IMG/VR virus record: IMGVR_UViG_3300033143_001281
Coordinates: 1 to 64,000 of that record
Reading direction: 5' to 3' (one strand)
Length of the DNA stretch: 64,000 nt
From: a virus
A model generated the notes under the pieces. That model was not told the origin of the DNA. It saw only the letters and a program-made list of their open reading frames with translations, and made no database searches. Numbering within the stretch: the first letter of the stretch is position 1; every line of letters starts with the position of its first letter. Shown here piece after piece: positions 1 through 64,000 of the stretch. Position numbers and translations under genes: made by a program.

Positions 1-13
1 ATCCGGCCATCTG

Positions 14-87
14 TGATCCCACAAGGATTTGAACCTTGAACCTACAGCTTAGAAGGCTGTTGCTCTATCCAGTTGAGCTATGGGACC
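14..87 (-). tRNA. trnR: tRNA-Arg (anticodon UCU), CCA not encoded
   Basis: Reverse complement folds as a cloverleaf: acceptor GGTCCCA/TGGGATC, D arm GCTC-AACTGGATA-GAGC, anticodon arm ACAGC-CTTCTAA-GCTGT, T arm CAAGG-TTCAAAT-CCTTG. Confidence 0.95.
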
Positions 88-93
88 ATAAAG

Positions 94-363
94 TTATGAT
101 CTTGAGCCTGAGAAACCTAATTCATAGGATTCAGCTGGATGTTCTTCTATCCACATATGACAGTTTCTGCAAACTGGCATCCATGTAGACACTTCCAAGT
201 GGTATACACCACGGCCATGTTTATGATGGACATCTGTAGCATGCAAAGAACACTTATGGATCTTTGCATGACAGATAGGGTTGTCTTGTAAAAACTTTCT
301 ACGCTTTTTAGTATAGTCAGCATTTATCTTAGACATTTTTTTAGAGACTTTTTTGATGCTCAT
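94..363 (-). CDS. HNH-family zinc-binding endonuclease-like protein
   Basis: CHAKIHKC...ATDVHHKHGRG...VCRNCH pattern typical of small phage HNH proteins. Confidence 0.7.
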   Translation of the reverse strand: MSIKKVSKKMSKINADYTKKRRKFLQDNPICHAKIHKCSLHATDVHHKHGRGVYHLEVSTWMPVCRNCHMWIEEHPAESYELGFSGSRS

Positions 364-880
364 TTGGTTTTAAAGTGAAATAATTTTTTGGTAATAATCC
401 TATTGACATAAACTTTAATATTACATCTTCATAAGATATACCAAGTTCTTTAAATGTAAATGTATTTTTGTAATCATCTAATGTTTCTTCAGCTGGTATA
501 CTTACTATATACTGTGCTGTTGGTGAATTTTTAAATGTTTTACTAAAATAAGCATTTATTCTTTTATTACAAAGTGTTTGTTTCCAAGCATTTATCTCTC
601 TTTGCCCACGTTTCCAAACTTTTGTAATGCGCCTTTTCTTATCCCAATGTAGTTTAGTAACTTCTTCAGGTTTATAAACTCTAAGTCCATGCAATACACG
701 TTTAAACAAAAAATGTTGGTATGGATTAAGTTTACTATATTCTATATTATTAACTATAGAAGGCGGATGTAATTGATATTCTTCTAGTATTCCTAGATAT
801 TGATAGCGCTCAATACGTTTACTTAATTGAAGTTCTTTCTCATTGAGTCTAATTTTTGATATTTGTTCTATTGATAACAT
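341..880 (-). CDS. hypothetical protein
   Basis: 179-aa ORF overlapping the HNH gene, A-rich leader. Confidence 0.7.
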   Translation of the reverse strand: MLSIEQISKIRLNEKELQLSKRIERYQYLGILEEYQLHPPSIVNNIEYSKLNPYQHFLFKRVLHGLRVYKPEEVTKLHWDKKRRITKVWKRGQREINAWKQTLCNKRINAYFSKTFKNSPTAQYIVSIPAEETLDDYKNTFTFKELGISYEDVILKFMSIGLLPKNYFTLKPNEHQKSL

Positions 881-918
881 ACATGTTTATTTATTTAATT
901 AAGTGGATTTAAATGTCA

Positions 919-955
919 AAGAGGGAACAAATAGTTTGCACTATAGTCCCCTCTT
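919..955 (-). terminator. stem-loop (terminator or processing site)
   Basis: Minus strand AAGAGGGGAC-U-AUAGU-GCAA-ACUAU-UU-GUUCCCUCUU, with a GNRA loop and a G-U pair that works only on the minus strand. Confidence 0.55.
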
Positions 956-976
956 ATCCATTTTCAGAAATTAATC

Positions 977-1540
977 TTATAGTTCAAAAGTTTCTTCTTC
1001 TAAAACTTCTTCTTCTACAGAATCTTCTACTGTTTCTTCTACTTCATTATCAACTTCTTCTGAATCAGTATCAATTCCAAAAGCTTGTGCTGGTGTAACT
1101 TTAGCAGCATTTACTGCATTATTGTTAGTACCATTAGCCTCTCTTATAGCATCACCATTATCATGTGCTATAAGTACATCCTCTGCTGTTTGATCTTTAG
1201 TAAAGAATGTTTTCCTATAAATAGGTTGACCATCTACACAACAAATAATACCTGTATCACCAGCCATTTTGATATCTCTGTCTGGATTACTAGCATTAAA
1301 AGGTGTTAATGATTCTTTGATTATGATTTTACCAGAAATTTCACTAACTCCATTGTATATGTACTGTAAATCTTCTAATTTACCTTGAATTAATGTGCTG
1401 ATACGTTTTACACTTGCCCAACCTGAAGCTGAATATACAACTTTGTTTGACTCTAATCTAACGTGACCAAATTCTGGATTTTGTGATTGACGGACAACAT
1501 TTCCCATGTCATCTGCCACTACTTGACATTTGTTTTGCAT
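977..1540 (-). CDS. hypothetical protein with acidic tail, possible single-stranded DNA-binding protein
   Basis: Beta-rich-looking N-terminal ~130 aa followed by a strongly acidic tail ending EEETFEL. Confidence 0.55.
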   Translation of the reverse strand: MQNKCQVVADDMGNVVRQSQNPEFGHVRLESNKVVYSASGWASVKRISTLIQGKLEDLQYIYNGVSEISGKIIIKESLTPFNASNPDRDIKMAGDTGIICCVDGQPIYRKTFFTKDQTAEDVLIAHDNGDAIREANGTNNNAVNAAKVTPAQAFGIDTDSEEVDNEVEETVEDSVEEEVLEEETFEL

Positions 1541-1583
1541 TTTTAATAAAATTTAATTGTGAATAAAATAAGTAAATTGATGA

Positions 1584-1844
1584 TTAAGAATCATCTGAAT
1601 GAAAATACGGGTCTTCTAATTTTTCAAAAGCGCTAATCTCATCTAACGTTGGTTCATTTTCTTCAATGAACTCCTCCTGGATATCAGGTGGTGTTTTAGC
1701 AAAGCTATTGTAAAATGGGTTACCCACTTCCTTTGTATATGCTGAACTAAGGCCATTAAGATCTTTATACTCTTCATCTGTTAATGAAAGGTACTGTTCA
1801 AGAGAACACTCTATTATGCGACCATTAGGAAGTTGTATTATCAT
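1584..1844 (-). CDS. hypothetical acidic protein
   Basis: 86-aa ORF with a TATCTTTAC promoter-like element upstream. Confidence 0.65.
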   Translation of the reverse strand: MIIQLPNGRIIECSLEQYLSLTDEEYKDLNGLSSAYTKEVGNPFYNSFAKTPPDIQEEFIEENEPTLDEISAFEKLEDPYFHSDDS

Positions 1845-1956
1845 TATCTTATTAAAAACTATTGTAAAGATAATAATATAATTTCCTTTGAGTCACTTAA
1901 TATAACCTAATTTGACTATAATTCAAAAATAATAAGCATTAATATAGCTAACGCAA

Positions 1957-2208
1957 TTAGATTACGGTTAACTTTCTGCCTACTCTTCTAATATATTTGT
2001 TTAATTTGAGCTCTTTAATCCATCTATTAACACTAGATTGACTTGTGTCAAGATGATCTGCTAATGTACTGATTGATGGCCAACATTGTCTTTGTTTATC
2101 TGCGTAACAGCATAATAAACTATACAATGCTTTAGCTCCTATAGATACTGATGGGTCTGATATTACTTCATGTTTAACTATACCAAACCTATTCTGATTC
2201 TTGTACAT
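1957..2208 (-). CDS. helix-turn-helix DNA-binding protein (replication-initiator N-terminal-like)
   Basis: SIGAKALYSLL...CWPSISTLADHLDTSQSSVNRWIKEL winged-HTH signature. Confidence 0.75.
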   Translation of the reverse strand: MYKNQNRFGIVKHEVISDPSVSIGAKALYSLLCCYADKQRQCWPSISTLADHLDTSQSSVNRWIKELKLNKYIRRVGRKLTVI

Positions 2209-2398
2209 GATCCCTTAGTAACCTAAGCAATGCTGTATTATCATCAGTTTCAGCAGCCAACTCTTCATCTTGTAAGTTAAAAGTTCTATTCATGAATGCA
2301 CCAAAAGACTTACCATCTAATGCTTTTTCTCTTTCTTCTTTAACTTTCAGATACTTCTTGAGGTACGATTGAATTGCTTCCGTTGATAGTTTTGCCAT
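2189..2398 (-). CDS. hypothetical protein
   Basis: 69-aa ORF overlapping both neighbours. Confidence 0.6.
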   Translation of the reverse strand: MAKLSTEAIQSYLKKYLKVKEEREKALDGKSFGAFMNRTFNLQDEELAAETDDNTALLRLLRDHVQESE

Positions 2399-2906
2399 TA
2401 TTATTAATTTTATCTAATGAATTCTTTAGTTTATAATAAGGGATATCAGACTTTCTAGTACGCTTTACATATAAAGGATTTATAGTGTGTTCATAGCGTT
2501 TAATTTCTCTATCCCCGTTATGATATAAGATATCAATTTTAATTGAACTATGAAAGGGATTGTATTTTTTATTTGATGACCATGAAGTATCACCCATTAC
2601 AATTCCATATACATCTCCGCTTGAATGCATTAAACCCATATCATTTAAAATATCAATTTCATACTCACTACCTGCATGATAACTTGGTGGTGTAAATCTT
2701 ACATAATCACCAACATTTACTTTTTTATAGGGTTCATCAAGTAACATAAGATGAACTGCACCCTCTAATGCATTATCAGGTATTGAATTAGCTAATAATT
2801 CTGTAATATGCTTTACATTAGCTCTTATATTTACATTTTGCGTGTCTATTAATTTCTCAAATAGTACTTTTATTACATCTTTATGTAATGTTATTGTATC
2901 AGACAT
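2340..2906 (-). CDS. hypothetical protein
   Basis: 188-aa ORF with A-rich leader. Confidence 0.7.
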   Translation of the reverse strand: MSDTITLHKDVIKVLFEKLIDTQNVNIRANVKHITELLANSIPDNALEGAVHLMLLDEPYKKVNVGDYVRFTPPSYHAGSEYEIDILNDMGLMHSSGDVYGIVMGDTSWSSNKKYNPFHSSIKIDILYHNGDREIKRYEHTINPLYVKRTRKSDIPYYKLKNSLDKINNNGKTINGSNSIVPQEVSES

Positions 2907-2928
2907 ATTTATTATTTTTAAAAATTAA

Positions 2929-3089
2929 AGTCAAGCAGTCCCTATCCTAAACAAGTATGATAAAAGAATAAAGATCTGCTTGACTGTTGGTCCACTTAAC
3001 CAATAAAACTGTAAGTCACAGGACCAATTGTACTAGTGTTATTATATAGTATATAATTACTGGTACTGTTAGTGTGTCACCCGTGACAC
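2929..3089 (-). ncRNA. candidate structured RNA: four tandem hairpins
   Basis: Inverted repeats 2929-2938/2976-2985 (plus an inner 10 bp with 3 G-U on the minus strand), 2987-2993/3021-3027, 3030-3037/3059-3066, 3074-3080/3083-3089. Confidence 0.55.
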
Positions 3090-3091
3090 TT

Positions 3092-3937
3092 TTAATTTAT
3101 AAATCTATGTAAATCTGATGGTTCAAATACATATTCAGGAGTATTGACATAATTCATGTCATCTAATGAATACCATACATCATTTGTAACCGGATTTAAT
3201 AAGATGTGTTGTTCTTGAGCTGGCATATAGCTTTGGGCAAGCATAAATATTTTATGACCATTGCTGTTAACTGCCATATCTACTACTGTAATAGCATGAC
3301 CAGGAAATCCTCCAGTGATAAATACATCACCGGTTTTCATTTCCCAATAGTTAACATCCTTTGTATCATATTTCTCTATTGAGTATGTACCTGCATAACT
3401 CCAGATTAGATCTAACCAACGTCTGAATGTTTTACAAGTATCTTTACGACTTTTACCCCATACTGTAACTATATCACGCCCACCATTAAGTGGTGTTGGT
3501 GATGCTCCCTTAAGATAATCTAGATAAGATGATTTATATCCGTTTGTAAAACTGAATTGTAATTTATCTAAGTTACCTTGAGAATAATTATATGATGCTC
3601 TCAAGTATATAGCAGCATCAGCACAGTGATGTAAATCTCTTTTACCGATATCATATTTAAATACTGCTGCGTATATATAATTATTATGTTTAACACTACC
3701 ATTGAAGTATTTTACTTCTGTCTTTTGCTTTAAAGGATGATCAGTTAACCAATCAGCATAATCTGACTCAATGAGTCTTTCATATCCTGATGGTAACTGA
3801 AACAAATTCTTGATGCTTAAGTGGCCGTGTTTGTTATACGTTTGTGCTTGACATTGCATAACGAAGCCCAGTGCTATTATAAGCGTTATTAAATAGACTG
3901 TGCCTCCATTAAAACGAGTGTTATTATTTAAACCCAT
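3092..3937 (-). CDS. DUF4846-like exported protein (Cys/His, putative papain-like hydrolase)
   Basis: N-terminal signal peptide; DIGKRDLHHCADAAIYLRA, YAGTYS, GDVFITGGFPGHA and LAQSYMPAQEQHIL motifs recalled from Bacteroidetes DUF4846 proteins. Confidence 0.75.
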   Translation of the reverse strand: MGLNNNTRFNGGTVYLITLIIALGFVMQCQAQTYNKHGHLSIKNLFQLPSGYERLIESDYADWLTDHPLKQKTEVKYFNGSVKHNNYIYAAVFKYDIGKRDLHHCADAAIYLRASYNYSQGNLDKLQFSFTNGYKSSYLDYLKGASPTPLNGGRDIVTVWGKSRKDTCKTFRRWLDLIWSYAGTYSIEKYDTKDVNYWEMKTGDVFITGGFPGHAITVVDMAVNSNGHKIFMLAQSYMPAQEQHILLNPVTNDVWYSLDDMNYVNTPEYVFEPSDLHRFIN

Positions 3938-4272
3938 TTTAACTCAATTGTAAAGAATGGTAATACAACTAATATAGCCATACCATTTCCATATCCTTTA
4001 GTATCTACGGCTAACGCTAAGCCAAATACTGGTGCAAATTCAAATTTAAACTTTGGTAACATATCTGTTTTACTCATAAATGATGCAAAAAATATACAAT
4101 TTATATATGTTCCAATAAGAATTGTTAATAGCCCTAATCCTAAGAGATAATTATCATCTCCGACCATACTATCACTTCTATCAAGGGTTAAATTTCCCAA
4201 AGTTATTGTAACTATAATTGGTAGTAGTACTACGAAGAATAGTTTTACGAATGATTTCAACATTATTTTCAT
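3928..4272 (-). CDS. small membrane protein
   Basis: At least two clear hydrophobic helices. Confidence 0.7.
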   Translation of the reverse strand: MKIMLKSFVKLFFVVLLPIIVTITLGNLTLDRSDSMVGDDNYLLGLGLLTILIGTYINCIFFASFMSKTDMLPKFKFEFAPVFGLALAVDTKGYGNGMAILVVLPFFTIELKWV

Positions 4273-4301
4273 TTCTATTAATTATTTAATTAGTTACTTG
4301 A

Positions 4302-4775
4302 TTAATTTTCTGTTACTGTATCTCCATTGTTATAAAACGTGTTTATATCAAATGGCACAAGAAATCTATTCCATTGATTACCGACTTGATAATCTATTTT
4401 ATCTTGTTGATTTATGTAATCTATGTCAGTTATTACTATAACATCTATATCAATTACAAATGTATCAACAAAATTTCCTGATGCCCATTGCATAAATTGT
4501 TCTGCGTCACTGGATATATTAGTATTTTGTGCATAGTCTAACCATTGATTCCAAACAAATTCATATTTGGTTTCTGCGGTTATACCATTGCTATCTATAC
4601 TATAGAAGCCTAACAATATATACATAGTTTCATTATTCTGAGCAAAACTATATGCTTCAGAGAATACTTTGACTGTGTCTGTATTCATTTGATTTACCTC
4701 TGGTGTAAACAAAGGCTCTTGCTCACAGCTTGTAATCATAACTGCAAGCAAGAATATTTGCATTATCTTCCCCAT
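4302..4775 (-). CDS. putative lipoprotein
   Basis: Signal II peptide MGKIMQIFLLAVMITS-C. Confidence 0.7.
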   Translation of the reverse strand: MGKIMQIFLLAVMITSCEQEPLFTPEVNQMNTDTVKVFSEAYSFAQNNETMYILLGFYSIDSNGITAETKYEFVWNQWLDYAQNTNISSDAEQFMQWASGNFVDTFVIDIDVIVITDIDYINQQDKIDYQVGNQWNRFLVPFDINTFYNNGDTVTEN

Positions 4776-4930
4776 TTGGATCTCTTATGTTTTTTTTTAG
4801 GTTTCCAATAGTTCTTCTTAGCGAACTTTTTCTTTTGGTTTACAGCTCCACATGATCTTGACGATCCACAGGATTGTAATACTGGTGCAGCTATAAATAA
4901 GAATGCACATAAATAAAGAATCTTTCTCAT
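4763..4930 (-). CDS. small basic lipoprotein (55 aa, not in ORF track)
   Basis: MRKILYLCAFLFIAAPVLQS-CGSSRSCGAVNQKKKFAKKNYWKPKKKHKRSKWGR; lipobox; fills the gap between neighbours. Confidence 0.7.
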   Translation of the reverse strand: MRKILYLCAFLFIAAPVLQSCGSSRSCGAVNQKKKFAKKNYWKPKKKHKRSKWGR

Positions 4931-4942
4931 AATACTTGTTTT

Positions 4943-5227
4943 TTAGTTGTAACTATTAGCATACTCTAGAAAATCTAATGTATGTTGATGTGTTACAGTG
5001 ATTAATTGATTTTGTTTAGCTAGGTATCTCAACGATTCATTATGCTCAAGTTCTAACTCAAGCTCTATTAATGATGGAGAACCTATTTCTTTACGGTTTA
5101 CACGACTATGTTCCATATCTCCGGTAAAGAGATTAACGAACTCATCTTGTTCACGGCTATATAAGATAACACCTATGGCATTACCCCATGTAGCAAACTT
5201 TTCTGGATAATTGATTTTTACTTTCAT
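4943..5227 (-). CDS. hypothetical protein
   Basis: 94-aa ORF with leader AAAAACAAGT-ATG. Confidence 0.65.
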   Translation of the reverse strand: MKVKINYPEKFATWGNAIGVILYSREQDEFVNLFTGDMEHSRVNRKEIGSPSLIELELELEHNESLRYLAKQNQLITVTHQHTLDFLEYANSYN

Positions 5228-5252
5228 ACTTGTTTTTATTAATGATTAATTA

Positions 5253-5444
5253 TTATATTTCTAAAGCTTTCAAAATGTTTTTAGTATAATTCTTTAGCCT
5301 TAATTTTGCTTCTTCTTTTGTTTTAAAGTACATTGATTCACGGCTATAAGGCATACCTTCTTGTGTACGACCTATGTAATAACCTGCTGCTGATTTTAGT
5401 ACTTGTAATTCTGAATATGTTTCTCCAACTATATTATTAGACAT
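5253..5444 (-). CDS. conserved-looking small phage protein
   Basis: LQVLKSAAGYYIG...PYSRES.YF.TKEEA motif, recalled from small phage/plasmid proteins. Confidence 0.7.
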   Translation of the reverse strand: MSNNIVGETYSELQVLKSAAGYYIGRTQEGMPYSRESMYFKTKEEAKLRLKNYTKNILKALEI

Positions 5445-5761
5445 AACGATTTAGTATTAGTGATTAATTGCAATATTGCGGGTACTATGTCTATTATCCT
5501 ATAGAGGAAGAGACATAATAATATATAACTAGAGTGCTTATCCTTGAAGGCTTACACTATTTCAGAATAGTAAGTGGTATTGCTTGACTCATTGCTCTAG
5601 TTATACTTATGTTAGCTATATATATATTATACGTTGCTTTAGTTTTTTTCAAGTGGTAATAAGTGGGTTTTTGTGGGGTTATTGACCACACATTCTCTGT
5701 GCAATGCACACAATTAATTAAATATTAGTTGAGAAAAATGCTAGATAGTAACGTTTATTAC

Positions 5762-5788
5762 AAAAACAAGGGTTTTACCCCTTGTTTC
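5762..5788 (-). terminator. intrinsic terminator
   Basis: Minus strand GAAACAAGGGG-TAAAA-CCCTTGTTTTT just after ORF 5796..6131. Confidence 0.65.
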
Positions 5789-5795
5789 TTGTGGA

Positions 5796-6131
5796 TTAGA
5801 TTGGTTCAGCCCAAAACATTCCTGTTTCTTCACCGGTTTGTGTGTCAACAACAGGTTTATTGCTGAGTTTCCACTCAGGTAGCAAATCCCCTTTATTTAG
5901 CGTGGACATAAAGTCCCGCGCTAAAGGATGGTCTGCTGTGACCTTATTGCCATCACTATCATTAATAGATAGCAACCCAAACACACGGTTTTGCTTTGAT
6001 GCAATCACAGCAACACCGGCTAATGTGGTCTTAATAGGAGCACCACTCTCCACAACACTTATGCAATAAGTGTTATTCACTTTGTTTACGCAATGCATAT
6101 GCACACGCAATTCTTTTGCTTTTTCTTCCAT
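5796..6131 (-). CDS. early protein, paralog of 6774..7103
   Basis: Shared FG.LS, A.HP, LN.GD..P...LS...VVD..TGEET...W.E motifs. Confidence 0.75.
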   Translation of the reverse strand: MEEKAKELRVHMHCVNKVNNTYCISVVESGAPIKTTLAGVAVIASKQNRVFGLLSINDSDGNKVTADHPLARDFMSTLNKGDLLPEWKLSNKPVVDTQTGEETGMFWAEPI

Positions 6132-6450
6132 AATGTATAAATTTTAAGATTCAATGCATAGATGGGGAGCCGAAGGCATAAGAATATGAGCAGATGGAAG
6201 TAACACAAGAACCTGAGCAGATAGTAACAAAAAACTCTCACAAGGTTGCACCTTGCCGTACTATCTTTGAACTCATAGAGTGTAGCCTTGATGAAGTAAA
6301 TCATAAATATTTACCACCTGCAATTGGATGAGAGTTTAATAAGCTACCATAAGAGTGTGGTACAACGTGGACTCATGATTTGCAAATCAATTGTCAATCT
6401 CCGGACCAGACCCAATTTAATGTTTGTGCTCTTAAGGTAGTTATATATTA

Positions 6451-6474
6451 AAGAGTGTGCTTTCACACACCCTT
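6451..6474 (-). terminator. stem-loop/terminator
   Basis: Minus strand AAGGGUGUGU-GAAA-GCACACUCUU. Confidence 0.55.
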
Positions 6475-6642
6475 ATTGTTACTTTTTTTTAAAGCATCTT
6501 CAAGTCTTTGAAGTCTAAGTTTCTTTTCTTCTTGCCATTCTTCATAGCATTGTTGACATGTGTGTACTTCATCACACGTACATGTTAGCTCAGGACTTAT
6601 ACTATATAAATTCCAAGCATCTTGTGCATCTTCTAAAAACAT
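6463..6642 (-). CDS. small zinc-finger-like protein (59 aa, not in ORF track)
   Basis: MFLEDAQDAWNLYSISPELTCTCDEVHTCQQCYEEWQEEKKLRLQRLEDALKKSNNKGV; CxC-x5-CxxC; bracketed by two terminator-like hairpins. Confidence 0.65.
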   Translation of the reverse strand: MFLEDAQDAWNLYSISPELTCTCDEVHTCQQCYEEWQEEKKLRLQRLEDALKKSNNKGV

Positions 6643-6659
6643 AATTGTTAGTTTAGGTT

Positions 6660-6689
6660 AAAAAAAGGGTGTGCTATTACACACACCCT
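6660..6689 (-). terminator. intrinsic terminator
   Basis: Minus strand AGGGUGUG-UGUAAUAG-CACACCCU followed by a U run. Confidence 0.65.
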
Positions 6690-6773
6690 GTTAAAAGTTG
6701 ACACTCGTTGGTTATCTTACAGCCTGATGTCCATTTAGTTTAAAGGCAAACTGTGTCAATTTTTGTTCTTGGA

Positions 6774-7103
6774 TTAGGCTTGTTCAACCCAACGCAAGTT
6801 AGTTTCTTCCCCTGTGTTCAAGTCCACTACGGCATTGTCACTTAGTTGGAAACCCGGCATTTCATCTCCTTGGTTCAATTTAGTTTGCAAGGCTTTAATT
6901 GTTGGATGGTTAGCACGCATTACCTGATTAGTTTCAGGGTCAATGAGGCTTAATACACCAAAAGTGATGTTACCATTAGTTCTTGTTCCAACTTTCATTC
7001 CTGCAAGTTCTCCTACTTTGTTTGAGATAGGCTTGTCTGTTACGATGATTGTAGCAGTCCCTGTGTTCTCATTTACTCTTAGTTTTCTGAAAAATACTGA
7101 CAT
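6774..7103 (-). CDS. early protein, paralog of 5796..6131
   Basis: First gene of the minus-strand block; shares motifs with 5796..6131. Confidence 0.75.
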   Translation of the reverse strand: MSVFFRKLRVNENTGTATIIVTDKPISNKVGELAGMKVGTRTNGNITFGVLSLIDPETNQVMRANHPTIKALQTKLNQGDEMPGFQLSDNAVVDLNTGEETNLRWVEQA

Positions 7104-7347
7104 TTTTTTAATTATTTAGATTAATATTATTTTTATGTGCATACATGTGGGGGGTACCCACCGCACATTTTGTAGCTGGGGAGCAGATTGGTAGAACCTT
7201 CTTAGAACTTAAAACACATAACTTTTGGGGGGCCGTGGGCAGAGTTTTATAGAGTAGGGGGACATGTTATGACTTAAAAATTTTTATAGGATTTAGAAAT
7301 TTAGTATATTGTCTTTATAGAAGAGTTACTAATTAAATTTTAATAGT

Positions 7348-7653
7348 ATGCCACAGGACAAGGAAAAGGATGATATATTAGATCAGATAGAACAAATGCA
7401 GTTAGATGCAATAATACTTGAGCAGGCATATGAGAATGCTTGGTTAGTACTTTCGGGACAGATAACATTTGATGAACTTATGGGGAATCAGTTTGAGGTG
7501 GGCCGAGAACTAATAATGCCATATGATCCTGAAAGTGGGCCGAGTGAAGATGACATTCAAAATATGATTAGTTTTTTCATAGACACTGAAGAATACGAGA
7601 GGTGTGCTAAATTACAGACAATATTAGCATCCTTTCCTCAAATATCGGAATAA
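7348..7653 (+). CDS. hypothetical acidic protein with C-terminal UVR-like motif
   Basis: EEYERCAKL motif; first gene of the plus-strand block. Confidence 0.65.
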   Translation: MPQDKEKDDILDQIEQMQLDAIILEQAYENAWLVLSGQITFDELMGNQFEVGRELIMPYDPESGPSEDDIQNMISFFIDTEEYERCAKLQTILASFPQISE

Positions 7654-7654
7654 A

Positions 7655-7861
7655 ATGGCACTTAAGAAGACAAGTAAAAAGAAAAGCACCGTAAATAGCA
7701 GTGGTAATTACACAAAACCAACGCTTCGTAAAAGATTGTTTAATTCAATTAAAGCTGGAAGCAAAGGTGGAAGACCGGGACAATGGTCAGCACGTAAAGC
7801 TCAAATGTTAGCTAAAAAGTATAAAGCTGCTGGTGGAGGTTATAAAGGAAAGAAAAAGTAA
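7655..7861 (+). CDS. Lys-rich small protein (DUF5872-like, N-terminal half)
   Basis: NYTKPTLRKRL...KGGRPGQWSARKAQMLAKKYKAAGGGY motif. Confidence 0.75.
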   Translation: MALKKTSKKKSTVNSSGNYTKPTLRKRLFNSIKAGSKGGRPGQWSARKAQMLAKKYKAAGGGYKGKKK

Positions 7862-8040
7862 TGCGTAAAAATCTTATATTAATATTATTGATATTTACAT
7901 TAACATTTAGTTGTGGTGCTTCTAAGCCCTCATGGGAAAGAAAAGATAGAACCCAAGTAACTCAAAATGATCATGCAATATTAGGAGTATTATTATCAGG
8001 ATTAATAATATTTACATTACATACTTTTACAACAAGATAA
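7861..8040 (+). CDS. small lipoprotein with C-terminal transmembrane helix (59 aa, not in ORF track)
   Basis: MRKNLILILLIFTLTFS-C...AILGVLLSGLIIFTL; TAATG overlaps with both neighbours. Confidence 0.7.
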   Translation: MRKNLILILLIFTLTFSCGASKPSWERKDRTQVTQNDHAILGVLLSGLIIFTLHTFTTR

Positions 8041-8333
8041 TGGCAAAGACAAAACAACAAAAGAGTCTAGATAGATGGACAAAACAAAAGTGGAGAACTC
8101 CTTCAGGCAAGAAAAGCTCTGAGACAGGAGAAGTATATGCACCATCTAAAACTATATCTAAACTTAAGAGTACCAAAGGAGGTAGAAAAAAATTAGCTTC
8201 GGCAAACGCAAAGAAAAGAGCTGCTACCAAAGCAGGTAAACAACATGCTAGTCATGGATTGCACAAGGGTAAGAATAGAACTGGAGCAAAAAAAACTACT
8301 CGTAAAAGAACAACAAAAAGAAAAAAGAAATAA
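8040..8333 (+). CDS. Lys-rich small protein (DUF5872-like, C-terminal half)
   Basis: QKSLDRWTKQKWRTPSGKKS...GEVYAP...KKRAATKAGKQ motif. Confidence 0.7.
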   Translation: MAKTKQQKSLDRWTKQKWRTPSGKKSSETGEVYAPSKTISKLKSTKGGRKKLASANAKKRAATKAGKQHASHGLHKGKNRTGAKKTTRKRTTKRKKK

Positions 8334-8334
8334 A

Positions 8335-9420
8335 ATGGGAAATATATTACAAGATATGATGGGTTTACTATCTAGAAAAAAGGTAGTAAAAAAAATAGAA
8401 GAAACCGATCTATTAGTTTTAGGTAGACAGCCTAATCCTGAAGACAGTATGTTTGTTACACCAAAGATGTCAAATGAACTTATATCTATAAAAGATCTAA
8501 GAGCATCATTTGATGAAGGAGAAGTAACAGGTGAAGGTACAACAGATTTTGTACTTAAATTTACTGACGGACCTAACGCAGTAGTAGGTGATTCATTTAT
8601 AAAATCTTACGTACATTTACCAGGCACAGGTAATGAAGAAAATAGAGTAGAAATAAATCCTACACCGGGACCAAACCCAAATGTATTAATAGTAAACACA
8701 GGAAGATTTACAACTGTACAAACAGATAGCATAGTAGCTTCAGACACTGGCTCTGTTACTCTGAATGGCAACGTTGCAATAGGTAACGCAAGTACAGATG
8801 AATTAACTATAAAGTCTACTACTAATATATTTGATGCACCTATAAAAGCTGGTCCTACACCTTTTGGTAATTTAGCGCCAGGAGCTGACTATCTTTTAGT
8901 TTCAAATGCTGGTAGTGGTTTAGAATGGAGAGCTCAAGTAGATATAGGTGGTACACTTCAAACAACTGGTACTATTCTACCACAGGTATCTGCAGGAATA
9001 TCAGGCTTTACTTATAATAGTCAGGGTGGGTTTTGGACAAGAATAGGTGATATTGTTCATGTATATTTACGTGTAAGTATTGGTACTTTTACAAAGACAG
9101 ATCCATCACAAGCTTTAGCTATTCAAGATGCATTTCCTTATGACATTGATGGTGGCAGATATTTTTTTAATGGTGATTTAATGGAATATGTAAATATCAG
9201 TGATGCAGGAACTGCTATTCCAGCATTATATATTGATAAACCTGTTACAACAGGTGCTAATTCACATCTAATTAAGTTTATACGTTCTGTAAATTATTCA
9301 CTTACACCATCAAATGAAATTACAACAAATGAAATGTCTACTGGTAGTTTTGTAGTTGCCTTAAGTTTTACATATAAGGCTTCAGGAGATACTTTAAGAC
9401 AAGGAGCAGCAATTGATTAA
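8335..9420 (+). CDS. virion fibre-like structural protein
   Basis: Start moved to ATG 8335, just after the upstream stop; Gly/Thr-rich beta segments and a C-terminal G.WTRIGDIVHV fibre-tip motif. Confidence 0.6.
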   Translation: MGNILQDMMGLLSRKKVVKKIEETDLLVLGRQPNPEDSMFVTPKMSNELISIKDLRASFDEGEVTGEGTTDFVLKFTDGPNAVVGDSFIKSYVHLPGTGNEENRVEINPTPGPNPNVLIVNTGRFTTVQTDSIVASDTGSVTLNGNVAIGNASTDELTIKSTTNIFDAPIKAGPTPFGNLAPGADYLLVSNAGSGLEWRAQVDIGGTLQTTGTILPQVSAGISGFTYNSQGGFWTRIGDIVHVYLRVSIGTFTKTDPSQALAIQDAFPYDIDGGRYFFNGDLMEYVNISDAGTAIPALYIDKPVTTGANSHLIKFIRSVNYSLTPSNEITTNEMSTGSFVVALSFTYKASGDTLRQGAAID

Positions 9421-9425
9421 TAATT

Positions 9426-9713
9426 ATGGCAAAGAAGAAAGATCCAAGATTAGCAAGAGCAGGTGTATCAGGTTATAATAAACCTAAGCGTACCCCAAAT
9501 CATAAAACTAAGTCTCATGTAGTGGTAGCTAAAGTAGGAGATAAAGTAAAGACCATACGTTTTGGTCAGCAAGGTGTAAAGGGTGCAGGTAAAAATCCTA
9601 AGTCAGCTAAAGATAAAGCTAGAAAAAAGTCATACTATGCAAGGCATAATGCACAAGATTCTAAACCGTCTAAGCTATCAGCAAGATATTGGTCTCACAA
9701 AGTTAAGTGGTAA
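9426..9713 (+). CDS. Lys-rich small phage protein
   Basis: KTIRFGQQG...ARKKSYYARH...KLSARYWS.KVKW motif recalled from aquatic phage proteins. Confidence 0.7.
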   Translation: MAKKKDPRLARAGVSGYNKPKRTPNHKTKSHVVVAKVGDKVKTIRFGQQGVKGAGKNPKSAKDKARKKSYYARHNAQDSKPSKLSARYWSHKVKW

Positions 9714-9716
9714 GAT

Positions 9717-9959
9717 ATGACAGAGTCAAGTATTAAAAAGTTAGGTTTTAAAAAGGTAAATGTAACAGCAGAAGAATCTGGTGATACACCTTTTTATTTT
9801 TATGCATATAAAATTGGCAATATAGAACTTATTTCTAATAGCCATGATAATCTACAAGATGGGTCATGGATGGTTGAAATACTTGAAGGAGATATACAAT
9901 TTAACAATATAGGAGACGTAAAAGAACTTATAAATATACTTCAACGTAATAAATTATAA
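9717..9959 (+). CDS. hypothetical protein
   Basis: 80-aa ORF in operon. Confidence 0.65.
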   Translation: MTESSIKKLGFKKVNVTAEESGDTPFYFYAYKIGNIELISNSHDNLQDGSWMVEILEGDIQFNNIGDVKELINILQRNKL

Positions 9960-9989
9960 TAAACTTTTTTTATTTAAACATTTTTTATA

Positions 9990-9997
9990 TATATTTG
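9990..9997 (+). promoter_or_regulatory. Bacteroidetes primary-sigma -7 element (TAnnTTTG)
   Basis: TATATTTG ~25 nt upstream of 10023. Confidence 0.55.
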
Positions 9998-10022
9998 TCA
10001 TTATTAACTTAAATTTATTAAA

Positions 10023-10322
10023 ATGGCAGATTTAAAAACCAATTCAGAACTATCTGATAAGAATCCTGAACTTTCAAAGGAAGAGTTAGCACAACGCAGA
10101 GAAGAAATCACTGCATTTTACAAGGATAATATTCCACATTTAACTGTTCAAGCTGAATATGAGGCATTACTTGCTGATATTGAGAAGTCAAGAGCAGAGC
10201 GCATGCAAGCACAAATGTTTATGGCACAACAATATGCTGCACAAAAACAGGCTGAACAACCATCAACACCTGAAGCTGAGGCCTTTAAAGAGGCAATGAA
10301 TGAAGCAGTAAAAGCAGAATAA
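10023..10322 (+). CDS. hypothetical coiled-coil protein
   Basis: 99-aa helical ORF. Confidence 0.7.
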   Translation: MADLKTNSELSDKNPELSKEELAQRREEITAFYKDNIPHLTVQAEYEALLADIEKSRAERMQAQMFMAQQYAAQKQAEQPSTPEAEAFKEAMNEAVKAE

Positions 10323-10323
10323 G

Positions 10324-11244
10324 ATGAGACTGTTAAAAAAAGGCACAACTGGTGCTGATGTTAGAACTCTTCAACAAAAACTTGGTATCAATGCTGATGG
10401 TATATTTGGACCAAATACAGAAAAACACGTTGAACGGTTTCAACTTGCACACAATCTGCCAGTAAATGGAATGGTAGATAACAATATGTGGTCTCTAATT
10501 TTAAATTTAGAGAATGTTGTAATAGAAGAAATAGATGAAGACACAGACATACAACTTCAGTATTTTAAAACTAATTTTGATCAAGTAATACACAAACATT
10601 ATTTACCAAAAGGTGAATATATTACAGGACCTATTAAAAATGAGTATGTATTTTTACATCATACAGCAGGTCATGCAAACCCATATAGATGTATTGATCA
10701 TTGGGGAAGAGATAGTAGAGGAAGAGTTGCTACAGAGTTTGTATTAGGTGGTATTGATCACAGAAATGGTAATGATGAACATGATGGGGTGATGGTTCAA
10801 GCTTTTCCTGAAGGTGCACAAGGTTGGCATTTAGGTAAAACTGGTTCCGGGTGGATGAACCGTCATTCTGTAGGAATAGAAATATGTTCTATGGGTTACT
10901 TAGATAATGATCACAGAACATACGTAAACTCAAAATGCCAGTCAGAACAAGTAATTCAATTAGCAGAACCTTTTAGAGGTAAAACTTATTGGCATAATTA
11001 TTCTGAACAGCAACTTAAAGCTCTTTACAAGTGGTTATTATTTATTGCTGAAAGAGATAATATTGATATACGTATTGGTTTAAAGCAATACATTCAAAAG
11101 TATGGACCAACAAAAGGTTTTGGCTTTCAAGAAGACGCATATCTAGGTAAAGTAAAAGGTTTATTAACACATACTAATGTAAGAAAAGGAAAAACGGATT
11201 GTTATCCTCATCCTGACTTAGTTGATATGATAATGAGTTTATGA
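10324..11244 (+). CDS. N-acetylmuramoyl-L-alanine amidase endolysin with N-terminal peptidoglycan-binding domain
   Basis: LKKG..GADVRTLQ..LGI.ADGIFGP.TE PG-binding motif; LHHTAG, WHLG, N..SVGIEIC, THTNV...KTDC Amidase_2 motifs. Confidence 0.9.
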   Translation: MRLLKKGTTGADVRTLQQKLGINADGIFGPNTEKHVERFQLAHNLPVNGMVDNNMWSLILNLENVVIEEIDEDTDIQLQYFKTNFDQVIHKHYLPKGEYITGPIKNEYVFLHHTAGHANPYRCIDHWGRDSRGRVATEFVLGGIDHRNGNDEHDGVMVQAFPEGAQGWHLGKTGSGWMNRHSVGIEICSMGYLDNDHRTYVNSKCQSEQVIQLAEPFRGKTYWHNYSEQQLKALYKWLLFIAERDNIDIRIGLKQYIQKYGPTKGFGFQEDAYLGKVKGLLTHTNVRKGKTDCYPHPDLVDMIMSL

Positions 11245-11245
11245 T

Positions 11246-11617
11246 ATGGCAATAGTTAATAAAGTAGATTTGAAGATGCAAGTTGATATAGATGTATCAA
11301 TAAAATATCAAATACTTACATATTGTTTTTTTAATGATATACTAATAAGTAATTCAGATTTAAAATTTTTAGCTGAGCTGTCAAAAAATTCTGGAATTGA
11401 GTTAACTAAATTTTGTGTAGCTCTAGTTGAAAAGGGGATATTTAAAAGCCCTCAATCAGCTAGAAATGCTATAACAAAAGCAGAAAAAAAGAAATTATTA
11501 AGTAAAAAAGGAAATAATAAAAAAACAATATCACTTAATAATGATCTCAATGTACAGATAAATGGATTTGTATTACTTGATTATAAAATTTTAGGTAGTG
11601 AATCCAAAGAGTCATAA
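11246..11617 (+). CDS. hypothetical protein, possible winged helix
   Basis: IFKSPQSARNAITKAEKKKLL. Confidence 0.6.
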   Translation: MAIVNKVDLKMQVDIDVSIKYQILTYCFFNDILISNSDLKFLAELSKNSGIELTKFCVALVEKGIFKSPQSARNAITKAEKKKLLSKKGNNKKTISLNNDLNVQINGFVLLDYKILGSESKES

Positions 11618-11954
11618 AGATTTTAAAGAAGGTATTGCTGATGAAGTAGGTGTACATCCATCAGTAGTTGAGGATTTTATAACTTTTTATTATGGTAAGT
11701 TAAGAAAAAAGTTATCAGCTTTAGAGTTTCCCAGAATAAATGTTGATGGGCTTGGTACATTTTATTTAAGAAAAAATAAACTAGAAAAGTCAATTAAAAA
11801 AAATAAAAGTGTTTTGGGTAATTTGGCAAAACGTACATACGTGGGTTTTGCAAAAAGTGAAGAGATCCAAAAAAATGTAACTATGATGGAGAATGCATTA
11901 AAACAAATGGAGCAAGATATATTAAATAAAAAGAAGTTTAGGAATGAAAAGTAA
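11598..11954 (+). CDS. IHF/HU-like DNA-binding protein
   Basis: IADEVGV....VE.FI...RINVDGLGTF signature. Confidence 0.7.
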   Translation: MNPKSHKDFKEGIADEVGVHPSVVEDFITFYYGKLRKKLSALEFPRINVDGLGTFYLRKNKLEKSIKKNKSVLGNLAKRTYVGFAKSEEIQKNVTMMENALKQMEQDILNKKKFRNEK

Positions 11955-12273
11955 ATGGAAAAAATATTTAGATATATTTAAAAATGCAGATAAGATTGCT
12001 GATGGAATTGCAAATTCACTGTTTAAAAAAGAACATGTTGAAGCTGCAGCAACAGAAAGATTTCAAATCTGTATAAATTGTAGTTTGTTTGATGCAAAAG
12101 GAACATCTTGTGTTGCACCTGGTACACAGCCTTGTTGTGGAGATTGTGGTTGTAGTTTATCTTTTAAGGTAAGATCACTATCATCAGAATGTCCAAAAGG
12201 CTATTGGGATGCTTTTACAAGCGAAGAGCAAGAAGATTTAATTAACAATCAAATAAATAAAAATGACAATTAA
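11944..12273 (+). CDS. Cys-rich zinc-binding protein
   Basis: RFQICINC...CGDCGC.L..KVR.LS.ECPKG.W. Confidence 0.7.
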   Translation: MKSKWKKYLDIFKNADKIADGIANSLFKKEHVEAAATERFQICINCSLFDAKGTSCVAPGTQPCCGDCGCSLSFKVRSLSSECPKGYWDAFTSEEQEDLINNQINKNDN

Positions 12274-12352
12274 TTATTATTGTAATGATACTATAACAAC
12301 AGTAGAAACTGATACAGCAGATAGCTGGTGGTATACTACTACAACACTATAA
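12263..12352 (+). CDS. possible 29-aa peptide
   Basis: MTINYYCNDTITTVETDTADSWWYTTTTL fills the gap and ends 2 nt before the next ATG. Confidence 0.3.
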   Translation: MTINYYCNDTITTVETDTADSWWYTTTTL

Positions 12353-12354
12353 CT

Positions 12355-13167
12355 ATGGCACTAAAATTTATAGAAGAAGGGCATGTATATGAAAGCACTG
12401 ATCAAGATAATATCAAATGGACTGGTGTAACATCCTTTATTGGTAAATTTAAACCTAAGTTTGATAGGGAAGGGCAAGCTAAAAAGTCATCAAAGAATAA
12501 AAGATCTAAATGGTATGGGATGACACCTAAAGAAATATTAGCGGCTTGGGACGGTGAAACAGAAAGAGCTATTAAGCTTGGTAATTTTTATCATAATCAA
12601 AGAGAAGCTGACATGCTAGATCTTGAAACAATTGGTAGACATGGTGTGGAAGTTCCCATCATTAAACCAGTTACTGATGAAGAAGGAATTAAAATTGCAC
12701 CAAATCAAAAATTAGAAGATGGTGTTTATCCAGAACATTTGGTGTATTTAAAATCAGTTGGTTTATGTGGTCAAGCAGATGTGGTTGAAGTAGTTAATGG
12801 TTATATAAACATCAATGATTATAAAACTAATAAAGAAATAAAAGATAAAGGATTTACTAATTGGGAAGGCATTACTAAGAAAATGTATAAGCCTATAAGT
12901 CATTTAGATGATTGTAATCTTAATCACTATAACTTACAGTTAAGTATTTATGCGTATATTATTAAAAAGCACAACCCTAAACTTAAGATAGGAAAGCTTA
13001 CTATACAACATGTAAAATTTAAACAAGTTGGTGAAGATTCTAATGGTTATCCAATAAATGAACATGTAAATGGAGAACCAGTTTTAGATGAGATAAAAAT
13101 TTATGAACTACCATATTTAAAAGATGAAGTAACATCTTTAATGATGTGGATTAAAGAAAATCAATAA
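12355..13167 (+). CDS. PD-(D/E)xK exonuclease
   Basis: Start moved to ATG 12355; GVT, G..YH, E, CGQAD, INDYKT, Y.LQLSIYAYI motifs. Confidence 0.85.
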   Translation: MALKFIEEGHVYESTDQDNIKWTGVTSFIGKFKPKFDREGQAKKSSKNKRSKWYGMTPKEILAAWDGETERAIKLGNFYHNQREADMLDLETIGRHGVEVPIIKPVTDEEGIKIAPNQKLEDGVYPEHLVYLKSVGLCGQADVVEVVNGYININDYKTNKEIKDKGFTNWEGITKKMYKPISHLDDCNLNHYNLQLSIYAYIIKKHNPKLKIGKLTIQHVKFKQVGEDSNGYPINEHVNGEPVLDEIKIYELPYLKDEVTSLMMWIKENQ

Positions 13168-13170
13168 AAT

Positions 13171-13689
13171 ATGATAGTAAGATTATTTGATGTACAAAAT
13201 AGTGAATTAATAGTAACTGAGCATTGTTATTCATTACCATTCTTAAAAAAAATAATGGATGAATATCCGGATACTCATATGTCTGTGTACAAATATTTAT
13301 TTTATATGACATGTCCTAATCCTGATTTAAATCCTTTTTTTAATTTACCTGAGCATGAAAAAGAAGATATAATAATAGAAGAGATTCAACTAGAAGAATC
13401 TACTGAAGATCCACCTATTAGATATGCTCTTGACATGTGCAAAAAATTATTTGAAACACCAACATATAGAGCATATGTAGGTATTAAATCTATGTTAGAT
13501 AGATTAGCAAAATATATGGAAACAACCGCTATTGAGCATGGAAGGGATGGTAATATCAATTCTATGGTAAATGCAGCAGCTAAGTTTGAACAAATACGTC
13601 AATCATACAAAGGTGCATTTACAGATATGAGGCAAGAACAAGACAGTTCAGTACGTGGTGGAGCAGGACTAGCCTATGATCAACTCTAA
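13171..13689 (+). CDS. conserved protein upstream of terminase, possible small terminase subunit
   Basis: Position before TerL, helical content, C-terminal VRGG. Confidence 0.5.
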   Translation: MIVRLFDVQNSELIVTEHCYSLPFLKKIMDEYPDTHMSVYKYLFYMTCPNPDLNPFFNLPEHEKEDIIIEEIQLEESTEDPPIRYALDMCKKLFETPTYRAYVGIKSMLDRLAKYMETTAIEHGRDGNINSMVNAAAKFEQIRQSYKGAFTDMRQEQDSSVRGGAGLAYDQL

Positions 13690-13754
13690 AAAAGAAACCC
13701 AATACATCTTTTGTTATTGGGATGAACCAATTAATAATTTAAAAAAAATCAACA

Positions 13755-14033
13755 ATGAAGAAACAAGTAGTAATACCAGTAGGAAAAAGATTACTGATAA
13801 AAAGAAAAGCAGCAGAGACTAAAACAGCATCAGGAATTATTATTCCTGAAATAGCCCAAAAAAAAGAATTTAAAGGATTAGTAGTTGGTGTAGGTGCTGA
13901 AGTTGAAGAAATTAATGTAGGTGATGAAGTTCAGTATGCAGAACATGCTATGCCAACTCCAATGAAACATGAAGGTGAAGAGCATTTACTTCTTCAAGCT
14001 GGTGATGTATTTGCCATCATAAGATATGAGTAG
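13755..14033 (+). CDS. groES: co-chaperonin GroES
   Basis: PVGKRLLIK..AAETKTASGIIIP..A...G.VVGVG...VGDEV.Y...GEEHLLL...DVFAI. Confidence 0.92.
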   Translation: MKKQVVIPVGKRLLIKRKAAETKTASGIIIPEIAQKKEFKGLVVGVGAEVEEINVGDEVQYAEHAMPTPMKHEGEEHLLLQAGDVFAIIRYE

Positions 14034-16215
14034 AGTAATACCTACATATGAAAATAATAAGTGGACAACAACTGAGTTTACCTCGGATAATGAATTCCGT
14101 GATTTTTTAGAGGGTATATTTAAAGAACCAGGTAAGTATGAATTTGATACAGTAGCTTGGTCATTTAATGATCAGGCTAAACAATTTACTAAGGAAGGTT
14201 ATTATTGTAACAAACCCTTTAGGTCAAAAGATTTTACAACATATTGGGAAGATCAAAAGAATAAATGCCGTCAAGGAGTAATATATAAAAGTAAAGACAA
14301 AACTTGGTATTTAACTAGAGATTATTACATGTGGTTAAACTTCTTACCAATATTTGACAAAGAAGAAAAAAAATATGGTTTTGCTAAAGTTAGAGATGCT
14401 CAATATCACATGGCATTATATGAATTGATTGCAGAATTAAATAATCAACATTCAGCTATACTTAAAAAAAGACAGATTGCTTCTTCATATTTTCATATGG
14501 GTAAAATAATAAACCAGTATTGGTTTGAAGAAGGATCAATATGTAAGATAGGGGCATCATTAAAAGATTATATTAATGATAAAGGATCTTGGAAATTTCT
14601 TGAAGAATATAAAACATTTTTAAATGAGCATACTGCATGGTATAGACCCAGTAATCCAGAAAAGGTTTTGTTATGGCAACAACAGATAGAAGTTAAAATA
14701 AACAACCGTAAAACATCAAGAGGATTAAAATCTAAAATACAAGGTGCATCTTTTGAAAAAAATGCAACAACAGGTGTTGGTGGTCCTTGTACATACTTTT
14801 TTCATGAAGAAGCAGGTATAGCACCAAAGATGATGCAGACTTATGAGTATCTTCGTCCTGCTATGTCTTCAGGTATGGTAACTACTGGTATGTTTATAGC
14901 GGCAGGTTCAGTGGGTGATTTAGAACAATGTAATCCTTTAAAGGATATGATTTTAAATCCAGGTGCAAATGATATATATGCCGTAGAAACAAATTTAATG
15001 GACGCTGATGGTACCATTGGTATGGCAGGCCTATTTATTCCTGAACAGTGGTCTATGCCACCTTATATTGACAAATTCGGTAACTCAGAGATAGAAGAAG
15101 CTGTTAAAGCAATAAACTTAGAAAGAGCACGTTGGAAATCTGAATTAACAGGTGAACAATACCAATTAAGAATATCTCAGAAACCATTAAATATTGCAGA
15201 GGCATTTGCATACAGAAAAGAATCAATATTTCCACAAGGTATTCTTAGCAAGCAATTGAAAAAAATTGAAGAAAAAAGTTATCCTTATGAGTTAATAGAA
15301 TTAGATAGAGATCAAACAGGTATAGTTGCAAAAAGAACAAGCAAGTTACCTATTAGTGAATTTCCTGTAAATAAAAAACAACAAGATAAAACAGGAAGTA
15401 TTGTTGTTTGGGAAAGACCTGTAGATAATCCTCAGTTTGGTGCTTACTATGGATCTATTGACCCTGTATCAGAAGGTAAAACTACAACATCAGATTCTTT
15501 ATGTAGTATATACATTTATAAAAATGCAACAGAAGTTACAAGAGATTTGGGTGCGGGTGATGTTGAACAATTTATTGAGAGAGATAAAATAGTAGCAGCA
15601 TGGTGTGGTAGATTTGATGATATAAACAAGACTCATGAGAGATTAGAAATGATCATTGAATGGTATAATGCTTGGACTATTGTAGAGAATAATATATCTC
15701 TTTTTATTCAGCATATGATAGCAAGAAAGAAACAAAGATATCTTGTACCAAAACAACAAATATTATTCTTAAAAGATCTTGGTTCAAATAGAACTGTATA
15801 TCAAGAATATGGTTGGAAGAATACAGGTACATTATTTAAAAGTCATTTGATATCATATGCAATAGAATTTTTAAGAGAAGTTATAGACGAAGAGACAGAT
15901 GAAAAAGGTGATGTAATGTCACAAACATTAGGTGTTGAAAGAATTCCTGATCAAATGCTTATAAAAGAAATGATGGCATATTATCCAGGATTAAACGTAG
16001 ATAGGCTTGTAACATTTGGTGCATTAGTTGCATTTGCTAAAATCCAACAATCAAATAGAGGGTATTCTAAAAGACGTGAATCAGAGGGTGATTCTTTGGT
16101 TAATTCAGAAAAAATAAGTAAATTAAAGTATAGCAGTCCATTTAAAAATATAGGGCGTAATAGAAGACTGGGTGGTTCTAAAATAAGAAGATCAGGGTTT
16201 AAAAATATTAAATAG
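14026..16215 (+). CDS. terL: terminase large subunit
   Basis: LKKRQIASSY Walker A variant, FFHEEAG Walker B, GSIDP nuclease motif, IVENN, NVDRL; precedes portal. Confidence 0.92.
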   Translation: MSRVIPTYENNKWTTTEFTSDNEFRDFLEGIFKEPGKYEFDTVAWSFNDQAKQFTKEGYYCNKPFRSKDFTTYWEDQKNKCRQGVIYKSKDKTWYLTRDYYMWLNFLPIFDKEEKKYGFAKVRDAQYHMALYELIAELNNQHSAILKKRQIASSYFHMGKIINQYWFEEGSICKIGASLKDYINDKGSWKFLEEYKTFLNEHTAWYRPSNPEKVLLWQQQIEVKINNRKTSRGLKSKIQGASFEKNATTGVGGPCTYFFHEEAGIAPKMMQTYEYLRPAMSSGMVTTGMFIAAGSVGDLEQCNPLKDMILNPGANDIYAVETNLMDADGTIGMAGLFIPEQWSMPPYIDKFGNSEIEEAVKAINLERARWKSELTGEQYQLRISQKPLNIAEAFAYRKESIFPQGILSKQLKKIEEKSYPYELIELDRDQTGIVAKRTSKLPISEFPVNKKQQDKTGSIVVWERPVDNPQFGAYYGSIDPVSEGKTTTSDSLCSIYIYKNATEVTRDLGAGDVEQFIERDKIVAAWCGRFDDINKTHERLEMIIEWYNAWTIVENNISLFIQHMIARKKQRYLVPKQQILFLKDLGSNRTVYQEYGWKNTGTLFKSHLISYAIEFLREVIDEETDEKGDVMSQTLGVERIPDQMLIKEMMAYYPGLNVDRLVTFGALVAFAKIQQSNRGYSKRRESEGDSLVNSEKISKLKYSSPFKNIGRNRRLGGSKIRRSGFKNIK

Positions 16216-16226
16216 ATAAAAATAGT

Positions 16227-18974
16227 ATGAGAGTATTAAATGCAATGCAAATGAAAAATGGTGCTACTGCTGAAAGTGGACCAACTTTTTCTAGCTTAAC
16301 ACAGCCGGTACAATTTTTACCTTATTCTAAAAAAACTGATGATTGGGCTGCATGGAATCTTGATTGGTTAGAACTACAAGGAATAGAGTTCTTACGTATG
16401 AATTCTAGAAGACTTCTTAAAAATTATAAATTAGCAAAAGGTATAATTGATAAAACAGATTATATTGTTGAACCAGATAATGAGTATAAAGAGTTGATGG
16501 ATGTATTAACTCAAGAAAATGATTCAGCTTTAGAATTAAAATTTTATCCAATTGTCCCTAATGTAATTAATGTTCTTACTGGTGAATTTGCTAAAAGATA
16601 TACTAAAGTACAATTTAGAGCCGTAGATGATACATCTTATAATGAGATGTTAGAACAAAAAAGAATTCAAGTTGAAGAAGCATTGTTAGCAGATGCAGAA
16701 TCAAAGTTAGTTCAGAAAATGGTGATGATGGGAATGGACCCTTCATCAGAAGAAGCAAAACAAAGTTTATCTCCACAGGGTCTTAAGTCATTACCAGAAA
16801 TAGAAGACTTTTTTAGCAAGTCTTACAGAAGCATGGTTGAAGAATGGGCATCTCATCAACTAAATGTAGATGAAGAAAGATTCAAAATGCAAGAGCTTGA
16901 AGAGAGAGGCTTTAGAGATATGTTAATTGCAGATAGAGAATTTTGGCATTTCCGTATGTTAGAAGATGACTATGATGTAGAATTATGGAATCCAATTTTA
17001 ACTTTCTATCAAAAATCTCCTGATCAAAGATATATTGCTGATTCAAATTATTGTGGTAAGGTTGATTTAATGACTGTTGCAGATGTTGTTGATAGATATG
17101 GATATTTAATGGATGAGAAACAACTTAAATCATTACAAAAAATATATCCTGCACGTTCTGCACAATATCAAGTAAATGGTTATCAAAATGATGGTGCATA
17201 TTATGATGCTACCAGATCTCATGAGTGGAATACTCAGATGCCAGGTTTAGCATATAGACAATTCACATCTAATTATTGGGATGACCCCGCAAGAGGTGGA
17301 GATATATTAAGTCAGATATTAGATGAAGGTGAAGATGTACAGATGTGGGGAGAAGGAAATCTTATGCGTGTATCTACAATATATTGGAAGACACAAAGAA
17401 GAATAGGTCACCTAACTAAAATAGAAAAAGACGGTGATATTACACAAGAAATAGTAGATGAAACATTTAAACTTACTAAGAAAGGTGTATATGATACTTC
17501 TATATTCAAACAAAAAAGAAAAGATAATTTAATAGAAGGTGAACATATAGATTGGATATGGATTAATGAAGTTTGGGGTGGTGTTAAAATTGGTCCAAAT
17601 TTACCAGCTATGTGGAGATCTACTATGGGTGATAATATTAATCCAATATATTTAGGTATTAATAGAACCAAACCTGGTAGACTTCCTTTCCAATTTAAAG
17701 GTAATAATTCACTTTATGGGTGTAAGCTACCAGTTGAAGGTAGAGTTTTTTCAGATAGAAATACTAGATCTACATCTTTAGTAGATTTAATGAAAGCGTA
17801 TCAAGTTGGATACAATATGGTTAATAACCAAATTGCTGACATTCTAATAGATGAATTAGGAACAGTAATAATGTTTGATCAAAATGCTTTACCACGTCAC
17901 TCAATGGGTGAGGATTGGGGTAAGAATAATTATGCAAAAGCATACGTAGCAATGAAGGATTTCCAAATGCTACCACTTGATACATCTATTACAAATACTG
18001 AGAATGCCACTAACTTTAATCATTATCAAACTCTTAACATGGAGCAGACTAATAGATTAATGTCTAGGATTCAACTTGCTAATTATTTTAAACAACAGTG
18101 TTTTGATGCAATTGGTATTAATCCTCAACGTTTAGGAGGTGCTGTTTCAGCTCAAACAGCTACAGGTGTTGTTCAAGCTATGCAACAATCATATGCACAA
18201 ACAGAAATGTATTTTGTACAACATTCAGATCATTTAATGCCACGTGTACATCAGATGAGAACAGACTTAGCTCAATATTATTATAGTACAAATCCAAGTT
18301 TAAGATTATCTTATATATCTACAGAAGCAGAAAAAGTAAACTTTACAATTAATGGTACTGATTTATTGTTACGTGATTTTAATGTATTTGCAACAACCAA
18401 AACAAATCATAGAGCTATATTAGAGAATCTAAAACAAATGGCTTTAACAAATAATACTACAGGAGCAAGTATTTATGAATTAGGAAATATAGTTAAAGCA
18501 GATTCTATTGCAGAAGTAACAGATATATTAAAAGATTCTGAGAAAAGACAGCAGGCAATGCGTGAGCAAGAAATGCAACAACAACGTCAGTTGCAAGAAC
18601 AGCAGATACAAGCTAAGGCTCAAGAAGAACAACAAAAACTTCAAGTGGAGATTTCTGAAAATGAAAAAGATAGACAGAATAATATCACACTAGCAGAAAT
18701 TAGATCTGCTGGATATGGGTCTATGGTTGATTTAAATCAAAATCAAGTGTCTGATTACCAAGATGCTATGAAAGATATTAGAGAAACAACTCAGTATCAA
18801 CAGCAAATGGATATGAAGCGTCAAGAAAGCACTATGAAACAAAGCATGGAATCTGAAAGATTAAATGTTGAAAGAGAAAAGATAAATGCCCAAAAAGAGA
18901 TAGCTAATACAAAACTTCAAATAGCTAGAGAAAACAAAAATAAGTATGATCAAAAGGATTCTGAGAAAGAATAA
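16227..18974 (+). CDS. portal protein (crAss-like)
   Basis: Follows TerL; YPIVPNVINVLTGE, WINEVW.G.KIG, SLVDLMK.YQ, IGINPQRLG and a long C-terminal coiled coil. Confidence 0.88.
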   Translation: MRVLNAMQMKNGATAESGPTFSSLTQPVQFLPYSKKTDDWAAWNLDWLELQGIEFLRMNSRRLLKNYKLAKGIIDKTDYIVEPDNEYKELMDVLTQENDSALELKFYPIVPNVINVLTGEFAKRYTKVQFRAVDDTSYNEMLEQKRIQVEEALLADAESKLVQKMVMMGMDPSSEEAKQSLSPQGLKSLPEIEDFFSKSYRSMVEEWASHQLNVDEERFKMQELEERGFRDMLIADREFWHFRMLEDDYDVELWNPILTFYQKSPDQRYIADSNYCGKVDLMTVADVVDRYGYLMDEKQLKSLQKIYPARSAQYQVNGYQNDGAYYDATRSHEWNTQMPGLAYRQFTSNYWDDPARGGDILSQILDEGEDVQMWGEGNLMRVSTIYWKTQRRIGHLTKIEKDGDITQEIVDETFKLTKKGVYDTSIFKQKRKDNLIEGEHIDWIWINEVWGGVKIGPNLPAMWRSTMGDNINPIYLGINRTKPGRLPFQFKGNNSLYGCKLPVEGRVFSDRNTRSTSLVDLMKAYQVGYNMVNNQIADILIDELGTVIMFDQNALPRHSMGEDWGKNNYAKAYVAMKDFQMLPLDTSITNTENATNFNHYQTLNMEQTNRLMSRIQLANYFKQQCFDAIGINPQRLGGAVSAQTATGVVQAMQQSYAQTEMYFVQHSDHLMPRVHQMRTDLAQYYYSTNPSLRLSYISTEAEKVNFTINGTDLLLRDFNVFATTKTNHRAILENLKQMALTNNTTGASIYELGNIVKADSIAEVTDILKDSEKRQQAMREQEMQQQRQLQEQQIQAKAQEEQQKLQVEISENEKDRQNNITLAEIRSAGYGSMVDLNQNQVSDYQDAMKDIRETTQYQQQMDMKRQESTMKQSMESERLNVEREKINAQKEIANTKLQIARENKNKYDQKDSEKE

Positions 18975-19047
18975 CTGGTGTTAGCTATATACTGCAATTT
19001 ATTTTTAATTTTCATCAAATATTATAAGTTTATAATATAAAGTTTAC

Positions 19048-19062
19048 GTATATTATATATGT
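19048..19062 (+). promoter_or_regulatory. putative phage late promoter motif
   Basis: GTATATTATATATGT; related copies at 7304, 20408, 24189, 25850, 35182, 39422, 49301, 55869. Confidence 0.45.
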
Positions 19063-19095
19063 AACAAGTATTAATTATTTAAAACCAACATAATT

Positions 19096-20403
19096 ATGGC
19101 AACTGAAACACAAACTGTGAATAGTAAAGTAGAACAAGTAGATATTAATTTAGATGAAATATTTAACGCTGCACCTAGTGGCGCTGATATGATTCAAGAT
19201 GATAAGAAGCAGAAAAATATTTTTTCTGGAAGTTCTGCTAAAGCAGACTTTAGTTTTGCAGATCCTGATAAAGATGAAAAGGATGACCTAAATGCTAAAG
19301 TTGAAGCTAAAGAAGAAAATACTGAAAATGAAACAGAGGTAACAAATACCCCTGAAAATGAAACAGAGGTAAAAGAAACTGAAACAAAGGTAGATGATAT
19401 TATTGATTCTTTAAATGAAGTTGAAGAGGAAGATGATAAAACAGATGCACCAAAAAGAGGTAGAAAATCTATTTCTGGTATATCAGATGTTTTTAACAAA
19501 TTAATTAAAGATGATAAAATTGTTCCTTTTGATGATGATAAAGCATTAGAAGATTATACTGCTAAAGATTGGGAAGAATTAATTCAAGCTAATTTAGAAG
19601 AAAAAGCTAATCAAGTTAGAAGAGAAACCCCTAAACAGTTTTTTCAGTCTTTACCAGAAGAATTACAAATTGCTGCAAAGTATGTAGCGGATGGTGGTAA
19701 AGATTTAAAAGGTTTATTTTCTACATTATCACAGGTAGAAACCCATAAAAGTTTAGATGTAAAGAATGCTTCTGATCAAGAAAGAATCATTACAGAATAT
19801 TTATCTGCAACTGGCTATGGTACTACAGAAGAAATTGCTGAAGAAATAGAAATTTGGAAAGACTTAGGAAAGTTAGAACAACAAGCAAACAAGTTCAAAC
19901 CTAAGTTAGATAAGATGCAGGAAAAAGTTGTTGCTCAAAAATTAAAAGAACAAGAGTTAAAGAAAGCACAACAAGAGCAAGCATCAAAGGCATATATGAA
20001 AAATGTATATGATACATTAAAAGAAGGAAAATTAGGAGATATCAAAGTTGATAGAAAGACACAGGCTATGTTATATAATGGGTTAGTACAACCTAATTAT
20101 CCTTCAGTAAGTGGACGTAACACAAATTTACTAGGTCACTTACTAGAAAAATATCAATTTGTTGAACCAAACTACGGATTAATATCTGAGGCATTATGGT
20201 TATTGCAAGATCCAGAAGGATATAAAGCAAAAATTATGGATAAAGGTGCACAGAAAAGTGTAGAAAAAACAGTTAGAAAATTGAAGACTGAGCAATCAAA
20301 TGCAGGAGGAGCATCATTGGGTGTTAATAGAGCGGAAGCAGAAAGCAAAAGATCTTCAAAAAGAAAACTAAGTAGACCAACAAATATTTTTAAACGAATT
20401 TAA
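19096..20403 (+). CDS. acidic scaffold-like capsid assembly protein
   Basis: Between portal and MCP; very acidic N-half, coiled-coil C-half. Confidence 0.7.
   Translation: MATETQTVNSKVEQVDINLDEIFNAAPSGADMIQDDKKQKNIFSGSSAKADFSFADPDKDEKDDLNAKVEAKEENTENETEVTNTPENETEVKETETKVDDIIDSLNEVEEEDDKTDAPKRGRKSISGISDVFNKLIKDDKIVPFDDDKALEDYTAKDWEELIQANLEEKANQVRRETPKQFFQSLPEELQIAAKYVADGGKDLKGLFSTLSQVETHKSLDVKNASDQERIITEYLSATGYGTTEEIAEEIEIWKDLGKLEQQANKFKPKLDKMQEKVVAQKLKEQELKKAQQEQASKAYMKNVYDTLKEGKLGDIKVDRKTQAMLYNGLVQPNYPSVSGRNTNLLGHLLEKYQFVEPNYGLISEALWLLQDPEGYKAKIMDKGAQKSVEKTVRKLKTEQSNAGGASLGVNRAEAESKRSSKRKLSRPTNIFKRI
19321..19380 (+). repeat. 30-nt tandem duplication in scaffold gene
   Basis: CTGAAAATGAAACAGAGGTAA occurs twice 30 nt apart (TENETEV/PENETEV). 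Confidence 0.8.
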
Positions 20404-20465
20404 TTAAGTAAATTAAATATATAGTAACTAAAAACAATTATTAACAATTAAAACAATCAAAAATT

Positions 20466-22041
20466 ATGGCAACTCCAGTTTTAAATAATGGGATTTTCCT
20501 AAGAGATACAAGCTATAAAGCTAGTTCTCATGTTGATTCGTATCACCTTACCCAAATGCTTGGTAATCCTGAGCCTATGGATATGGGACCAATTGATCTT
20601 TGGGCTATGACCCAAAAGGTAGAAATGCCTTTGTATCAAATGGCTTCTTTTGGTATGGCAAACTCCTATTGCACAAGACCTTCCTTACATTGTAGCTGAC
20701 ATTGAACCTGCTAACGCTAGCAAAGGTATTGATGGAACTACTTTTAAGATTAAGGTTAACAAGAGATCATTTGGTCATGGTGATATTATCACATATGACA
20801 AGTATAATGGTCTTGAATTATACATTACTGCGGATGATATTATCCCTGCAGGTGATGGTTTTGTTTATACAGTACAGTTGGTAAACAACAATAATAGTGC
20901 TGTATTAGACAACAAGTATCTTGCAAAAGGAACTAAATTCTTTAGAAAAGGTTCTGCAAGAGGTGAGTATGGTGAAAGATTTTCTGACATTGAAACAGGA
21001 TCTGGATTCCGTGAATTCTACAACTTTGTAGGAGGAGCTGAAGCACACGTACACTATTCTATTTCTAGCCGTGCTGATCTTATGATCAAAGGTGGTTTGA
21101 ATGCTGATGGTACTGTACCAGTAACTGAGATTTGGAGAAACTTTGATACTGACCCAAATAATCCATCTGTACCTAGTATTGAAGGATTAGTAGCATCTAT
21201 GGGTAAAGCTGGTGCAAGAGAAGCATTTGAAAATGGAACTCTTACACGTACTTTCATTACAAATATGGAAGCAGCACATTTATCTAAAATTGCTACAGAT
21301 ATTGAAACTTACCTCATGTGGGGGAAAGGTGGTAGAATTAAGCAAGACGGTCCAGATGATATTAGATTATCTGTTGGTTTATGGTCTCAGTTGGATAACT
21401 CATTTAAAAGAGTATACAACAAGTCATCATTTACACTTGACATGTTTAAATCTGAGCTTTACAACTTCTACCAAGGAAAAGTTGAATTCAAAGGACCAGA
21501 CCCACAAAGATCACTTGTTGTACAAACAGGTATTGGTGGTATGCAACTTATCAACAAAGCAATTGCTGATGAAGTATATGGTTCTGGTTTAGTTCAAAAT
21601 GCTACTGATGTTGGAGCTGTAACAGGTAAAGGCATGGATTTAGATTATGGTTTTGCTTACACAAGCTTTACTATTCCTTTCTTAGCTAACGTTAAGTTTG
21701 TATTGAATCCGGCATTTGATAACTTAAATACTAATGACATTGAGAATCCATTAATTGATGGAAGACCTCTAAGTTCATTTAGTTTTATCATCTTTGATGT
21801 AACTGATGAAGGTAATGACAACATTCACTTGTTGAAACTTTCTTGGGATAATCAACTTAAGTGGTTCTACCAAAATGGTACTATGGACTACATGGGAAGA
21901 ACTCAAGGATTTGCATCTACTGGACAGTTCAATGGATATAGAGTTTATATGACTCAAACCATGCCAGCTATATGGGTTAAAGATCCGACTAAAGTTCTAA
22001 AAATTGTAATGAGAAACCCTGTAACAGGAGGATCATTCTAA
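20466..22041 (+). CDS. major capsid protein, split by a +1 frame disruption at ~20655
   Basis: ORF 20466 (MATPVLNNG...YQMASFG) continues logically as WQTPIAQDLP... in the +1 frame; E.YLMWG, GLWSQL and VKDPTK crAss-like MCP motifs; strong terminator follows. Confidence 0.85.
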
Positions 22042-22053
22042 GAACAATAATTA

Positions 22054-22090
22054 AAGGGGAGGTGGGTTAAACCTCCTCCCTTTTTATTTT
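22054..22090 (+). terminator. intrinsic terminator after MCP
   Basis: GGGAGGTGG...CCTCCTCCC followed by TTTTTATTTT. Confidence 0.8.
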
Positions 22091-22112
22091 TAACCTTTTA
22101 AAATATACTATC

Positions 22113-22310
22113 ATGGCACTAGATATTAAAAGACAAAACAAAACATATGAATTTTCAAATTCAAGTGTTTCTAAAATACTTGCTTCTAAAGCAGTTGGTA
22201 CGGATATCTTAGCAAGAGACCATGCAGATGATGCAGCAGCAAAAGCTGCAGGTTTAGCAAAAGGTGATTTATATCACACAGCTGGAGCTTTGAAGATAGT
22301 TGTTAGTTAA
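22113..22310 (+). CDS. small virion/decoration-like protein
   Basis: HADDAAAKAAGLAKGDLYHT.G.LKIV motif recalled from phage fibre C-termini. Confidence 0.65.
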   Translation: MALDIKRQNKTYEFSNSSVSKILASKAVGTDILARDHADDAAAKAAGLAKGDLYHTAGALKIVVS

Positions 22311-22323
22311 AGTCAAAAACTAT

Positions 22324-22345
22324 AGCAAGGGTAATACCTTGCTTT
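22324..22345 (+). terminator. stem-loop
   Basis: AGCAAGG-GTAATA-CCTTGCT-TT. Confidence 0.5.
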
Positions 22346-22427
22346 AGAAATATTAGTAATAATAGAATGTACACTATGGTGTATTATTTGACGCAAGTAA
22401 TAATTATTAATTTTTAAAAACCACAAA

Positions 22428-23447
22428 ATGGAAGATTACACAATTGTTGAAAAGTATCAACACACAAAAAAGAATAGCACAATTGCTATTCGTCCTTATT
22501 TTAATCCAAGCAAAGAAAATATGGGTTTAGAAGCATATGGGCTATCATTACATGATGGTGTATGGCATCAAGAAAGTTTAGCTTGTTTAGAAATGAATGG
22601 AGTTAAGAGATACGTTACAGGTCTTAATGAGTTTGCTCCTGAAGTTAAAATGCTTGACCCTAAAAAGAAAAAAGAAAAAATTGCAGAAATTAGAAAAGTA
22701 GTTTCTGAATTAGAAGCAGAGTTAGCTGCTAATGTAGTTGATCCTGAAGATAAAGATTTTTGGAATAAACTTACAGTTATGAAACCTGATAACTCAAAGT
22801 TTTGGGATAAGATTGAAATTAGATGTGGTAATGATCCGGTGTTTTTAGAACCTGATACTGATCCGTATGATAAAATAAAATTATATGCTATTAAAGCTGG
22901 AGGTTTTTCTATTGTTGCTAAATCATTAGCTGAAGCTAAAAGATCTCAGAAAGAACCTAAATTTTATTTAGATACAGTTAAAGAAACTCTTACAACAAGA
23001 ACAGAGTTAACTAAAATTAAAAATAAAGCATTATCTAACTTGCAAAAACTTTATGATAGTAATGCAACTAAATTGATGTATGTTTCAAAAGTAGTTGATG
23101 TAGATAGTGTACAATATACTAAGAACACACCTAATGATATTATGTATGAAAATATGGATACATATATAACAGGTAATGGTGCAGAGAGCAACAAGAAAAG
23201 AGCAGCATCACAGTTTTTAGAAGTATCTGAATTAGATATGGAAGAATTAAAATTAAGAGCATTAATAAAAGATGCCTTATATTATAGATTTCTATTAACT
23301 AAAGCAGGTGGTTGGATAGAGCCAATGGATAGTGGTGTTAGGTTAGGTAAAAGACCACATGAATGTTTGGAATTTTTAAAAGATCCAAATAATGAAGAAA
23401 CATTATTATCATTATTGGATAAAGTAGAACCATACTGGAATTCATAA
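22428..23447 (+). CDS. conserved crAss-like protein following MCP
   Basis: 339-aa ORF in the syntenic position after MCP. Confidence 0.7.
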   Translation: MEDYTIVEKYQHTKKNSTIAIRPYFNPSKENMGLEAYGLSLHDGVWHQESLACLEMNGVKRYVTGLNEFAPEVKMLDPKKKKEKIAEIRKVVSELEAELAANVVDPEDKDFWNKLTVMKPDNSKFWDKIEIRCGNDPVFLEPDTDPYDKIKLYAIKAGGFSIVAKSLAEAKRSQKEPKFYLDTVKETLTTRTELTKIKNKALSNLQKLYDSNATKLMYVSKVVDVDSVQYTKNTPNDIMYENMDTYITGNGAESNKKRAASQFLEVSELDMEELKLRALIKDALYYRFLLTKAGGWIEPMDSGVRLGKRPHECLEFLKDPNNEETLLSLLDKVEPYWNS

Positions 23448-23457
23448 TATATAAAAA

Positions 23458-24162
23458 ATGGAAAATAGTACACTCTTAATTAAGATAAAACAAAGGCTCA
23501 ATAAGCTTGATAGCAATGACTATGATAACATTGAGTGTTGGCAATTTATAGAAGCCTTTAATAAAGCACAAATTGAGTGGTGTAGAAGAAATCTTCATGG
23601 TGGAAATATGTATAAGGAAGGGGATGAGCTATCTAAAAAAAGGATAGATGATCTCCAACCTTTACTTATTGAATTATCATTAACAGGAACTGTTACAGAA
23701 ACTTATTTTGAAACTAATAATTTTCCAGTAGATGAATATTTAGAATATAAACGTGTAACAACACAGGCAAAAGATGATTGTTGTACACCTAGATCTATGA
23801 CTGTTTATTTAGCTGAGGAAGCTAATGTGCCTCTTTTATTAAGAGATCCATTAAAAAATCCAAGTTTTGAATGGGGTGAAACTTTTTGTACTATGTTAAA
23901 TAATACAATAAGAATATATAAAAATGAAAATTTTGATATTGTGAATCCTATATTAACATATTATAGAAAACCAACTTTAATACAAATACCAGATTGTGTA
24001 GATCCATATACTGGGCAAGTAAGTACAGTAAATGTAAATTGTGAATTCAAAGATGATTTAGTAGAAGTTATACTTGATGATACAGCAGCATTAATAGCTG
24101 GTGATATAGAAAATATGTATCAGCAGCAAAGAGGTACACAATCTGCAGAAAGGAATAATTAA
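23458..24162 (+). CDS. neck/ring structural protein (crAss-like)
   Basis: LNKLDSN, FNKAQ.EW, E..KKRIDDLQ.L, YYRKP, CEF motifs. Confidence 0.7.
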   Translation: MENSTLLIKIKQRLNKLDSNDYDNIECWQFIEAFNKAQIEWCRRNLHGGNMYKEGDELSKKRIDDLQPLLIELSLTGTVTETYFETNNFPVDEYLEYKRVTTQAKDDCCTPRSMTVYLAEEANVPLLLRDPLKNPSFEWGETFCTMLNNTIRIYKNENFDIVNPILTYYRKPTLIQIPDCVDPYTGQVSTVNVNCEFKDDLVEVILDDTAALIAGDIENMYQQQRGTQSAERNN

Positions 24163-24290
24163 TGTATTGTTTTTTTAACTAAAAATGATTATATTATTAT
24201 AGTAACAATGAAGTTACGAACAGAGTAAACTGTTAAAATCTTTATTTATAACCAGTGAGGGTAATGGTCCTCACACAAATTTTATTTATT

Positions 24291-25772
24291 ATGGCTTATT
24301 TTAATAATGCGTTTAACAAGACGTTTGTTGTGTCTTCAGTAGATACTGCTGGTGGAACATCAACAAGCGCACTTACCGCAGGACAATTAGGTTTAGTAGA
24401 TGGAGCTGACTGGCAAACTGTAGCAGTTGCTGGTGGTGGTGCCGTTCCGGCTATCACTGCTGGAGAGCTTGCTTATGTTGTTGAAGGAGCTTTTTATTCT
24501 AAAGACACAATTGGTAACAATCCTGGACACGGTGGGTACAAAGAGTCTGTAAAATCTAAAGGAATTAATCCAAGATATATTACAAGATTATGGGCTGCTA
24601 ACTGTCTTAGTGCATCTCAAGCAACAGCAAGCTTATCATTAGGTTCTGACTGTGCTCCATGTGGTAAAACACAATTTATGAGAATTGATGTAAAAGGTTC
24701 TCCAGCACTAAGATTTTTAAATCACAATGCATATGCTATTGGTGATTCTGCAAATGTATGTTGTGTAGAAGGTCAAGAATACATTGATCCTACATTAATT
24801 GTTGGTGCAATGGCACAAATGGTTTTAGCTGACCCGCTAATCAAGCCGTTTGTAGCAGAAGCTGATTTAAATGGTGTAGCAACTGCATCATTATCTGCTG
24901 GTGGAACAGGTTATGCTCTTGCTTCAGGTGTTGCAACTACTGGTGGATCAGGATCAGGTGCTAAAGTGAACATTGATTCTCTTGGTGCTTCTGATGCTGT
25001 AGCAACATTTTCAATTGCTGATGTAGGTAGTGGTTATGCTGCTGCAGATGTATTAACTATTACTGGTGGCGGTGGAAATGCAACATTTATTGTTGATACA
25101 GTTACTGAAGGTGGTGTTATTGTAAGTGTTACTGATGCAGCTGGTGAAGTTGTACAATCAGTTTATTCAATTGCAGAAACACAAGATGGTACATACACTC
25201 CTTCTACAACTCCAAACACATCAGGAGCTAAAGTTTCTGCTGAAGTTAAATTTGTAGGTGCATATGTTGATACTGTTTTTGGTAATTGTTCATTTAGAAC
25301 TACTGATCACTTTAATGCAGAGCCTGTTGAAATCATTGTATCTTTACTTGATGAGACTGGTAATCCTTGTAATGATTGTGGTGTAGCTTCATCTACTCCA
25401 GGTTCAATGCAACAAACTCAAGGTGAAGAAGTACTTAGAGAATTAATTTTATCTGAAAGATACCGTCAGAGTCCTTTTAATCAAGGTAATGCTGATAGTT
25501 CAAGAATCAGAGAAATTGAAATGTCTTCTGAAATCCTTGCTGCTGTAGATAGAACAGCTACATATAGAGCTTATTACATCCAACATTCTGTACCAAGATT
25601 CAACAATCCTTCTGGAGTGTTTGATAATGATCAGTATGTTTACAAAATTTATGTAAAATGTGATGATGCTGCTGGACAAGCTGCAGTTATTGATCTTATG
25701 GAAGCTTTAGAAGCTTGGGCAGGTGATAACGGAAACAAAATTGTATTTGAAGATACTAACGTATACTGGTAA
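24291..25772 (+). CDS. structural protein (auxiliary capsid-like) with Gly-rich insertion
   Basis: Start at ATG 24291 after an AT-rich leader; GGTGY...TTGGSGSGA / GSGY...TITGGGG insert; followed by a terminator. Confidence 0.65.
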   Translation: MAYFNNAFNKTFVVSSVDTAGGTSTSALTAGQLGLVDGADWQTVAVAGGGAVPAITAGELAYVVEGAFYSKDTIGNNPGHGGYKESVKSKGINPRYITRLWAANCLSASQATASLSLGSDCAPCGKTQFMRIDVKGSPALRFLNHNAYAIGDSANVCCVEGQEYIDPTLIVGAMAQMVLADPLIKPFVAEADLNGVATASLSAGGTGYALASGVATTGGSGSGAKVNIDSLGASDAVATFSIADVGSGYAAADVLTITGGGGNATFIVDTVTEGGVIVSVTDAAGEVVQSVYSIAETQDGTYTPSTTPNTSGAKVSAEVKFVGAYVDTVFGNCSFRTTDHFNAEPVEIIVSLLDETGNPCNDCGVASSTPGSMQQTQGEEVLRELILSERYRQSPFNQGNADSSRIREIEMSSEILAAVDRTATYRAYYIQHSVPRFNNPSGVFDNDQYVYKIYVKCDDAAGQAAVIDLMEALEAWAGDNGNKIVFEDTNVYW

Positions 25773-25796
25773 TACATATTAATGTTTAAATTAATT

Positions 25797-25830
25797 AGAG
25801 CAGGGGGAAATCTCCTGCTCTTTTTATTTT
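25797..25830 (+). terminator. intrinsic terminator
   Basis: AGAGCAGGGG-GAAAT-CTCCTGCTCT-TTTT. Confidence 0.85.
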
Positions 25831-25885
25831 ATATATTCTTGTTTTTTTTGTATATTATCTATATAGTGTATTAAAGTAACAAAAA

Positions 25886-26461
25886 ATGGCAAGCAGACAT
25901 ATATTAAGTTTAGAAATTCCCACAGTATCTAACTGTGATTTATTGTGTATAAAAGACACTAGTCAATATTCTAAAGAATTGGCTGTTGATTGTGAAGAAT
26001 TGTTGATAACCTTACCTGGTTATTCGGTACCTGTTTTAATAAAAGTTGATAAAGATTTTGATATGTGCTTAACTGCATGTACTCTTTCTTTACAAAAAGA
26101 AGACTGTGGAACTAAACAATCACAAATTCCTGATGGTATTTACATTATAAAATATAGTGTATCACCTAACTCTAAAGTGTATGTTGAATATAATCATTTA
26201 AGAGTAACTAAATTACTAACTACTTATTATGAAGTATTGTGTGATTTAGATGTGCAAGCATGTCAGCCAGATTCTGATAAACAGGAATTATTATCAGAAA
26301 TGTATTATATAAGAACTATAATTGATGCGGCAGTATCTAATGTTGAATATTGCCAATCATCTGCACAAGGTATGCAGTTATATAATTATGCAAAACAAAT
26401 GTTAAACAAGATATCTTGTCCATCAGGCAACTGTGGATCAAGCTCAAAATATTTAATATAA
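25886..26461 (+). CDS. Cys-rich structural protein
   Basis: IPDGIY.IKYSV Ig-like motif, many Cys. Confidence 0.65.
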   Translation: MASRHILSLEIPTVSNCDLLCIKDTSQYSKELAVDCEELLITLPGYSVPVLIKVDKDFDMCLTACTLSLQKEDCGTKQSQIPDGIYIIKYSVSPNSKVYVEYNHLRVTKLLTTYYEVLCDLDVQACQPDSDKQELLSEMYYIRTIIDAAVSNVEYCQSSAQGMQLYNYAKQMLNKISCPSGNCGSSSKYLI

Positions 26462-26473
26462 ACCAACAATAGA

Positions 26474-26656
26474 ATGGCAAATTGTACCAAATGTAATAAA
26501 GTATTTACTTGTGGATGTCAAAAAGCTAGATCAAGTACAGGTGAACTTGTTTGTAAACCATGTGCAGCTAAAGAAAGAGCTGAAATGGATTTATCATCAA
26601 GAGATTTATCTTTAGAGTTAGCTAAACAACAAATACAAGATTTAAGAAATAAGTAA
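26474..26656 (+). CDS. small Cys-rich zinc-binding protein
   Basis: CTKC...CGC...VCKPC. Confidence 0.65.
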   Translation: MANCTKCNKVFTCGCQKARSSTGELVCKPCAAKERAEMDLSSRDLSLELAKQQIQDLRNK

Positions 26657-26663
26657 AAGAAAT

Positions 26664-27206
26664 ATGGCATCATCTATAGTAGCAACATCTAATACTGCTC
26701 AAGAAAAAGAATTGAGTCTTTTAAAGAGAATCAAGACTGAGCAGAATTTTGCAAAACAAGCTTATGCTAAGTTTCAATCTGCAAGGTTTGGAATTGCATC
26801 ATGTTGTTATACAGATTTTCAATCTGCTAATGTAAAAAAAGAATTATGTGATTGGCAAAATGCTGCTTCATCAAAAGTTGTTGTAGCATCAGGTGTATCA
26901 GGAGTATTTGTTGAACCATTGGCTTCAATAAATATTAAGGCAAGCCAATCATGTCCTCCTACACCAACCAACGTCTGTACAGTATTAGATTTAGCAGAAA
27001 TAATTGCTGATACTGGAACATATGTTTTCTGTCAAGATGCACCATTGGCTGTTTGGACTATTACTCATAACATGGGTAAATTTCCTTCAGTTACAGTTGT
27101 AGACAGCGGTAATAGTGTTGTTGTAGGAGATATAGATTATACTAATTCAAATGTATTAGTTATAACATTTGCAAGTCCATTTAATGGGTGTGCATATTTA
27201 AATTAA
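26664..27206 (+). CDS. structural protein with C-terminal fibre-associated domain
   Basis: WTITHNMGKFPSVTVVD...GDIDY...VITF..PF.G.AYLN. Confidence 0.7.
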   Translation: MASSIVATSNTAQEKELSLLKRIKTEQNFAKQAYAKFQSARFGIASCCYTDFQSANVKKELCDWQNAASSKVVVASGVSGVFVEPLASINIKASQSCPPTPTNVCTVLDLAEIIADTGTYVFCQDAPLAVWTITHNMGKFPSVTVVDSGNSVVVGDIDYTNSNVLVITFASPFNGCAYLN

Positions 27207-27240
27207 ATAAAGTAAAACAATAACAATAAATTAAATAATT

Positions 27241-29556
27241 ATGGCAAGTATCAAATTTTTAAATAATATTACCTTAGTGGGTAATCAGCTAGAATTAGCT
27301 AGGATTCAAAATTTAGGTAGTGCTCCCACGGTTTACGGTGATGGTCAATTATATTATGATACTGCCACCAACAAACTTACATTACGTGAAAATGGAAATT
27401 GGGTGCCTATCCAAACAGGACCAGAAATATCTTATGATTTAACTGTCCCAAGTGGAACAACAGCAATTAGATTAACTGATGGAACTACAAATGATGATAT
27501 CACTATTACAGGTGGTACAAATGTAACAGTTGTAAGAACAAGCGCAACAGAGCTTACTATTAATGCAACAGATTCTGCTGCAGGTACAGTAACTAGTGTA
27601 GCTGGAGGAACTGGTATTACAATAAGTGGTACACCTACAGTTACACCAACTGTTAATATAGATTACTTAGGTGCAGACAACGCAATTTTAGCCACGCCAT
27701 CAAGTGCAACTCCTGTTGGTGCTGATACAGTGTGGTTCTCAGATGCTGATGATAGTAACATCAAAAAAGCTACTATTTCATCATTTCCAGGTTTTGGTAA
27801 AGATGGTACAGTAACAAGCGTTGGTACTAGTAACTCAACATTTATATCTGGATCAGGTGGACCAATTACAAGCTCAGGATCTTTAACATATAGTTTAAGT
27901 GCAACAGGAACACCAAGTGCAACTACATTCCTTAGAGGTGATAATGCTTGGGCTACTCCTGCTGGTGCATATACAGACTGGAAATTAATTGGTGATGGCG
28001 GTACACCTGTAGATATTGGTGATGGTGAATCAGTAAACTTTATAGGTGGTGCAGGTATTGATGCTACAGCTGCAAGTGGAACGCCAAATACTTTAACATT
28101 AGCTTTAGATCTTAATGAATTACAAGCTGTATCCGCAGCTTCATCTGATTATATTGCTATTGTAGATTCAACAGATAACTCTACTAAAAAAGCATTGGTT
28201 AGTAGTTTACCATTTACTAACAATAGTGGTGTAACTTCAATTAACTTAGCTGGTGATAGTGGTTCAACAAGTGCTATTACTTCAACAGGTACATTTACTA
28301 TTGCAGGCGGGACAAACGTTACAACATCTGCTACAGGTACTACAGTAACAATTAATTCTACAGATCAATTCCAAGGTACAGTAACAAGTGTAACTGCAGG
28401 GCTTGGTTTAACGCAGACTGGTACAAGCACTGTTAATCCTACAATATTAGTAGATTACTCTAATGCAGGTATTATTGCTGATGCAACCGGTATGTCAGGT
28501 TCTGCAGAATCAGATGATATAATTTTATTAGCTGATGATAGTTTAAGTGGTGCTGTTAGAAGTGCTTCTTTAGTTGATATCCCATTAAACGTATTAGGAC
28601 AACCTAATGCATCTGTAAATTTAGGCTCTCAGAAAATAACTTCTCTTGCTAATGGTACTGCTAGTTCAGATGCTGTTAATTTAGGACAAGTACAAGGATT
28701 AATTGCAGGAGTAGGTTTATTCAAAGGTGGATATAATGCAAATACAGGTTTAACTACAGACTTAGGTGCAGGAAATGGTTCATTAGATGGGGCAAGTAAC
28801 ATTGCTTTAGACTTAGGTGACTTCTTTGCTGTAACAGTTGCGGGTACTGCGTTTTTTACAGAGACGTTAGAACCTGGAGATATGATCTATGCTAACACTG
28901 ATATTGCAGCTAATTCAAGTCCTTCAATTAGTGATTATACTGTAGTAATACAAGATGCAAACGTTGCAGGTGTAGGTGCTACAGATGGTGGCACAGATAA
29001 AGGTGTTGCTGGATTTAGTAGTGCATCTTTTGCTGGTACATCAAATGGATTTATTACAATTAAAGCTGGTGGTATTAGTGATGCTCAGTTAGCAAGTACA
29101 TTTAATAAGATCATTGGTACGGACTCAGATATTAATACTTCAGGTGTTATTGTAATTGATCAGTTAAATATGACTGATGGTGTTATTCAGTCACACACTA
29201 CAAGATCATTACCTAATTCTACAGAAACATCAGTTGGTGTAACTGAAATTGCTACACAAGCAGAAGTAGATGCTGGAACAGATGATTTCAGATATGTTAC
29301 TCCTGAGAAGTTAGCAAATTATGCAAGTATTAAAACTTTTGTAGGTACGTATCCTGCTACAAATACTAATAGCTGGACAGTAGCCCATGGTTTAGGAACA
29401 GCTGATGTAATTGTACAAATTTATGAGTTATCATCAGGAGCAACTGTATATGCAGATGTACAAAGAGATACGTCTTCTCCATATAGTTTAACTATCAACA
29501 CAGGATCAACTACTACAGCAAGTACGCTTAGAGTTATGGTTACTAGGGTAGGATAA
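27241..29556 (+). CDS. virion fibre protein
   Basis: GTVTSV repeats, QKITSLANGT..SDAVNLGQ, ATQAEVDAGTDD.RYVTP.KL, C-terminal HGLGT.DVIVQ.Y domain. Confidence 0.8.
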   Translation: MASIKFLNNITLVGNQLELARIQNLGSAPTVYGDGQLYYDTATNKLTLRENGNWVPIQTGPEISYDLTVPSGTTAIRLTDGTTNDDITITGGTNVTVVRTSATELTINATDSAAGTVTSVAGGTGITISGTPTVTPTVNIDYLGADNAILATPSSATPVGADTVWFSDADDSNIKKATISSFPGFGKDGTVTSVGTSNSTFISGSGGPITSSGSLTYSLSATGTPSATTFLRGDNAWATPAGAYTDWKLIGDGGTPVDIGDGESVNFIGGAGIDATAASGTPNTLTLALDLNELQAVSAASSDYIAIVDSTDNSTKKALVSSLPFTNNSGVTSINLAGDSGSTSAITSTGTFTIAGGTNVTTSATGTTVTINSTDQFQGTVTSVTAGLGLTQTGTSTVNPTILVDYSNAGIIADATGMSGSAESDDIILLADDSLSGAVRSASLVDIPLNVLGQPNASVNLGSQKITSLANGTASSDAVNLGQVQGLIAGVGLFKGGYNANTGLTTDLGAGNGSLDGASNIALDLGDFFAVTVAGTAFFTETLEPGDMIYANTDIAANSSPSISDYTVVIQDANVAGVGATDGGTDKGVAGFSSASFAGTSNGFITIKAGGISDAQLASTFNKIIGTDSDINTSGVIVIDQLNMTDGVIQSHTTRSLPNSTETSVGVTEIATQAEVDAGTDDFRYVTPEKLANYASIKTFVGTYPATNTNSWTVAHGLGTADVIVQIYELSSGATVYADVQRDTSSPYSLTINTGSTTTASTLRVMVTRVG

Positions 29557-29565
29557 TAAATATTC

Positions 29566-29593
29566 AGAGAGGATAATTAATTTTATCCTCTCT
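29566..29593 (+). terminator. stem-loop between fibre genes
   Basis: AGAGAGGATAA/TTATCCTCTCT 11-bp inverted repeat. Confidence 0.6.
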
Positions 29594-29627
29594 AAATTAT
29601 TTTGTATTTTTGGTAAAAATTATATAG

Positions 29628-32600
29628 ATGGCAATAAAATTCTTAAATAGTCAATCCATAACGGGTTCCCTTACAGTTAGTTCAATATCTAATGCGTCAT
29701 CTGATACAGATAAGTTTTTAGTAAGTGATAATGGTATTATTAAATATAGAACTGGTGCTCAAGTTTTAGCAGATATAGGGGCTGGTACAGGTGATGGTTC
29801 TGTAACTTCTGTAGGTTTAGGATCATTAGATGGAATATCTGGTTCTATTGCTAATCAAACTACAACACCATCAATAAGTCTTACAAATACTGATAAAGGA
29901 TCAGCACAAAATATATTTAAAAATGTTGCGGTTTCAGGACAAGGAACAATTGTAGCTGATTCAAATAATGATACTATAACGTTAGTAGGTACAGGTGTAT
30001 CAATAACTACTAATGCTACAACTGATACAATTACATTTTCAGCATCTAATAATTATTTAACAAGTGCAACATTTAATACTTCAGACGGTGTATTAACACT
30101 TAATAGACAAGGTCTTTCTGCAGTAACTGTTGATCTTGATGGTAGATACGTTACATCTTCAGGTGTAACATCTGTTGCAACAACTTTTCCTGTATTAGGA
30201 GGAACAATTACAAGTACAGGAACTATTAGTGTTAAAACACCTGAAAGTGGAGATTGGTGGAATGGCGGTGTACCTGTAGTAGGAACAGATGGTGTAATGG
30301 AAATTGGTAAGTATATTGATTTTCACGCTACTGATACTGCTACTTCAGATTTTGATGTAAGATTAACAGCTACAACTGGTAGTTTAGATGTATCAGGAGA
30401 TATAGTAATAGGTGGTGGTGATATAACTCTAACTGGTACAGGAAGAATTCAAGGTGTGGATACTGTATCTGCAGGAACTGATGCAGCTAATAAAACTTAT
30501 GTAGATAATGCTGTTAGTGGTTTTGTTGATGGTTCTGGTACAGCTAATGATGTAGCAATGTGGTCAGATAGTGATACATTAACAGATGCACCAATAGCTA
30601 TTTCTGGAAATAATGCAACTTTTGCAGGGACAGTTTATATACCTTCAAAGTTAGAGCATACTGGAGATAGTGATACTTTTTTGAATTTTTCAGATAATAC
30701 TATAACACTAACCGCAGGTAACTCTTCTACAATTTTTTCAGGTAATGGTAATGTAACTTTTCCAGGTGATATTTCTATTGCAGGTGGTGATATTACTTCT
30801 AATGGTATACAAATTATAAGTAATTCAGCTTCATCAAATCATTTAAAAATAGGTGATATTTCTGTTGATGATTCTATACAACAAATCTATTTAGATACAT
30901 GGGGTGCTACACAAATATATTTAGATGATAATGAAACTGATATTAAAAGTGATACAGTAAAATTTTCTGGTGGAATACAAACATCAGCACCAACAACTTA
31001 TTTAGGTTTAACATCAACTAATTTATTAACAGAAAGAACTCTAGCACAAACTAAAACAGATTTAGGTATTATTACTACTGTTCAAACTGCAAATCAAAAT
31101 AGGATAGCAGTTAGTAACATTAATGGGCCGGTTGTATCAATAGATGCAAATACATCAGCAGTAAGCAGTTCTTCATCAAATTTAGCTACAGGTGCACAAA
31201 TACAAACAGCTATAGATACAGCAATAACAGGAGTATTAAAATATCAAGGAACCTGGAATGCATCTTCAAATTCACCAACATTAACAAGTGGATCAGGTAC
31301 ACCAGGTTATTATTACATTGTATCAACAGCAGGATCTACTAACCTAGATGGCATAACAGATTGGGCCGTAGGAGATTGGGCAGTATTTTCTGATTTAGCA
31401 ACAGATGCATGGCAAAAAATAGATAACACTCAAGTTGGTAATGTAACAGGTTCTGGAGCAAGTGGTAAAGTTGCTTTTTGGAATAGTTCATCAAATATAA
31501 CAAGTAATTCAGCATTTACTTATGATGGCAATAATTTAGCTGTTGGTGGCAGCATGACCTGGTCGGGTGGTAGTTCAACTGAATCTAATTTAGCTTATGA
31601 TAGAAGTATTACTTCATTTGGTGATTCAGGTACGTCTACCGTGACGTTAACAATAGGTAGACAAGATGGTAATACTTTAAGCACATCATTTAACGTACCA
31701 CAAGGAACTGTAACTGGTACTGGGTCTAGTGGAAGAGTAACATATTGGAATTCTTCAACAGGTGTAACAAGTAATTCAGCTTTCACATTTACAACTAATA
31801 ATGGTGGTAGATTACAAGCAAATAATGTAATTCTTCCAAATGATGGAAATTATTTAGGTTTTGATACAAGTGGTAATGCTAGAACTGTAGCAACACTTGA
31901 TTCTAGTAATAATATTGAAATATCAAACGCTGCTTTACAAAGCGGATCTAATACAAATATATATGGTGGTGATAATACTATATTTTATGTAGGAGGTTCA
32001 GAAGAATTAAGAATAAATAATGTAGGAGCTATTGGTATTGCTGGAACAAATTATGGTACATCAGGACAAGTTTTAACTTCTTCTGGTTCAGGATCAAATC
32101 CAACATGGTCAAATCCAAGTACAGGTAGCAACAATTATGTAAGCTCTGTTAGTTTTAATACTAGTGATGGTATACTTACTCTTAATAGAAATGGATTAAG
32201 TGCTCTAACTGTTGATTTAGATGGTAGATATAATCCTACTATAGGTACAGATACTGATATCAATACATCAGGATATAGTATTATTGATCAGATTAACATG
32301 ACTGATGGAGTTATAACATCTACTGGTGCAAGAAACTTATTAAATGTACATATAGAAGATACTAGAGCAGCAGAAAAAACACCTAATGATTATCAGGACA
32401 AAGCATTATCACTTGACTTTACAGATGAATTTGGTTCACTAGGATCATGGTGGAGTGGTATTACTATGAAAGGTTGGGCTGATAATTATCAAGCATGGCA
32501 GCTTATTAGTGGTTCTGATACAAGTGCTGATAACGTATTATATTTTAGAACTGGTATTGGTACAACATGGGGAGACATGCATGAAGTATGGGGTTCCATG

Positions 32601-33899
32601 AGTTCTAAAGGAGAATTTGGTGATAATCATAGTATTACAGGTGATAGATCTTTTGCTTTAGGTGATGGTAATACTGCATCTGGTATTAATTCAGTTGCTT
32701 CAGGTAATATAACTACTGCATCAAATTTTGCATCAGTTGCATTTGGATATGATACTACAGCTAGTGGGGCAACTTCTATGGCTATAGGAGCATTAACAAC
32801 AGCCTCTGGATCTAATTCATTTGCAGCTAATGGAAATTCAAGAGCAACTGGTCAAGATTCATCATCTTTTGGTCAAGAAACTTTAGCATCTGGTAATCAG
32901 TCCTTTTCTATAGGGTATAAGACAACAGCAAGTGGTGATTCCGCATTTTGTGGAGGTGGTGAAGGTTCTTCTGCTACTAATACAAACTCTTTTGCTTTTG
33001 GTGCAGATGTAGATGTTACGGCTGCACACAGTGCTGGTTTTGGTAGAACACATGATATTTCTGGTGTAGAACATTTAGTAGGTGGTTTATCTAATACTAT
33101 TAGTGGGGGTGCCAATTTAGTTGGTGGATCAATAAATACATTAGCAGGTTCACCTGAAGGTTTACTTATGTGTGGTGCTAGTAATTCTAATTTAAGTGGT
33201 GCTGGTGATTATAGTTTAATAGTAGGTCAATCTAATCAATGTCAATTTGGTGATTGGAGTTTTACTGGTGGTAAAGATTCAGACAACTTTAGTAATTTTG
33301 GTATTGCATATGGTTCTGGTGCTACTGCAAGTAAAGCAAATACAAATTTTGCTTTTGGGGAAGGTGTTACAACACCAACTAATGCAACAGCAGCAAATGA
33401 TGCTAATCAATTTGTGGTTGGTAAATATAATAGTTATAGTGATGGTAGAATACATAGATTTTCAGTAGGTAATGGTACAAGTGATCTTAGCAGATTCACT
33501 GCATTTTGTGTAGATAATTCAAGTAGAGTTGGTATCAAAGATCCTACGCCATCATATGAATTAGATGTAACAGGAACAATTAGAGCAACTGGTAACGTTA
33601 TAGCATTTTCTGATGAAAGAGTTAAAGAAAATATTAAAACAATTGATTCAGCATTAGATAAAGTAAATAATTTAAGAGGTGTTGAGTTTAATAAAATAGG
33701 TGAAGAAAAAAAGTCTATTGGTGTTATAGCCCAAGAAATAGAAAAGATACTTCCAGAAGTAGTTGAAACAGATGATAAAGGAATGAAATCAGTTGCTTAT
33801 GGAAATATTGTAGGTGTCCTTATAGAAGCTGTTAAAGAACAACAAGCACAAATAAATCAACTTACAGATATAGTAGAAGAATTAACTAAGAGAGTTTAA
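29628..33899 (+). CDS. long tail fibre with YadA-like head repeats and C-terminal intramolecular chaperone (peptidase S74)
   Basis: 14-aa TASG..S.A.G repeats; FSDERVKENI...IGVIAQEIEKILPEVV...SVAY...LIEAVKE. Confidence 0.88.
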   Translation: MAIKFLNSQSITGSLTVSSISNASSDTDKFLVSDNGIIKYRTGAQVLADIGAGTGDGSVTSVGLGSLDGISGSIANQTTTPSISLTNTDKGSAQNIFKNVAVSGQGTIVADSNNDTITLVGTGVSITTNATTDTITFSASNNYLTSATFNTSDGVLTLNRQGLSAVTVDLDGRYVTSSGVTSVATTFPVLGGTITSTGTISVKTPESGDWWNGGVPVVGTDGVMEIGKYIDFHATDTATSDFDVRLTATTGSLDVSGDIVIGGGDITLTGTGRIQGVDTVSAGTDAANKTYVDNAVSGFVDGSGTANDVAMWSDSDTLTDAPIAISGNNATFAGTVYIPSKLEHTGDSDTFLNFSDNTITLTAGNSSTIFSGNGNVTFPGDISIAGGDITSNGIQIISNSASSNHLKIGDISVDDSIQQIYLDTWGATQIYLDDNETDIKSDTVKFSGGIQTSAPTTYLGLTSTNLLTERTLAQTKTDLGIITTVQTANQNRIAVSNINGPVVSIDANTSAVSSSSSNLATGAQIQTAIDTAITGVLKYQGTWNASSNSPTLTSGSGTPGYYYIVSTAGSTNLDGITDWAVGDWAVFSDLATDAWQKIDNTQVGNVTGSGASGKVAFWNSSSNITSNSAFTYDGNNLAVGGSMTWSGGSSTESNLAYDRSITSFGDSGTSTVTLTIGRQDGNTLSTSFNVPQGTVTGTGSSGRVTYWNSSTGVTSNSAFTFTTNNGGRLQANNVILPNDGNYLGFDTSGNARTVATLDSSNNIEISNAALQSGSNTNIYGGDNTIFYVGGSEELRINNVGAIGIAGTNYGTSGQVLTSSGSGSNPTWSNPSTGSNNYVSSVSFNTSDGILTLNRNGLSALTVDLDGRYNPTIGTDTDINTSGYSIIDQINMTDGVITSTGARNLLNVHIEDTRAAEKTPNDYQDKALSLDFTDEFGSLGSWWSGITMKGWADNYQAWQLISGSDTSADNVLYFRTGIGTTWGDMHEVWGSMSSKGEFGDNHSITGDRSFALGDGNTASGINSVASGNITTASNFASVAFGYDTTASGATSMAIGALTTASGSNSFAANGNSRATGQDSSSFGQETLASGNQSFSIGYKTTASGDSAFCGGGEGSSATNTNSFAFGADVDVTAAHSAGFGRTHDISGVEHLVGGLSNTISGGANLVGGSINTLAGSPEGLLMCGASNSNLSGAGDYSLIVGQSNQCQFGDWSFTGGKDSDNFSNFGIAYGSGATASKANTNFAFGEGVTTPTNATAANDANQFVVGKYNSYSDGRIHRFSVGNGTSDLSRFTAFCVDNSSRVGIKDPTPSYELDVTGTIRATGNVIAFSDERVKENIKTIDSALDKVNNLRGVEFNKIGEEKKSIGVIAQEIEKILPEVVETDDKGMKSVAYGNIVGVLIEAVKEQQAQINQLTDIVEELTKRV

Positions 33900-33901
33900 T
33901 A

Positions 33902-34384
33902 ATGGGAATAGTTACTTCAGGTGTATTGTTTTTAGGTAATAGTGAAGAAATAGTAGATGGAAGATCTATTGCCCGTGAATTAGGAAGAGAAAACGGAGGT
34001 GAAGTTTCCTTGGGAGAATCATCCGCAAGAGCTTTAGCACAAAGAGAAGGAACTCAAGAAATATCAATGCAGGACTTTTATGGTAAATCTCAAGCACAGT
34101 GTTTTCCACATCTATTTGGTTTTGATTCTAAAGATCCGAGAGTTGCATGTAAAAATTTTGGTACTGGATCTTTAACAGTATATTCTACACAGTCTATTGA
34201 TTGTGATAGTTTTCAACAATGGAATGAAACAGGAGGTTCTTCCCCTTTCTTTATGGATGGATCATGTACACAATCATGGATAAGAATACTTTTTGGATGG
34301 TATAGTTTTCAAAATGGACTAGGAGAGATATGGACTGTTAATTTTGGATCTAGTGGTTGGAACAAATGTAACCCATGCAGTTAA
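33902..34384 (+). CDS. fibre-tip adhesin-like protein
   Basis: SIARELG...VSL....RALA...ISMQDFYGKS N-terminal attachment motif; aromatic/Cys-rich C-half. Confidence 0.6.
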   Translation: MGIVTSGVLFLGNSEEIVDGRSIARELGRENGGEVSLGESSARALAQREGTQEISMQDFYGKSQAQCFPHLFGFDSKDPRVACKNFGTGSLTVYSTQSIDCDSFQQWNETGGSSPFFMDGSCTQSWIRILFGWYSFQNGLGEIWTVNFGSSGWNKCNPCS

Positions 34385-34431
34385 AGAAAATAATTTTTAT
34401 TATATTTACATAAAATTTTAAAATTTCTATA

Positions 34432-34824
34432 ATGGCAAAAAGAAAAACTAGAAAAAAAACAGTTAAAAAATCTGTTGAAAAACAAACAAAAGAATTAGGA
34501 CCTGATGATATTAAATATACTTGGGAAATTGTTTCAATAGTTACATCTGCACAATCAACTATTGAACAAATTATATACGAACTTCACGGTACTGTTGGTA
34601 AATATTCTACAAAGAAAACGGCAGCAGCAACTGGAGCACTAGCTCTTTCATTTGATCCAAAAGATGAATATACTACTACAGATTACAATCAGTTTAAAAA
34701 AAATGATTTAATAAAATATGTAAAAAGTAAATTGAGTGATAAATACTTAAATAGTTTAAAAAATATTATTACTCAAGAATTATTTGGAAATAAAAAAATA
34801 ATTTCTGGATCTGATTTAAAATAA
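34432..34824 (+). CDS. tail-fibre assembly-like protein
   Basis: YTWEI...Y.QF.K.DLI.YV motif after fibre genes. Confidence 0.5.
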   Translation: MAKRKTRKKTVKKSVEKQTKELGPDDIKYTWEIVSIVTSAQSTIEQIIYELHGTVGKYSTKKTAAATGALALSFDPKDEYTTTDYNQFKKNDLIKYVKSKLSDKYLNSLKNIITQELFGNKKIISGSDLK

Positions 34825-34858
34825 TTTACTATATTTGTTAATATAAAAACCAAATAAG

Positions 34859-35113
34859 ATGGCTAAAGCAAAAACAAAAAAGGCAGCTAAATCAATTACA
34901 GCTGCAGAGTTAAAAGAAGTACAAGATGTTCAGACAACACTTAATCAAGTTATTTATAACATAGGTGCTGCTGAAATAGCAACTCAGAAATTGCATGAAG
35001 CTCATGCATCTGCAAATGCAAAATTTCAAGAAGTTACTGCAAAACTACAAAAAAAATACGGTGAGGTTAATGTAGATTTATCTACAGGTAATATTACACC
35101 AATAGAGGCATAA
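34859..35113 (+). CDS. small coiled-coil protein
   Basis: L..KYGEVNVDLSTG.I motif; TATATTTG promoter element at 34830. Confidence 0.65.
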   Translation: MAKAKTKKAAKSITAAELKEVQDVQTTLNQVIYNIGAAEIATQKLHEAHASANAKFQEVTAKLQKKYGEVNVDLSTGNITPIEA

Positions 35114-35240
35114 TACTCCACTTCTCATAATATTCTTACAAAAGTTTTTAAGATCAGACTTTTCTGGTTTTAAAAATTTTTGTATATTATAATTGTATAG
35201 TTTGTAAGTCAGAAGTACATTATAATAAAAAAGAATATTT

Positions 35241-37451
35241 ATGATCCCAACAAATTCAAGTATAACCACAAACGGTTGTGATAATATATCATCCAATTGT
35301 GTAATTTGGCAAGGGCCAGATATTGCATGTATAGATTTATGTACTGGTGATACTATAAGCATAGTTACAAAAAAAATTGCAGATAAGGTTTGTCAAATTA
35401 TAACTGATGGTGTAACTGCTAATCCGGACTTAACAGGATTAGATTTAAGTTGTCTTAATATTCAAGGTGTAACACCAACAGAATTGGTTCCTGTTCTTCA
35501 GGCAATGGTTACTCAAATATGTGCTAACACAAATAGTAGTGGCGGTGGAGGTCTTGGTCCTTTACCAACTATGACATTACCTGCTTGTTTAGTGTATGAT
35601 GATCCAAGTGGAAACCCAGTAACACAATTACCACTAGATCAATTTGCTACATTAATTGCAAATCAGGTATGTACTAATTTAGCAAGTATTACTACTATAA
35701 ATGCTACTTTAACAAGTTACAATACTAGAATTACAACTTTAGAAAATTGTGTTTTACCTTGTGGTGGTTCAGTAGCAGAAGTTCAAATAGTACCTACTTG
35801 TGTAAGTAATGTAGGTCAATTAACTAATGTATCAGTAGTAGTATTAGCACTTGAAAGTGCGTTTTGTGCATTACAAACGGCTGTTGGTTTACCTGGAGCT
35901 ATATCTTCTGCAATATCTCAAACAGTAATTACAGGATCTTATAATACACTAACAGATAATAGTGTTTCCTATGGAAGTATTGTTGGTTGGAATAATAGTC
36001 CAAGTACATTGGCAGAAAGCGTTCAAAATGCATGGGTTGTAATTGATGATTTATATAGTGCAGTAGCAGCTATACAAACAAATTGTTGTCCTGGTGGATG
36101 TGACAGTGTAGTTTTTGCATACTCTACATCTACTCAAATTAATACATCAGGTGTAATAACAGGTATTAATTTTGATTTTACAGGATCTACTATACCTGCT
36201 TCATTTAATGATACATCAGGTTATTCTATTATTACTTTAACAGATGCAAATGGAGCTTCAACAAATACAGTATTTAGTGTAGCAAGTTTACAAAATAATC
36301 CAGCAGGATTATTAGTGTCAACTGGAACTTTAAATACTTTTCAAAATATTCAAGTTTCTTTAAGTTTCTCAGTTACTGATGGTAGTGATACATGTGAAGC
36401 AGCTCAAAATTCTGTGGTTAATGGCGTAATACCTTGTCCAACTATGTTATCATCAGGAATTACTACAACAGAAGCAACAATATCATTTGGTAATTTATTA
36501 GGTACTAGTGCTGTATATACATTAGACTTGTTAGATGTTAGCAATAATGTGGTTGCTACACAAGTATTTAATAATCCAGGTGTATCATTAACACATACAT
36601 TTACAGGATTAACTCCAGGTAGTAATTATACAGCTAGGCTTACTATAGGTATTGGTGGAGCAACTGAGGTGTGTACTAATACAATTAATTTTACAACAGT
36701 TAATGGTGCAGCACCATGTACAGATGGTATGGATGTAGCATTTGTTATTGATTACACTTTCTCTATGGGTAGTGAAATAAATGCAATTAAAACTGGATTT
36801 GCTTCATTAGTAAACACTATTCAAACAAGCTCAGGAGCTAATAACTATAGAATAGGTGTTACTACTGCTGATGAATATACAGATCCTACTACTCAACCTA
36901 CTTATAGTGCATGTGCTGATTATCAAGCATTACCAGCTTCGCAAAGAATTATAAATACAGGAATAGGACATACACAAGTTATTACAGCTTGGGAAATGTT
37001 CTCAGATAATAATGGTGCAAGTGCTACAACACAAGTTAATTTACTTAATGATGGTGTGGGTGATGGTACAGGATGTATTCAATTAGGTAATGGTGGTGGT
37101 GCTCCTGAACCAACAGATATGGCCATAAATCAAATATTAAATAATGATTTCTTAGGCGCTTGGAGACCAAACGTTGCTAAGTATATTATTGTTATAACAG
37201 ATGAATTGTCAGGTGGTCCAGACGATAGCTTTACTGCAGTAGATTATGCACAAATACAAACGTTTATTAATCAAGCATTAGCACAAGGAGTTACAATATT
37301 TGTTCTAGGTGAAGGGGTTGATAAAACATTTAATAATGGTGGTACTTTAGTATTCCCATGGAGAGAGTTAGCAGATCAAACAGGAGGTAGTTGGAATATA
37401 AATGAAGATCCATCTACAATAAATGCAGAAATAGTAGCTGGTTGTTCATAA
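35241..37451 (+). CDS. Cys-rich structural protein with FN3 and von Willebrand A domains
   Basis: SSNCVIWQGPDI.C N-terminus; FTGLTPGSNY FN3; DVAFVIDYTFSM, EPTD.AI, IIVITDE vWA/MIDAS motifs. Confidence 0.75.
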   Translation: MIPTNSSITTNGCDNISSNCVIWQGPDIACIDLCTGDTISIVTKKIADKVCQIITDGVTANPDLTGLDLSCLNIQGVTPTELVPVLQAMVTQICANTNSSGGGGLGPLPTMTLPACLVYDDPSGNPVTQLPLDQFATLIANQVCTNLASITTINATLTSYNTRITTLENCVLPCGGSVAEVQIVPTCVSNVGQLTNVSVVVLALESAFCALQTAVGLPGAISSAISQTVITGSYNTLTDNSVSYGSIVGWNNSPSTLAESVQNAWVVIDDLYSAVAAIQTNCCPGGCDSVVFAYSTSTQINTSGVITGINFDFTGSTIPASFNDTSGYSIITLTDANGASTNTVFSVASLQNNPAGLLVSTGTLNTFQNIQVSLSFSVTDGSDTCEAAQNSVVNGVIPCPTMLSSGITTTEATISFGNLLGTSAVYTLDLLDVSNNVVATQVFNNPGVSLTHTFTGLTPGSNYTARLTIGIGGATEVCTNTINFTTVNGAAPCTDGMDVAFVIDYTFSMGSEINAIKTGFASLVNTIQTSSGANNYRIGVTTADEYTDPTTQPTYSACADYQALPASQRIINTGIGHTQVITAWEMFSDNNGASATTQVNLLNDGVGDGTGCIQLGNGGGAPEPTDMAINQILNNDFLGAWRPNVAKYIIVITDELSGGPDDSFTAVDYAQIQTFINQALAQGVTIFVLGEGVDKTFNNGGTLVFPWRELADQTGGSWNINEDPSTINAEIVAGCS

Positions 37452-37468
37452 AATAAAAAAGAATTAAA

Positions 37469-38032
37469 ATGGCATGTAATTGTACAAAATGTAGTCAAAA
37501 GTGTAGCTGTGCTGATACAGCATTAACAAACCCGTGTACTTATACTGATTGTAGTGTGGGTAGCGAAAGATGTGATGATGTACAGTGTGCTGCATGTGTA
37601 AGCTATTGTGGTACATCTTTTAAGATAGGTGATACTGGTAGTGAAATAGTTATAACTTCTGGTGAAAGATTAGATTCTATTATTCAAAAGTTTGCTATGA
37701 TATTAGCAAATGGTTTGGGTGCTTGTACATCAAGTGATTTACAGCATGATCCATATAATGTTTATGCTGGTGTTATTACAAGTAGTACAGCAGAAGTAAT
37801 ATGGGATGGATTGTGGAGTTCAAGTACTGGAGTAAATATATATTTAGATACTCAAATAGCTCCTGGAGGATGGGTATTACAAAACTCATCACCTATTGCA
37901 ACTACAATAAATAATTTTCAATTAACTAATTTAACAGCAAGTACTGCATATAAAGTAAAAGTTGTTGATAATGGGAATAGTGCGGCATGTAAACCAATAG
38001 AGATTTTATTCTCAACATTAGCGGCATCATAA
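37469..38032 (+). CDS. Cys-rich protein with FN3-like C-terminus
   Basis: Dense Cys N-terminus; LTNLTASTAYKVKV. Confidence 0.7.
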   Translation: MACNCTKCSQKCSCADTALTNPCTYTDCSVGSERCDDVQCAACVSYCGTSFKIGDTGSEIVITSGERLDSIIQKFAMILANGLGACTSSDLQHDPYNVYAGVITSSTAEVIWDGLWSSSTGVNIYLDTQIAPGGWVLQNSSPIATTINNFQLTNLTASTAYKVKVVDNGNSAACKPIEILFSTLAAS

Positions 38033-38080
38033 AAAAAAACAACAAGTGGTGGTTTGTTGGTTTTTCTACTACAAACGTTG

Positions 38081-38113
38081 GGAGAGACTGGGGTGACTCA
38101 GTCTCTTTTTTTT
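38081..38113 (+). terminator. intrinsic terminator
   Basis: GAGAGACTGGG-GTGA-CTCAGTCTCT followed by a T run. Confidence 0.85.
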
Positions 38114-38163
38114 ACAATTAAATAAAAATGCTTATTTTTACATAAATCCTAATTAAAACTTTT

Positions 38164-39384
38164 ATGTCAAATTATTTAAAACAAAGAATCATTGAAAGCC
38201 TCAAATGGAAAAAACATCCCTCATATTGTGCAGATAAATTAAATATTACAGAATCACAATATACCAAATTAAAGAAGCAAATATTACAAGAAAGAAAGAA
38301 GGATAAAAAGAAAGATAAATTTTTTAGTAAAGCTGCAGATAATGCTCAATTAGTTGAATCAATAGATTTAGAAAAAGGTGAAGGTAAAATATCTGGTACA
38401 TTTGATCATGAACCTAAAAGTGCTGAAGAAATTATTAAACTACTTAAGATAGATACAAACAAATGGAAGCTATCACAATATTGGAATAAACAAATGGGTG
38501 ATCACTGGAGAGTTTCTGCATTAATTAGTCAGATAAAAAATCCAGATGAAAAACATTTTGAAGAGCTTCTTAAAAATTGGAAACCTCAGCAATATAAATT
38601 ACCAAAAACTAAACTAAATAAAAAAGGAGAAAAAGTTTGTGGTGTTATGTCATTACAAGATATTCATTTTGGTAAACAAGGAAATGAAACTATTGATAAA
38701 GATTTTGAGGAAACCATTATTAATTTATTAGAAAGAGCTACACCAGCACATAATATTGAAAAGATGTATTTTGTTGTAGGAGGTGATCTAATCAACATGG
38801 ATACATTTGAGGGTACAACTACAAGTGGCACAGGATTAGATAATTGTATGACAGCTACAGATGCGTATATACAAGCATTTAATGCCATGCATTGGGCTAT
38901 TGGTTATATAAAAGCTTTCTGTAAAGAACTAGTTATAGTTTATGTACCTGGTAATCATGATAGACTTTCTTCATTTCATTTAGTTCATGCTCTATCACAA
39001 TCTATAAATAGTACTGAAATTACTTGGGATATTAAATATGAAGAAAGAAAAGTTCATGTGTGGTATAATAATTTTAATGCATTTGAACATGGTGATAAAA
39101 GAAGTAAAAATAATCCATTAATATATGCATCCGAGTATCCTAAAGAATGGGGTCAGACAGTTAATAGAACTTTATTCAAAGGTCATATTCATACAGACAG
39201 AAAAGTAGAATACATGACATCTAATGAGACAGCAGGTTTTATAGAAAAGACATTACCTAGTCTAGGTAAAACAGATTATTACCACTATTCTAATAAGTAT
39301 GTGGGTAACAGAAGAACAGGTAAATTAGAATTACAGCATCCAACTTTAGGTAATATAGCTGAATTTGCACATCAAGTATTATAA
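38164..39384 (+). CDS. calcineurin-like metallophosphoesterase
   Basis: DIHFG, GGDL, GNHD, EHGD, GHIH motifs. Confidence 0.88.
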   Translation: MSNYLKQRIIESLKWKKHPSYCADKLNITESQYTKLKKQILQERKKDKKKDKFFSKAADNAQLVESIDLEKGEGKISGTFDHEPKSAEEIIKLLKIDTNKWKLSQYWNKQMGDHWRVSALISQIKNPDEKHFEELLKNWKPQQYKLPKTKLNKKGEKVCGVMSLQDIHFGKQGNETIDKDFEETIINLLERATPAHNIEKMYFVVGGDLINMDTFEGTTTSGTGLDNCMTATDAYIQAFNAMHWAIGYIKAFCKELVIVYVPGNHDRLSSFHLVHALSQSINSTEITWDIKYEERKVHVWYNNFNAFEHGDKRSKNNPLIYASEYPKEWGQTVNRTLFKGHIHTDRKVEYMTSNETAGFIEKTLPSLGKTDYYHYSNKYVGNRRTGKLELQHPTLGNIAEFAHQVL

Positions 39385-39421
39385 AGACTCCTGTTAAATT
39401 TCATTTAATGGGGTTTTTTTT
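39385..39421 (+). terminator. intrinsic terminator
   Basis: AGACTCC...GGGGTTT stem with inner TTAAAT/ATTTAA, then a T run. Confidence 0.6.
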
Positions 39422-39442
39422 GTAAATTATAAATGTAACCAT

Positions 39443-40009
39443 ATGATTAATAATTTTAGAAAGCCTGATCTAAAAGCACCTAGATATAGAGAAAAGAGAT
39501 TGGGGTTATTAAACGAGGAAACAATAAGAGAGTTCAAAGATAAAAAACCTATGTACTCTCAAATAGATAATGTTAAATTAAAAAAGATTATAAAACTATA
39601 TAATGTAAAACTTTGGAATGCAGTTATAAACAATAGAGATGGTGTAGAATTACCTGATTCATTAGGTTTCTTATTTATTGGAACGTGTAAGCCTTCTAAA
39701 ACAGTTAATACTAATTATGCTTTATCTAAAGAATATGGCAAGGTTTTACAAAATAAAAACTGGGAAACTGATGGTAATTTGGGTAAAATATTTTATACAA
39801 ATTATTCAACTAAATATAGATTTAAAAATAGAGAGTTGTGGAGGTTTGTTGCATGTAGAGAGTTTAAAAGAGCTGTAGCTAAAAGCTATCCTAATAATTG
39901 GACCAGATATGTAGTTATGAAGAATAAATATAGAGTAGCTCATTTATATGATGAGAACTCAGATGAAACCAACAAAGCATTAAAGTATTATAATGAATTT
40001 GAAAAATAA
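39443..40009 (+). CDS. basic IHF-like protein of the crAss tail module
   Basis: GVELPDSLG.L.I...W.F.ACREFKR. Confidence 0.55.
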   Translation: MINNFRKPDLKAPRYREKRLGLLNEETIREFKDKKPMYSQIDNVKLKKIIKLYNVKLWNAVINNRDGVELPDSLGFLFIGTCKPSKTVNTNYALSKEYGKVLQNKNWETDGNLGKIFYTNYSTKYRFKNRELWRFVACREFKRAVAKSYPNNWTRYVVMKNKYRVAHLYDENSDETNKALKYYNEFEK

Positions 40010-40014
40010 AAAGA

Positions 40015-40686
40015 ATGGCAACAATAGCAGAAACAATATCTAGAATTAGGGGTCAAGTCAAAGCTGAAGTTCAAGATGCTTTTGTTACTGATAGATATAT
40101 TTATAGTCTTATTGAAAAATATGCTCAGTTCTTAATGAGAAGGCAAGACTATGCAAACAAACTTATAAAATTTAATTCAGTTTGGAAAACATTACCATAT
40201 GTAGAATTGATTGAGGTAGATAAAGTAGAAGCACATTGTGCTGGAATACAAAGTGGTTGTACAATAAAACGTACAAAAAATAAACTTCCATCAATGTTTG
40301 AAGGATATTGGGGACCTCTTATACGAACCATAAGTTCTATTGATGGATCACAAGAGTTACAAGCAACTCAACCAGGAACTTATACCTCTATGACTAAAAC
40401 TACTACTTTTAAATATAATAGATCATTATATTTTTGGTGGCTTGATGGTTATATATATTGCCCAAACATAGAATGGGATGCTATTAAAGTTGAAGGTGTA
40501 TTTGATTCTGATATTACTAAATGGGATTGTGATATAGAAAATGACTGCACACCTAGATATGATCAACAAATATTTATACCAGAGGCTTTGTTTGCAGAAA
40601 TAGAAAGTCAAGTTGTTGCAGCAATGACAAATACAATGCAAATCCCTTCAGAAGATTCTGATAACAAAAGAAACATAAATAGATAA
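40015..40686 (+). CDS. tail ring/tubular protein
   Basis: TDRYIY, YFWW.DGYIY, VEGVF, P.EDSDN motifs and synteny. Confidence 0.65.
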   Translation: MATIAETISRIRGQVKAEVQDAFVTDRYIYSLIEKYAQFLMRRQDYANKLIKFNSVWKTLPYVELIEVDKVEAHCAGIQSGCTIKRTKNKLPSMFEGYWGPLIRTISSIDGSQELQATQPGTYTSMTKTTTFKYNRSLYFWWLDGYIYCPNIEWDAIKVEGVFDSDITKWDCDIENDCTPRYDQQIFIPEALFAEIESQVVAAMTNTMQIPSEDSDNKRNINR

Positions 40687-40688
40687 TA

Positions 40689-41627
40689 ATGGGAGTATCA
40701 CATAAATATAGAACGTTTAGTCAATTAATGGAAGATGTATCTATTGATTTTTCTACATATGCATTAGAAGGTATGATAGAACCTCAACAGCTAATAAAAG
40801 TTGCACAAAGGGTAAACTATGATTTAGGTTTAAAAATACATAGAACTAAGCAAGTAATAATTGATATTGAACATGGTAAAGGACAATTACCTGTAGATTT
40901 TAAATATATTAATTATGCATTTAGATGTGGTAATTATAAAATAAACACAACAATGCCGTCAGGTACACACGTTGAAACATTTAATGATGTTCCATATGTA
41001 CCTGCACCAGGTGAGAAAGCTCCGTGCAATACAGATCCTACATGTAAAGATGTATGTGTAATTAAAACATGTGATGATGAAAAAAGTTATCAATTAGTTC
41101 AAAGAGTTGGACCAGATCAGTATAGATGCTTTGATAGTTGGACACAACTTAGAATTCAAGATGTTAATGATGCTGTATGTTATTGTCCAACATTAGGAGC
41201 ACAAGCATTAGATATTGCTGAAGTAAAAGATGGATGGCTTATTACAACTTTTAAAACAGGTAAAGTTTATTTGAGTTATCAAGGAGCTATGGAAGATACT
41301 TTTGGTGATTTACTGGTATTAGATCATCCATACTGTAATGAATATTATGAGTATGCCATAAAACAAAGAATACTTGAGAATATGGTTTGGCAAGGAGAAA
41401 ATGTATCTAATCAATTAGGATTAGTAGAACAAAGGTTAAGAGCTGCAAGAAATAATGCATTAGGTTTTGTTAATACTCCTGATTTCAAAGATATGTGGAA
41501 AGTCTTTACAATGAATAGAAGAGCACAGTATCATAATTATTATAATATGTTTTTGAGTTATGCTCCTATAAATCCAAGAGTTGTTTCTGCACCAAATGTT
41601 TCATCAAGCGGTAGCACAACAGTTTGA
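40689..41627 (+). CDS. tail tubular/ring protein
   Basis: IEHGKGQLP.DF, T.FKTGKVYLSY, EY.IK motifs; precedes stabilisation protein. Confidence 0.65.
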   Translation: MGVSHKYRTFSQLMEDVSIDFSTYALEGMIEPQQLIKVAQRVNYDLGLKIHRTKQVIIDIEHGKGQLPVDFKYINYAFRCGNYKINTTMPSGTHVETFNDVPYVPAPGEKAPCNTDPTCKDVCVIKTCDDEKSYQLVQRVGPDQYRCFDSWTQLRIQDVNDAVCYCPTLGAQALDIAEVKDGWLITTFKTGKVYLSYQGAMEDTFGDLLVLDHPYCNEYYEYAIKQRILENMVWQGENVSNQLGLVEQRLRAARNNALGFVNTPDFKDMWKVFTMNRRAQYHNYYNMFLSYAPINPRVVSAPNVSSSGSTTV

Positions 41628-41645
41628 AAATAGAAGTAATATATT

Positions 41646-44600
41646 ATGGCAAAAAAAAGATCATCTTCTTCAAATAACAGGCAGAGGCAATCTAGAACAA
41701 GTTCATCTGTGCAAACAAATTCATTCACTAAAGGAATGAACAAAGACATTGCACCTTCTTTGGAAAATAACCAAAGTTGGTGGCATGCACGTAATGCTGC
41801 AAATAATTCAGAAGATGGTGATGTGGGTGTTATTGGTAATGAGCCAGCTAATTTAGCTTGTGGTGTTATACCATATACAATCATTGGTGCTGTTCATAGA
41901 TATGGGGATGAGTGGATAGTATATTCTACAGATGATATTAATTCTGAAATAGGAAAATTTGATGACAGTGAATGTAAATATGAAACACTTGTTAATGATC
42001 CTTGTTTAAACTTTAATAGAAAATATTTAATTACAGGTGCAGCAAAAGAAAATTTTGATTGTACATGGCAAGTCTATTGGGATGATGGTAATAATCCATC
42101 AAGAACATTAAATATTGATGACATACCTTGGAAAAAAGTTCAAGTCACAGGTCCAGATATAGATGGTAGTGATTGTGTTACTTATGAAGTTATTGAGCCA
42201 AAAAGATTAGACTGTGAACAAATAAGATTAGCGCCTTTAGTTGATACACCTTGTATTGTTTTAAGCAATTCAACTGACTCAGGTATGATACGCAATGGTG
42301 CTTATCAAGTGTTTGTTGCATATGTAGAAAATGAAGTAAGAGTAACTGATTATATTGGTATTTCAAATATTCAGACTATATGGAGTCATGAGGGAAGTAA
42401 TGGTTCTTTAAATATAAGTTTATCTAATTTAGATAAAGATTATGAATATTATGAAGTAGTACTGCTTAGAAGAAACCAAGGTCAAACTTCTGCTAAAAGA
42501 ATTGGTTTTTATAGTGTCCAGCAAAGTGATATAAATATAGATTATATAGATGAATCATTACCAGCAGTATCTTTAGAAACAATTCCTTTGCGTAGTCCAG
42601 CCTATGAAAAATCTGAATCAATGTTTGTTGTAAATGATTGGCTGATAAGACAAGGCCCAACAGAACAATTTGATTTTAATTATCAACCAGATGCAAACAA
42701 CATTCAAGTAGAATGGGTTGCTAATGCAGAAAATACTAACTTTTACTATAAAGGCGGTAATAAATATAATTTTTTAAGAGATGAGCAATATGCTTTCTTT
42801 ATAAGATGGATATATAATACAGGAGAAAGATCTTCTTCATATCATATACCTGGTAGAGCACCAGAATCTTATACTACTCCCAGCGGTTTAGTATATCAAG
42901 AAGATGAGATAATTTATGGAGATAATGTTTTAGATACTGTAAGTGGAGATAAACTATTTAAAGTATATAATACAGCTTCAGTTACTTCATTAGTTACTGA
43001 AGAGTTAGATGATGGTACTGTTGTTTATGCAAGAGGAAAAATGGGATATTGGGAATCTACGGAAAGATATCCTATGAAGCCTGATATTTGGGGTGACTTA
43101 TGTGGTAAGCCCATAAGACATCACAAAATGCCATCAGAAGAAACATCTAATGCATTAGCACTAACAAACACAAGTGGTGATTTAATAAATATATTGGGTG
43201 TTCAATTTTCTAATATTGCAAGACCCAAATATAATGATGGTACATTTATACCAAATGTAGTAGGATATGAGATACTAAGAGGTTCTAGATTAGGTGCAAA
43301 ATCTATACTTGCAAAAGGATTATTTAGAAACATGCGTAAGTATACTGTTCCTAATCCGGAAGATTTAATTGGAAATAATGTTCAAGGCTTATATGTAAAT
43401 TATCCTTATAATGATCTTAGACCAGATATTTATTTTCACACAGGTGGATCAGGTAGTTTAAAAAGAACAGATGGTTGTGATTCATTTGATGGTTCTATGA
43501 CATCTTATCAAGCATTAGGTGATGAACCTGATATAGGTGGTGAGCCGGCAGGTTATTCAAGAAAAGTTTTTAGTTTTTCTTCTCCTGATTTAATGTTTAC
43601 AAAGCCATTTTTAAATGCTTATGAAACTCGTATATATGGGCAGCTAAGTGGTAATGCAACTGGTAGATTTAAACAATCAGAAGACCATCCTCAGTTTAAG
43701 TTATTAAGAGGTGGTGCTGCATTAGTAGCATCTATTATAGGTTTTGGATATGCAATTCATCAGATTAGAGGTACAGAAGGTAGAAGAATGAATTCTACTG
43801 GAGGTAATATGACAAGTATTTCAGGTAAAGGAGAAGAAATAAAAGGTACAGAGCAAAGGGGTAACAATGGATTTGTTACGTTAACTGTACCACCTGGTGT
43901 TGCTACGGTAAATTGGAGTCCAAGAAGTGGAGGAGTAATTTCTGGTGGTGATTGGGAAATACAAGATCCTGCTAAGCTAACTACATATCAAACAGCTGCT
44001 ACTGCAGCAGTTGGTGCTTCTTCAGGCTCATCATTAGCATTATCTTTATTAATGGAAAGTTTAGCTGGTATAGGAGATTTATATACTGGTGGATTAGTTA
44101 CTGAGATTCAAGAAGGCGCTCAAATCACACAAAATGCTGGTCATGCAAGTGTGTTGGGTGTCAATTCAGGAATACAAACAAATACAAGAACAAAAGATAC
44201 AAGTACATCTAATATTCCACAAATATTTAGAACAATTACTGGTTTATTAAGTACTCAAACAAATCTTGCTATAGGAGGTAATGAAATTATTGAACTTCTA
44301 TATAATTTAGCAGATGAATCTTCTTTTGCATACAAGTACAATTCAGAAGGTTTTTTCTTTGATTTCTCAAATCAAACAAATGGTTTATGGAGAATAAAAA
44401 ATACTGATTCAAATTATATTGGTCAATCATTTCAAACATTTAATCAAGGTGAATATAAAATAAATAATTTATATAGACCTAGTACAGTTGCTGTAGCTTT
44501 AGATAAAGAATTAACTGATCCAGCTACAGTTGATACATCTAGATTTTCTATAGGTGGTGAACTGAATTTAACTTTAAATGCCGCAGGAGAATATGTAAGT

Positions 44601-47600
44601 TCTACTCCAGTAGAGTTTAGTGATAGTTATTTGCTAGAACCTACTACTGAAAGAGGATCAACAATATCAGCATATTATGGTGCATTAAAATTTAATTTTG
44701 ATAATCAATATGGTCAGTTATCTGGTATCAAACAAGTTCAAATGCGTGGTTGTGTTGAGCTGCTTGATCCTGATAAACCAGATGAATATTTATACAGCAG
44801 TAAACCTATTTTTGCAGGAGATACATTTGTAGGTAGGTATACTGAAAAAGTTATAATGCCAATATTTAGTAATTATTTATTAGGCCAACCTGATAATTAT
44901 ACTTTTGATTATTCTTTATATGTAAACATACCTTACCCAAGATGGTGGTTAAATTCTCAAAGATATGACATCACACCATTAGCAAGAGAAATAGCTACTC
45001 TAGGTCTTGTTAGTACTGGCTCTTTAGAAGCTCTTTATCCAAATGATTTATTTTATTTGGATAGAGGTAATGATTCTTGTGCTACAGGTTTTAATGCATT
45101 ATTTAATGATGATGATCCTAATCCAACATTTGAAATGCTATATGCATATATGTATACACATATTAATGGTATGTTAGATTTTTATGTGGAGTCTGAAATT
45201 AATTTAGATCAAAGAGATTGGGAAGATGAACCAGCAAAAAGAATATACAGTGTTTATGATTATAATGATACTGATGAATTATTCCATGCAGCTATAGAAA
45301 AAGAAGACAACTTTTATAAATATGATGAATCATTAAGTGTTGGAAAGTTTCCTACACAAATGGCATCTTTTGCTGAAGTACAGCGTTTAGATTATGATCC
45401 TTACATTGCTGAGACTTGTTATGTAAATTATCCTAAAAGGTTAATATATTCTTTACAGGCACAAGAAGAATCAAGAAAAGATTATTGGAGAGTATTTTTA
45501 AATAACAACTATAGAGATTTTAAAAATGATGTTAGTGTTATAAAACCAATCAATAAAAGCGGTGCATTAATATTCTTTCCACATTTGTCACCTCAAATGT
45601 TTCAGGGACTTGATACATTGAAGACTCAGCTTGATACTAAATTAACAATAGGTGATGGTGGTTTGTTTAGTCAACCCTTCCAAAATGTTGCAAATGCAGA
45701 TATATCTAATGAGTATGGTTCATGTGAAAGTTTAAGAGGTGTTATTAATACACCTGTTGGTTTATTTTTTATATCACAAGCACAAGGTAAGATATTTCAA
45801 TATGCTGGTAAAGGTCTTCAGCCAATATCAAATCAAGGTATGAAATGGTGGTTTGCAAAATATTTACCATCTAAATTTATAAAACAATTTCCAAATTCAG
45901 AGACATCAGTATGGACAGATAATCCAGTTCAAGGTGTGGGTTGTCAAGTTATATATGATTCAGTAGATGATGTAGTTTATTTTATGAAAAAAGATTATAA
46001 ACTTAAATCTCAATATATTGCAACAGCAGAATTTGTTGACACTGATTATAAGCCGGTTATTGTAGAAACTGTACCTGGTGTAAAAGTTAATGTAGACATA
46101 GGTGATCCAATTTATTTTGATGATTGTTCATGGACTATTAGTTATGATCCTAAAGTTAAAGCTTGGATTTCATTTCATGATTGGCACCCTGAATTAGCGT
46201 TACCAAGTATAAATCATTTCTTTACTACAAAAACAACAACTACTACTATACCTCAATGTCCTCCAGGATATTCTTATAATCCTTCAAATGGTTTGTGTGA
46301 AATAGCAATTAATCAAACTGTAGATGCAACTATTGTTGTTGATGAAATAACTGAAAATGTTGTATCAGGTGGACCAGTTAATTGTTTGGTAGATGTTGTG
46401 ATTGCAATGGACACTTCTGGTAGTACAAATAGTGCTAATAGAAGACAAGCACAACTTGCCCTTGTTGCTGCTTTCTTAGCGGATCCTCAAATAGTAACTT
46501 TGATGAATAATGCACAGATGCAGATTGGATTTACAGAATGGGATACTACAACTCAACCTTATAATATTCCTAATCCTGCTGGTGGTACTTGGTCTATGAG
46601 TAATACAGTTACTAATGCAGCGGTACAAAACTGGTATAACTCAGTATGGTGTGTTGGAGGAGGTTGTGGTACAAGTGAAATTGTAGGTTTGAATGGCGCA
46701 CAAGCATTAATAAATAATAAGGCTGGTTCTCAACTAGGAGATAGAAGTGCTCAACCAAATTTTAGAAATGTTATTTTATTTATAACAGATACAACAGGTA
46801 CTCCTGGTGCACAAACTGGACAACCTTTTCAAAGTAGCAATGTAGGTACTGGTACTGGACCTGCTAACCAATTTTTGTATGGTATATATTGTGGTGCTAC
46901 AAATGCAACTCCACCTAGTACAGCAACATTAAATGCAATAACACAAACTACAGGACCAGTTAACGTTGATCCATTTCAATTTGGTATAAATGCTGCCAAC
47001 CCAGCAACTTTTCAACCTGTTGCAAATGCTATTGCTGGTGCAGTTTGTGGAACAGATTATGAGTGTGAATGTCCTACAGGCTATACATTAGTTTATCCAG
47101 ACCCTGTTACTTCATCATATAGTTCTGCTACTGGTACTTGTACAGATGTTCCTGGAGAAGCTCCAATATGTAGAAGAGTTACTTGTGAGTGTCCACCTGT
47201 TGTTGTGCCTGGAACAGTAGTTACCGAATTGGGAACTTGTCCAGATAGTGCTCCTGGAATATATGATATTGGTGATCCTAATTGGGTTGACCCAGATCCA
47301 AGACGTTGTAATTTTTATTTTTATGAAAGTACAACAGCTAATTTTGAAGTAGGATCATTTTGGAGACATAATGTAAGATGTGATTTATTTGCAAATTACT
47401 ATAATGAAGATTACCCATGGGAAATAGATTTAATATCTAATACCGGTCAGTCAGTAAACACAGTCCGTAGTTTTGAATATCAATTAGAGACTTATGTTTA
47501 TAAAGGAGATCCTCAATATAATATGTGTGGGGGAGATAAATGGGAAGATTTAGATTTTAATTTTGATAGAGCAATTGTATATAACAATGATCAGACTTCT

Positions 47601-47969
47601 GGATTATTAAATATTAATCAGCAGTCTACAAATGATCCTTGGGGTAATCTAACATATCCAATAATAAATTTTAATAGTATAGATATTTTAGCATCTAAAG
47701 TTGAACACAAATTTAGATTTAATCAATTTTGGGATATAACAAATGATAGAGGAGAATTTACAAATGTTGAGCAGTCTATATTTGATACGGAATGTAATGG
47801 ATATATAAGACCTTTAAATAGTATAAATTTAAATTATAATAAACCTCCAACACAAAGAAAGAAGTTTAGACATTATTCAAATCAAGTTATATTAAGAAGA
47901 CAGCTTTCAGGAAATAGAAAAATGTTATTAAGATTAAATAATACTAAGTTATTACTATCACAAAGATAA
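41646..47969 (+). CDS. tail stabilisation (muzzle) protein with inserted vWA domain
   Basis: NSFTKGMNKD start, YWDDGNNP.R.LNI, GYWESTE.YP, PIRHHKMP, GDTFVGRY, WTISYDP...WISFHDW motifs. Confidence 0.8.
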   Translation: MAKKRSSSSNNRQRQSRTSSSVQTNSFTKGMNKDIAPSLENNQSWWHARNAANNSEDGDVGVIGNEPANLACGVIPYTIIGAVHRYGDEWIVYSTDDINSEIGKFDDSECKYETLVNDPCLNFNRKYLITGAAKENFDCTWQVYWDDGNNPSRTLNIDDIPWKKVQVTGPDIDGSDCVTYEVIEPKRLDCEQIRLAPLVDTPCIVLSNSTDSGMIRNGAYQVFVAYVENEVRVTDYIGISNIQTIWSHEGSNGSLNISLSNLDKDYEYYEVVLLRRNQGQTSAKRIGFYSVQQSDINIDYIDESLPAVSLETIPLRSPAYEKSESMFVVNDWLIRQGPTEQFDFNYQPDANNIQVEWVANAENTNFYYKGGNKYNFLRDEQYAFFIRWIYNTGERSSSYHIPGRAPESYTTPSGLVYQEDEIIYGDNVLDTVSGDKLFKVYNTASVTSLVTEELDDGTVVYARGKMGYWESTERYPMKPDIWGDLCGKPIRHHKMPSEETSNALALTNTSGDLINILGVQFSNIARPKYNDGTFIPNVVGYEILRGSRLGAKSILAKGLFRNMRKYTVPNPEDLIGNNVQGLYVNYPYNDLRPDIYFHTGGSGSLKRTDGCDSFDGSMTSYQALGDEPDIGGEPAGYSRKVFSFSSPDLMFTKPFLNAYETRIYGQLSGNATGRFKQSEDHPQFKLLRGGAALVASIIGFGYAIHQIRGTEGRRMNSTGGNMTSISGKGEEIKGTEQRGNNGFVTLTVPPGVATVNWSPRSGGVISGGDWEIQDPAKLTTYQTAATAAVGASSGSSLALSLLMESLAGIGDLYTGGLVTEIQEGAQITQNAGHASVLGVNSGIQTNTRTKDTSTSNIPQIFRTITGLLSTQTNLAIGGNEIIELLYNLADESSFAYKYNSEGFFFDFSNQTNGLWRIKNTDSNYIGQSFQTFNQGEYKINNLYRPSTVAVALDKELTDPATVDTSRFSIGGELNLTLNAAGEYVSSTPVEFSDSYLLEPTTERGSTISAYYGALKFNFDNQYGQLSGIKQVQMRGCVELLDPDKPDEYLYSSKPIFAGDTFVGRYTEKVIMPIFSNYLLGQPDNYTFDYSLYVNIPYPRWWLNSQRYDITPLAREIATLGLVSTGSLEALYPNDLFYLDRGNDSCATGFNALFNDDDPNPTFEMLYAYMYTHINGMLDFYVESEINLDQRDWEDEPAKRIYSVYDYNDTDELFHAAIEKEDNFYKYDESLSVGKFPTQMASFAEVQRLDYDPYIAETCYVNYPKRLIYSLQAQEESRKDYWRVFLNNNYRDFKNDVSVIKPINKSGALIFFPHLSPQMFQGLDTLKTQLDTKLTIGDGGLFSQPFQNVANADISNEYGSCESLRGVINTPVGLFFISQAQGKIFQYAGKGLQPISNQGMKWWFAKYLPSKFIKQFPNSETSVWTDNPVQGVGCQVIYDSVDDVVYFMKKDYKLKSQYIATAEFVDTDYKPVIVETVPGVKVNVDIGDPIYFDDCSWTISYDPKVKAWISFHDWHPELALPSINHFFTTKTTTTTIPQCPPGYSYNPSNGLCEIAINQTVDATIVVDEITENVVSGGPVNCLVDVVIAMDTSGSTNSANRRQAQLALVAAFLADPQIVTLMNNAQMQIGFTEWDTTTQPYNIPNPAGGTWSMSNTVTNAAVQNWYNSVWCVGGGCGTSEIVGLNGAQALINNKAGSQLGDRSAQPNFRNVILFITDTTGTPGAQTGQPFQSSNVGTGTGPANQFLYGIYCGATNATPPSTATLNAITQTTGPVNVDPFQFGINAANPATFQPVANAIAGAVCGTDYECECPTGYTLVYPDPVTSSYSSATGTCTDVPGEAPICRRVTCECPPVVVPGTVVTELGTCPDSAPGIYDIGDPNWVDPDPRRCNFYFYESTTANFEVGSFWRHNVRCDLFANYYNEDYPWEIDLISNTGQSVNTVRSFEYQLETYVYKGDPQYNMCGGDKWEDLDFNFDRAIVYNNDQTSGLLNINQQSTNDPWGNLTYPIINFNSIDILASKVEHKFRFNQFWDITNDRGEFTNVEQSIFDTECNGYIRPLNSINLNYNKPPTQRKKFRHYSNQVILRRQLSGNRKMLLRLNNTKLLLSQR

Positions 47970-49267
47970 TGAAAGAATCATTTGAATATAGCACAGTCAG
48001 AGGTTTGCCGGGTGGGCCTAACGAAGAAATTACTTATGTAACAGGTGTTTTTTCTATAGAGGGTTATAAAAGAAACTCACCTGATGTAAACAATCCTTAT
48101 AATATTATACCATCAGCAGATATTACTATGAAGGGTGTAGATTTTCCAGTTAGAGGATATGGTAATAATGGTATTGTTCAAGATATGATACCCGGAAAAG
48201 AAAATTATAACTATGGAGATGCAGATTATGTTGTTGAAGTTCCAATGGCTGAAACTGGTGGTGAAGGTAGATGTTGGCCTGGATATAAACCTGTTAGTGG
48301 AAAATTAGCATATACTTCTGGTAGTTGTGAAAAAGCGCAGGATGGTACAGAAACACAACCTATAGAGCTTGATGAAGTTGTTGTTAAAGCATATAATTTA
48401 AATAAGCTAACTGAAGATGAAAGAAAGCTTTATAACATTTTTAGAACAGGTGTAGGAAGATTGCAAATGATAGATAACCCTGATTATAATCCAAACTGGA
48501 AAGATAACCCATCAGAAAACATAGGTATTGTAAGAAGAGAAAAAATACCAATGAAAGATGAAGATGGTAGATCAGTGAGAGTAAAAGATTTTATGCCTAA
48601 TTTAAAATTATATAAAAAGATTGATGGAAATAATGTTGAATTTGATGTTTCTTTTGAAGATGCTTTACGTTTATATAGAGAAGCTGGATCACCAACTATA
48701 TCTAATAAACCAGGTTTTATGGCAAGATTAATGCCTGAAAAATATAAAGTTAATAAAAAATCTGGAGATTTTAGAGCTCATGCTAATCCGGTTTTTAATA
48801 AAATTTATATACCAGAGGGATCGGGTCCAAGTTATTTTAAACCTTTTCTTGCTGAAATAGCTCACATACATCCAGATTATAATTTTTTACCAACATTATC
48901 GGGTACACTAGACAGAATAAAAAGGTCATATCAAGAAAGTGATTTTATAATACCTGGTCCTGGTTTTATACCTTTACCTACTAAAATAGCAGATGATAGT
49001 AATTATAAAAGCAAAAAAGATTTTGAATATAAAACTCATCAGATAGCAGAAAAAAATATTGCAGATGCTTATTTTAAAAGAAAGGAAAAAGGCGGGCAAG
49101 TAAAAGAAATGTTTAGTACATATGCAAATTACATTAATGGAAAAGATAAAAGTCAAAATGCTAAAAAAGCATTTGATAAACTAAATAGAATCTATTATAA
49201 AGATGCTAAGAAAAGTGGGATGGGCGTAGCTAATTTTATTGCTACATATATTATTCCAAATTCTTAA
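47969..49267 (+). CDS. internal virion (cargo) protein
   Basis: IIPS..ITMKGVDFPV.G...M.PG..Y.Y...V.E.PMA..GG N-domain plus repeated xxGG motifs. Confidence 0.65.
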   Translation: MKESFEYSTVRGLPGGPNEEITYVTGVFSIEGYKRNSPDVNNPYNIIPSADITMKGVDFPVRGYGNNGIVQDMIPGKENYNYGDADYVVEVPMAETGGEGRCWPGYKPVSGKLAYTSGSCEKAQDGTETQPIELDEVVVKAYNLNKLTEDERKLYNIFRTGVGRLQMIDNPDYNPNWKDNPSENIGIVRREKIPMKDEDGRSVRVKDFMPNLKLYKKIDGNNVEFDVSFEDALRLYREAGSPTISNKPGFMARLMPEKYKVNKKSGDFRAHANPVFNKIYIPEGSGPSYFKPFLAEIAHIHPDYNFLPTLSGTLDRIKRSYQESDFIIPGPGFIPLPTKIADDSNYKSKKDFEYKTHQIAEKNIADAYFKRKEKGGQVKEMFSTYANYINGKDKSQNAKKAFDKLNRIYYKDAKKSGMGVANFIATYIIPNS

Positions 49268-49327
49268 ACCCTAAAGATTAGTGAATCTCCTTAATTATTT
49301 GTATATTAATAATATAATATTAGCAAA

Positions 49328-49996
49328 ATGGATCTAAATAAAATAAGTTTAAAACAACAAGGTGGGGATGCTATGATTCCAAATGAACCGGGTATGAGAA
49401 ATGAACCCAAAGTAGATCCTGCTATTCAACAAATTACTGAGTTTTTTGCACAAGCAATTGAGTCAGGTCAAAGACCTGAAGATGTTGTTATTTCTTTGAT
49501 GGATAAACAAGTTGATCAAGAAACTATCATTCAAGTTCTTACAGGTATAGGTTATGAACAAAATGACTTAGAAGTTTTGTTTCAAAACATTCAAGAAAGA
49601 ACTAACCCTGCACCTCCAACAGATCAACAGATAAATCAAAATCCTGAACAGTTAGCAAGACAACAAAAGATACAAGAAGAGCAAGAAGGTTTAAACGTTA
49701 ATATAGATCCTATTGAAATGGCTAAATCTGGTATTGAAATTAAGCCAGAAAATAGAGGTAAGTTTACTAAGTGGGCTAAAGCACGTGGTATGACTGTTAA
49801 AGAAGCATATACAAAGGTTTTAAAAAATAAAGATAGATACCCTGCATCAGTTGTAAAGATGGCTAATTTTGCACGTAATGCAGCTGGTTGGAAAAAAGGA
49901 CAAGAGGGTGTTGAAATACCAAGCCAAGCTTTAGATGTAGTTGAACCATCTGCTTTGGAAAGAATGCAAGCTAAACTTCGTAACTTCGTGGCTTAA
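49328..49996 (+). CDS. cargo protein, N-terminal part of a probably split gene
   Basis: GIEIKPENRGKFT...ANFARNAAGWK module; an 8-bp duplication at 49974-49989 causes the stop. Confidence 0.65.
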   Translation: MDLNKISLKQQGGDAMIPNEPGMRNEPKVDPAIQQITEFFAQAIESGQRPEDVVISLMDKQVDQETIIQVLTGIGYEQNDLEVLFQNIQERTNPAPPTDQQINQNPEQLARQQKIQEEQEGLNVNIDPIEMAKSGIEIKPENRGKFTKWAKARGMTVKEAYTKVLKNKDRYPASVVKMANFARNAAGWKKGQEGVEIPSQALDVVEPSALERMQAKLRNFVA

Positions 49997-52911
49997 TGAA
50001 AAGAGACGAAAGGGCATCATCTATGACTCCAGAAAATTCACCTCTATTCTGGGGCACAGAAGTAATGGGTGGTATTCCTGAAGGATATGCACTAAATCCA
50101 TTACAAACAGCGGAGTTTAGAGATGTAAATCAAAATGGTAAAGATGATAGGGAAGAAGGCCTATATATAAAAAGAGATTTAATACGTAAAGAAGATTTGC
50201 CTAAAAGCAATGGTCTAAAAAAAGGTGGGGAGTTTAAACCACATTTAATGTATGATCCAAAGACTGGTAAAGCTTATGAAGCTAAAGTACCAGCTGATCA
50301 TGAAAGAATGGCTAAGATGGGATACTTGCATAAAGATGAAATGCAAGGTGGTAAAGCTCAGATGGGTTTTGAAATGTCTGAGTTAGCAAATTTTCTAAGA
50401 ACCGTAGAAGGTGATGATCTAACCCAGTATAAACAAAATTATCAAAATAGTTTTATGGCTGAAGGATATAAACCTAGCCAAGAGGAGTTTGATAGAATGG
50501 ATCAATCTACAAAAGAAATGTATGTTGAATCTTTTCCTGGTCATTATAAAATATCAGCTGATACACCAACAGCTTTAGATTTATACAAGTTAAGATATCA
50601 AAATAGTTTTATGATGCCTACACAAACTGATGGGCCTCAATACAAATATGGTGGACCAAAAGGTGAAGAAGCTTATTTAGCAAGAAGAGATGCTGCAATA
50701 AAAGCATCTATGGATAAAGCATATACAGGTAAAGAATTAAATGATGCTATTCAAAAATATGCTAAAAAAGATAATATTTATATTACAGGTAAGGACGGCA
50801 ATGTGATATATGATGGTAGAAGTAATGAATCTCCTGCTGCTAATGGAGTAGTTACAAATCCATTTTATGTAAACCCTTTAATATTTAGTTCAGGTAAAAG
50901 TTTTCAGCCGGGTAGACTTGTAAATGATATTACTGATTTATATATGGGTGTTATTGGAACAGAAGATAGTCCTGGTATAATAGGTTATGGAGGAGCAGAA
51001 GCTAACTATTTACAAAATCAAAAAGATAAATATGAAAATGCAACATTTGAATATAAAGCAGATGATTCACCAGAAAATATAGAAGCTATAAAAGCTTACA
51101 TGAAACAATATGCTTTAGAGAATCCTAATGTAGAAGATGCAATTGCTAATTTACCAAATATTAAAACTAGTGAAAGAAAAGTAGATAAAGCATTAAACTC
51201 ATTTACAGATTGGTTTAAAAATGCAGGACAAAATGTAAAACAAGGTGGTCAAGAAACATATAATGCTATCATAGATATGATACAAGGTACTAAGGGTACT
51301 AGCACAAGAACACCGGGTATAGTTCCTGATGCTCAACTTGGTAATGGTGAATTTGGTGATTTTGATGTTATGACAGAAGATAACCCATATGGTTTACCAA
51401 ATTGGATGTTTGATTTAACTGTAGATCCTGGTCAAACTAATTATATGGAAGACACAAGGGCTGTGGCAGATGCACAGTTAGCAAAAAAGTTTCCTGGTTT
51501 AGGTGATACACCTTTGCAAGAAGAACAAAATAAACAACGTGAAAATCAAGAAAGAGATGCACAATTAACTGCAGATGAATTATTTGAAAAAATAGAACCT
51601 GGTACTATGGATATAGATACCAATGAAGGATTCTTTGAAAAAGCAGAAAGATTTGGTAATAGCACAGCTGTTAGACTGGCTGATCAACTTGCAGATAGTA
51701 CAGTTAAAATTTTTAGTAATGTAAATGACATTTATGCTGATCAAGCTGTTGATGAAGCACAAGTAGATTTTTATAATACTAGAGGTGCAGATTTTGTAGC
51801 TCCAGTTGTTACTGATGCTTTATTTAAAAGAGGAAAAGGACCAGATATAAATTCAGGTATTTATGGTTCTGAGGGAGATGCAACTACAGGTTTATATTTA
51901 ACCAAGAAAGGTGGTGAACCTAGTAATGCAGGTTTTCAAGCTTTGCCAGATTATGTTCAAGATAAGATAATGAAAAGACAAAATGGTGGAGAAGAAATAT
52001 ATAACAATCCTTTTGGTGATCTAAGATCTTTTACAGATGATTTGAATCAATATCAAGATGGAAATGGTGAGATGACAAAAGATGAATTAATGAGTCAAAT
52101 AATGGATCTTAGAAGTCAAGTAGAAAAAGAGGACTCAAGGATTCAAAATTTCCAAAGTAATATTGACAAGTTATATAGAGGCTTTTTAACATCTAAAGAA
52201 GTGGATGATGAGGAACTAAGAAAAGCGCAACTAGCAGAGATATTAGGTGCTGATTCTTCCATTGATCCTGCTTTATTTAATACTATTGAAGGTGATTATG
52301 GACAGCGTGTTGTAGGATTAGATAGTATTCCAGCAGCAACTAGAAAGTGGTTACAAAGTGGGACTAATGCAGGTTATGGTTGTACAAGCTATGGTTGCGG
52401 AATATTAAGACAAGCAGGTGCAACAACTGCAGAAGGCAAACCTTTTCCAATTATATCAGGAAATAGCCAACTTAATAGTATGATTGAACGCAATGAAGGA
52501 GGTTTAGGAATGCAATTAATGGAACCTGGTTTTACTGATTTATTACCAGGTGATAGAGTTGTATCTAATTATAGTACTTCAGGTGGATCTGGTTCTGCAC
52601 ATACAATGATATTTACTGGAGATTATGATGAAAGCGGTTCTCCTATAATGATGGAAAATAGTGGTGGTAGAGTTAGAGGTGGAGTAAGTTATAGATCATT
52701 GAGTGATATTAAAGGTTATCAAGATACTAGTGATCCTGAATCAGGATTAAGAGTAACAAGATATGTGGGTCAAGCACCTGAATTACGCACTCAACTAAGA
52801 GATTTACAAAGAGAATTAGACCGTAGAAATATGGCTGATATACCTTTAAAAACTAGACCTATAGCACAGCTTTCAACTTTAACCACCTACTTTTCAAAAA
52901 AGCGGTGGTGA
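49996..52911 (+). CDS. cargo/ejection protein with C-terminal NlpC/P60-CHAP-like domain; true end probably 52981 in the +1 frame
   Basis: YGCTSYGC, LLPGDRV, SAHTMIFTG; the +1 frame continues QKSGGETINVDATMLAKLIAAGADIEML to 52981. Confidence 0.7.
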   Translation: MKRDERASSMTPENSPLFWGTEVMGGIPEGYALNPLQTAEFRDVNQNGKDDREEGLYIKRDLIRKEDLPKSNGLKKGGEFKPHLMYDPKTGKAYEAKVPADHERMAKMGYLHKDEMQGGKAQMGFEMSELANFLRTVEGDDLTQYKQNYQNSFMAEGYKPSQEEFDRMDQSTKEMYVESFPGHYKISADTPTALDLYKLRYQNSFMMPTQTDGPQYKYGGPKGEEAYLARRDAAIKASMDKAYTGKELNDAIQKYAKKDNIYITGKDGNVIYDGRSNESPAANGVVTNPFYVNPLIFSSGKSFQPGRLVNDITDLYMGVIGTEDSPGIIGYGGAEANYLQNQKDKYENATFEYKADDSPENIEAIKAYMKQYALENPNVEDAIANLPNIKTSERKVDKALNSFTDWFKNAGQNVKQGGQETYNAIIDMIQGTKGTSTRTPGIVPDAQLGNGEFGDFDVMTEDNPYGLPNWMFDLTVDPGQTNYMEDTRAVADAQLAKKFPGLGDTPLQEEQNKQRENQERDAQLTADELFEKIEPGTMDIDTNEGFFEKAERFGNSTAVRLADQLADSTVKIFSNVNDIYADQAVDEAQVDFYNTRGADFVAPVVTDALFKRGKGPDINSGIYGSEGDATTGLYLTKKGGEPSNAGFQALPDYVQDKIMKRQNGGEEIYNNPFGDLRSFTDDLNQYQDGNGEMTKDELMSQIMDLRSQVEKEDSRIQNFQSNIDKLYRGFLTSKEVDDEELRKAQLAEILGADSSIDPALFNTIEGDYGQRVVGLDSIPAATRKWLQSGTNAGYGCTSYGCGILRQAGATTAEGKPFPIISGNSQLNSMIERNEGGLGMQLMEPGFTDLLPGDRVVSNYSTSGGSGSAHTMIFTGDYDESGSPIMMENSGGRVRGGVSYRSLSDIKGYQDTSDPESGLRVTRYVGQAPELRTQLRDLQRELDRRNMADIPLKTRPIAQLSTLTTYFSKKRW

Positions 52912-52983
52912 AACAATAAATGTTGATGCTACAATGTTAGCTAAATTAATTGCAGCAGGAGCTGATATAGAAATGTTATAATT

Positions 52984-55827
52984 ATGGCAAAAATTAAAAT
53001 AAATAAATTACCAAAAGGATTTAAACTTGTTGATGGTAAAGTTGTAGAAGAAAAAGTCATGCGAAATGGTGGAGACATTTATTCTACAGGTGATCAAGCT
53101 GATTATGGTTTAGTTACAACACCTCAAGAGTATTATGGGCAAACAATGTTTAATAATACAGATGACCAATCTACAAGATATAGTTTATCTGGAGTACCAC
53201 GTGAAGATGCAAACATTGAAGCAGAAGGTGGTGAGACAGTGCTTACTGATTTAAATGATGATGGTAATTTTGGTTTATATAATATTACTGGTCCAAGACA
53301 TTCACAAGGTGGTGTGCCAATGTTTTTACCAGAACAATCTTTTATTTTTTCAGATACACCTAAATTAAAATTTACAAAAGATGAGATGTCAGAATTTGGA
53401 ATGGGTGGTTCTAAGAAAACACCCGCTAAAATTTCTAAGAATTTTGGTTTGAATAATTATTATGCTGAATTAGACTCACAATATGCTGATGAAATATCAG
53501 CTGTTAGTGCAGAACTTATGTTAAAAAAGAACATGGAAGACCTTTCAAAATTAGCTTACATGCAAGAAGCAAAAAAGAATTTTGAAGATGGTGTACCATT
53601 AGCAGCACATCCATTTTTATTATCTGAAAATATTGATCCATTACAGTTTACAGCTCAAGTAGAAGATATAACACAGCAACAAGCAAGACAAAATGCTATT
53701 GCTCAATTATCTCCAGGTCAACAAGAACAATTATTTTTAGTTCAACAAATGTTGCAACAACAACAAAATCAAGTTGATGCAGCACAGGCTCCTGATCCTT
53801 CACAATTTGCAAACCAAATGCAAATGGCTAATGCAGATAACGATATGTTAAGCATGGCTGAATATGGTTATGAAATGAGAGAGTTTTTGGATAAAGCTCA
53901 AAGAGGTACTGAAATTGTATATAATAGAATGGAGGATGGAGACTATGGTATACCTAGAAAGGCTGAAGCAACTGAAGGTATGTATTATGTAAATGCTATA
54001 CCGGGCAGTGAAGATTTTGGTAAGGGTTATATATTTAAAGATGGTAATTATGTACATGTTGAAACAGTTGCATTTGATGAAGACTTTAATATAATAAATA
54101 GAGTACCTGCTGAAGAAACCGTTACTGATACTGAAGCTATTGATATTGTTGGTTCAGGAAATACTGAAGTTGTAGAAACAGAAGAAGAAACTACAAATAC
54201 TAATTCAGAATTTAATCCTTTCCCAATAGGATCTGAAAACTATATAGAAATTGAAAATCTTAAAAAAGAAGGTTATACATTTTCTATTGTAAGAGATGGA
54301 CCTGAAAAAGGAAGACTTAGAGCATACAGACCAAGAAAGTCTAGATTTGATGCGCAGGGTGACAGAGAAATAGCTCAATATGAAACAACAGGTAGTGGAG
54401 GTGATATAAATGTATATGATGACAATGTAAGTTCACAAGGAGATGTATTAAGAAATTCTTCTATAGCAAATGAAAGATATGGTAGATTAGCTGGTGTAAG
54501 ACCTGAGACACAAGGTTTTGCTGGTGGTGATTTTGCATTTGGTACTAAAGAAATTGAATCACAAGAATCACAACAAGCATTTGAAAGAATGTGGAGTGAT
54601 GTTTTAGATGATATAGAAGGTTGGGATTATAGAAGACCAGCATTTAAAAATGAAGAAGATAAAGCAAAGTATTTAAGAACAAAAGACAAAAGTCTTTTTG
54701 ATCCTGAGTGGTTAGGACAATGGAAACAATTTCAAATAAAATCTGAAGAATTAAGAAAAGCAGATGCTAAAAGATTAGGTATTCCATATGTACCATATTA
54801 CAAAAATCCAGGTGATGAAGGATACAGAACAGGAGATGGTCCTGATGGTATTCCTGGTTTAAATACCTATAATACACCAAGGTTTGACGTAGATGTACAA
54901 ACAGAAGATGAAAGATTTTTTGATTTACCAAAAAAGAAAGAAAAAATTGAAATAACTGATATAGAAGAAGCAGAAGGACCAGTTAAAAGGTATTGGGCAC
55001 AGGATATGAATAATATGACTGCTCTTGGTTTAATGAAAGATGAGTTATTTTTACCTTGGTCACCTAAGTTAGAAGAACAAAAAATTGATTATGTTTTAGA
55101 TGATTATACAGGAAGAGTAAATGCAATAATGGGAGCACAGAATGTTATGTCTGGAGCTTTAGGGGCATATGGTCCACAGGCTATTGCAAGAAGTAATATT
55201 CAAGGTAAGTCACTAAATGAAATAGGTAAAGCTATACAAACAACAAACACTAATAATGTTAATACAATGAACCGTGTTGCTGCAGCTCAAGCTTCTATGG
55301 ATAATAGAATTGATGCAGGTAATGTAGGTATAGAAAGACAGCTTTATGATGATACACAAGCATCATTACAACAAAAACAAAATTTTGATAATGCAAAAAT
55401 TGCTAAGGCAAATGAGTTATGGAATACAGCAATAACAAATGCATCTAATACATATAATATGAATACTATGTATGATGAGTTTAACATTCGTCCAGATTGG
55501 GGTGGAGATGTTATATTTACTGATATTGGAAGAAAACCATATAAGGATACTTCACAAAATAAACAAGAAGCTTTCTTAGATGCATATACTAAGCTTAGAA
55601 AAAATTTACCAGCAGATCAAAAAATAACACCTGAGTTATTGAATATGTACATGCAATTAGGAAATAGTGGTGGTTATACACCTAGTACACAAGGAAAAGC
55701 TGTATTACAACAAAGGGGTTTGACAGGTTACACGGGTAGTAATGTACCGCTTGGAAAAAAAGGAACAGAAATAAAAGATTTACCAAATGCATTTCCCAAT
55801 TTTACAGTAGGTAAGATGGGTGTATAA
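52984..55827 (+). CDS. cargo/ejection protein
   Basis: ANIEAEGGET...GPRHSQGGVP...FIFSD crAss-like cargo motif; Gln-rich and helical segments. Confidence 0.7.
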   Translation: MAKIKINKLPKGFKLVDGKVVEEKVMRNGGDIYSTGDQADYGLVTTPQEYYGQTMFNNTDDQSTRYSLSGVPREDANIEAEGGETVLTDLNDDGNFGLYNITGPRHSQGGVPMFLPEQSFIFSDTPKLKFTKDEMSEFGMGGSKKTPAKISKNFGLNNYYAELDSQYADEISAVSAELMLKKNMEDLSKLAYMQEAKKNFEDGVPLAAHPFLLSENIDPLQFTAQVEDITQQQARQNAIAQLSPGQQEQLFLVQQMLQQQQNQVDAAQAPDPSQFANQMQMANADNDMLSMAEYGYEMREFLDKAQRGTEIVYNRMEDGDYGIPRKAEATEGMYYVNAIPGSEDFGKGYIFKDGNYVHVETVAFDEDFNIINRVPAEETVTDTEAIDIVGSGNTEVVETEEETTNTNSEFNPFPIGSENYIEIENLKKEGYTFSIVRDGPEKGRLRAYRPRKSRFDAQGDREIAQYETTGSGGDINVYDDNVSSQGDVLRNSSIANERYGRLAGVRPETQGFAGGDFAFGTKEIESQESQQAFERMWSDVLDDIEGWDYRRPAFKNEEDKAKYLRTKDKSLFDPEWLGQWKQFQIKSEELRKADAKRLGIPYVPYYKNPGDEGYRTGDGPDGIPGLNTYNTPRFDVDVQTEDERFFDLPKKKEKIEITDIEEAEGPVKRYWAQDMNNMTALGLMKDELFLPWSPKLEEQKIDYVLDDYTGRVNAIMGAQNVMSGALGAYGPQAIARSNIQGKSLNEIGKAIQTTNTNNVNTMNRVAAAQASMDNRIDAGNVGIERQLYDDTQASLQQKQNFDNAKIAKANELWNTAITNASNTYNMNTMYDEFNIRPDWGGDVIFTDIGRKPYKDTSQNKQEAFLDAYTKLRKNLPADQKITPELLNMYMQLGNSGGYTPSTQGKAVLQQRGLTGYTGSNVPLGKKGTEIKDLPNAFPNFTVGKMGV

Positions 55828-55886
55828 ACTTAAACAGTTTATGCTCAATGCTTTGTAAACTTATTAAATTATATTAATTTTGAATT

Positions 55887-58800
55887 ATGGCAACATATAT
55901 TAAAGGATCAGAATCTTTCTTACCGGATATTAAACCATTTACACCGGATTATAAATTTTTGTCTGCTGTTTTGCAAACAAGAACAGATAAGTATGATGCT
56001 AACTTTAAAGCAACTAATGATCTATATAATAAAGTTGTTTATGCAGATTTATCAAGAGAAGACACAAAAGAAAGAAGAGATCAATACGCAGACTTAATAA
56101 GTCCTCAGATAGAAAAAATATCTGGAATGGATTTATCTTTGGCACAAAATGCTGATGCAGCACGTAGTGTTTTTGCACCATTTTATGATGATGATTTAAC
56201 TGTAAAAGATATTGTTTTTACATCTCAATATAGAGATGAAATGGCTTATGCGGATAGGTTAGCTGAGAGTTCAAATAAAGAAATGAATGAAAGATATTGG
56301 GAAACTGGTAGAAGAGGTTTACAATATAGAATGGATGATTTTATTAATGGATCTGCAGATCAAGCACTCCAAGCTAGTTTGCCTAAATACATAGAAGATG
56401 CTGATTTATATCAATTAGCTACAGATTATTTAGAATCTATGGAACCACCTTTGAGTGTTAAGATAGATCATTATGGAGAAAATGCTGATGGTACAGCAAA
56501 CACTGATTGGATTATTACTGAAAAAAATGGAAGATTGGTAACTGGTCAAGCACTACAAGCTGTACAAAATGCATTACTAAATAATCCTAAAGTACAAGCT
56601 GCATATCAAGAAGATGCATTTGTAAAAAGTAGAGATTTTGCTGCTCAAGGTATGCAAGCAGGACAATTTTCTTCTGTAGAACAAGGTCAAAATGCTTGGG
56701 CAACTGAACAGATAAATATTATAAATAAACTTAATGATTCAGAAATAGAAGAAGCATCACAAAAGAATGATCAAGCTCAAAGAGTAAATTTATATTGGCA
56801 AGACTATAAAAATAAAAATGGTATTATACCTGGTTCTGATATGGATGAAGCAATGAAAGAGCACGAAAGCATTGCAGAAGCAACACAGAAAGCATTAGAT
56901 GCTAAATTAAATATTAAACGTATAGGTGCAGCTCCTAAAAAAAGTATACAGGGTAATTTAAATAAAGCATACAATATGCTTATGAATTACAATATTGCTA
57001 GAGATATGAAAGCAGCTGCTGTAAATTATGGAGCCAGAGACCAAGAATACACAATGCGTGTTAATGAGATTGCTTTATTTGAAAAGAAGAAAAAGTGGGA
57101 TTTAGTAATGGAAAGAACTAGAGCTAGTAATAACATGGCTTTACAAAGACTTAAAAATAAAAATGCTAGAGACTTAGCAATTGAGAAAGGAGAAATAGTT
57201 GATAATTCTGGTAATCCAAATTCATTACAAAATAAATTAAAAAGAAGAGGTATAACTTTTAATGACCCTAATACATTTACAGCAAAAACTGATAAAGATG
57301 GAGATGTTACTAGTAATGTAGATGTACCAGCTATGAATAGCGAAAGGTTTATTGAACTTGATAATAAAGTTTTTGAGCGTCAAGTAGATGCAATCCTAGA
57401 TATGAAAAAAACTTTATACCCTGATGGTAATACACCAGCAAGAAATCAGACTTACAAGTTTGAGTACGAAGGTGCTATAATAGAAGGGACTGTAGAATCA
57501 ATAAAGAAAAAGTTATTAGAAACAGTAAAAACTGAAGGAGATGAAGGTGGACCTACCGAATATGTTAATAGAGGTCTTGTAGCTTCTTTGTATGAAAAAG
57601 AAAGTGAATTATTTTTAAACAACCCAGAAGTAACAAAAAATATTAACCCTAATGCAACTGCTGATCCTAATATACGTGGTCAATATGATGATCTTTATGA
57701 TAGAATAGCGGGACCTAACAATAGCATTAATACTCAAATTGCTGGTTTACAAGCTGCTTATGGTAAAGTAAATGAATTAACTTTTAATGCTGGAGAACTT
57801 ACTTATAAAGCATTACATGATATAAATAGTGGTTATGCTGGTGGATACAGCAAAGATGCATCAGATTTACAAAAGGCAGGATGGCCATCAATTTTTGATG
57901 AGAATGGTGTATTGTTAAATAAAGATGAATATAGAAAACTAGTTGTAGCTGGCATTGAGAAAGGTGAGATAACAAACCCAAATATATCTGGCTGGGATAG
58001 TGGCACTAACAACAAAGATTATAAAGCATTCCGTACTTATAGCAGAAGTGAAATGGATAATTTATATGGTTATGATCGTAATAATGCTTATGCTCAAGAA
58101 GTAAGAAAAAAGTATAGGAGTTTGATAGGTGGTGTTAATGAAGTACAAATGGCGGCTGTTAACAATGATCTAAATGCTTATTATGACATGCAGTACAATG
58201 CATTAAATAATGCTTTAACAGGTAAAAAAGGAAACATACCAACAGCATCTTTAAATACTGTGTTAGAAGGTGGTGATTATAATGTTGGAGATTTAATGAT
58301 GAATCCAAGTTATAAATATTCTGTTAATCCATTAACTCCTAATATTGAAGCTGAAACAGAAGTTGGTAACTTTTTGGATCAAATGGATCATTTAAATACT
58401 ACAGGTAAAGGTTATGGTATTGTAGCAGGTGATATAGACGGATTAGATTCTGATGAATTATTATCTCAACAAGCTGTTGCACAAAAAGTGCATAATTTAT
58501 ATATGGAAGATTTACAAAGTTGGTACAATAATCCAAAAAGATCTAATGCTGACAAGACTGCTCCAATAGCAACATATACTTATAATCCTGTTTATGGCAG
58601 GTCAGAAGATGGTAGAAAAACTACAGCAGCAGCTCAATGGTTATATAGCCCAGAGTGGTTAGCTTCTAAAGTTGTAGGTGGTAGTGATGTTAGCGACCAA
58701 TATGGAGCATTAACAACAGATGATATTAAATTATTAAGTGATGCGGGTCAAAATGGAGAATCAGGAATTACTATAATTTATGATCAAAAAGATGATATAA

Positions 58801-59165
58801 ATCCAAATTCAAATGAGAATTTTTATGTTTCTAAAATAAATAGTGCAATTCTTCAAAATGGTAAAGGTTATGCAGAATATTCATTACCAGATGGCATTGG
58901 TAATACTGTAGATTTTAGAGTAGTTAAAGATGGATCATTAGATTATAGATTAAATTATACTTTACAGACTTATGTCCCATACAATCCTACTACAGAAAGT
59001 GGTGGTAGTTATATAACAGAAACTCAAACTCAACCTATTGATATGTCCTATGGTATAAGAAAGCTTGATGAACAAGTATTTAATTTTTATGATTGGGCTA
59101 AGTCAAGAAGAGAAGAAAATAGATTGGCTCACAAAAGAGATCAAGAACAGTACGGAATAAAATAA
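55887..59165 (+). CDS. large ejection protein of the virion RNA polymerase module
   Basis: 1092-aa helical ORF starting MATY...PFTPDY; synteny. Confidence 0.65.
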   Translation: MATYIKGSESFLPDIKPFTPDYKFLSAVLQTRTDKYDANFKATNDLYNKVVYADLSREDTKERRDQYADLISPQIEKISGMDLSLAQNADAARSVFAPFYDDDLTVKDIVFTSQYRDEMAYADRLAESSNKEMNERYWETGRRGLQYRMDDFINGSADQALQASLPKYIEDADLYQLATDYLESMEPPLSVKIDHYGENADGTANTDWIITEKNGRLVTGQALQAVQNALLNNPKVQAAYQEDAFVKSRDFAAQGMQAGQFSSVEQGQNAWATEQINIINKLNDSEIEEASQKNDQAQRVNLYWQDYKNKNGIIPGSDMDEAMKEHESIAEATQKALDAKLNIKRIGAAPKKSIQGNLNKAYNMLMNYNIARDMKAAAVNYGARDQEYTMRVNEIALFEKKKKWDLVMERTRASNNMALQRLKNKNARDLAIEKGEIVDNSGNPNSLQNKLKRRGITFNDPNTFTAKTDKDGDVTSNVDVPAMNSERFIELDNKVFERQVDAILDMKKTLYPDGNTPARNQTYKFEYEGAIIEGTVESIKKKLLETVKTEGDEGGPTEYVNRGLVASLYEKESELFLNNPEVTKNINPNATADPNIRGQYDDLYDRIAGPNNSINTQIAGLQAAYGKVNELTFNAGELTYKALHDINSGYAGGYSKDASDLQKAGWPSIFDENGVLLNKDEYRKLVVAGIEKGEITNPNISGWDSGTNNKDYKAFRTYSRSEMDNLYGYDRNNAYAQEVRKKYRSLIGGVNEVQMAAVNNDLNAYYDMQYNALNNALTGKKGNIPTASLNTVLEGGDYNVGDLMMNPSYKYSVNPLTPNIEAETEVGNFLDQMDHLNTTGKGYGIVAGDIDGLDSDELLSQQAVAQKVHNLYMEDLQSWYNNPKRSNADKTAPIATYTYNPVYGRSEDGRKTTAAAQWLYSPEWLASKVVGGSDVSDQYGALTTDDIKLLSDAGQNGESGITIIYDQKDDINPNSNENFYVSKINSAILQNGKGYAEYSLPDGIGNTVDFRVVKDGSLDYRLNYTLQTYVPYNPTTESGGSYITETQTQPIDMSYGIRKLDEQVFNFYDWAKSRREENRLAHKRDQEQYGIK

Positions 59166-59172
59166 AATATAA

Positions 59173-62100
59173 ATGGAGGATCAGTCTAACAAACCTTTAG
59201 CAAACACCATAGCTAATAATCAAAGAACTTCTAGTGTTATTCCACCAGGAGAATTTAATTTTATACCTATAGAGGAAATGTTTGAAACACCAGAAACAGA
59301 TCTGGCAAACGTTATTGCAACAGATCCTGGTGCTATAGCTCAAGTAGATAGGTATAAAGCAGACATAGATAAATATGGTATACCTGCAATGGCAAGTTTA
59401 GGTACGGTTAGTCCATCTTTAGCAACAGGTAAATATAATCCAGTTGCTCAACAAAATCCCTCACAAGCTGCTTATCAAGAAGTTAAAAATATATTAACTG
59501 CTAAAAAAGACGGTCCCGGTGGTCAACGTGTTGCACCCAGATATGCAAGTATTAGACAAAGCAATTTCTTAAGATACTATGAACATCCAGAATTTGCTGA
59601 TTTAGGTTTTACACCATATGCAAATATGGAAGAGTTCTATAATGCTAATTCTACAATATGGGATGATATGAGTAGAATGAGTGGTCAATTTGCAAGTCTT
59701 GCTGGATCAGGTTTTAATAGTGTATATAGATCTTATGGTGATATGTTTGGTGACGGAAGTTATTTATCACAACCAGATTTAGAATCAGCTTTTGAATTTG
59801 AAGATGCAATGGCCATTGGTAATTCTAGTAGAGGTGGTGCATTAGGTTTTACAAATAATCTTTTATTAAATAGTGCATATACATTTGGTATTATTGGATC
59901 TATTGCAGTAGAAGAATTAATATTAGCAGGTGCTGCAGCAGCACAAGGTTTTCTTAATCCAGCATCTGATGCATTATTAGCAAGTAGATCAGTTGCAAAC
60001 GTCAAACGTGCAGGTGATGCTATTAGTGGTTTATTTGATATGAAAAAAATGGCAGATGCTACACGTAATGCAATGAAAACATTAAGTGAGATAGATACTG
60101 CTAGAGATTTTTGGGCTGCAACACAAGGTACAAGAAAAGTTTTAGGTCAAGCCTTTACACCTAATACAATGTATGCTTTAAAGAATTTTAAGAGTACAAA
60201 AAATGCAACTCAAAATGCTGTTAACTTAGCAAAAATGAAAGCTGGTTTTGGTGGCTTTTATAGAGATTTTAGAGCTGTCAATTTAGCTTTAGCTGAAAGT
60301 AAACTAGAAGGTGGTATGGTTTACAATGAGCTTATAAGAGAAGGTGTGAATATGGCACAAGCCAAAAGTGGTGTAACTGTAACTCCTGAAGAATTTGCTA
60401 GTATACAATCAAAAGCATCAGAGGGTGCGTTTTATACAACTATGGCAAATGCACCTATTATATATGCCAGTAACTGGTTTGTTTTAGGAAATGCCATGGG
60501 CGGATTCAATAGAAGCCTGGGTAGAGTTTTTGGAGAAACTTTTGAAAAAGGATTGAATGGTAGACTTTTTAAAGGTAAAGGAGTAAAAGATGCAGCAACG
60601 GGAAAAGTAAAAAATGTTTTTAAAGATGCTGGTACAGGTCTAGGAGGCTGGTGGACAAAAGTCAGAGCGGGTGGAGTAAAGGGTAATACCGGCAGGGCAT
60701 TAGCAGCTAGTGCTAGATATTTTGCTGCAAACATTGCAGAAGGTATACAAGAAGTTGCACAAGAAGCTGTTTCAGCAGGAACTAAAGGTTACTATACTGC
60801 CCTATTAGATGATCCGTTGGCAGGTGGTGTAGCATTAAGAAATCAATATATTGCTTCTGGAATGTCTAGCCAGTTTAGTGGTCAAGGAGCAGAAACTTTT
60901 TTATCTGGTTTTTTAATGGGTGGTATTGTACAAGGACCACAGAAATTATTTTTTCAAGGTATACCTGCTTTATATCAAAGAATAAGTGATCCTAAAGCTT
61001 ATAAAGAGTATCAAGAAATTAAAGATAAGTATGTTAAAGATTTAGTCACTGTGCATAATGAAGCATGGAACGCACAGGCTGATGATCCAGGATCAGTGTT
61101 TGATCCTCAAAAATTAAATTTCTTTTTTCAAAAACAGGCTGCTGCTGAAATGAAAAAGAATGTATTTAATCAAGATAGATTTGGATTTCAAGATGAAAAA
61201 GATGGAGCTAAGTTTCATCAGATGTATACTATTTTTAGAACTGGCACATCAGAACTGTTTAAAAATCAATTGAGAGATTATTTAAAAATGACTGATGCAG
61301 AATTAGCACAGGCGTTTCCATCTAGTAAAGCTGATGTAAAGAGTGGAAAGATAAGATCAAGATTAGAAAAATTTATTACACAAATAGATAAGGCAGAAGC
61401 TGATTACATTAGAAGAAAAGATGATAATAAAAATCCTTTTGATCCAAGCCAGTTTAATAAAGAGACAGAAAAAAGACAGTATATACAAGAAGTTTTAAAA
61501 AGTCAAGCATGGGAGCATGCTAATTACTTGTATATGTTTACTGAAAATGGATTTCAACGTGCTCTAGAAAGAGCTAATAGTATATATACTGAATTAGCTA
61601 ATGATCCTTTGTTTGATGGTATGGCTGCTAGTGATGTGACTGTATTATTAGATCCTGATTCTATAAGTAATGAATTATTTTTACTATCAAAAGATATATT
61701 AGTTTTAGATGATTCAACAGAACAAGGTAAGAAAGATAAAAAAAGATTAGAAGGTAAATTAGAAAGACTAAAAGAGATTCAAAAAGTTTTATCTGATAAA
61801 AATCTACTTAACAATGATGGTACTTTTGATAAAAGAAAACTGGGTAGCAAACTTTTACCTGTGTTTGAAAAGTACATAAAGTATTTAGCAAATAGCAAAA
61901 ATACATTTGCTGATAAGTCTAAAATAAAAGAAGCACTAAAAAAAATGATAGATTATGGTGCACTTAAAGGTAGAGCAAGAGTATATGATAAAGCAATTGA
62001 GTACTTAGCTAATCCAGAAAGATTTAATGAGATTGTTAATAGACAAATAGAAGTTAATAAAAATATATATAGAAGTTTATCTTCTAATTTTGAAAAACAA

Positions 62101-64000
62101 ATAAAAAAATATTTAAATGTTGCAGAGGCCAATGAGCTAATGAATCAACTTTTTAAAAGAGGTTATGTTGGTGATCCAGAAAATGTAAAAGGTTTTTTAC
62201 AAACTGGAGATGTAAGATATTTAAATGCAATGACTTTTTACAACGAACAAGGTCAAATTGATAAAAAGGTTGATAAAGTTAAGTATGATGAAATACAAAG
62301 ATTACTTGATGTCTATAGGAACAATCAAGAAAAAACTGAAGAGTCAGAACAATCTCCTAAAGAAGAAAATCAAAAGGAGGATATTACACAGGCAAAAACA
62401 GCACAAGATCAAGTTTTAGATGATGCATCTATAGATGTTATATTACCTGAAACAAATAATACAAGAATGCTAAATGAGCTTTTAAAAAGACAGTATTCTA
62501 AGTATTCTGCTACACAAACAGTTTTAGGAGAAAACGTATTGACCTTTGAAGAGTGGAGAAATGCTGAGGGTGCAATATGGCAAAACACATTTAATGCTTT
62601 AAAAAAATTATGGGCATCTGGTAAACTACCAGTTTTAGATGCACAAGGTAATGCAGCTTACGTAAATGTAACAGAAGATCAATTACTAAATGAACTAGGT
62701 TTTGATGCATGGTTAAAGTCTAGAGAAGTAAGAGAAAATGATTTAGTAAGTGAAATTTTACAATCAGCTAATGTTTCTTTGGATGAAATAATTGCACCTA
62801 CACAGAAACAAACAACTAAAGAAGATATAACTAAAGGAAAAAATAATGTTGATATATATAAAGAAGGTGCACGTGTTAACGTTATTAAAGTTACAACTAT
62901 AGATGAAAATGGAAAACCTGTTGCATTTTTTAAACTAGTAGATCCAAAGGGTAATGATTTATCAGCAGACTTGCTTGGTTTGATAGATAGCAAATATGAA
63001 GGTACATATCCCACATCAAAAGAAGCTGTACAAGCACAAGAAGCTTTAGAAAAACAAGCACCCGATAATGCACCTTTTAAATTTGATAATGAAGAATTAA
63101 ATCAAGGAATGCTTGTTTATAGAAATGGTAAGGAGTATGTTGTAATAAGTACACCTAGATCTATTTCAGGTGGTAAGTTGCGTTTAAGAATTAATGATGG
63201 AAGTAATAAGATAACAGTTATAAATAGGGGAGAGTTTGCCGGAAGATTTACTAAACAAGAAATCAAATATGATTTTGATCCTACTAATGCAAGAGTAAAT
63301 ATTCAAAAAATAAATCAAATATATCCTCATGCTAATACTGTTGATGGTCAAAGAAATTATACTGAGGCTTCTAAAAGATTAGATTTGATATTACAAATCT
63401 TAGATGAAACAGATTTAAAAAATTTAAATTTAGTTATAGAAGCAGATCCGAAAGGTGGTGTAGATCAGGGTCAGTTTACTATGGAAGGTAAAAACCCAAA
63501 TAAATATGTTAAAGTAAAAACATCTGCATATAGAATAGGTTTAGCAGCAGGAAGTCAAGAAACACAGAAAAGAATAAATGATGCATTGCTTAAGAATGGT
63601 ATAAAACTTTCAGATAATCCAAATGGTATTTTTGCTTATATACCAAATGATGTATTTGAAATGATAGATGCAGAAGGAAATCCTGTAGAAAATCTTAGCA
63701 CAATAACTCCTGATCTTGCTAATAGTACATTGTTTGTTAGCAAAGCACTTAGAGATAGTTTAACAAAACAAGAAATATTAAATTTAGCAAGAAGTAATTT
63801 TGCTCTTAATAAGTTAATTACTATTGAAGCAACAAATGCACTTGCTAAATCTGAAGGTGCAATAGCTTTTGTGCCTGTAGATAAATTAGATTTTAACTTT
63901 TCACTTTTAGTTTCTGGAGGTAATGTTGTTTATGATAATAGTTCAGTTAGATCTTTGTCTTCATTAAAATATCAACATGCTGATGAAAATGGCAACTATT
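59173..64000 (+). CDS. giant ejection / virion RNA polymerase-module protein, truncated by window end (>1600 aa)
   Basis: Long open frame from ATG 59173 (MEDQSNKP...), absent from the ORF track, consistent with no stop in the window; ES.LEGG and EG.QE..QE motifs and hydrophobic Gly/Ala segments; no catalytic RNAP motif seen in this part. Confidence 0.7.
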   Translation, partial: MEDQSNKPLANTIANNQRTSSVIPPGEFNFIPIEEMFETPETDLANVIATDPGAIAQVDRYKADIDKYGIPAMASLGTVSPSLATGKYNPVAQQNPSQAAYQEVKNILTAKKDGPGGQRVAPRYASIRQSNFLRYYEHPEFADLGFTPYANMEEFYNANSTIWDDMSRMSGQFASLAGSGFNSVYRSYGDMFGDGSYLSQPDLESAFEFEDAMAIGNSSRGGALGFTNNLLLNSAYTFGIIGSIAVEELILAGAAAAQGFLNPASDALLASRSVANVKRAGDAISGLFDMKKMADATRNAMKTLSEIDTARDFWAATQGTRKVLGQAFTPNTMYALKNFKSTKNATQNAVNLAKMKAGFGGFYRDFRAVNLALAESKLEGGMVYNELIREGVNMAQAKSGVTVTPEEFASIQSKASEGAFYTTMANAPIIYASNWFVLGNAMGGFNRSLGRVFGETFEKGLNGRLFKGKGVKDAATGKVKNVFKDAGTGLGGWWTKVRAGGVKGNTGRALAASARYFAANIAEGIQEVAQEAVSAGTKGYYTALLDDPLAGGVALRNQYIASGMSSQFSGQGAETFLSGFLMGGIVQGPQKLFFQGIPALYQRISDPKAYKEYQEIKDKYVKDLVTVHNEAWNAQADDPGSVFDPQKLNFFFQKQAAAEMKKNVFNQDRFGFQDEKDGAKFHQMYTIFRTGTSELFKNQLRDYLKMTDAELAQAFPSSKADVKSGKIRSRLEKFITQIDKAEADYIRRKDDNKNPFDPSQFNKETEKRQYIQEVLKSQAWEHANYLYMFTENGFQRALERANSIYTELANDPLFDGMAASDVTVLLDPDSISNELFLLSKDILVLDDSTEQGKKDKKRLEGKLERLKEIQKVLSDKNLLNNDGTFDKRKLGSKLLPVFEKYIKYLANSKNTFADKSKIKEALKKMIDYGALKGRARVYDKAIEYLANPERFNEIVNRQIEVNKNIYRSLSSNFEKQIKKYLNVAEANELMNQLFKRGYVGDPENVKGFLQTGDVRYLNAMTFYNEQGQIDKKVDKVKYDEIQRLLDVYRNNQEKTEESEQSPKEENQKEDITQAKTAQDQVLDDASIDVILPETNNTRMLNELLKRQYSKYSATQTVLGENVLTFEEWRNAEGAIWQNTFNALKKLWASGKLPVLDAQGNAAYVNVTEDQLLNELGFDAWLKSREVRENDLVSEILQSANVSLDEIIAPTQKQTTKEDITKGKNNVDIYKEGARVNVIKVTTIDENGKPVAFFKLVDPKGNDLSADLLGLIDSKYEGTYPTSKEAVQAQEALEKQAPDNAPFKFDNEELNQGMLVYRNGKEYVVISTPRSISGGKLRLRINDGSNKITVINRGEFAGRFTKQEIKYDFDPTNARVNIQKINQIYPHANTVDGQRNYTEASKRLDLILQILDETDLKNLNLVIEADPKGGVDQGQFTMEGKNPNKYVKVKTSAYRIGLAAGSQETQKRINDALLKNGIKLSDNPNGIFAYIPNDVFEMIDAEGNPVENLSTITPDLANSTLFVSKALRDSLTKQEILNLARSNFALNKLITIEATNALAKSEGAIAFVPVDKLDFNFSLLVSGGNVVYDNSSVRSLSSLKYQHADENGNY

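Follow-up and report, generated by a model that had tools for sequence, protein, structure and literature searches.

Kissing antisense RNAs of the OxyS-fhlA type are bacterial stress sRNAs with their own promoters and a dependence on Hfq, and in phage T4 the protein repressor RegA turns down together a set of genes that carry a short operator across the AUG. The heads of phage operons also bear conserved hairpins in leader or intercistronic positions, as in the lambda nut and HK022 put antitermination RNAs and the T7 RNase III hairpins; nut combines a linear box with a hairpin box, and RNase III sites consist of two helices of ~10 bp around an internal loop. The c4 RNA of phages P1 and P7 is a discrete RNA of ~77 nt that is processed by RNase P and has a role in immunity. 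It is processed from a longer operon transcript, and its loops occlude the ribosome-binding site of genes of the same phage (PMC5320573). The crAss-like Cellulophaga phage phi14:2 has, within its early region, two long intergenic stretches whose transcription exceeds that of most genes (bioRxiv 10.1101/2020.03.07.982082). The timing of phage gene expression in Bacteroidota is poorly known, and translation control without Shine-Dalgarno pairing is still being worked out.

Here we analysed a 64,000-nt stretch of viral DNA (the window). The full genome is a single contig of 80,270 bp with 32% G+C, and the window covers its first 64 kb. The terminase of this phage shares ~25% identity with the terminases of crAss-like phages that infect Bacteroides, Flavobacterium and Cellulophaga; the phage itself appears crAss-related and lytic. 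About 17 small ORFs form a minus-strand run at 94..7103 that has a tRNA-Arg gene at its end, and a gap within this cassette encodes the structured element described below, the third hairpin of which carries a loop complementary to start codons of the same cassette.

The element resembles c4 (Rfam C4, RF01695; c4-2 motif) in being a phage structured RNA with a loop set against a short site over a ribosome-binding region of the same phage, here over 12 nt at the start of ORF 4943..5227, and whereas c4 is known to be cut from a longer operon transcript, the window element is proposed to be part of one. It differs from c4 in using one loop instead of two, in having as its target the AUG itself with an A-rich, Shine-Dalgarno-less leader, and in the host of the phage, which belongs to the Bacteroidota. 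The c4 and c4-2 families were absent among Rfam matches to positions 2700-3300 at E <= 10, so that the RNA is no C4 member; this cmscan returned only five weak, unrelated matches (best E 0.23), far below gathering scores. The conserved phage RNA element is new and uncatalogued, and its general kind is already known. With the OxyS-fhlA type it shares a short loop-displayed complementarity to a translation initiation region, proposed here, too, to block ribosome binding; those RNAs are discrete sRNAs, whereas the RNA proposed for the window may be part of a longer transcript. As in the RegA regulon, several phage genes share an AUG-overlapping short site, although RegA is a protein and the candidate reader of the site here is an RNA loop. 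The nut, put and T7 hairpins differ in loop size and sequence, and none is known to be complementary to start codons of its own phage. Phage phi14:2 offers a parallel in its non-coding intergenic transcripts, which stem from a region of small genes in a crAss-like phage whose hosts are marine Flavobacteriia, but its early non-coding region is about 1.7 kb long and non-homologous to the window element, and the first 12 kb of its genome, which hold those non-coding regions, contained no copy of the hairpin model or the loop core.

A structured element in the small-gene cassette

The element occupies the 185-nt gap between ORF 3092..3937 and ORF 2340..2906, with hairpin 3 at the downstream end (Table 1). 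Comparison of ten cassette proteins with PHROGs and Pfam gave DUF4846 in ORF 3092..3937 as the sole match, and neither megablast of positions 2000-6000 nor tblastn of the 188-aa ORF found a close phage record. Two other cassette ORFs, 5796-6131 and 6774-7103 (both minus strand), are paralogs with ~37% identity, of which relatives have one or two copies. Elsewhere in the cassette the motif CACTTAAT(C/T)A / TTAATCA recurs 10-25 nt upstream of several start codons in many clades (examples in the window are 896-905 and 5461-5470, both minus strand), at a spacing that misfits sigma-70 and Bacteroidota promoters.

Table 1. Positions of the element, the candidate target boxes and the neighbouring genes in the window.
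Feature	Position	Strand	Description
tRNA-Arg	13-87	-	anticodon TCT; closes the minus-strand cassette
ORF 341..880	341..880	-	penultimate protein-coding gene of the conserved downstream module
Box 3, AACAUGUAUG	878..887	-	imperfect; over the ORF 341..880 start codon; central U.U mismatch with the loop
ORF 2340..2906	2340..2906	-	188 aa; no known family; first gene of the conserved module, always after the element
U-rich tail, UUAAUUUUU	2920..2928	-	directly 3' of the stem; may be a weak terminator tail
Hairpin 3	2929..2985	-	10-bp outer stem, bulged A, 10-bp inner stem, 16-nt loop; 20 bp in total
Hairpin 3, outer stem	2985-2976 with 2938-2929	-	10 bp
Hairpin 3, bulged A	2975	-	
Hairpin 3, inner stem	2974-2965 with 2948-2939	-	10 bp, three G-U pairs
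Hairpin 3, apical loop, UUUAUCAUACUUGUUU	2949..2964	-	16 nt; core CAUACUUGUU is the proposed antisense seed
Hairpin 2 (GGUCC...GGACC)	2987..3027	-	from alignments and the whole-element fold
A/T-rich conserved block	3031..3048	-	TATAAT-like hexamer, then CACTAGTA; once in the genome
Invariant segment, CACUAACAGUACCAGUAAU	3056..3074	-	19 nt; most conserved part of the whole element in alignments
Hairpin 1 (GUGUCAC GG GUGACAC)	3074..3089	-	directly after the stop codon of ORF 3092..3937
ORF 3092..3937	3092..3937	-	281 aa; DUF4846; upstream of the 185-nt gap in this genome
ORF 4763..4930	4763..4930	-	55 aa; lipoprotein-like LQSC signal; ATG 4930-4928
Box 2, AAACAAGUAU	4932..4941	-	leader of ORF 4763..4930; -11.8 kcal/mol, second best of 64 start regions; in some clades only
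ORF 4943..5227	4943..5227	-	94 aa; no known family; start codon 5227-5225
Box 1, AAACAAGUAUGA	5224..5235	-	over the ORF 4943..5227 start codon; 12-nt exact complement to the loop

The first-pass annotation, which was made from the letters of the window, had described a 20-bp minus-strand stem with three G-U pairs under a 16-nt loop, and positions 2985..2929 do fold so. Hairpin 3 had a minimum free energy of -25.5 kcal/mol (z -5.6; none of 200 dinucleotide shuffles was as stable), and the plus-strand reading of the region reached only -16.3. YUNR U-turn motifs occur in its loop, as expected by chance. The whole element folded at -54.9 kcal/mol (z -6.4). Hairpin 1 shows compensatory changes in relatives at four of its five pairs, and several clades share the 3' part of hairpin 2, UGGUUAAGUGGACC. 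When the whole element is folded, GUCACGGG, the 5' arm of hairpin 1 (3074-3089), has an alternative partner in CCUGUGAC of hairpin 2 (3014-3021); this alternative pairing was not seen in relatives. The conserved A/T-rich block at 3031..3048 may represent either a promoter element of the -10 kind or the loop of a hairpin; the TATAAT-like block is conserved upstream, and reading of the sequence found no Bacteroidota TAnnTTTG and no good sigma-70 -35 element. A pseudoknot between the hairpin 3 loop and the 19-nt segment was rejected, as only some of the clades could form its seven pairs with a bulge.

Conservation of the third hairpin in relatives

Relatives were gathered through the DUF4846 protein, through a DNA motif that is invariant in the element, and through a motif pattern with gaps. 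This gave 73 loci with the core pattern from marine viral and metagenome contigs, corresponding to about 35 distinct true copies, and a further scan of viral contigs revealed additional, more divergent variants. Cassette gene order is conserved among the relatives. The element always lies directly upstream of the ORF 2340..2906 homolog, usually with 130-176 nt from motif to ATG, and the gene upstream of the element varies, being DUF4846 in some clades and the ORF 3928..4272 homolog in others. Because the downstream neighbour is fixed and the upstream one is not, the element belongs with the downstream module, from ORF 2340 through ORF 94. As part of a ~185-nt structured region that always stands just upstream of one module, it may be a leader or an intercistronic RNA.

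Folding of 12 representatives showed that each forms 17-20 bp around the loop (z -2.3 to -7.7), with 18 G-U pairs in the sense reading over the set and a less stable reverse complement in 11 of the 12. Among 29 distinct hairpin segments there were 21 versions of the stem, and each of the first eight positions from the loop was occupied by four to six canonical pair types, which is the covariation of a structured RNA read from one strand (pair types taken from single-sequence folds). These counts were made with a custom script on the single-sequence folds; MAFFT with RNAalifold failed to align stems that had diverged so far and yielded no hairpin 3 pairs, whether given the whole element or the hairpin alone. 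A covariance model built from five close sequences recovered the window copy and several distant ones, in alignments that were polluted by reverse-strand and partial matches. Taken together, these comparisons show that hairpin 3 is a real, strand-specific and evolutionarily conserved structure, most likely of RNA.

The loop is 15-18 nt long across the family and its core, CAUACUUGUU, is nearly invariant. Two clades have CAUACAUGUU in its place and one has AAUACUUGUU, while a group that is more distantly related has CAUACCUUGUU and UAUACAUUGUU. Two diverged contigs (L086 and L207) have lost the loop core and kept a short-looped hairpin; since they differ from each other, the loop deletion has persisted.

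Complementarity between the loop and start-codon boxes

The 12-mer AAACAAGTATGA occurs exactly at 2949-2960 (plus strand), in the loop, and at 5224-5235 (minus strand), where it covers the ATG of ORF 4943..5227, as the first-pass annotation had noticed; bulging out one loop A extends the match to 15 pairs, the 15 of 16 nt that it had counted. Its 10-nt match to the lipoprotein leader is likewise exact, with AAACAAGTAT at 4932-4941 (minus strand) just upstream of the ORF 4763..4930 ATG. The duplex with box 1, at -14.2 kcal/mol, was the best among 64 start regions, and the third-best start region reached -8.9, so that only two start regions fall below -10 kcal/mol, both on adjacent genes. A chance frequency for such a match had been called for at the outset. 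When the loop of this one hairpin was shuffled, 1.8% of 500 trials reached -14.2 kcal/mol against the 64 start regions, a modest figure that chance can reach when many hairpins are inspected, and inverted matches of at least 12 nt between distant sites number 694 in the 80-kb genome. The match in a single genome is weak evidence, as p about 0.02 fails correction for the many hairpins that could be inspected.

Relatives carry the complementarity further. Most clades have a matching box, AACAAGUAUG, placed on the start codons of between one and three cassette genes that are not homologous to one another. At the start of the ORF 4943..5227 homolog about ten clades have (A/U/C)AACAAGUAUGAAAAU, although protein identity drops to 47-77%. 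Almost every clade also has the box on its ORF 341..880 homolog, where the central position varies (A, U, C, UC or a deletion); the lipoprotein leader has it in three clades, shifted by 3 nt; and in L171 it is found on the ORF 3928..4272 homolog and on one further ORF. In nine of 16 representative loci a box-bearing start region is the best partner of the loop at p <= 0.05 against shuffled loops, and in one more p is 0.06. The complementarity is thus conserved, but because loop and box are each conserved, its presence across clades is largely one inherited event.

Changes within the loop and the box bear on whether the two evolve together. The box C that faces a loop G has become U four times at different sites, with a G.U pair kept. 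In the L003 clade an AAU variant of the loop matches, over 12 nt, the AUU box on the clade's own lipoprotein leader. In the L141/L103 clade, in which several kb of available upstream sequence contain no ORF 4943 homolog, the loop has a G before CAUAC that matches the C after the AUG of the ORF 341 homolog. The covariation between loop and target that the first-pass annotation had hoped to see in related genomes did not appear: relatives show no Watson-Crick compensatory change, and the one position changed on both sides, where loop U became A facing a box C, puts an A.C mismatch at the centre of the duplex in the L010 and the L141/L103 clades; in L121 the box is then no longer the best partner of the loop. 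Other loci keep one partner only. The loop core is gone in L207, yet the box of its ORF 341 homolog remains; the loop is kept in L079, L156 and L164, which have at most a weak box in the available sequence, and in L147, for which the available sequence includes almost nothing upstream and shows no good box. In the distant L042 and L031 both the box and the loop core of the third hairpin are missing, a joint absence that agrees weakly with a link between the two.

We tentatively favour, at a little less than even confidence, a c4-like antisense loop, situated in a leader or intergenic RNA, that pairs with start-codon boxes and represses translation. The 185-nt gap would encode a minus-strand, gene-sense structured RNA, which might be made as a leader for the downstream module or as an intercistronic segment within a longer transcript, and its third hairpin would expose a single-stranded loop of 15-18 nt. 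The loop core would pair with the box on one to three small non-homologous genes of the same cassette; in the window the predicted targets are ORF 4943..5227 (strongly), ORF 4763..4930 (less) and ORF 341..880 (weakly). Translation in Bacteroidota starts on unstructured A-rich leaders without Shine-Dalgarno pairing, and since initiation is of this kind, a duplex over the AUG would be expected to block the small ribosomal subunit; one of 10-14 bp would exclude it and so lower translation of the boxed genes. We infer the RNA as drawn, its repressive effect and its pairing, be it in trans or in cis inside one long transcript. The antisense-loop reading explains why stems are rewritten while the loop is invariant, why the box is conserved and portable, and why only two start regions pair below -10 kcal/mol. 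The original proposal of a translation-silencing antisense hairpin is partly supported, by the conserved strand-specific hairpin, the near-invariant loop and the conserved box; Watson-Crick co-variation has not been forthcoming.

The presence of the box on different non-homologous genes in different clades fits a regulon tag. A wider proposal, which we hold more loosely than the antisense loop itself, is that marine crAss-related Bacteroidota phages may possess an RNA-read regulon, in which cassette genes bearing the portable tag AACAAGUAUG, non-homologous and differing between lineages, would be silenced together by the invariant loop of one leader RNA. Were this true, it would amount to Shine-Dalgarno-independent timing of translation, possibly a general phage strategy in Bacteroidota. 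The element is a compact, testable case, with a hairpin of ~60 nt that is absent from Rfam, heavy rewriting of its stem, and dozens of marine phage contigs, and it offers a defined 10-nt seed, targets among the phage's own genes, and natural variants (loop deletion, loop insertion and central mismatch). If pairing works, it would provide a simple antisense module for start-codon control in Flavobacteriia and a candidate function for the abundant non-coding RNAs of the crAss-like phage early region. If pairing fails, what remains is a new and conserved leader RNA of phages, and its invariant 19-nt segment calls for explanation.

Alternative roles of the element

The antisense loop has one serious competitor, which is on balance unlikely: a structured leader or intercistronic signal, in which the loop and the 19-nt segment would be read by a protein or by RNA polymerase and the complementarity to the box would be incidental. 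Such a signal could be a nut/put-like processive antitermination site, the binding site of an autoregulatory RNA-binding protein or an RNase III-type processing or stabilising hairpin, possibilities that even jointly we consider somewhat improbable. It would account for the constant position of the element, 130-176 nt upstream of one module whatever the upstream gene, and for the conservation of the linear 19-nt segment, which exceeds that of the loop. Across related loci this segment reads CACUAACA(A/G)UACCAGUA(A/U)U and occurs once per genome, and it is retained in distant relatives (L029, L031 and L042) in which the third hairpin is missing or has another loop. Hairpin 3 also has the architecture of T7-type RNase III substrates, with ~20 bp in two helices of ~10 bp around a bulge or internal loop in an intercistronic position; loop-less variants that keep the box are viable; and loop and box lack Watson-Crick co-variation. 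It leaves unexplained, however, why the loop core exactly complements a conserved box on several non-homologous cassette start codons, and shuffled loops rarely pair equally well. There is also no candidate binding protein, all cassette proteins being without a known family except DUF4846.

The three remaining explanations are less likely than either the antisense loop or the structured signal. The main target of the loop might lie outside the cassette, in the start region of a host mRNA or in a late phage leader, with the cassette boxes secondary or coincidental; we regard this as improbable. It would suit the clades that keep the loop without a cassette box, and the sequence AACAAGTATTAAT, which could be a further target or an unrelated signal, is found in the leader of the late gene 19096..20403 (19063-19075, plus strand) and, in the L005 (1661) and L011 (881) clades, directly after a GC-rich terminator and before the first cassette gene. 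Against it, the boxes of the cassette are themselves conserved, and in most clades nothing pairs better with the loop.

Slightly less probable still is a plain intrinsic terminator or attenuator between two transcription units, for which the loop sequence would be irrelevant. The stable hairpin is followed in the window by UUAAUUUUU, and decent U runs are present in some relatives such as L014 and L126, but in about half of the clades the tail is poor (for example UUAUAGUC or UUAUAACA), with only three or four U in its first 8 nt. The clear terminators of the window phage have short GC stems, loops of 3-6 nt and a U run, in contrast to the AU-rich stems of 17-20 bp and the sequence-conserved loop of 15-18 nt seen here. 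Hairpin 3 lacks the short G+C-rich stem and 3-8-nt loop of an intrinsic terminator, its U run is good in some clades only, and a terminator scan left it uncalled, though it found 13 canonical sites nearby.

Least probable of all is that a DNA-binding protein of the phage recognises AACA-N-GTATG as double-stranded DNA, in either orientation and at several places, one of which by chance lies in the loop: the centre of this motif is the most variable position both in the loop (U/A) and in the ORF 341 box (A/U/C), as in a bipartite site with an uncontacted spacer, but a DNA operator needs neither a fixed start-codon register at three or more genes nor placement at the tip of hairpins whose stems co-vary with sense-strand G-U pairs, and loop variants with one extra base would break it. 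DNA inversion between the inverted 12-mers was rejected, as the contigs compared showed no strand-changing joints and all relatives have one gene order. The box was likewise rejected as a promoter or leaderless start, inspection having found no sigma-70-like or Bacteroidota-type spacing upstream, and its likeness to the 3' region of 16S rRNA (AACAAGGUA), which covers only 6-9 nt, was treated as chance.

Two marine metatranscriptome runs from one sample (X15 and X16) contain assembled contigs of a relative that differs from the window at ~2% of positions. Across both cassette and element these contigs have one flat, low depth; they are mute on transcript ends, strand and level, and may include DNA carry-over. 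A contig end at 3029 was rejected as unusable for placing a transcription start. The bin of the tRNA-Arg gene shows very high depth because tRNA contigs of other organisms match there. One contig of the 98% relative skips positions 5251-5467, a stretch that contains ORF 5253..5444 (63 aa); this gene, being absent from the contig of one relative, is therefore dispensable or variable between strains.

Follow-up and report, generated by a model that had tools for sequence, protein, structure and literature searches.

Does the hairpin that stands between the last gene of a late phage operon and its terminator work as an RNA, and if so, what does its loop recognize? crAss-like phages and their marine relatives are abundant, and their hosts translate without Shine-Dalgarno pairing. 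To our knowledge, post-transcriptional control has hardly been described in these phages, and the likely host phylum is, as far as we know, one without Hfq. The window analyzed here comprises positions 1 to 64,000 of a virus record 80 kb in length (IMGVR_UViG_3300033143_001281). A sequence-only reading of this window had drawn attention to an antisense-like hairpin followed by a terminator at 38040-38113, proposed that its loop is complementary to the leaders of several late genes, and grouped it with hairpins at 2929 and 2987 into a phage-wide system tuning translation or stoichiometry. We have examined the hairpin by comparative analysis across related phage contigs, and its proposed targets by analysis of the leaders in those genomes.

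Phage, host, and position of the element

The window encodes a terminase, a portal, a major head protein, and giant virion proteins, a gene content of phage structural genes. The portal protein is ~23% identical to crAss-like phage portals, and the nearest cultured relative by this protein, Leptolyngbya phage Lbo-JY46, is 32% identical; these identities therefore point to a distant, uncultured lineage of crAss-like phages, here a marine one. Leaders in this phage are A/T-rich, and the Shine-Dalgarno word is absent from them. Related phage contigs have been binned with Flavobacteriales and Lacinutrix MAGs and also in gammaproteobacterial bins, and Flavobacteriia would appear to be the host. Four phage contigs of the same clade (L239, L242, L244, and L250, one of them 114,697 bp) lie inside MAGs labeled Gammaproteobacteria, Pseudomonadales, Flavobacteriales, and Lacinutrix; these bins are mutually inconsistent, and thus weak as evidence of a host.

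The element is located at the end of a late structural operon, in the 3'UTR of the operon's final gene and ahead of the terminator. This gene (37469-38032, plus strand) encodes a 187-aa product with a weak match to "major tail protein" (phrog_4971, E=5e-6), and its orthologs precede the element in genomes G001, G003, and G005. Beyond the terminator, an exonuclease gene begins at 38164 and is preceded on the plus strand by a -7-like box, TATTTTTA (38133-38140), for which relatives have TATCTTTAC or TATATTTGG in the same place. The box was read by eye against the known consensus TAnnTTTG, which we take to be that of the Bacteroidetes-type -7 element, and it putatively marks the start of the next transcription unit.

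Structure of the hairpin and terminator

The minimum free energy (MFE) structure of 38033-38113 (-26.9 kcal/mol) consists of exactly an outer helix (P1), an inner helix (P2), and the terminator, with the apical loop open. All of these features lie on the plus strand. P2 is a 7-bp helix including two G-U pairs, formed between GUGGUGG (38046-38052) and CUACUAC (38066-38072), and it closes the loop UUUGUUGGUUUUU (in DNA letters TTTGTTGGTTTTT; 38053-38065), whose 12-nt core, UUUGUUGGUUUU, is the candidate seed. The position and sequence of this stem and loop are as given in the sequence-only reading, which had nevertheless missed P1, the pairing of CAAC (38040-38043) with GUUG (38077-38080); a small A-rich internal loop lies between the two helices. 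The strong terminator that had been described directly after the hairpin was confirmed as well. It occupies 38081-38113 and has a 10-bp stem (38083-38092/38097-38106), a GUGA loop, and a U8 tail, so that it shows the GC-rich stem and direct U-tract, on the sense strand and after a gene, that are expected of an intrinsic terminator.

Because the loop could in principle pair with the A-tract just upstream, the earlier reading had allowed that it might be sequestered there. This was not borne out: the upstream flank, CAAC, is taken up by the 3' flank, GUUG, in P1, and the MFE structure keeps the loop open. Pairing of the loop with the A-tract was rejected on these grounds, and a pseudoknot between flank and loop would be sterically implausible. 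The mean unpaired probability of the loop is 0.73 in the window and 0.79 across 109 distinct elements from related contigs. The 36-nt hairpin taken alone is thermodynamically ordinary (z = -1.0), as 34 of 200 shuffles fold equally well, and the 101-nt region that includes the terminator reaches -28.5 kcal/mol (z = -4.7).

Conservation and covariation

Eighty loci were fetched around homologs of the downstream exonuclease gene, with protein identities from 61% to 100%. The 12-mer TTTGTTGGTTTT is found exactly once in every locus that reaches the intergenic region, with flanking stems that differ, and 79 of 79 loci have the same 12-nt loop core, as do further clades. Among 43 distinct copies, all 301 of 301 stem cells of P2 are paired, and compensatory changes on both sides have occurred at four of its seven pairs. 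These copies contain 65 or more G-U cells in P2 against 0 A-C, with G-U at pair 25-41 in 35 of the 43 sequences and at pair 22-44 in 17, a pattern that bears out the plus-strand specificity proposed for the stem. No shuffle out of 500 equaled the observed pairing or covariation score of P2, and shifted registers collapse. RNAalifold independently recovered the hairpin together with a covarying terminator. The terminator stem covaries freely among relatives, and in the predicted consensus structure as a whole, which has 18 pairs across hairpin and terminator, double changes are seen at 11. The pairing, covariation, and G-U tolerance of P2 therefore indicate a plus-strand feature that has been selected in single-stranded form.

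Searches seeded with more distant exonucleases reached clades in which the neighboring protein is at ~55% identity. The inner stem there is GUAGAG/CUCUAC and the loop is larger (A/GUUUUUUUGUUGGUUUUAA), with its core unchanged; the loop core thus holds down to ~55% identity of the neighboring protein while the stems vary. P1 also differs by clade (CAAC/GUUG, UAAC/GUUG, AGCG/CGCU, ACGA/UCGU, and AAACAA/UUGUUU), with pairing kept in each type, and the presence of two conserved flanks in the window's clade is explained by the pairing of CAAC with GUUG. The varying length of the internal loop kept MAFFT from placing P1 in register, so this helix was counted by a script. A flank helix of at least 4 bp is present in 95% of the 109 distinct elements accepted as true copies, and the mean helix length is 4.19 for the real partners versus 3.94 for shuffled ones (maximum 4.12 in 200 shuffles). 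Only two loop variants occur among the same 109 elements.

The element thereby displays the covarying conserved structure and strand specificity that mark structured non-coding RNAs in general, and we consider it almost certain that it is a genuine structured RNA. The hairpin is judged real because of its comparative pairing and covariation, not because of its folding energy on its own.

Distribution of the element

A stem-agnostic pattern search located the element in 111 IMG/VR stretches, with one copy per contig, and the distant clades contribute ~25 further copies, which brings the total to more than 130 contigs of related phages. Only one copy is present in each of the whole genomes examined. 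Screening of 185,579 prokaryote species genomes revealed no host copy: 15 of the 19 matches are without the hairpin and are ascribed to chance, and the remaining four are phage contigs binned into MAGs. Searches of Rfam identified no family at its gathering score in the window, and sub-threshold matches in 37980-38170 were far below the cut-offs. Cultured phages gave no DNA match in either near or distant mode, with the 86-nt element yielding chance matches only. Small shares of the sequence words were found in marine metatranscriptome runs. For the hairpins at 2929 and 2987, which the sequence-only reading had placed in the same system, the neighboring genes have poor or no orthologs in the fetched genomes.

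A separate observation concerns the record IMGVR_UViG_3300030098_004828 (245,646 bp; loci L393 and L398), which carries two differing copies of the exonuclease gene plus element, ~130 kb apart. Two related phages have probably been joined in this record, as a chimeric or concatenated assembly.

A phage leader motif complementary to the loop

Leaders, defined as the 25 nt before start codons, were collected by simple ORF calls in 12 genomes belonging to three clades. Among specific 7-mers, AAACCAA is the most enriched, present in 25 of 369 leaders from four genomes versus 2.06 expected, and in 8 of 303 leaders of the distant clade versus 1.14 expected. The word shows no enrichment among 338 leaders taken from two Flavobacteriia MAG contigs, where the candidate-host sets of 137 and 201 genes contain it once each (0.7 and 0.9 expected), on self-called ORFs and in bins that may differ from the true host. 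Its position is constrained, in that AAACCA starts at -12 to -14 from the ATG in 37 of 75 occurrences while A-only control hexamers are spread out, and the transition variants AAACTA and AAATCA form a small peak at the same place. The CCA of the motif falls at about -8 to -10, the place that a Shine-Dalgarno box would occupy. A phage-encoded bS21 was sought in five genomes as a possible cause of this phage-specific leader, with no match.

The surroundings of the motif suggest a second possibility. A TTAAT-like box precedes it in 26 of 65 cases versus 18% in controls, and upstream of the 338-aa gene (339 aa in the window) the arrangement is TTTG-N17-TAATTTTT-AAAAACCA, which, on our understanding of the consensus, resembles a Bacteroidetes-type promoter. 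In view of these two features the motif may be a promoter or start-site feature that lies at or just upstream of the transcription start, with part of it perhaps untranscribed. If transcription starts at the first A of the motif, the loop would pair with the extreme 5' end of short-leader mRNAs.

Candidate targets

All four leader matches named in the sequence-only reading are present in the window, each on the plus strand, and duplex energies were predicted for them. Two of these matches are 10 nt in length with a predicted energy of -11.7 kcal/mol: that of the 435-aa gene following the portal (start at 19096), where AAAACCAACAUA (AAAACCAACATA) lies at 19081-19092, and that of a 60-aa gene at 26474, where AAACCAACAA lies at 26460-26469. 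The leader of the 339-aa gene (22428) contains AAAAACCACAAA at 22416-22427, matching over 8 nt plus a bulge (-9.4 kcal/mol), and the leader of an 84-aa gene at 34859 contains AAAAACCAA at 34845-34853, matching over 8-9 nt (-8.1 kcal/mol). The leader of the major capsid protein is without the motif, and its predicted duplex is only -5.2 kcal/mol. The 435-aa and 339-aa proteins had no match in Pfam, PHROG, or PDB, and the label "scaffold" that had been given to the former is a guess from gene position only.

Orthologs of the 435-aa gene (~430 aa) carry the motif in the 12 genomes examined, with the core AAAACCAAC in the window's clade (40 distinct upstream regions) and UUAAAACCAAA in the distant clade. 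The leader of this ortholog is the best loop match in 10 of the 12 genomes, and its complementarity to the loop extends over 8-12 nt in those ten and in G006. Upstream of the 338-aa gene, A(3-7)CCA is found in 43 distinct upstream regions, and for both genes the leaders of the orthologs carry the motif in every clade. As a further observation, leaders with 12/12 complementarity to the canonical loop right before the ATG, AAAACCAACAAAAUU-AUG and AAAACCAACAAAAA-AUG, were found in G006 (L335:6681-6705) and G008 (leader of the 4453 gene).

Specificity of the loop-leader complementarity

Complements of the loop are concentrated in leaders, where its 8-mer complements occur at 4.4 per kb versus 0.19 per kb in coding sense sequence. 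Against permutations of the loop itself (U9G3), which preserve its composition, the outcome depends on the length of the match. Matches of 10 or more nt number 11 versus a permutation mean of 2.25, and 6 of 219 permutations are equal or better; for 9 or more nt, 48 of 219 permutations do as well; and for Watson-Crick matches of 8 or more nt, the 36 leaders observed compare with a mean of 22.6, with 46 of 219 permutations equal or better. When loop-leader duplex energy was compared with 200 of the 219 permutations, the fraction matching the mean of the top five was 0.005, 0.045, 0, and 0.015 in four genomes. Ranked among all sense-strand 12-mers, the loop is in the top 0.2-4% in clades 1 and 2 and is unremarkable in clade 3, the most distant one. 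The composition-matched permutation values of p ~0.03-0.2 are moderate only. The test of contiguous matches is a weak one because any permutation that keeps UUGGUUUU captures the motif, and a loop made only of G and U should tolerate every transition in its target.

The two loop variants behave differently from each other. The G007 variant, with an inserted U, matches its own CCAAAU leaders over 10 nt versus 8 nt for the canonical loop, and the G006 variant (...GGUAUAU) matches its own leaders over 9 nt versus 12 nt for the canonical loop, the leaders of G006 having kept the canonical motif. Taken together, these comparisons show a genuine complementarity that is specific to the top leader word, though of moderate strength and not statistically overwhelming. 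The proposal that the loop is antisense to phage leaders is thus partly upheld, as regards an accessible loop, a phage-specific motif, and a recurring match at the 19096 ortholog, and less so by the permutation controls and in clade 3.

A proposed base-pairing regulator and its rivals

The reading we favor, at a probability of about 0.4, is that the element is a 3'UTR-borne base-pairing regulator whose loop targets the leader word AAAACCAAC in a small regulon of phage genes. This is the best-supported explanation, and it fits the seed-like conservation and accessibility of the loop, the terminator fused to the element, and the best target that recurs among genomes. Under this model, termination, possibly followed by cleavage in the A-rich stretch behind the stop codon, would leave a ~75-nt 3' end shielded by the terminator. 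The loop would serve as the seed, pairing with (U)AAAACCAAC(A) some 8-16 nt upstream of the start codon in a few phage genes, foremost the ~430-aa gene after the portal, then the ~338-aa gene and several small genes. On ribosomes that do not use Shine-Dalgarno pairing, such a duplex would occlude or alter the ribosome landing zone, and the translation or stability of the target mRNAs would shift as late transcripts accumulate. Accumulation of the RNA, its pairing in the cell, and the sign of its effect are what we infer from these patterns. The 12-nt core has, by its unpaired probability and its invariance, the accessibility and high conservation expected of a seed. Several points count against the model: a U9G3 loop pairs readily with A-rich leaders, the change in the G006 loop is not mirrored in its leaders, the capsid leader is without the motif, and the motif may be a promoter or start-site feature.

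A variant to which we give only a slim chance would have the loop act as a positive, trans-supplied partner and not as a simple repressor. It could be a surrogate "anti-leader" that escorts ribosomes and may guide them to chosen phage mRNAs, the host anti-Shine-Dalgarno sequence being sequestered, or it could titrate RNA polymerase as a 6S-like mimic of the open template strand of late promoters. The loop is the only complementary partner to the motif among the genomes searched, and its sequence is that of the template DNA strand at motif-bearing start regions.

The main rival to a base-pairing regulator, doubtful in our estimation yet ahead of the other alternatives, is a protein-recognition element, in which a conserved RNA-binding protein of the host or the phage (for instance a nuclease, a chaperone, or ribosomal protein S1) reads the invariant loop on its stable stem and stabilizes, processes, or localizes the 3' end of the late mRNA. 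In that case, U/G versus A/C composition would account for the complementarity to leaders as a side effect. An invariant loop across very divergent phages, on stems that drift, is what a protein recognition site would look like; the merely moderate complementarity statistics under composition-matched nulls and a G006 loop variant without matching leader changes are also in keeping with it. However, the analysis yielded no candidate protein, and this explanation does not account for why the top enriched leader word is the complement of the loop, or why the best match recurs on the same orthologous gene across genomes. Less likely, and in our view improbable, is that the hairpin tunes the adjacent terminator through pausing or factor recruitment, for example, thereby setting the level of readthrough into the genes for the exonuclease and virion proteins. 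The element never occurs apart from the terminator, whose stem directly adjoins the 3' strand of P1, and the U-tract offers an alternative pairing partner to the GG of GUUGG. Yet the terminator is strong by itself, the downstream gene is served in all relatives by a promoter-like box of its own, and control of termination would leave the invariant 12-nt loop sequence unexplained.

The strand asymmetry, with G-T tolerated and A-C never seen, would fit any single-stranded plus-strand nucleic acid, and the single copy per genome would suit a plus-strand DNA hairpin that acts as a priming or single-strand initiation signal in replication through recognition of its loop. We regard such a signal as very unlikely, since the constant place of the element between a stop codon and an intrinsic terminator, transcribed in the sense direction, points to RNA; there are no adjacent replication genes or origin-like repeats, and two G-T pairs would make a 7-bp DNA stem weak. 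A chance hairpin without function would be consistent with a lone hairpin no more stable than its shuffles, but it is refuted by the covariation, the invariant loop, and constant synteny over more than 130 contigs, leaving it a negligible probability.

Relation to known regulatory RNAs

DicF of prophage Qin is an example of the base-pairing small RNAs that derive from 3'UTRs or are processed from operon transcripts. Like RNAs of the DicF type, the element is a short RNA that ends a polycistronic transcript, has a candidate seed followed by a terminator, and is proposed to pair at the translation-initiation regions of other mRNAs. Unlike them, it presents its seed in an apical hairpin loop rather than in a single-stranded 5' part, it would act in a host phylum that is probably without Hfq, its proposed targets carry a phage-specific motif that is not a Shine-Dalgarno sequence, and it is known here from sequence. 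The c4 RNA of P1 and P7 and the sar RNA of P22 are phage antisense RNAs that block ribosome binding, and c4 is cut out of a longer phage transcript. The element resembles these in being a structured phage RNA with an exposed loop complementary to the ribosome-binding regions of phage genes. c4 and sar, however, act on one immunity gene in temperate phages, whereas the element, in a lytic crAss-like phage, is proposed to act on several genes, late or structural, and its complementary motif is shared among leaders and not unique.

The staphylococcal small RNAs RNAIII and RsaE use C-rich loops (UCCC) to pair with Shine-Dalgarno sequences (GGGA). The element would share their Hfq-independent logic, with a conserved unpaired loop for a motif upstream of many start codons, but its loop is composed of G and U only and reads an A/C motif, and there is no sequence or family relationship: against the RsaE family the element scores 17.6 bits versus a gathering score of 79, and it is not a member. 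The class, phage regulatory RNA, is a known one, and the motif, its lineage, and the non-Shine-Dalgarno target word are new. A compact, covariation-supported motif with an invariant loop and a candidate target motif provides a hypothesis that can be tested with reporters. If correct, it would give this phage group its first described regulatory RNA and would exemplify gene-specific translational control built on a non-Shine-Dalgarno leader word. If the antisense idea fails, the element would still stand as a new conserved RNA of phages, and its partner would merit a search.

Other features of the window

A tRNA-Arg(TCT) gene is located at the left end of the window on the minus strand (13-87). 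The major capsid gene (20466-22041) consists of two overlapping frames, 20466-20699 and 20650-22041, and its orthologs in G003 and G005 are single ORFs of 539 aa. The change of frame occurs near the run cttcttttgg at ~20645-20655 and may be an assembly indel or a programmed shift.

The regions upstream of two of the candidate targets contain additional conserved features. Upstream of the 435-aa gene, 18975-19095 is conserved in blocks among 40 distinct relatives: GTTAGCTATATACTGC, AATATT(A/T)TAAGTTTA, and TTATATTATATATGTAAG. The relatives' counterparts of this region are L434-L513, and the first block, GTTAGCTATATACTGC, is an operator-like box. Upstream of the 339-aa gene, 22310-22427 and the corresponding regions L514-L593 contain a hairpin with covarying stems (AGCAAGG/CCTTGCT, GTCAGG/CCTGAC, and GCCAGG/CCTGGC), followed on its 3' side by the palindrome GTACA-N-TGTAC and then by TTTGAC and an invariant ATTATTAAT box. 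The hairpin, the palindrome, and the TTTGAC/ATTATTAAT pair are probably a terminator, an operator, and a promoter, respectively.

Follow-up and report, generated by a model that had tools for sequence, protein, structure and literature searches.

A junction peptide at the module seams of cargo proteins in a marine crAss-like phage

Introduction

The closest described counterpart of the proteins analysed here is cargo protein 1 (C1, gp45) of crAss001 (Bayfield et al. 2023, PMC10172136; PDB 7QOG chain M). According to this publication, gp45 is mostly disordered and small ordered pieces of it bind the portal and the tail rings: rod-like density fills the portal, 179 bridging gp45 residues are modelled as one chain, and the mass spectrometry was tryptic and done on one excised gel band. 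In a full-text search of the paper, neither cleavage nor a protease is mentioned, and no mention of a junction motif or of module shuffling was noticed. The gp45 gene lies directly 3' of the muzzle gene, like the genes described below, but gp45 is a single protein of 842 aa while our phage has three proteins in its place.

Junction motifs between protein parts are known from polymorphic toxins, for example VENN in CdiA and DPxGL in Rhs proteins, where the peptide separates a constant delivery part from a swappable payload and marks recombination breakpoints. These toxins are bacterial and secreted and have one junction per protein, whereas the phage cargo has several junctions and would reside inside the virion; unlike the toxin payloads, cargo modules are not attributed a toxin role.

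The polyvalent proteins of phages and conjugative elements (Iyer, Burroughs, Anand, de Souza and Aravind 2017, PMC5512222) share with the cargo that they are large, multi-domain, co-delivered with the DNA and subject to extensive domain shuffling; they have cell-wall hydrolase and zincin domains and a predicted (auto)proteolytic release of domains. That class is defined by its catalytic domains, while the cargo here has many non-enzymatic micro-modules of 22-60 aa and a seam peptide as its defining feature; the text of PMC5512222 contains no occurrence of 'linker' and no crAss phages. The giant phage SPN3US also packages ejection/inner-body proteins that enter the host, and its dedicated, essential T4-type head protease gp245 cuts after A-X-E, with sites that end in x-Glu and several motifs possible per protein (PMC10052503). 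The SPN3US motif is different in that it has three residues, occurs also in capsid and portal and mostly serves the removal of N-terminal propeptides (PMC10052503); no such protease was found in the phage studied here.

Results

The cargo gene block

The window, which is the whole 64-kb stretch of DNA analysed, carries muzzle, ring, capsid and portal families (crAss_MUZ, CrAss_Ring_1, CrAss_Ring_2, Crass_capsid, portal) and is, judged by its sequence, a marine crAss-like phage. All features described lie on the plus strand. The gene of the muzzle protein, the tail-tip gatekeeper (41646..47969, 2107 aa; Pfam PF25731 crAss_MUZ, E=5.6e-25), is the start of the cargo gene block: four ORFs follow directly 3' of it (47969-55827), at the same place as the cargo genes of crAss001, and the order muzzle-O1-O23-O4-O5-O6 is conserved in about 80 loci of relatives. 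This conserved position agrees with a preliminary description of the DNA, which had taken the ORFs to encode cargo proteins. The best explanation is that ORF1, ORF2 plus ORF3, and ORF4 encode this phage's cargo (ejection) proteins of the C1 type, which are probably packed behind the tail muzzle and then injected. The largest cargo-position proteins are O5 and O6; O6 is a polymerase-associated polyprotein that carries a conserved zincin (HEAFH).

All four ORFs of the preliminary description are present, but they correspond to three ancestral proteins, because an 8-bp tandem duplication (49974..49989) splits O23 into ORF2 and ORF3 with overlapping stop and start codons (TAATG). The extra 8 bases are missing from a 91%-identical relative (L004), which has a single ORF of 1226 aa, and ORF2 and ORF3 are one fused ORF in nearly all relatives. 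If the split genome is viable, the two O23 halves need no covalent link.

A junction peptide restricted to cargo proteins

The motif was derived without a preset pattern, by counting all gapped triplets in 43 non-redundant relatives: the top triplets (GGE, A..G.E, Q.G.E, AQ.G, K.Q.G and P.AQ) are pieces of a single motif of 9-10 residues, (E)(L/I/M)-P-(K/M)-A-(Q/K)-x-G-x-E, with K-x-G-G-E as a variant. Conservation of A, Q/K and G is 85-96%; that of Glu at +2 is only 73%, and about 70% of sites have I, T, L, M or V at +3. No description of this junction peptide was found in the published literature.

The peptide is confined to cargo proteins, with 2-5 internal repeats per protein: a position-weight matrix (PWM) finds 199 sites in 120,000 aa of cargo but only 3 in the remaining virion proteins (muzzle, O5, O6 and others; 185,000 aa), and cross-validation on held-out halves gives 56 versus 1 and 56 versus 0. 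It is missing from the capsid, the portal, the giant polymerase-associated proteins and the muzzle (0 sites in the 2107 aa of the window's muzzle protein). Within the window a strict regular expression has 8 matches, all in ORF1-4 (13% of the window's proteome), while 2000 composition shuffles of ORF1-4 yield a mean of 0.18 and a maximum of 3. The enrichment and restriction that the preliminary description had proposed to check are real. Of its 19 motif strings, 18 are found in the ORFs to which they had been assigned (for example 48332-48352, 49718-49738, 50353-50373, 51973-51993, 53854-53874, 53893-53913 and 55753-55770), but QKSGGE occurs in none of the four, the closest string being V-K-Q-G-G-Q-E at 51235. 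The window copies are unequal: 8 fit the strict expression, about 11 have a PWM score of at least 7.5, and the remainder are looser x-G-G-x variants.

Forms of the core A-(Q/K)-x-G-(G) are also seen outside these relatives: A-x-(x)-G-G in three compared proteins of gut crassviruses, and Q-x-G-G in gp040 of Cellulophaga phage phi4:1. In crAss001 gp45 (copies at 209, 263, 332, 373, 427, 562 and 828) an aromatic residue is present and the Glu is missing; A-x-(x)-G-G stands at the edges of both segments, 214-245 and 425-552, that are resolved by cryo-EM.

Modules of the individual proteins

ORF1 (47969..49267) encodes O1 of 432 aa, whose residues 29-98 match PHROG 36695, a virion structural protein. 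Its N-terminal module (aa 1-99) and its C-terminal module are conserved and the middle is variable; the proteins of this class (74 loci) range from 400 to 2276 aa and share their first module, F5, and their last, F6. A Cys-containing micro-module (CWPGY...GSC, 48245..48352) has a motif copy at either end (48245-48265 and 48332-48352). The relative L005 has a different module between the two equivalent copies, and a zinc-ribbon-like module (CxxC...CxxC, family F14) ending K-A-Q-x-G-x-E is found at this place in relatives. The C-terminal module is preceded by a weak copy, K-E-K-G-G-Q (49082..49099), at a seam where relatives have F-K-E-G-G-S or K-R-L-G-G-E.

ORF2 (49328..49996; alignment A2) is the N-terminal part of O23 with modules F0 and F7. 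Behind an 8-residue N-terminal leader stands K-Q-Q-G-G-D (49352..49369), within a segment (1-25) of pLDDT <50 in the AlphaFold model of the L005 orthologue. The best copy of the window, M-A-K-S-G-I-E (49718..49738, PWM score 29.4), lies in a linker (113-142) that also has pLDDT <50 in this model, and K-S-G-I-E-I is invariant in 11 orthologues. The adjoining F7 (IKPENRGKFT...NAAGW, 49739..49894; PHROG 20603) is a three-helix micro-domain of about 58 aa (pLDDT 76-83, same model) with tblastn matches in gut crAss phages. It is also present in crAss001 gp45, at about 376-425 with I-A-K-D-G-G-D in front; reading gp45 shows IK.E.(N/K)(R/K)GKFT to be common to both proteins. F7 ends in a degenerate copy, K-G-Q-E-G-V-E (49895..49915), where orthologues have W-K-K-E-E-G-G-E.

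The remainder of O23 is ORF3 (49996..52911, 971 aa). Its module F8 (FKPHLMY...GY.H, 50215..50373; alignment A6), with L-K-K-G-G-E before and K-A-Q-M-G-F-E after, has invariant His, Met, His and His and is modelled as a beta-hairpin plus helix (pLDDT 84-86, L005 orthologue). F8 is present in at least 458 IMG/VR stretches and in the Methylophilales myophage Melnitz; the motif flanks it in 13 of 14 cargo-like hosts versus 5 of 50 other hosts, and thus the peptide goes with the setting of a cargo protein rather than with the modules themselves. A YLARRD-type module (F11-like, 50641..50736) between Y-K-Y-G-G-P and K-A-Y-T-G-K-E is internal in ORF3 and C-terminal or elsewhere in relatives. After a variant copy D-A-Q-L-G-N-G-E (51328..51351) follow module F26 (GFQALPDYVQ, 51901..51993), between T-K-K-G-G-E and K-R-Q-N-G-G-E, a further variant Q-Y-Q-D-G-N-G-E (52048..52071, PWM score 13.7) and the C-terminal Cys/His domain F19 (52069..52908), found in only 4 of 43 lineages. 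By eye, crAss001 gp45 has an F26-like string, S-F-Q-A-L-P-E, after its ring-bound helix. Five named modules had been attributed to unrelated aquatic phages as well; this was borne out for two of them, FKPHLMY (Melnitz and IMG/VR) and IKPENRGKFT (gut crAss phages, PHROG 20603). With the YLARRD and GFQALP modules, short queries of low power, a search of GenBank phages found nothing at E<=0.1.

ORF4 (52984..55827; alignments A1 and A3) encodes O4 of 947 aa, conserved at 1-290 and 660-947 and variable in between. A 25-residue N-terminal hairpin module is followed by M-R-N-G-G-D (53059..53076), whose G29 and G30 are invariant in 34 orthologues (stretch 24-76, pLDDT <50). The double motif M-A-E-Y-G-Y-E ... 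K-A-Q-R-G-T-E (53854..53913, PWM scores 19.1 and 22.8; stretch 262-345, pLDDT <50) separates the conserved N-terminal part of O4 from its variable middle, and similarity of orthologues collapses immediately after it. Finally, G-K-K-G-T-E (55753..55770, PWM score 11.7) precedes a conserved 18-residue C-terminal tail; G927 is invariant, E929 nearly so, and the stretch 912-947 has pLDDT <50. By sequence comparison, ORF4 is likely the counterpart of the C-terminal half of crAss001 C1: hhalign aligns 62-163 weakly with gp45 439-535 (E=0.0013, probability 18%), phmmer and Foldseek found no similarity between the two proteins, and overall homology is weakly supported.

The motif marks the seams between modules

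The ends of BLAST alignments (HSPs) cluster at motif G to G+4 (1557 versus a null of 457 +/- 23): homology among relatives stops at the motif glycine, and module families are delimited by the motif, which supports the earlier claim that it brackets discrete modules. The suggested comparison of module order across relatives points the same way: modules of 22-60 aa shift position among orthologues, with F7, F8, F11, F19, F25 and F26 switching position or protein, whereas the end modules keep their places. Every clear motif copy in two AlphaFold models sits in a stretch of pLDDT <50, and the modules on either side have pLDDT 76-95. Codon usage at the motif residues L, P, K, A, Q, G and E matches the background usage of these genes, indicating selection on the protein rather than the DNA, and the window's copies diverge at many third positions. 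The junction peptide is thus selected at protein level and located in disordered linkers, and the data support a view of cargo proteins as strings of small autonomous swappable modules with the motif at the seams.

Discussion

Each cargo protein resembles a string of beads with the junction peptide at every seam. The invariant N- and C-terminal modules are likely the parts for virion incorporation or anchoring, and what lies between them varies: small autonomous modules (22-60 aa) in series, plus a few larger domains. The seam may set the places at which modules can be inserted, lost or moved without harm to their neighbours.

Whether the peptide is cut is the main question. We favour, at somewhat less than an even chance, that no cut is made in the virion and that the peptide serves as a flexible seam or handle; this would allow the chain to be kept in an extended state and to thread through portal and tail. 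The single-chain portal model, the lack of a prohead protease (no S77, S78 or ClpP type was found, the S77 search having no positive control) and the absence of the motif from O5 and O6 are indications for this reading. In the crAss001 model, gp45 segment 425-552 begins A-F-G-G and is continuous with the following domain, which speaks against cleavage directly behind G-G at this seam. A passive hinge, however, leaves the 85-96% conservation of A, Q/K and G unaccounted for; some factor has to recognise the peptide. Also, the intact crAss001 chain of 179 residues would span about 420 A according to the same source, close to full extension, which would no longer be needed if gp45 were cut.

The preliminary description had read the motif as a protease cleavage signal, which the missing prohead protease and the continuous A-F-G-G seam speak against; we consider this possible but doubtful. 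The peptide would be recognised by a protease that is carried in the virion or acts in assembly, for instance the conserved zincin of the polymerase polyprotein or an unrecognised head protease, and the cargo would be true polyproteins cut after G-x-E and before a hydrophobic residue, during maturation or after ejection, with release of 20-60 aa peptides and enzymes. The site is conserved, exposed and disordered, and G-x-E plus a hydrophobic residue resembles the after-Glu sites of T4- and phiKZ-type head proteases, those of the phiKZ type having the form (S/A/G)-x-E. The frequent I, T, L, M or V at +3 would fit as well, as a hydrophobic residue suits the zincin S1' pocket in thermolysin-like enzymes. 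The resemblance extends to A-X-E of the SPN3US head protease (PMC10052503), and the HEAFH zincin conserved in O6 travels in the same particle; Drobysheva et al. proposed that fused crAss-like polymerase polyproteins are cleaved and that gp65 carries a zincin (10.1101/2020.03.07.982082). The partly free module order, the split of O23 and the distance of 420 A between the gp45 segments in crAss001 are further points in favour. Against cleavage, the motif is absent from capsid and portal, the usual protease targets, and from the polymerase polyprotein; the Glu is incompletely conserved and absent from the gut crassvirus copies compared; and the strict constancy of the first and last modules is what one would expect of an intact chain.

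It is improbable that the peptide is a short linear motif that binds either a repeated inner site (tail rings, portal or muzzle) or, during ejection, a host periplasmic protein, and by this binding orders or ratchets the cargo thread. Such motifs are typically disordered peptides under strong conservation at the protein level, the particle has 12-fold repeated inner surfaces and, in crAss001, gp45 segments beside the motif are bound to rings and portal. But no partner was found, and four of the five gp45 copies that flank resolved segments fall outside the residue ranges given in the crAss001 paper, unlike a tightly docked element.

A capsid-loading signal, the other role proposed initially, with each copy targeting the protein or its fragments into procapsid or tail, is very improbable: the motif is restricted to cargo-position proteins, but O5 and O6 are without it, and its copies are internal, unlike known targeting sequences, which are terminal (e.g. 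the T4 capsid-targeting sequence). The invariant terminal modules are better candidates for this role. Least credible, and already disfavoured, is a recombination linker acting as DNA microhomology for cassette exchange with the peptide as by-product, since the coincidence of homology breakpoints with the motif and the shuffling of modules would fit but the background codon choice, the divergent third positions and a conserved unit of at most 27 nt do not.

The idea of a cocktail of small effectors stands in part. Resolved gp45 segments bounded by the motif are structural anchors, which speaks against it, but enzyme-like modules do occur and are of cell-wall type: relatives have SLT/LysM-like segments (by eye) and HExxH sites (by regular expression). 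F19 had no sequence match in Pfam, NCBIfam or PDB; it is possibly a CHAP/NlpC-P60-like cell-wall peptidase, its ESM Atlas neighbours with CHAP or NlpC/P60 scoring 0.87-0.88, a lead only.

The cargo gene block

The source record is an 80-kb IMG/VR contig of an uncultured virus, about 70% complete, in which the structural block is present. The window has a G+C content of about 32% and consists of one long rightward gene block. A Pfam scan identified a P22-like portal (P22_portal), the crassvirus major capsid protein, tail ring proteins 2 and 1 and the muzzle (families of the Crassvirales virion block matched: PF25731, PF23898, P22_portal, PF25702 and PF24228), and PHROG identified a large terminase-like protein. 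Muzzle, tail ring, crass-type capsid and portal genes all lie in one block and are followed by the cargo genes, the arrangement of a Crassvirales virion and cargo block. ORF1 to ORF4 (47969-55827) start immediately downstream of the gene for the muzzle protein (41646-47969, 2107 aa, PF25731); according to the crAss001 structure paper, this position is occupied in crAss001 by the cargo proteins C1 (gp45) and C2 (gp46), followed by polymerase-associated giant proteins (Bayfield et al. 2023, PMC10172136). The order muzzle, O1 (ORF1), O23 (ORF2 and ORF3), O4 (ORF4), O5 and O6 is kept in about 80 related aquatic contigs.

In nearly all of these relatives, ORF2 and ORF3 are a single gene. Here, they are split by an 8-bp tandem duplication (AACTTCGT twice, 49974-49989) with overlapping stop and start codons (TAATG). 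The 91%-identical relative L004 has no such duplication, and its O23 is one ORF of 1226 aa; the split may be an assembly error, mark a defective genome or be a gene division with which the phage is viable.

Elsewhere in the window, a fibre-like protein of 1423 aa (29628-33899) combines YadA-head repeats with an endosialidase-chaperone (Peptidase_S74) domain at its C-terminus, a virion-block protein of 736 aa (35241-37451) has vWA domains, and a DNA-repair exonuclease-like gene (38164-39384; PHROG 704, E=1.7e-40) lies in the middle of the tail block, between tail-like and ring proteins.

A conserved peptide restricted to cargo proteins

The preliminary description had listed 19 strings from ORF1 to ORF4 as copies of one repeated peptide; 18 of them are present there and one, QKSGGE, is not. 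The peptide is enriched in the cargo genes: a strict regular expression has eight matches in the window, all within ORF1 to ORF4, while shuffles predict 0.18.

To avoid circularity, all gapped residue triplets were counted in cargo proteins from 43 non-redundant lineages. The triplets with the largest excess (GGE, A..G.E, Q.G.E, AQ.G, K.Q.G, P.AQ and LP..Q) are parts of one motif, and none of the top cargo triplets is enriched in muzzle, O5 or O6. The refined position weight matrix has the consensus (E)(L/I/M)-P-(K/M)-A-(Q/K)-x-G-x-E-(I/L/T/M/V), with conservation of 85% for A, 92% for Q/K, 96% for G and 73% for E, and finds 199 sites in 120,000 cargo residues versus 3 sites in 185,000 control residues. 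When the matrix was built from one half of the lineages and applied to the other half, it found 56 versus 1 and 56 versus 0 sites. A second form of the motif, K-x-G-G-E/D, is 4.7 times commoner in cargo proteins than elsewhere. Within the window's own genome, muzzle, O5 and O6 (6,289 aa together) have no site with a score of 5 or more, and a scan of all its non-cargo ORFs gave a single site, which is not in the muzzle. Chance or composition as the source of the motif is thus rejected by triplet counts, held-out matrices and shuffles.

The peptide is the seam between exchangeable modules

Homology between cargo proteins breaks at the motif glycine: in an all-against-all BLAST, 1557 internal alignment ends fall between this glycine and the fourth residue after it, versus 457 ± 23 expected. 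With the relocation of the modules between the copies, this confirms the earlier suggestion that the motif delimits modules. At motifs of the K-A-Q type it is the alignment ends that accumulate and not the starts, and the peptide therefore travels with its upstream module.

Cutting the cargo proteins at the motif results in segments with a median length of 97 aa (lower quartile 43 aa) that cluster into 144 families of sharp lengths. The IKPENRGKFT module measures 58 aa and the FKPH.MY module 41-44 aa, and other modules are 22-26 aa long. Modules change place inside O1, O23 and O4 and also move from one of these proteins to another; in each cargo protein the first and last modules are fixed and the internal ones are mobile. 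For example, the FKPH.MY module follows the second module in many lineages and precedes the last module in others, the YLARRD module may lie at the C-terminus, lie internally or occur in duplicate, depending on the lineage, and both a Cys/His domain and a lytic-transglycosylase-like segment (recognised by eye) are found in either O1 or O23. The shuffling is directly visible in the translations of two related loci, L005 and L007.

Structure predictions place the motif between folded units. An AlphaFold2 model of the L005 O23 orthologue (residues 1-250) has three confident modules (pLDDT 76-88), and the motif copies are in the stretches between them, with pLDDT <50. In the model of ORF4, M-R-N-G-G-D, a double motif at residues 291-310 and G-K-K-G-T-E are all in low-confidence stretches, and E-A-E-G-G-E is at the edge of the N-terminal domain.

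Polyvalent proteins (Iyer et al. 2017, PMC5512222) likewise combine many unrelated domains in a single polypeptide and have architectures that are shuffled among relatives. These and crAss001 C1 are the nearest known concepts, and the seam peptide is described for neither in the available parts of the two papers; a search of the literature on Crassvirales also found neither the motif nor proteolysis of cargo proteins described. The peptide offers a simple rule for dividing otherwise unannotatable cargo proteins into functional modules and for tracing their exchange between phages. Pfam, NCBIfam and PDB sequence searches of ORF1 to ORF4 returned nothing, Foldseek searches of the PDB with the IKPENRGKFT module, with the FKPH.MY module, with a further module of ORF2 and with ORF4 had no match at E<=0.001, and tblastn of the YLARRD module, the GFQALP module and ORF4 had no match among GenBank phages.

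The C-terminal domain of ORF3 (52069-52908) has a Cys...His pattern and is present in only 4 of the 43 lineages, in one case in O1 instead; for this reason it was rejected as a general processing enzyme. Its neighbours in the ESM Atlas are annotated as CHAP or NlpC/P60 (scores 0.87-0.88), which is a lead only.

A zinc-ribbon-like micro-module of 33-43 aa (CxxC...CxxC) that ends in K-A-Q-x-G-x-E is found in O1 of L060 (3513-7493) and in seven other O1 homologues; in two relatives it fills the slot of the CWPGY...GSC module of ORF1.

The motif belongs to the cargo context

The FKPH.MY module (FKPH.MY...H.R....GY.H, about 35-40 aa; 50233-50352 in the window, also in loci L090-L169) has invariant His, Met, His and His residues. 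It occurs in the Methylophilales myophage Melnitz and in no fewer than 458 IMG/VR stretches. A set of 64 distinct host ORFs allows the motif to be separated from the module: a motif copy flanks the module on at least one side in 13 of the 14 otherwise cargo-like host ORFs, whereas 45 of the 50 other host ORFs, many of them about 100-450 aa long, have the module with no flanking motif. The motif as an intrinsic module end is thus rejected for FKPH.MY: the motif belongs to the cargo context and not to the module.

The module is very widespread in aquatic viral contigs, often encoded by small ORFs (about 100 aa) or as part of unrelated proteins, and looks like a mobile metal-binding mini-domain. 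ORF3, which contains it, matches no Pfam family, and the hits of a word-indexed search with the module were mostly unnamed, length-matched proteins of 600-1300 aa.

On a contig of 44 kb (IMGVR_UViG_2823602183_000183), an ORF of 1251 aa combines FKPH.MY and IKPENRGKFT modules with K-A-Q-x-G-G seams, an ORF4-like domain (by eye) and a C1-like C-terminus. As this contig is much smaller, the cargo architecture probably extends beyond phages of about 100 kb.

Cargo proteins of crAss001 and phi4:1

Copies of A-x-(x)-G-G are present in crAss001 gp45 and in two other gut crassvirus proteins. In gp45 they are at positions 209, 263, 332, 373, 427, 562 and 828, and after the copy at 373 (I-A-K-D-G-G-D) comes an IK.K..KGKFT module, by reading the same as in ORF2; this module is common to ORF2 and the gut crAss proteins. 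Cryo-EM resolved two segments of gp45, one bound to the tail rings (residues 214-245) and one to the portal (residues 425-552; PMC10172136). Both begin within a few residues of a motif copy, and the second ends ten residues before one. ORF4 (62-163) has a weak match to gp45 (439-535) by hhalign (E=0.0013, probability 18%); phmmer against the PDB and Foldseek found no homology between the two.

Outside Crassvirales, muzzle homologues are found in the Cellulophaga phages phi4:1 and phi17:2, in Flavobacterium psychrophilum phages and in the Leptolyngbya phage Lbo-JY46; an epsilon crAss phage has one too. In phi4:1 (NC_021788.1, 13602-25424), gp040 and gp041 are encoded downstream of the muzzle homologue and are annotated as virion proteins proven by MS/MS. 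The N-terminus of gp040 is O1-like and is accompanied by several Q-x-G-G copies; with two HExxH sites as a further feature, both proteins look like cargo proteins.

Is the seam cut?

Crassviruses are among the most abundant gut phages and are common in the sea. How a cargo load of megadaltons is packed, threaded through the tail and deployed is a question left open by the crAss001 structure, and a conserved seam peptide provides a concrete experimental handle on it. Our tentative preference is that the seam is left uncut, or acts as a handle. In crAss001, the modelled portal-bound domain begins with A-F-G-G, indicating that the chain is continuous across the motif at this seam, which argues against cleavage there.

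That the motif is a protease cleavage site is possible, if doubtful. The conservation of the peptide is more than a passive hinge would call for, and G-x-E followed by a hydrophobic residue resembles the sites cut after Glu by giant-phage head proteases (PMC10052503). Cleavage of fused polymerase polyproteins has been suspected by Drobysheva et al., who point to a zincin (10.1101/2020.03.07.982082). Cleavage would also explain why gp45, one gene product, is seen in both tail and capsid of crAss001, where the intact-chain model stretches 179 residues over about 420 Å (PMC10172136). The mass spectrometry described in the same paper was tryptic and on one excised band and could not have shown cleavage; the supplement of the crAss001 isolation paper does not state which gel band contained gp45. 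If the peptide is a protease code, the cargo proteins would be polyproteins in the strict sense, set free in the host piece by piece; we know of no such case in tailed phages.

Against a cleavage site of the T4/phiKZ type stand two results: the motif is missing from capsid and portal, as well as from muzzle, O5 and the zincin-bearing O6, and there was a failure to find a prohead protease: the 80-kb record has no match to PF03420 (S77), PF04586 (S78) or PF00574 (ClpP), the PF03420 search being weak for want of a positive control, and Pfam and PHROG scans of about 29 window ORFs, nearly all in the structural block, found no protease.

Among the cargo proteins themselves, HExxH is present in none of 46 O23, none of 43 O4 and 6 of 36 O1 relatives. 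The obvious candidate is the giant O6 protein (59173-68445, extending beyond the window), which is separate from O1, O23 and O4 and has a predicted zincin motif, P-Y/F-K/R-Y-H-E-A-F-H-G-V-F-R, at about aa 2171; its conserved HEAFH lies about 1.7 kb past the window end. The zincin motif is found in 28 of 42 relatives, and in the remaining ones it is more likely cut off by locus ends. The next ORF (68547-73436) has a DFDxD polymerase motif at aa 696. A particle-borne protease of the O6 type that reads the motif and splits the polyproteins into micro-peptides and cell-wall enzymes is rather unlikely; were it true, crAss-like phages would inject true polyproteins that give a lineage-specific set of such products. 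The idea of a Pup-like C-terminal G-G-E was dropped, as no Pup ligase was found in a search with a positive control.

Among non-proteolytic roles, that of a docking motif appears improbable. A capsid-loading signal, which the preliminary description had offered beside a protease site, is very improbable. Least credible of all is a DNA linker, and a recombination signal at the DNA level is rejected: codon choice at the L, P, K, A, Q, G and E of the motif is that of the rest of the same genes, and the constraint is therefore on the peptide.
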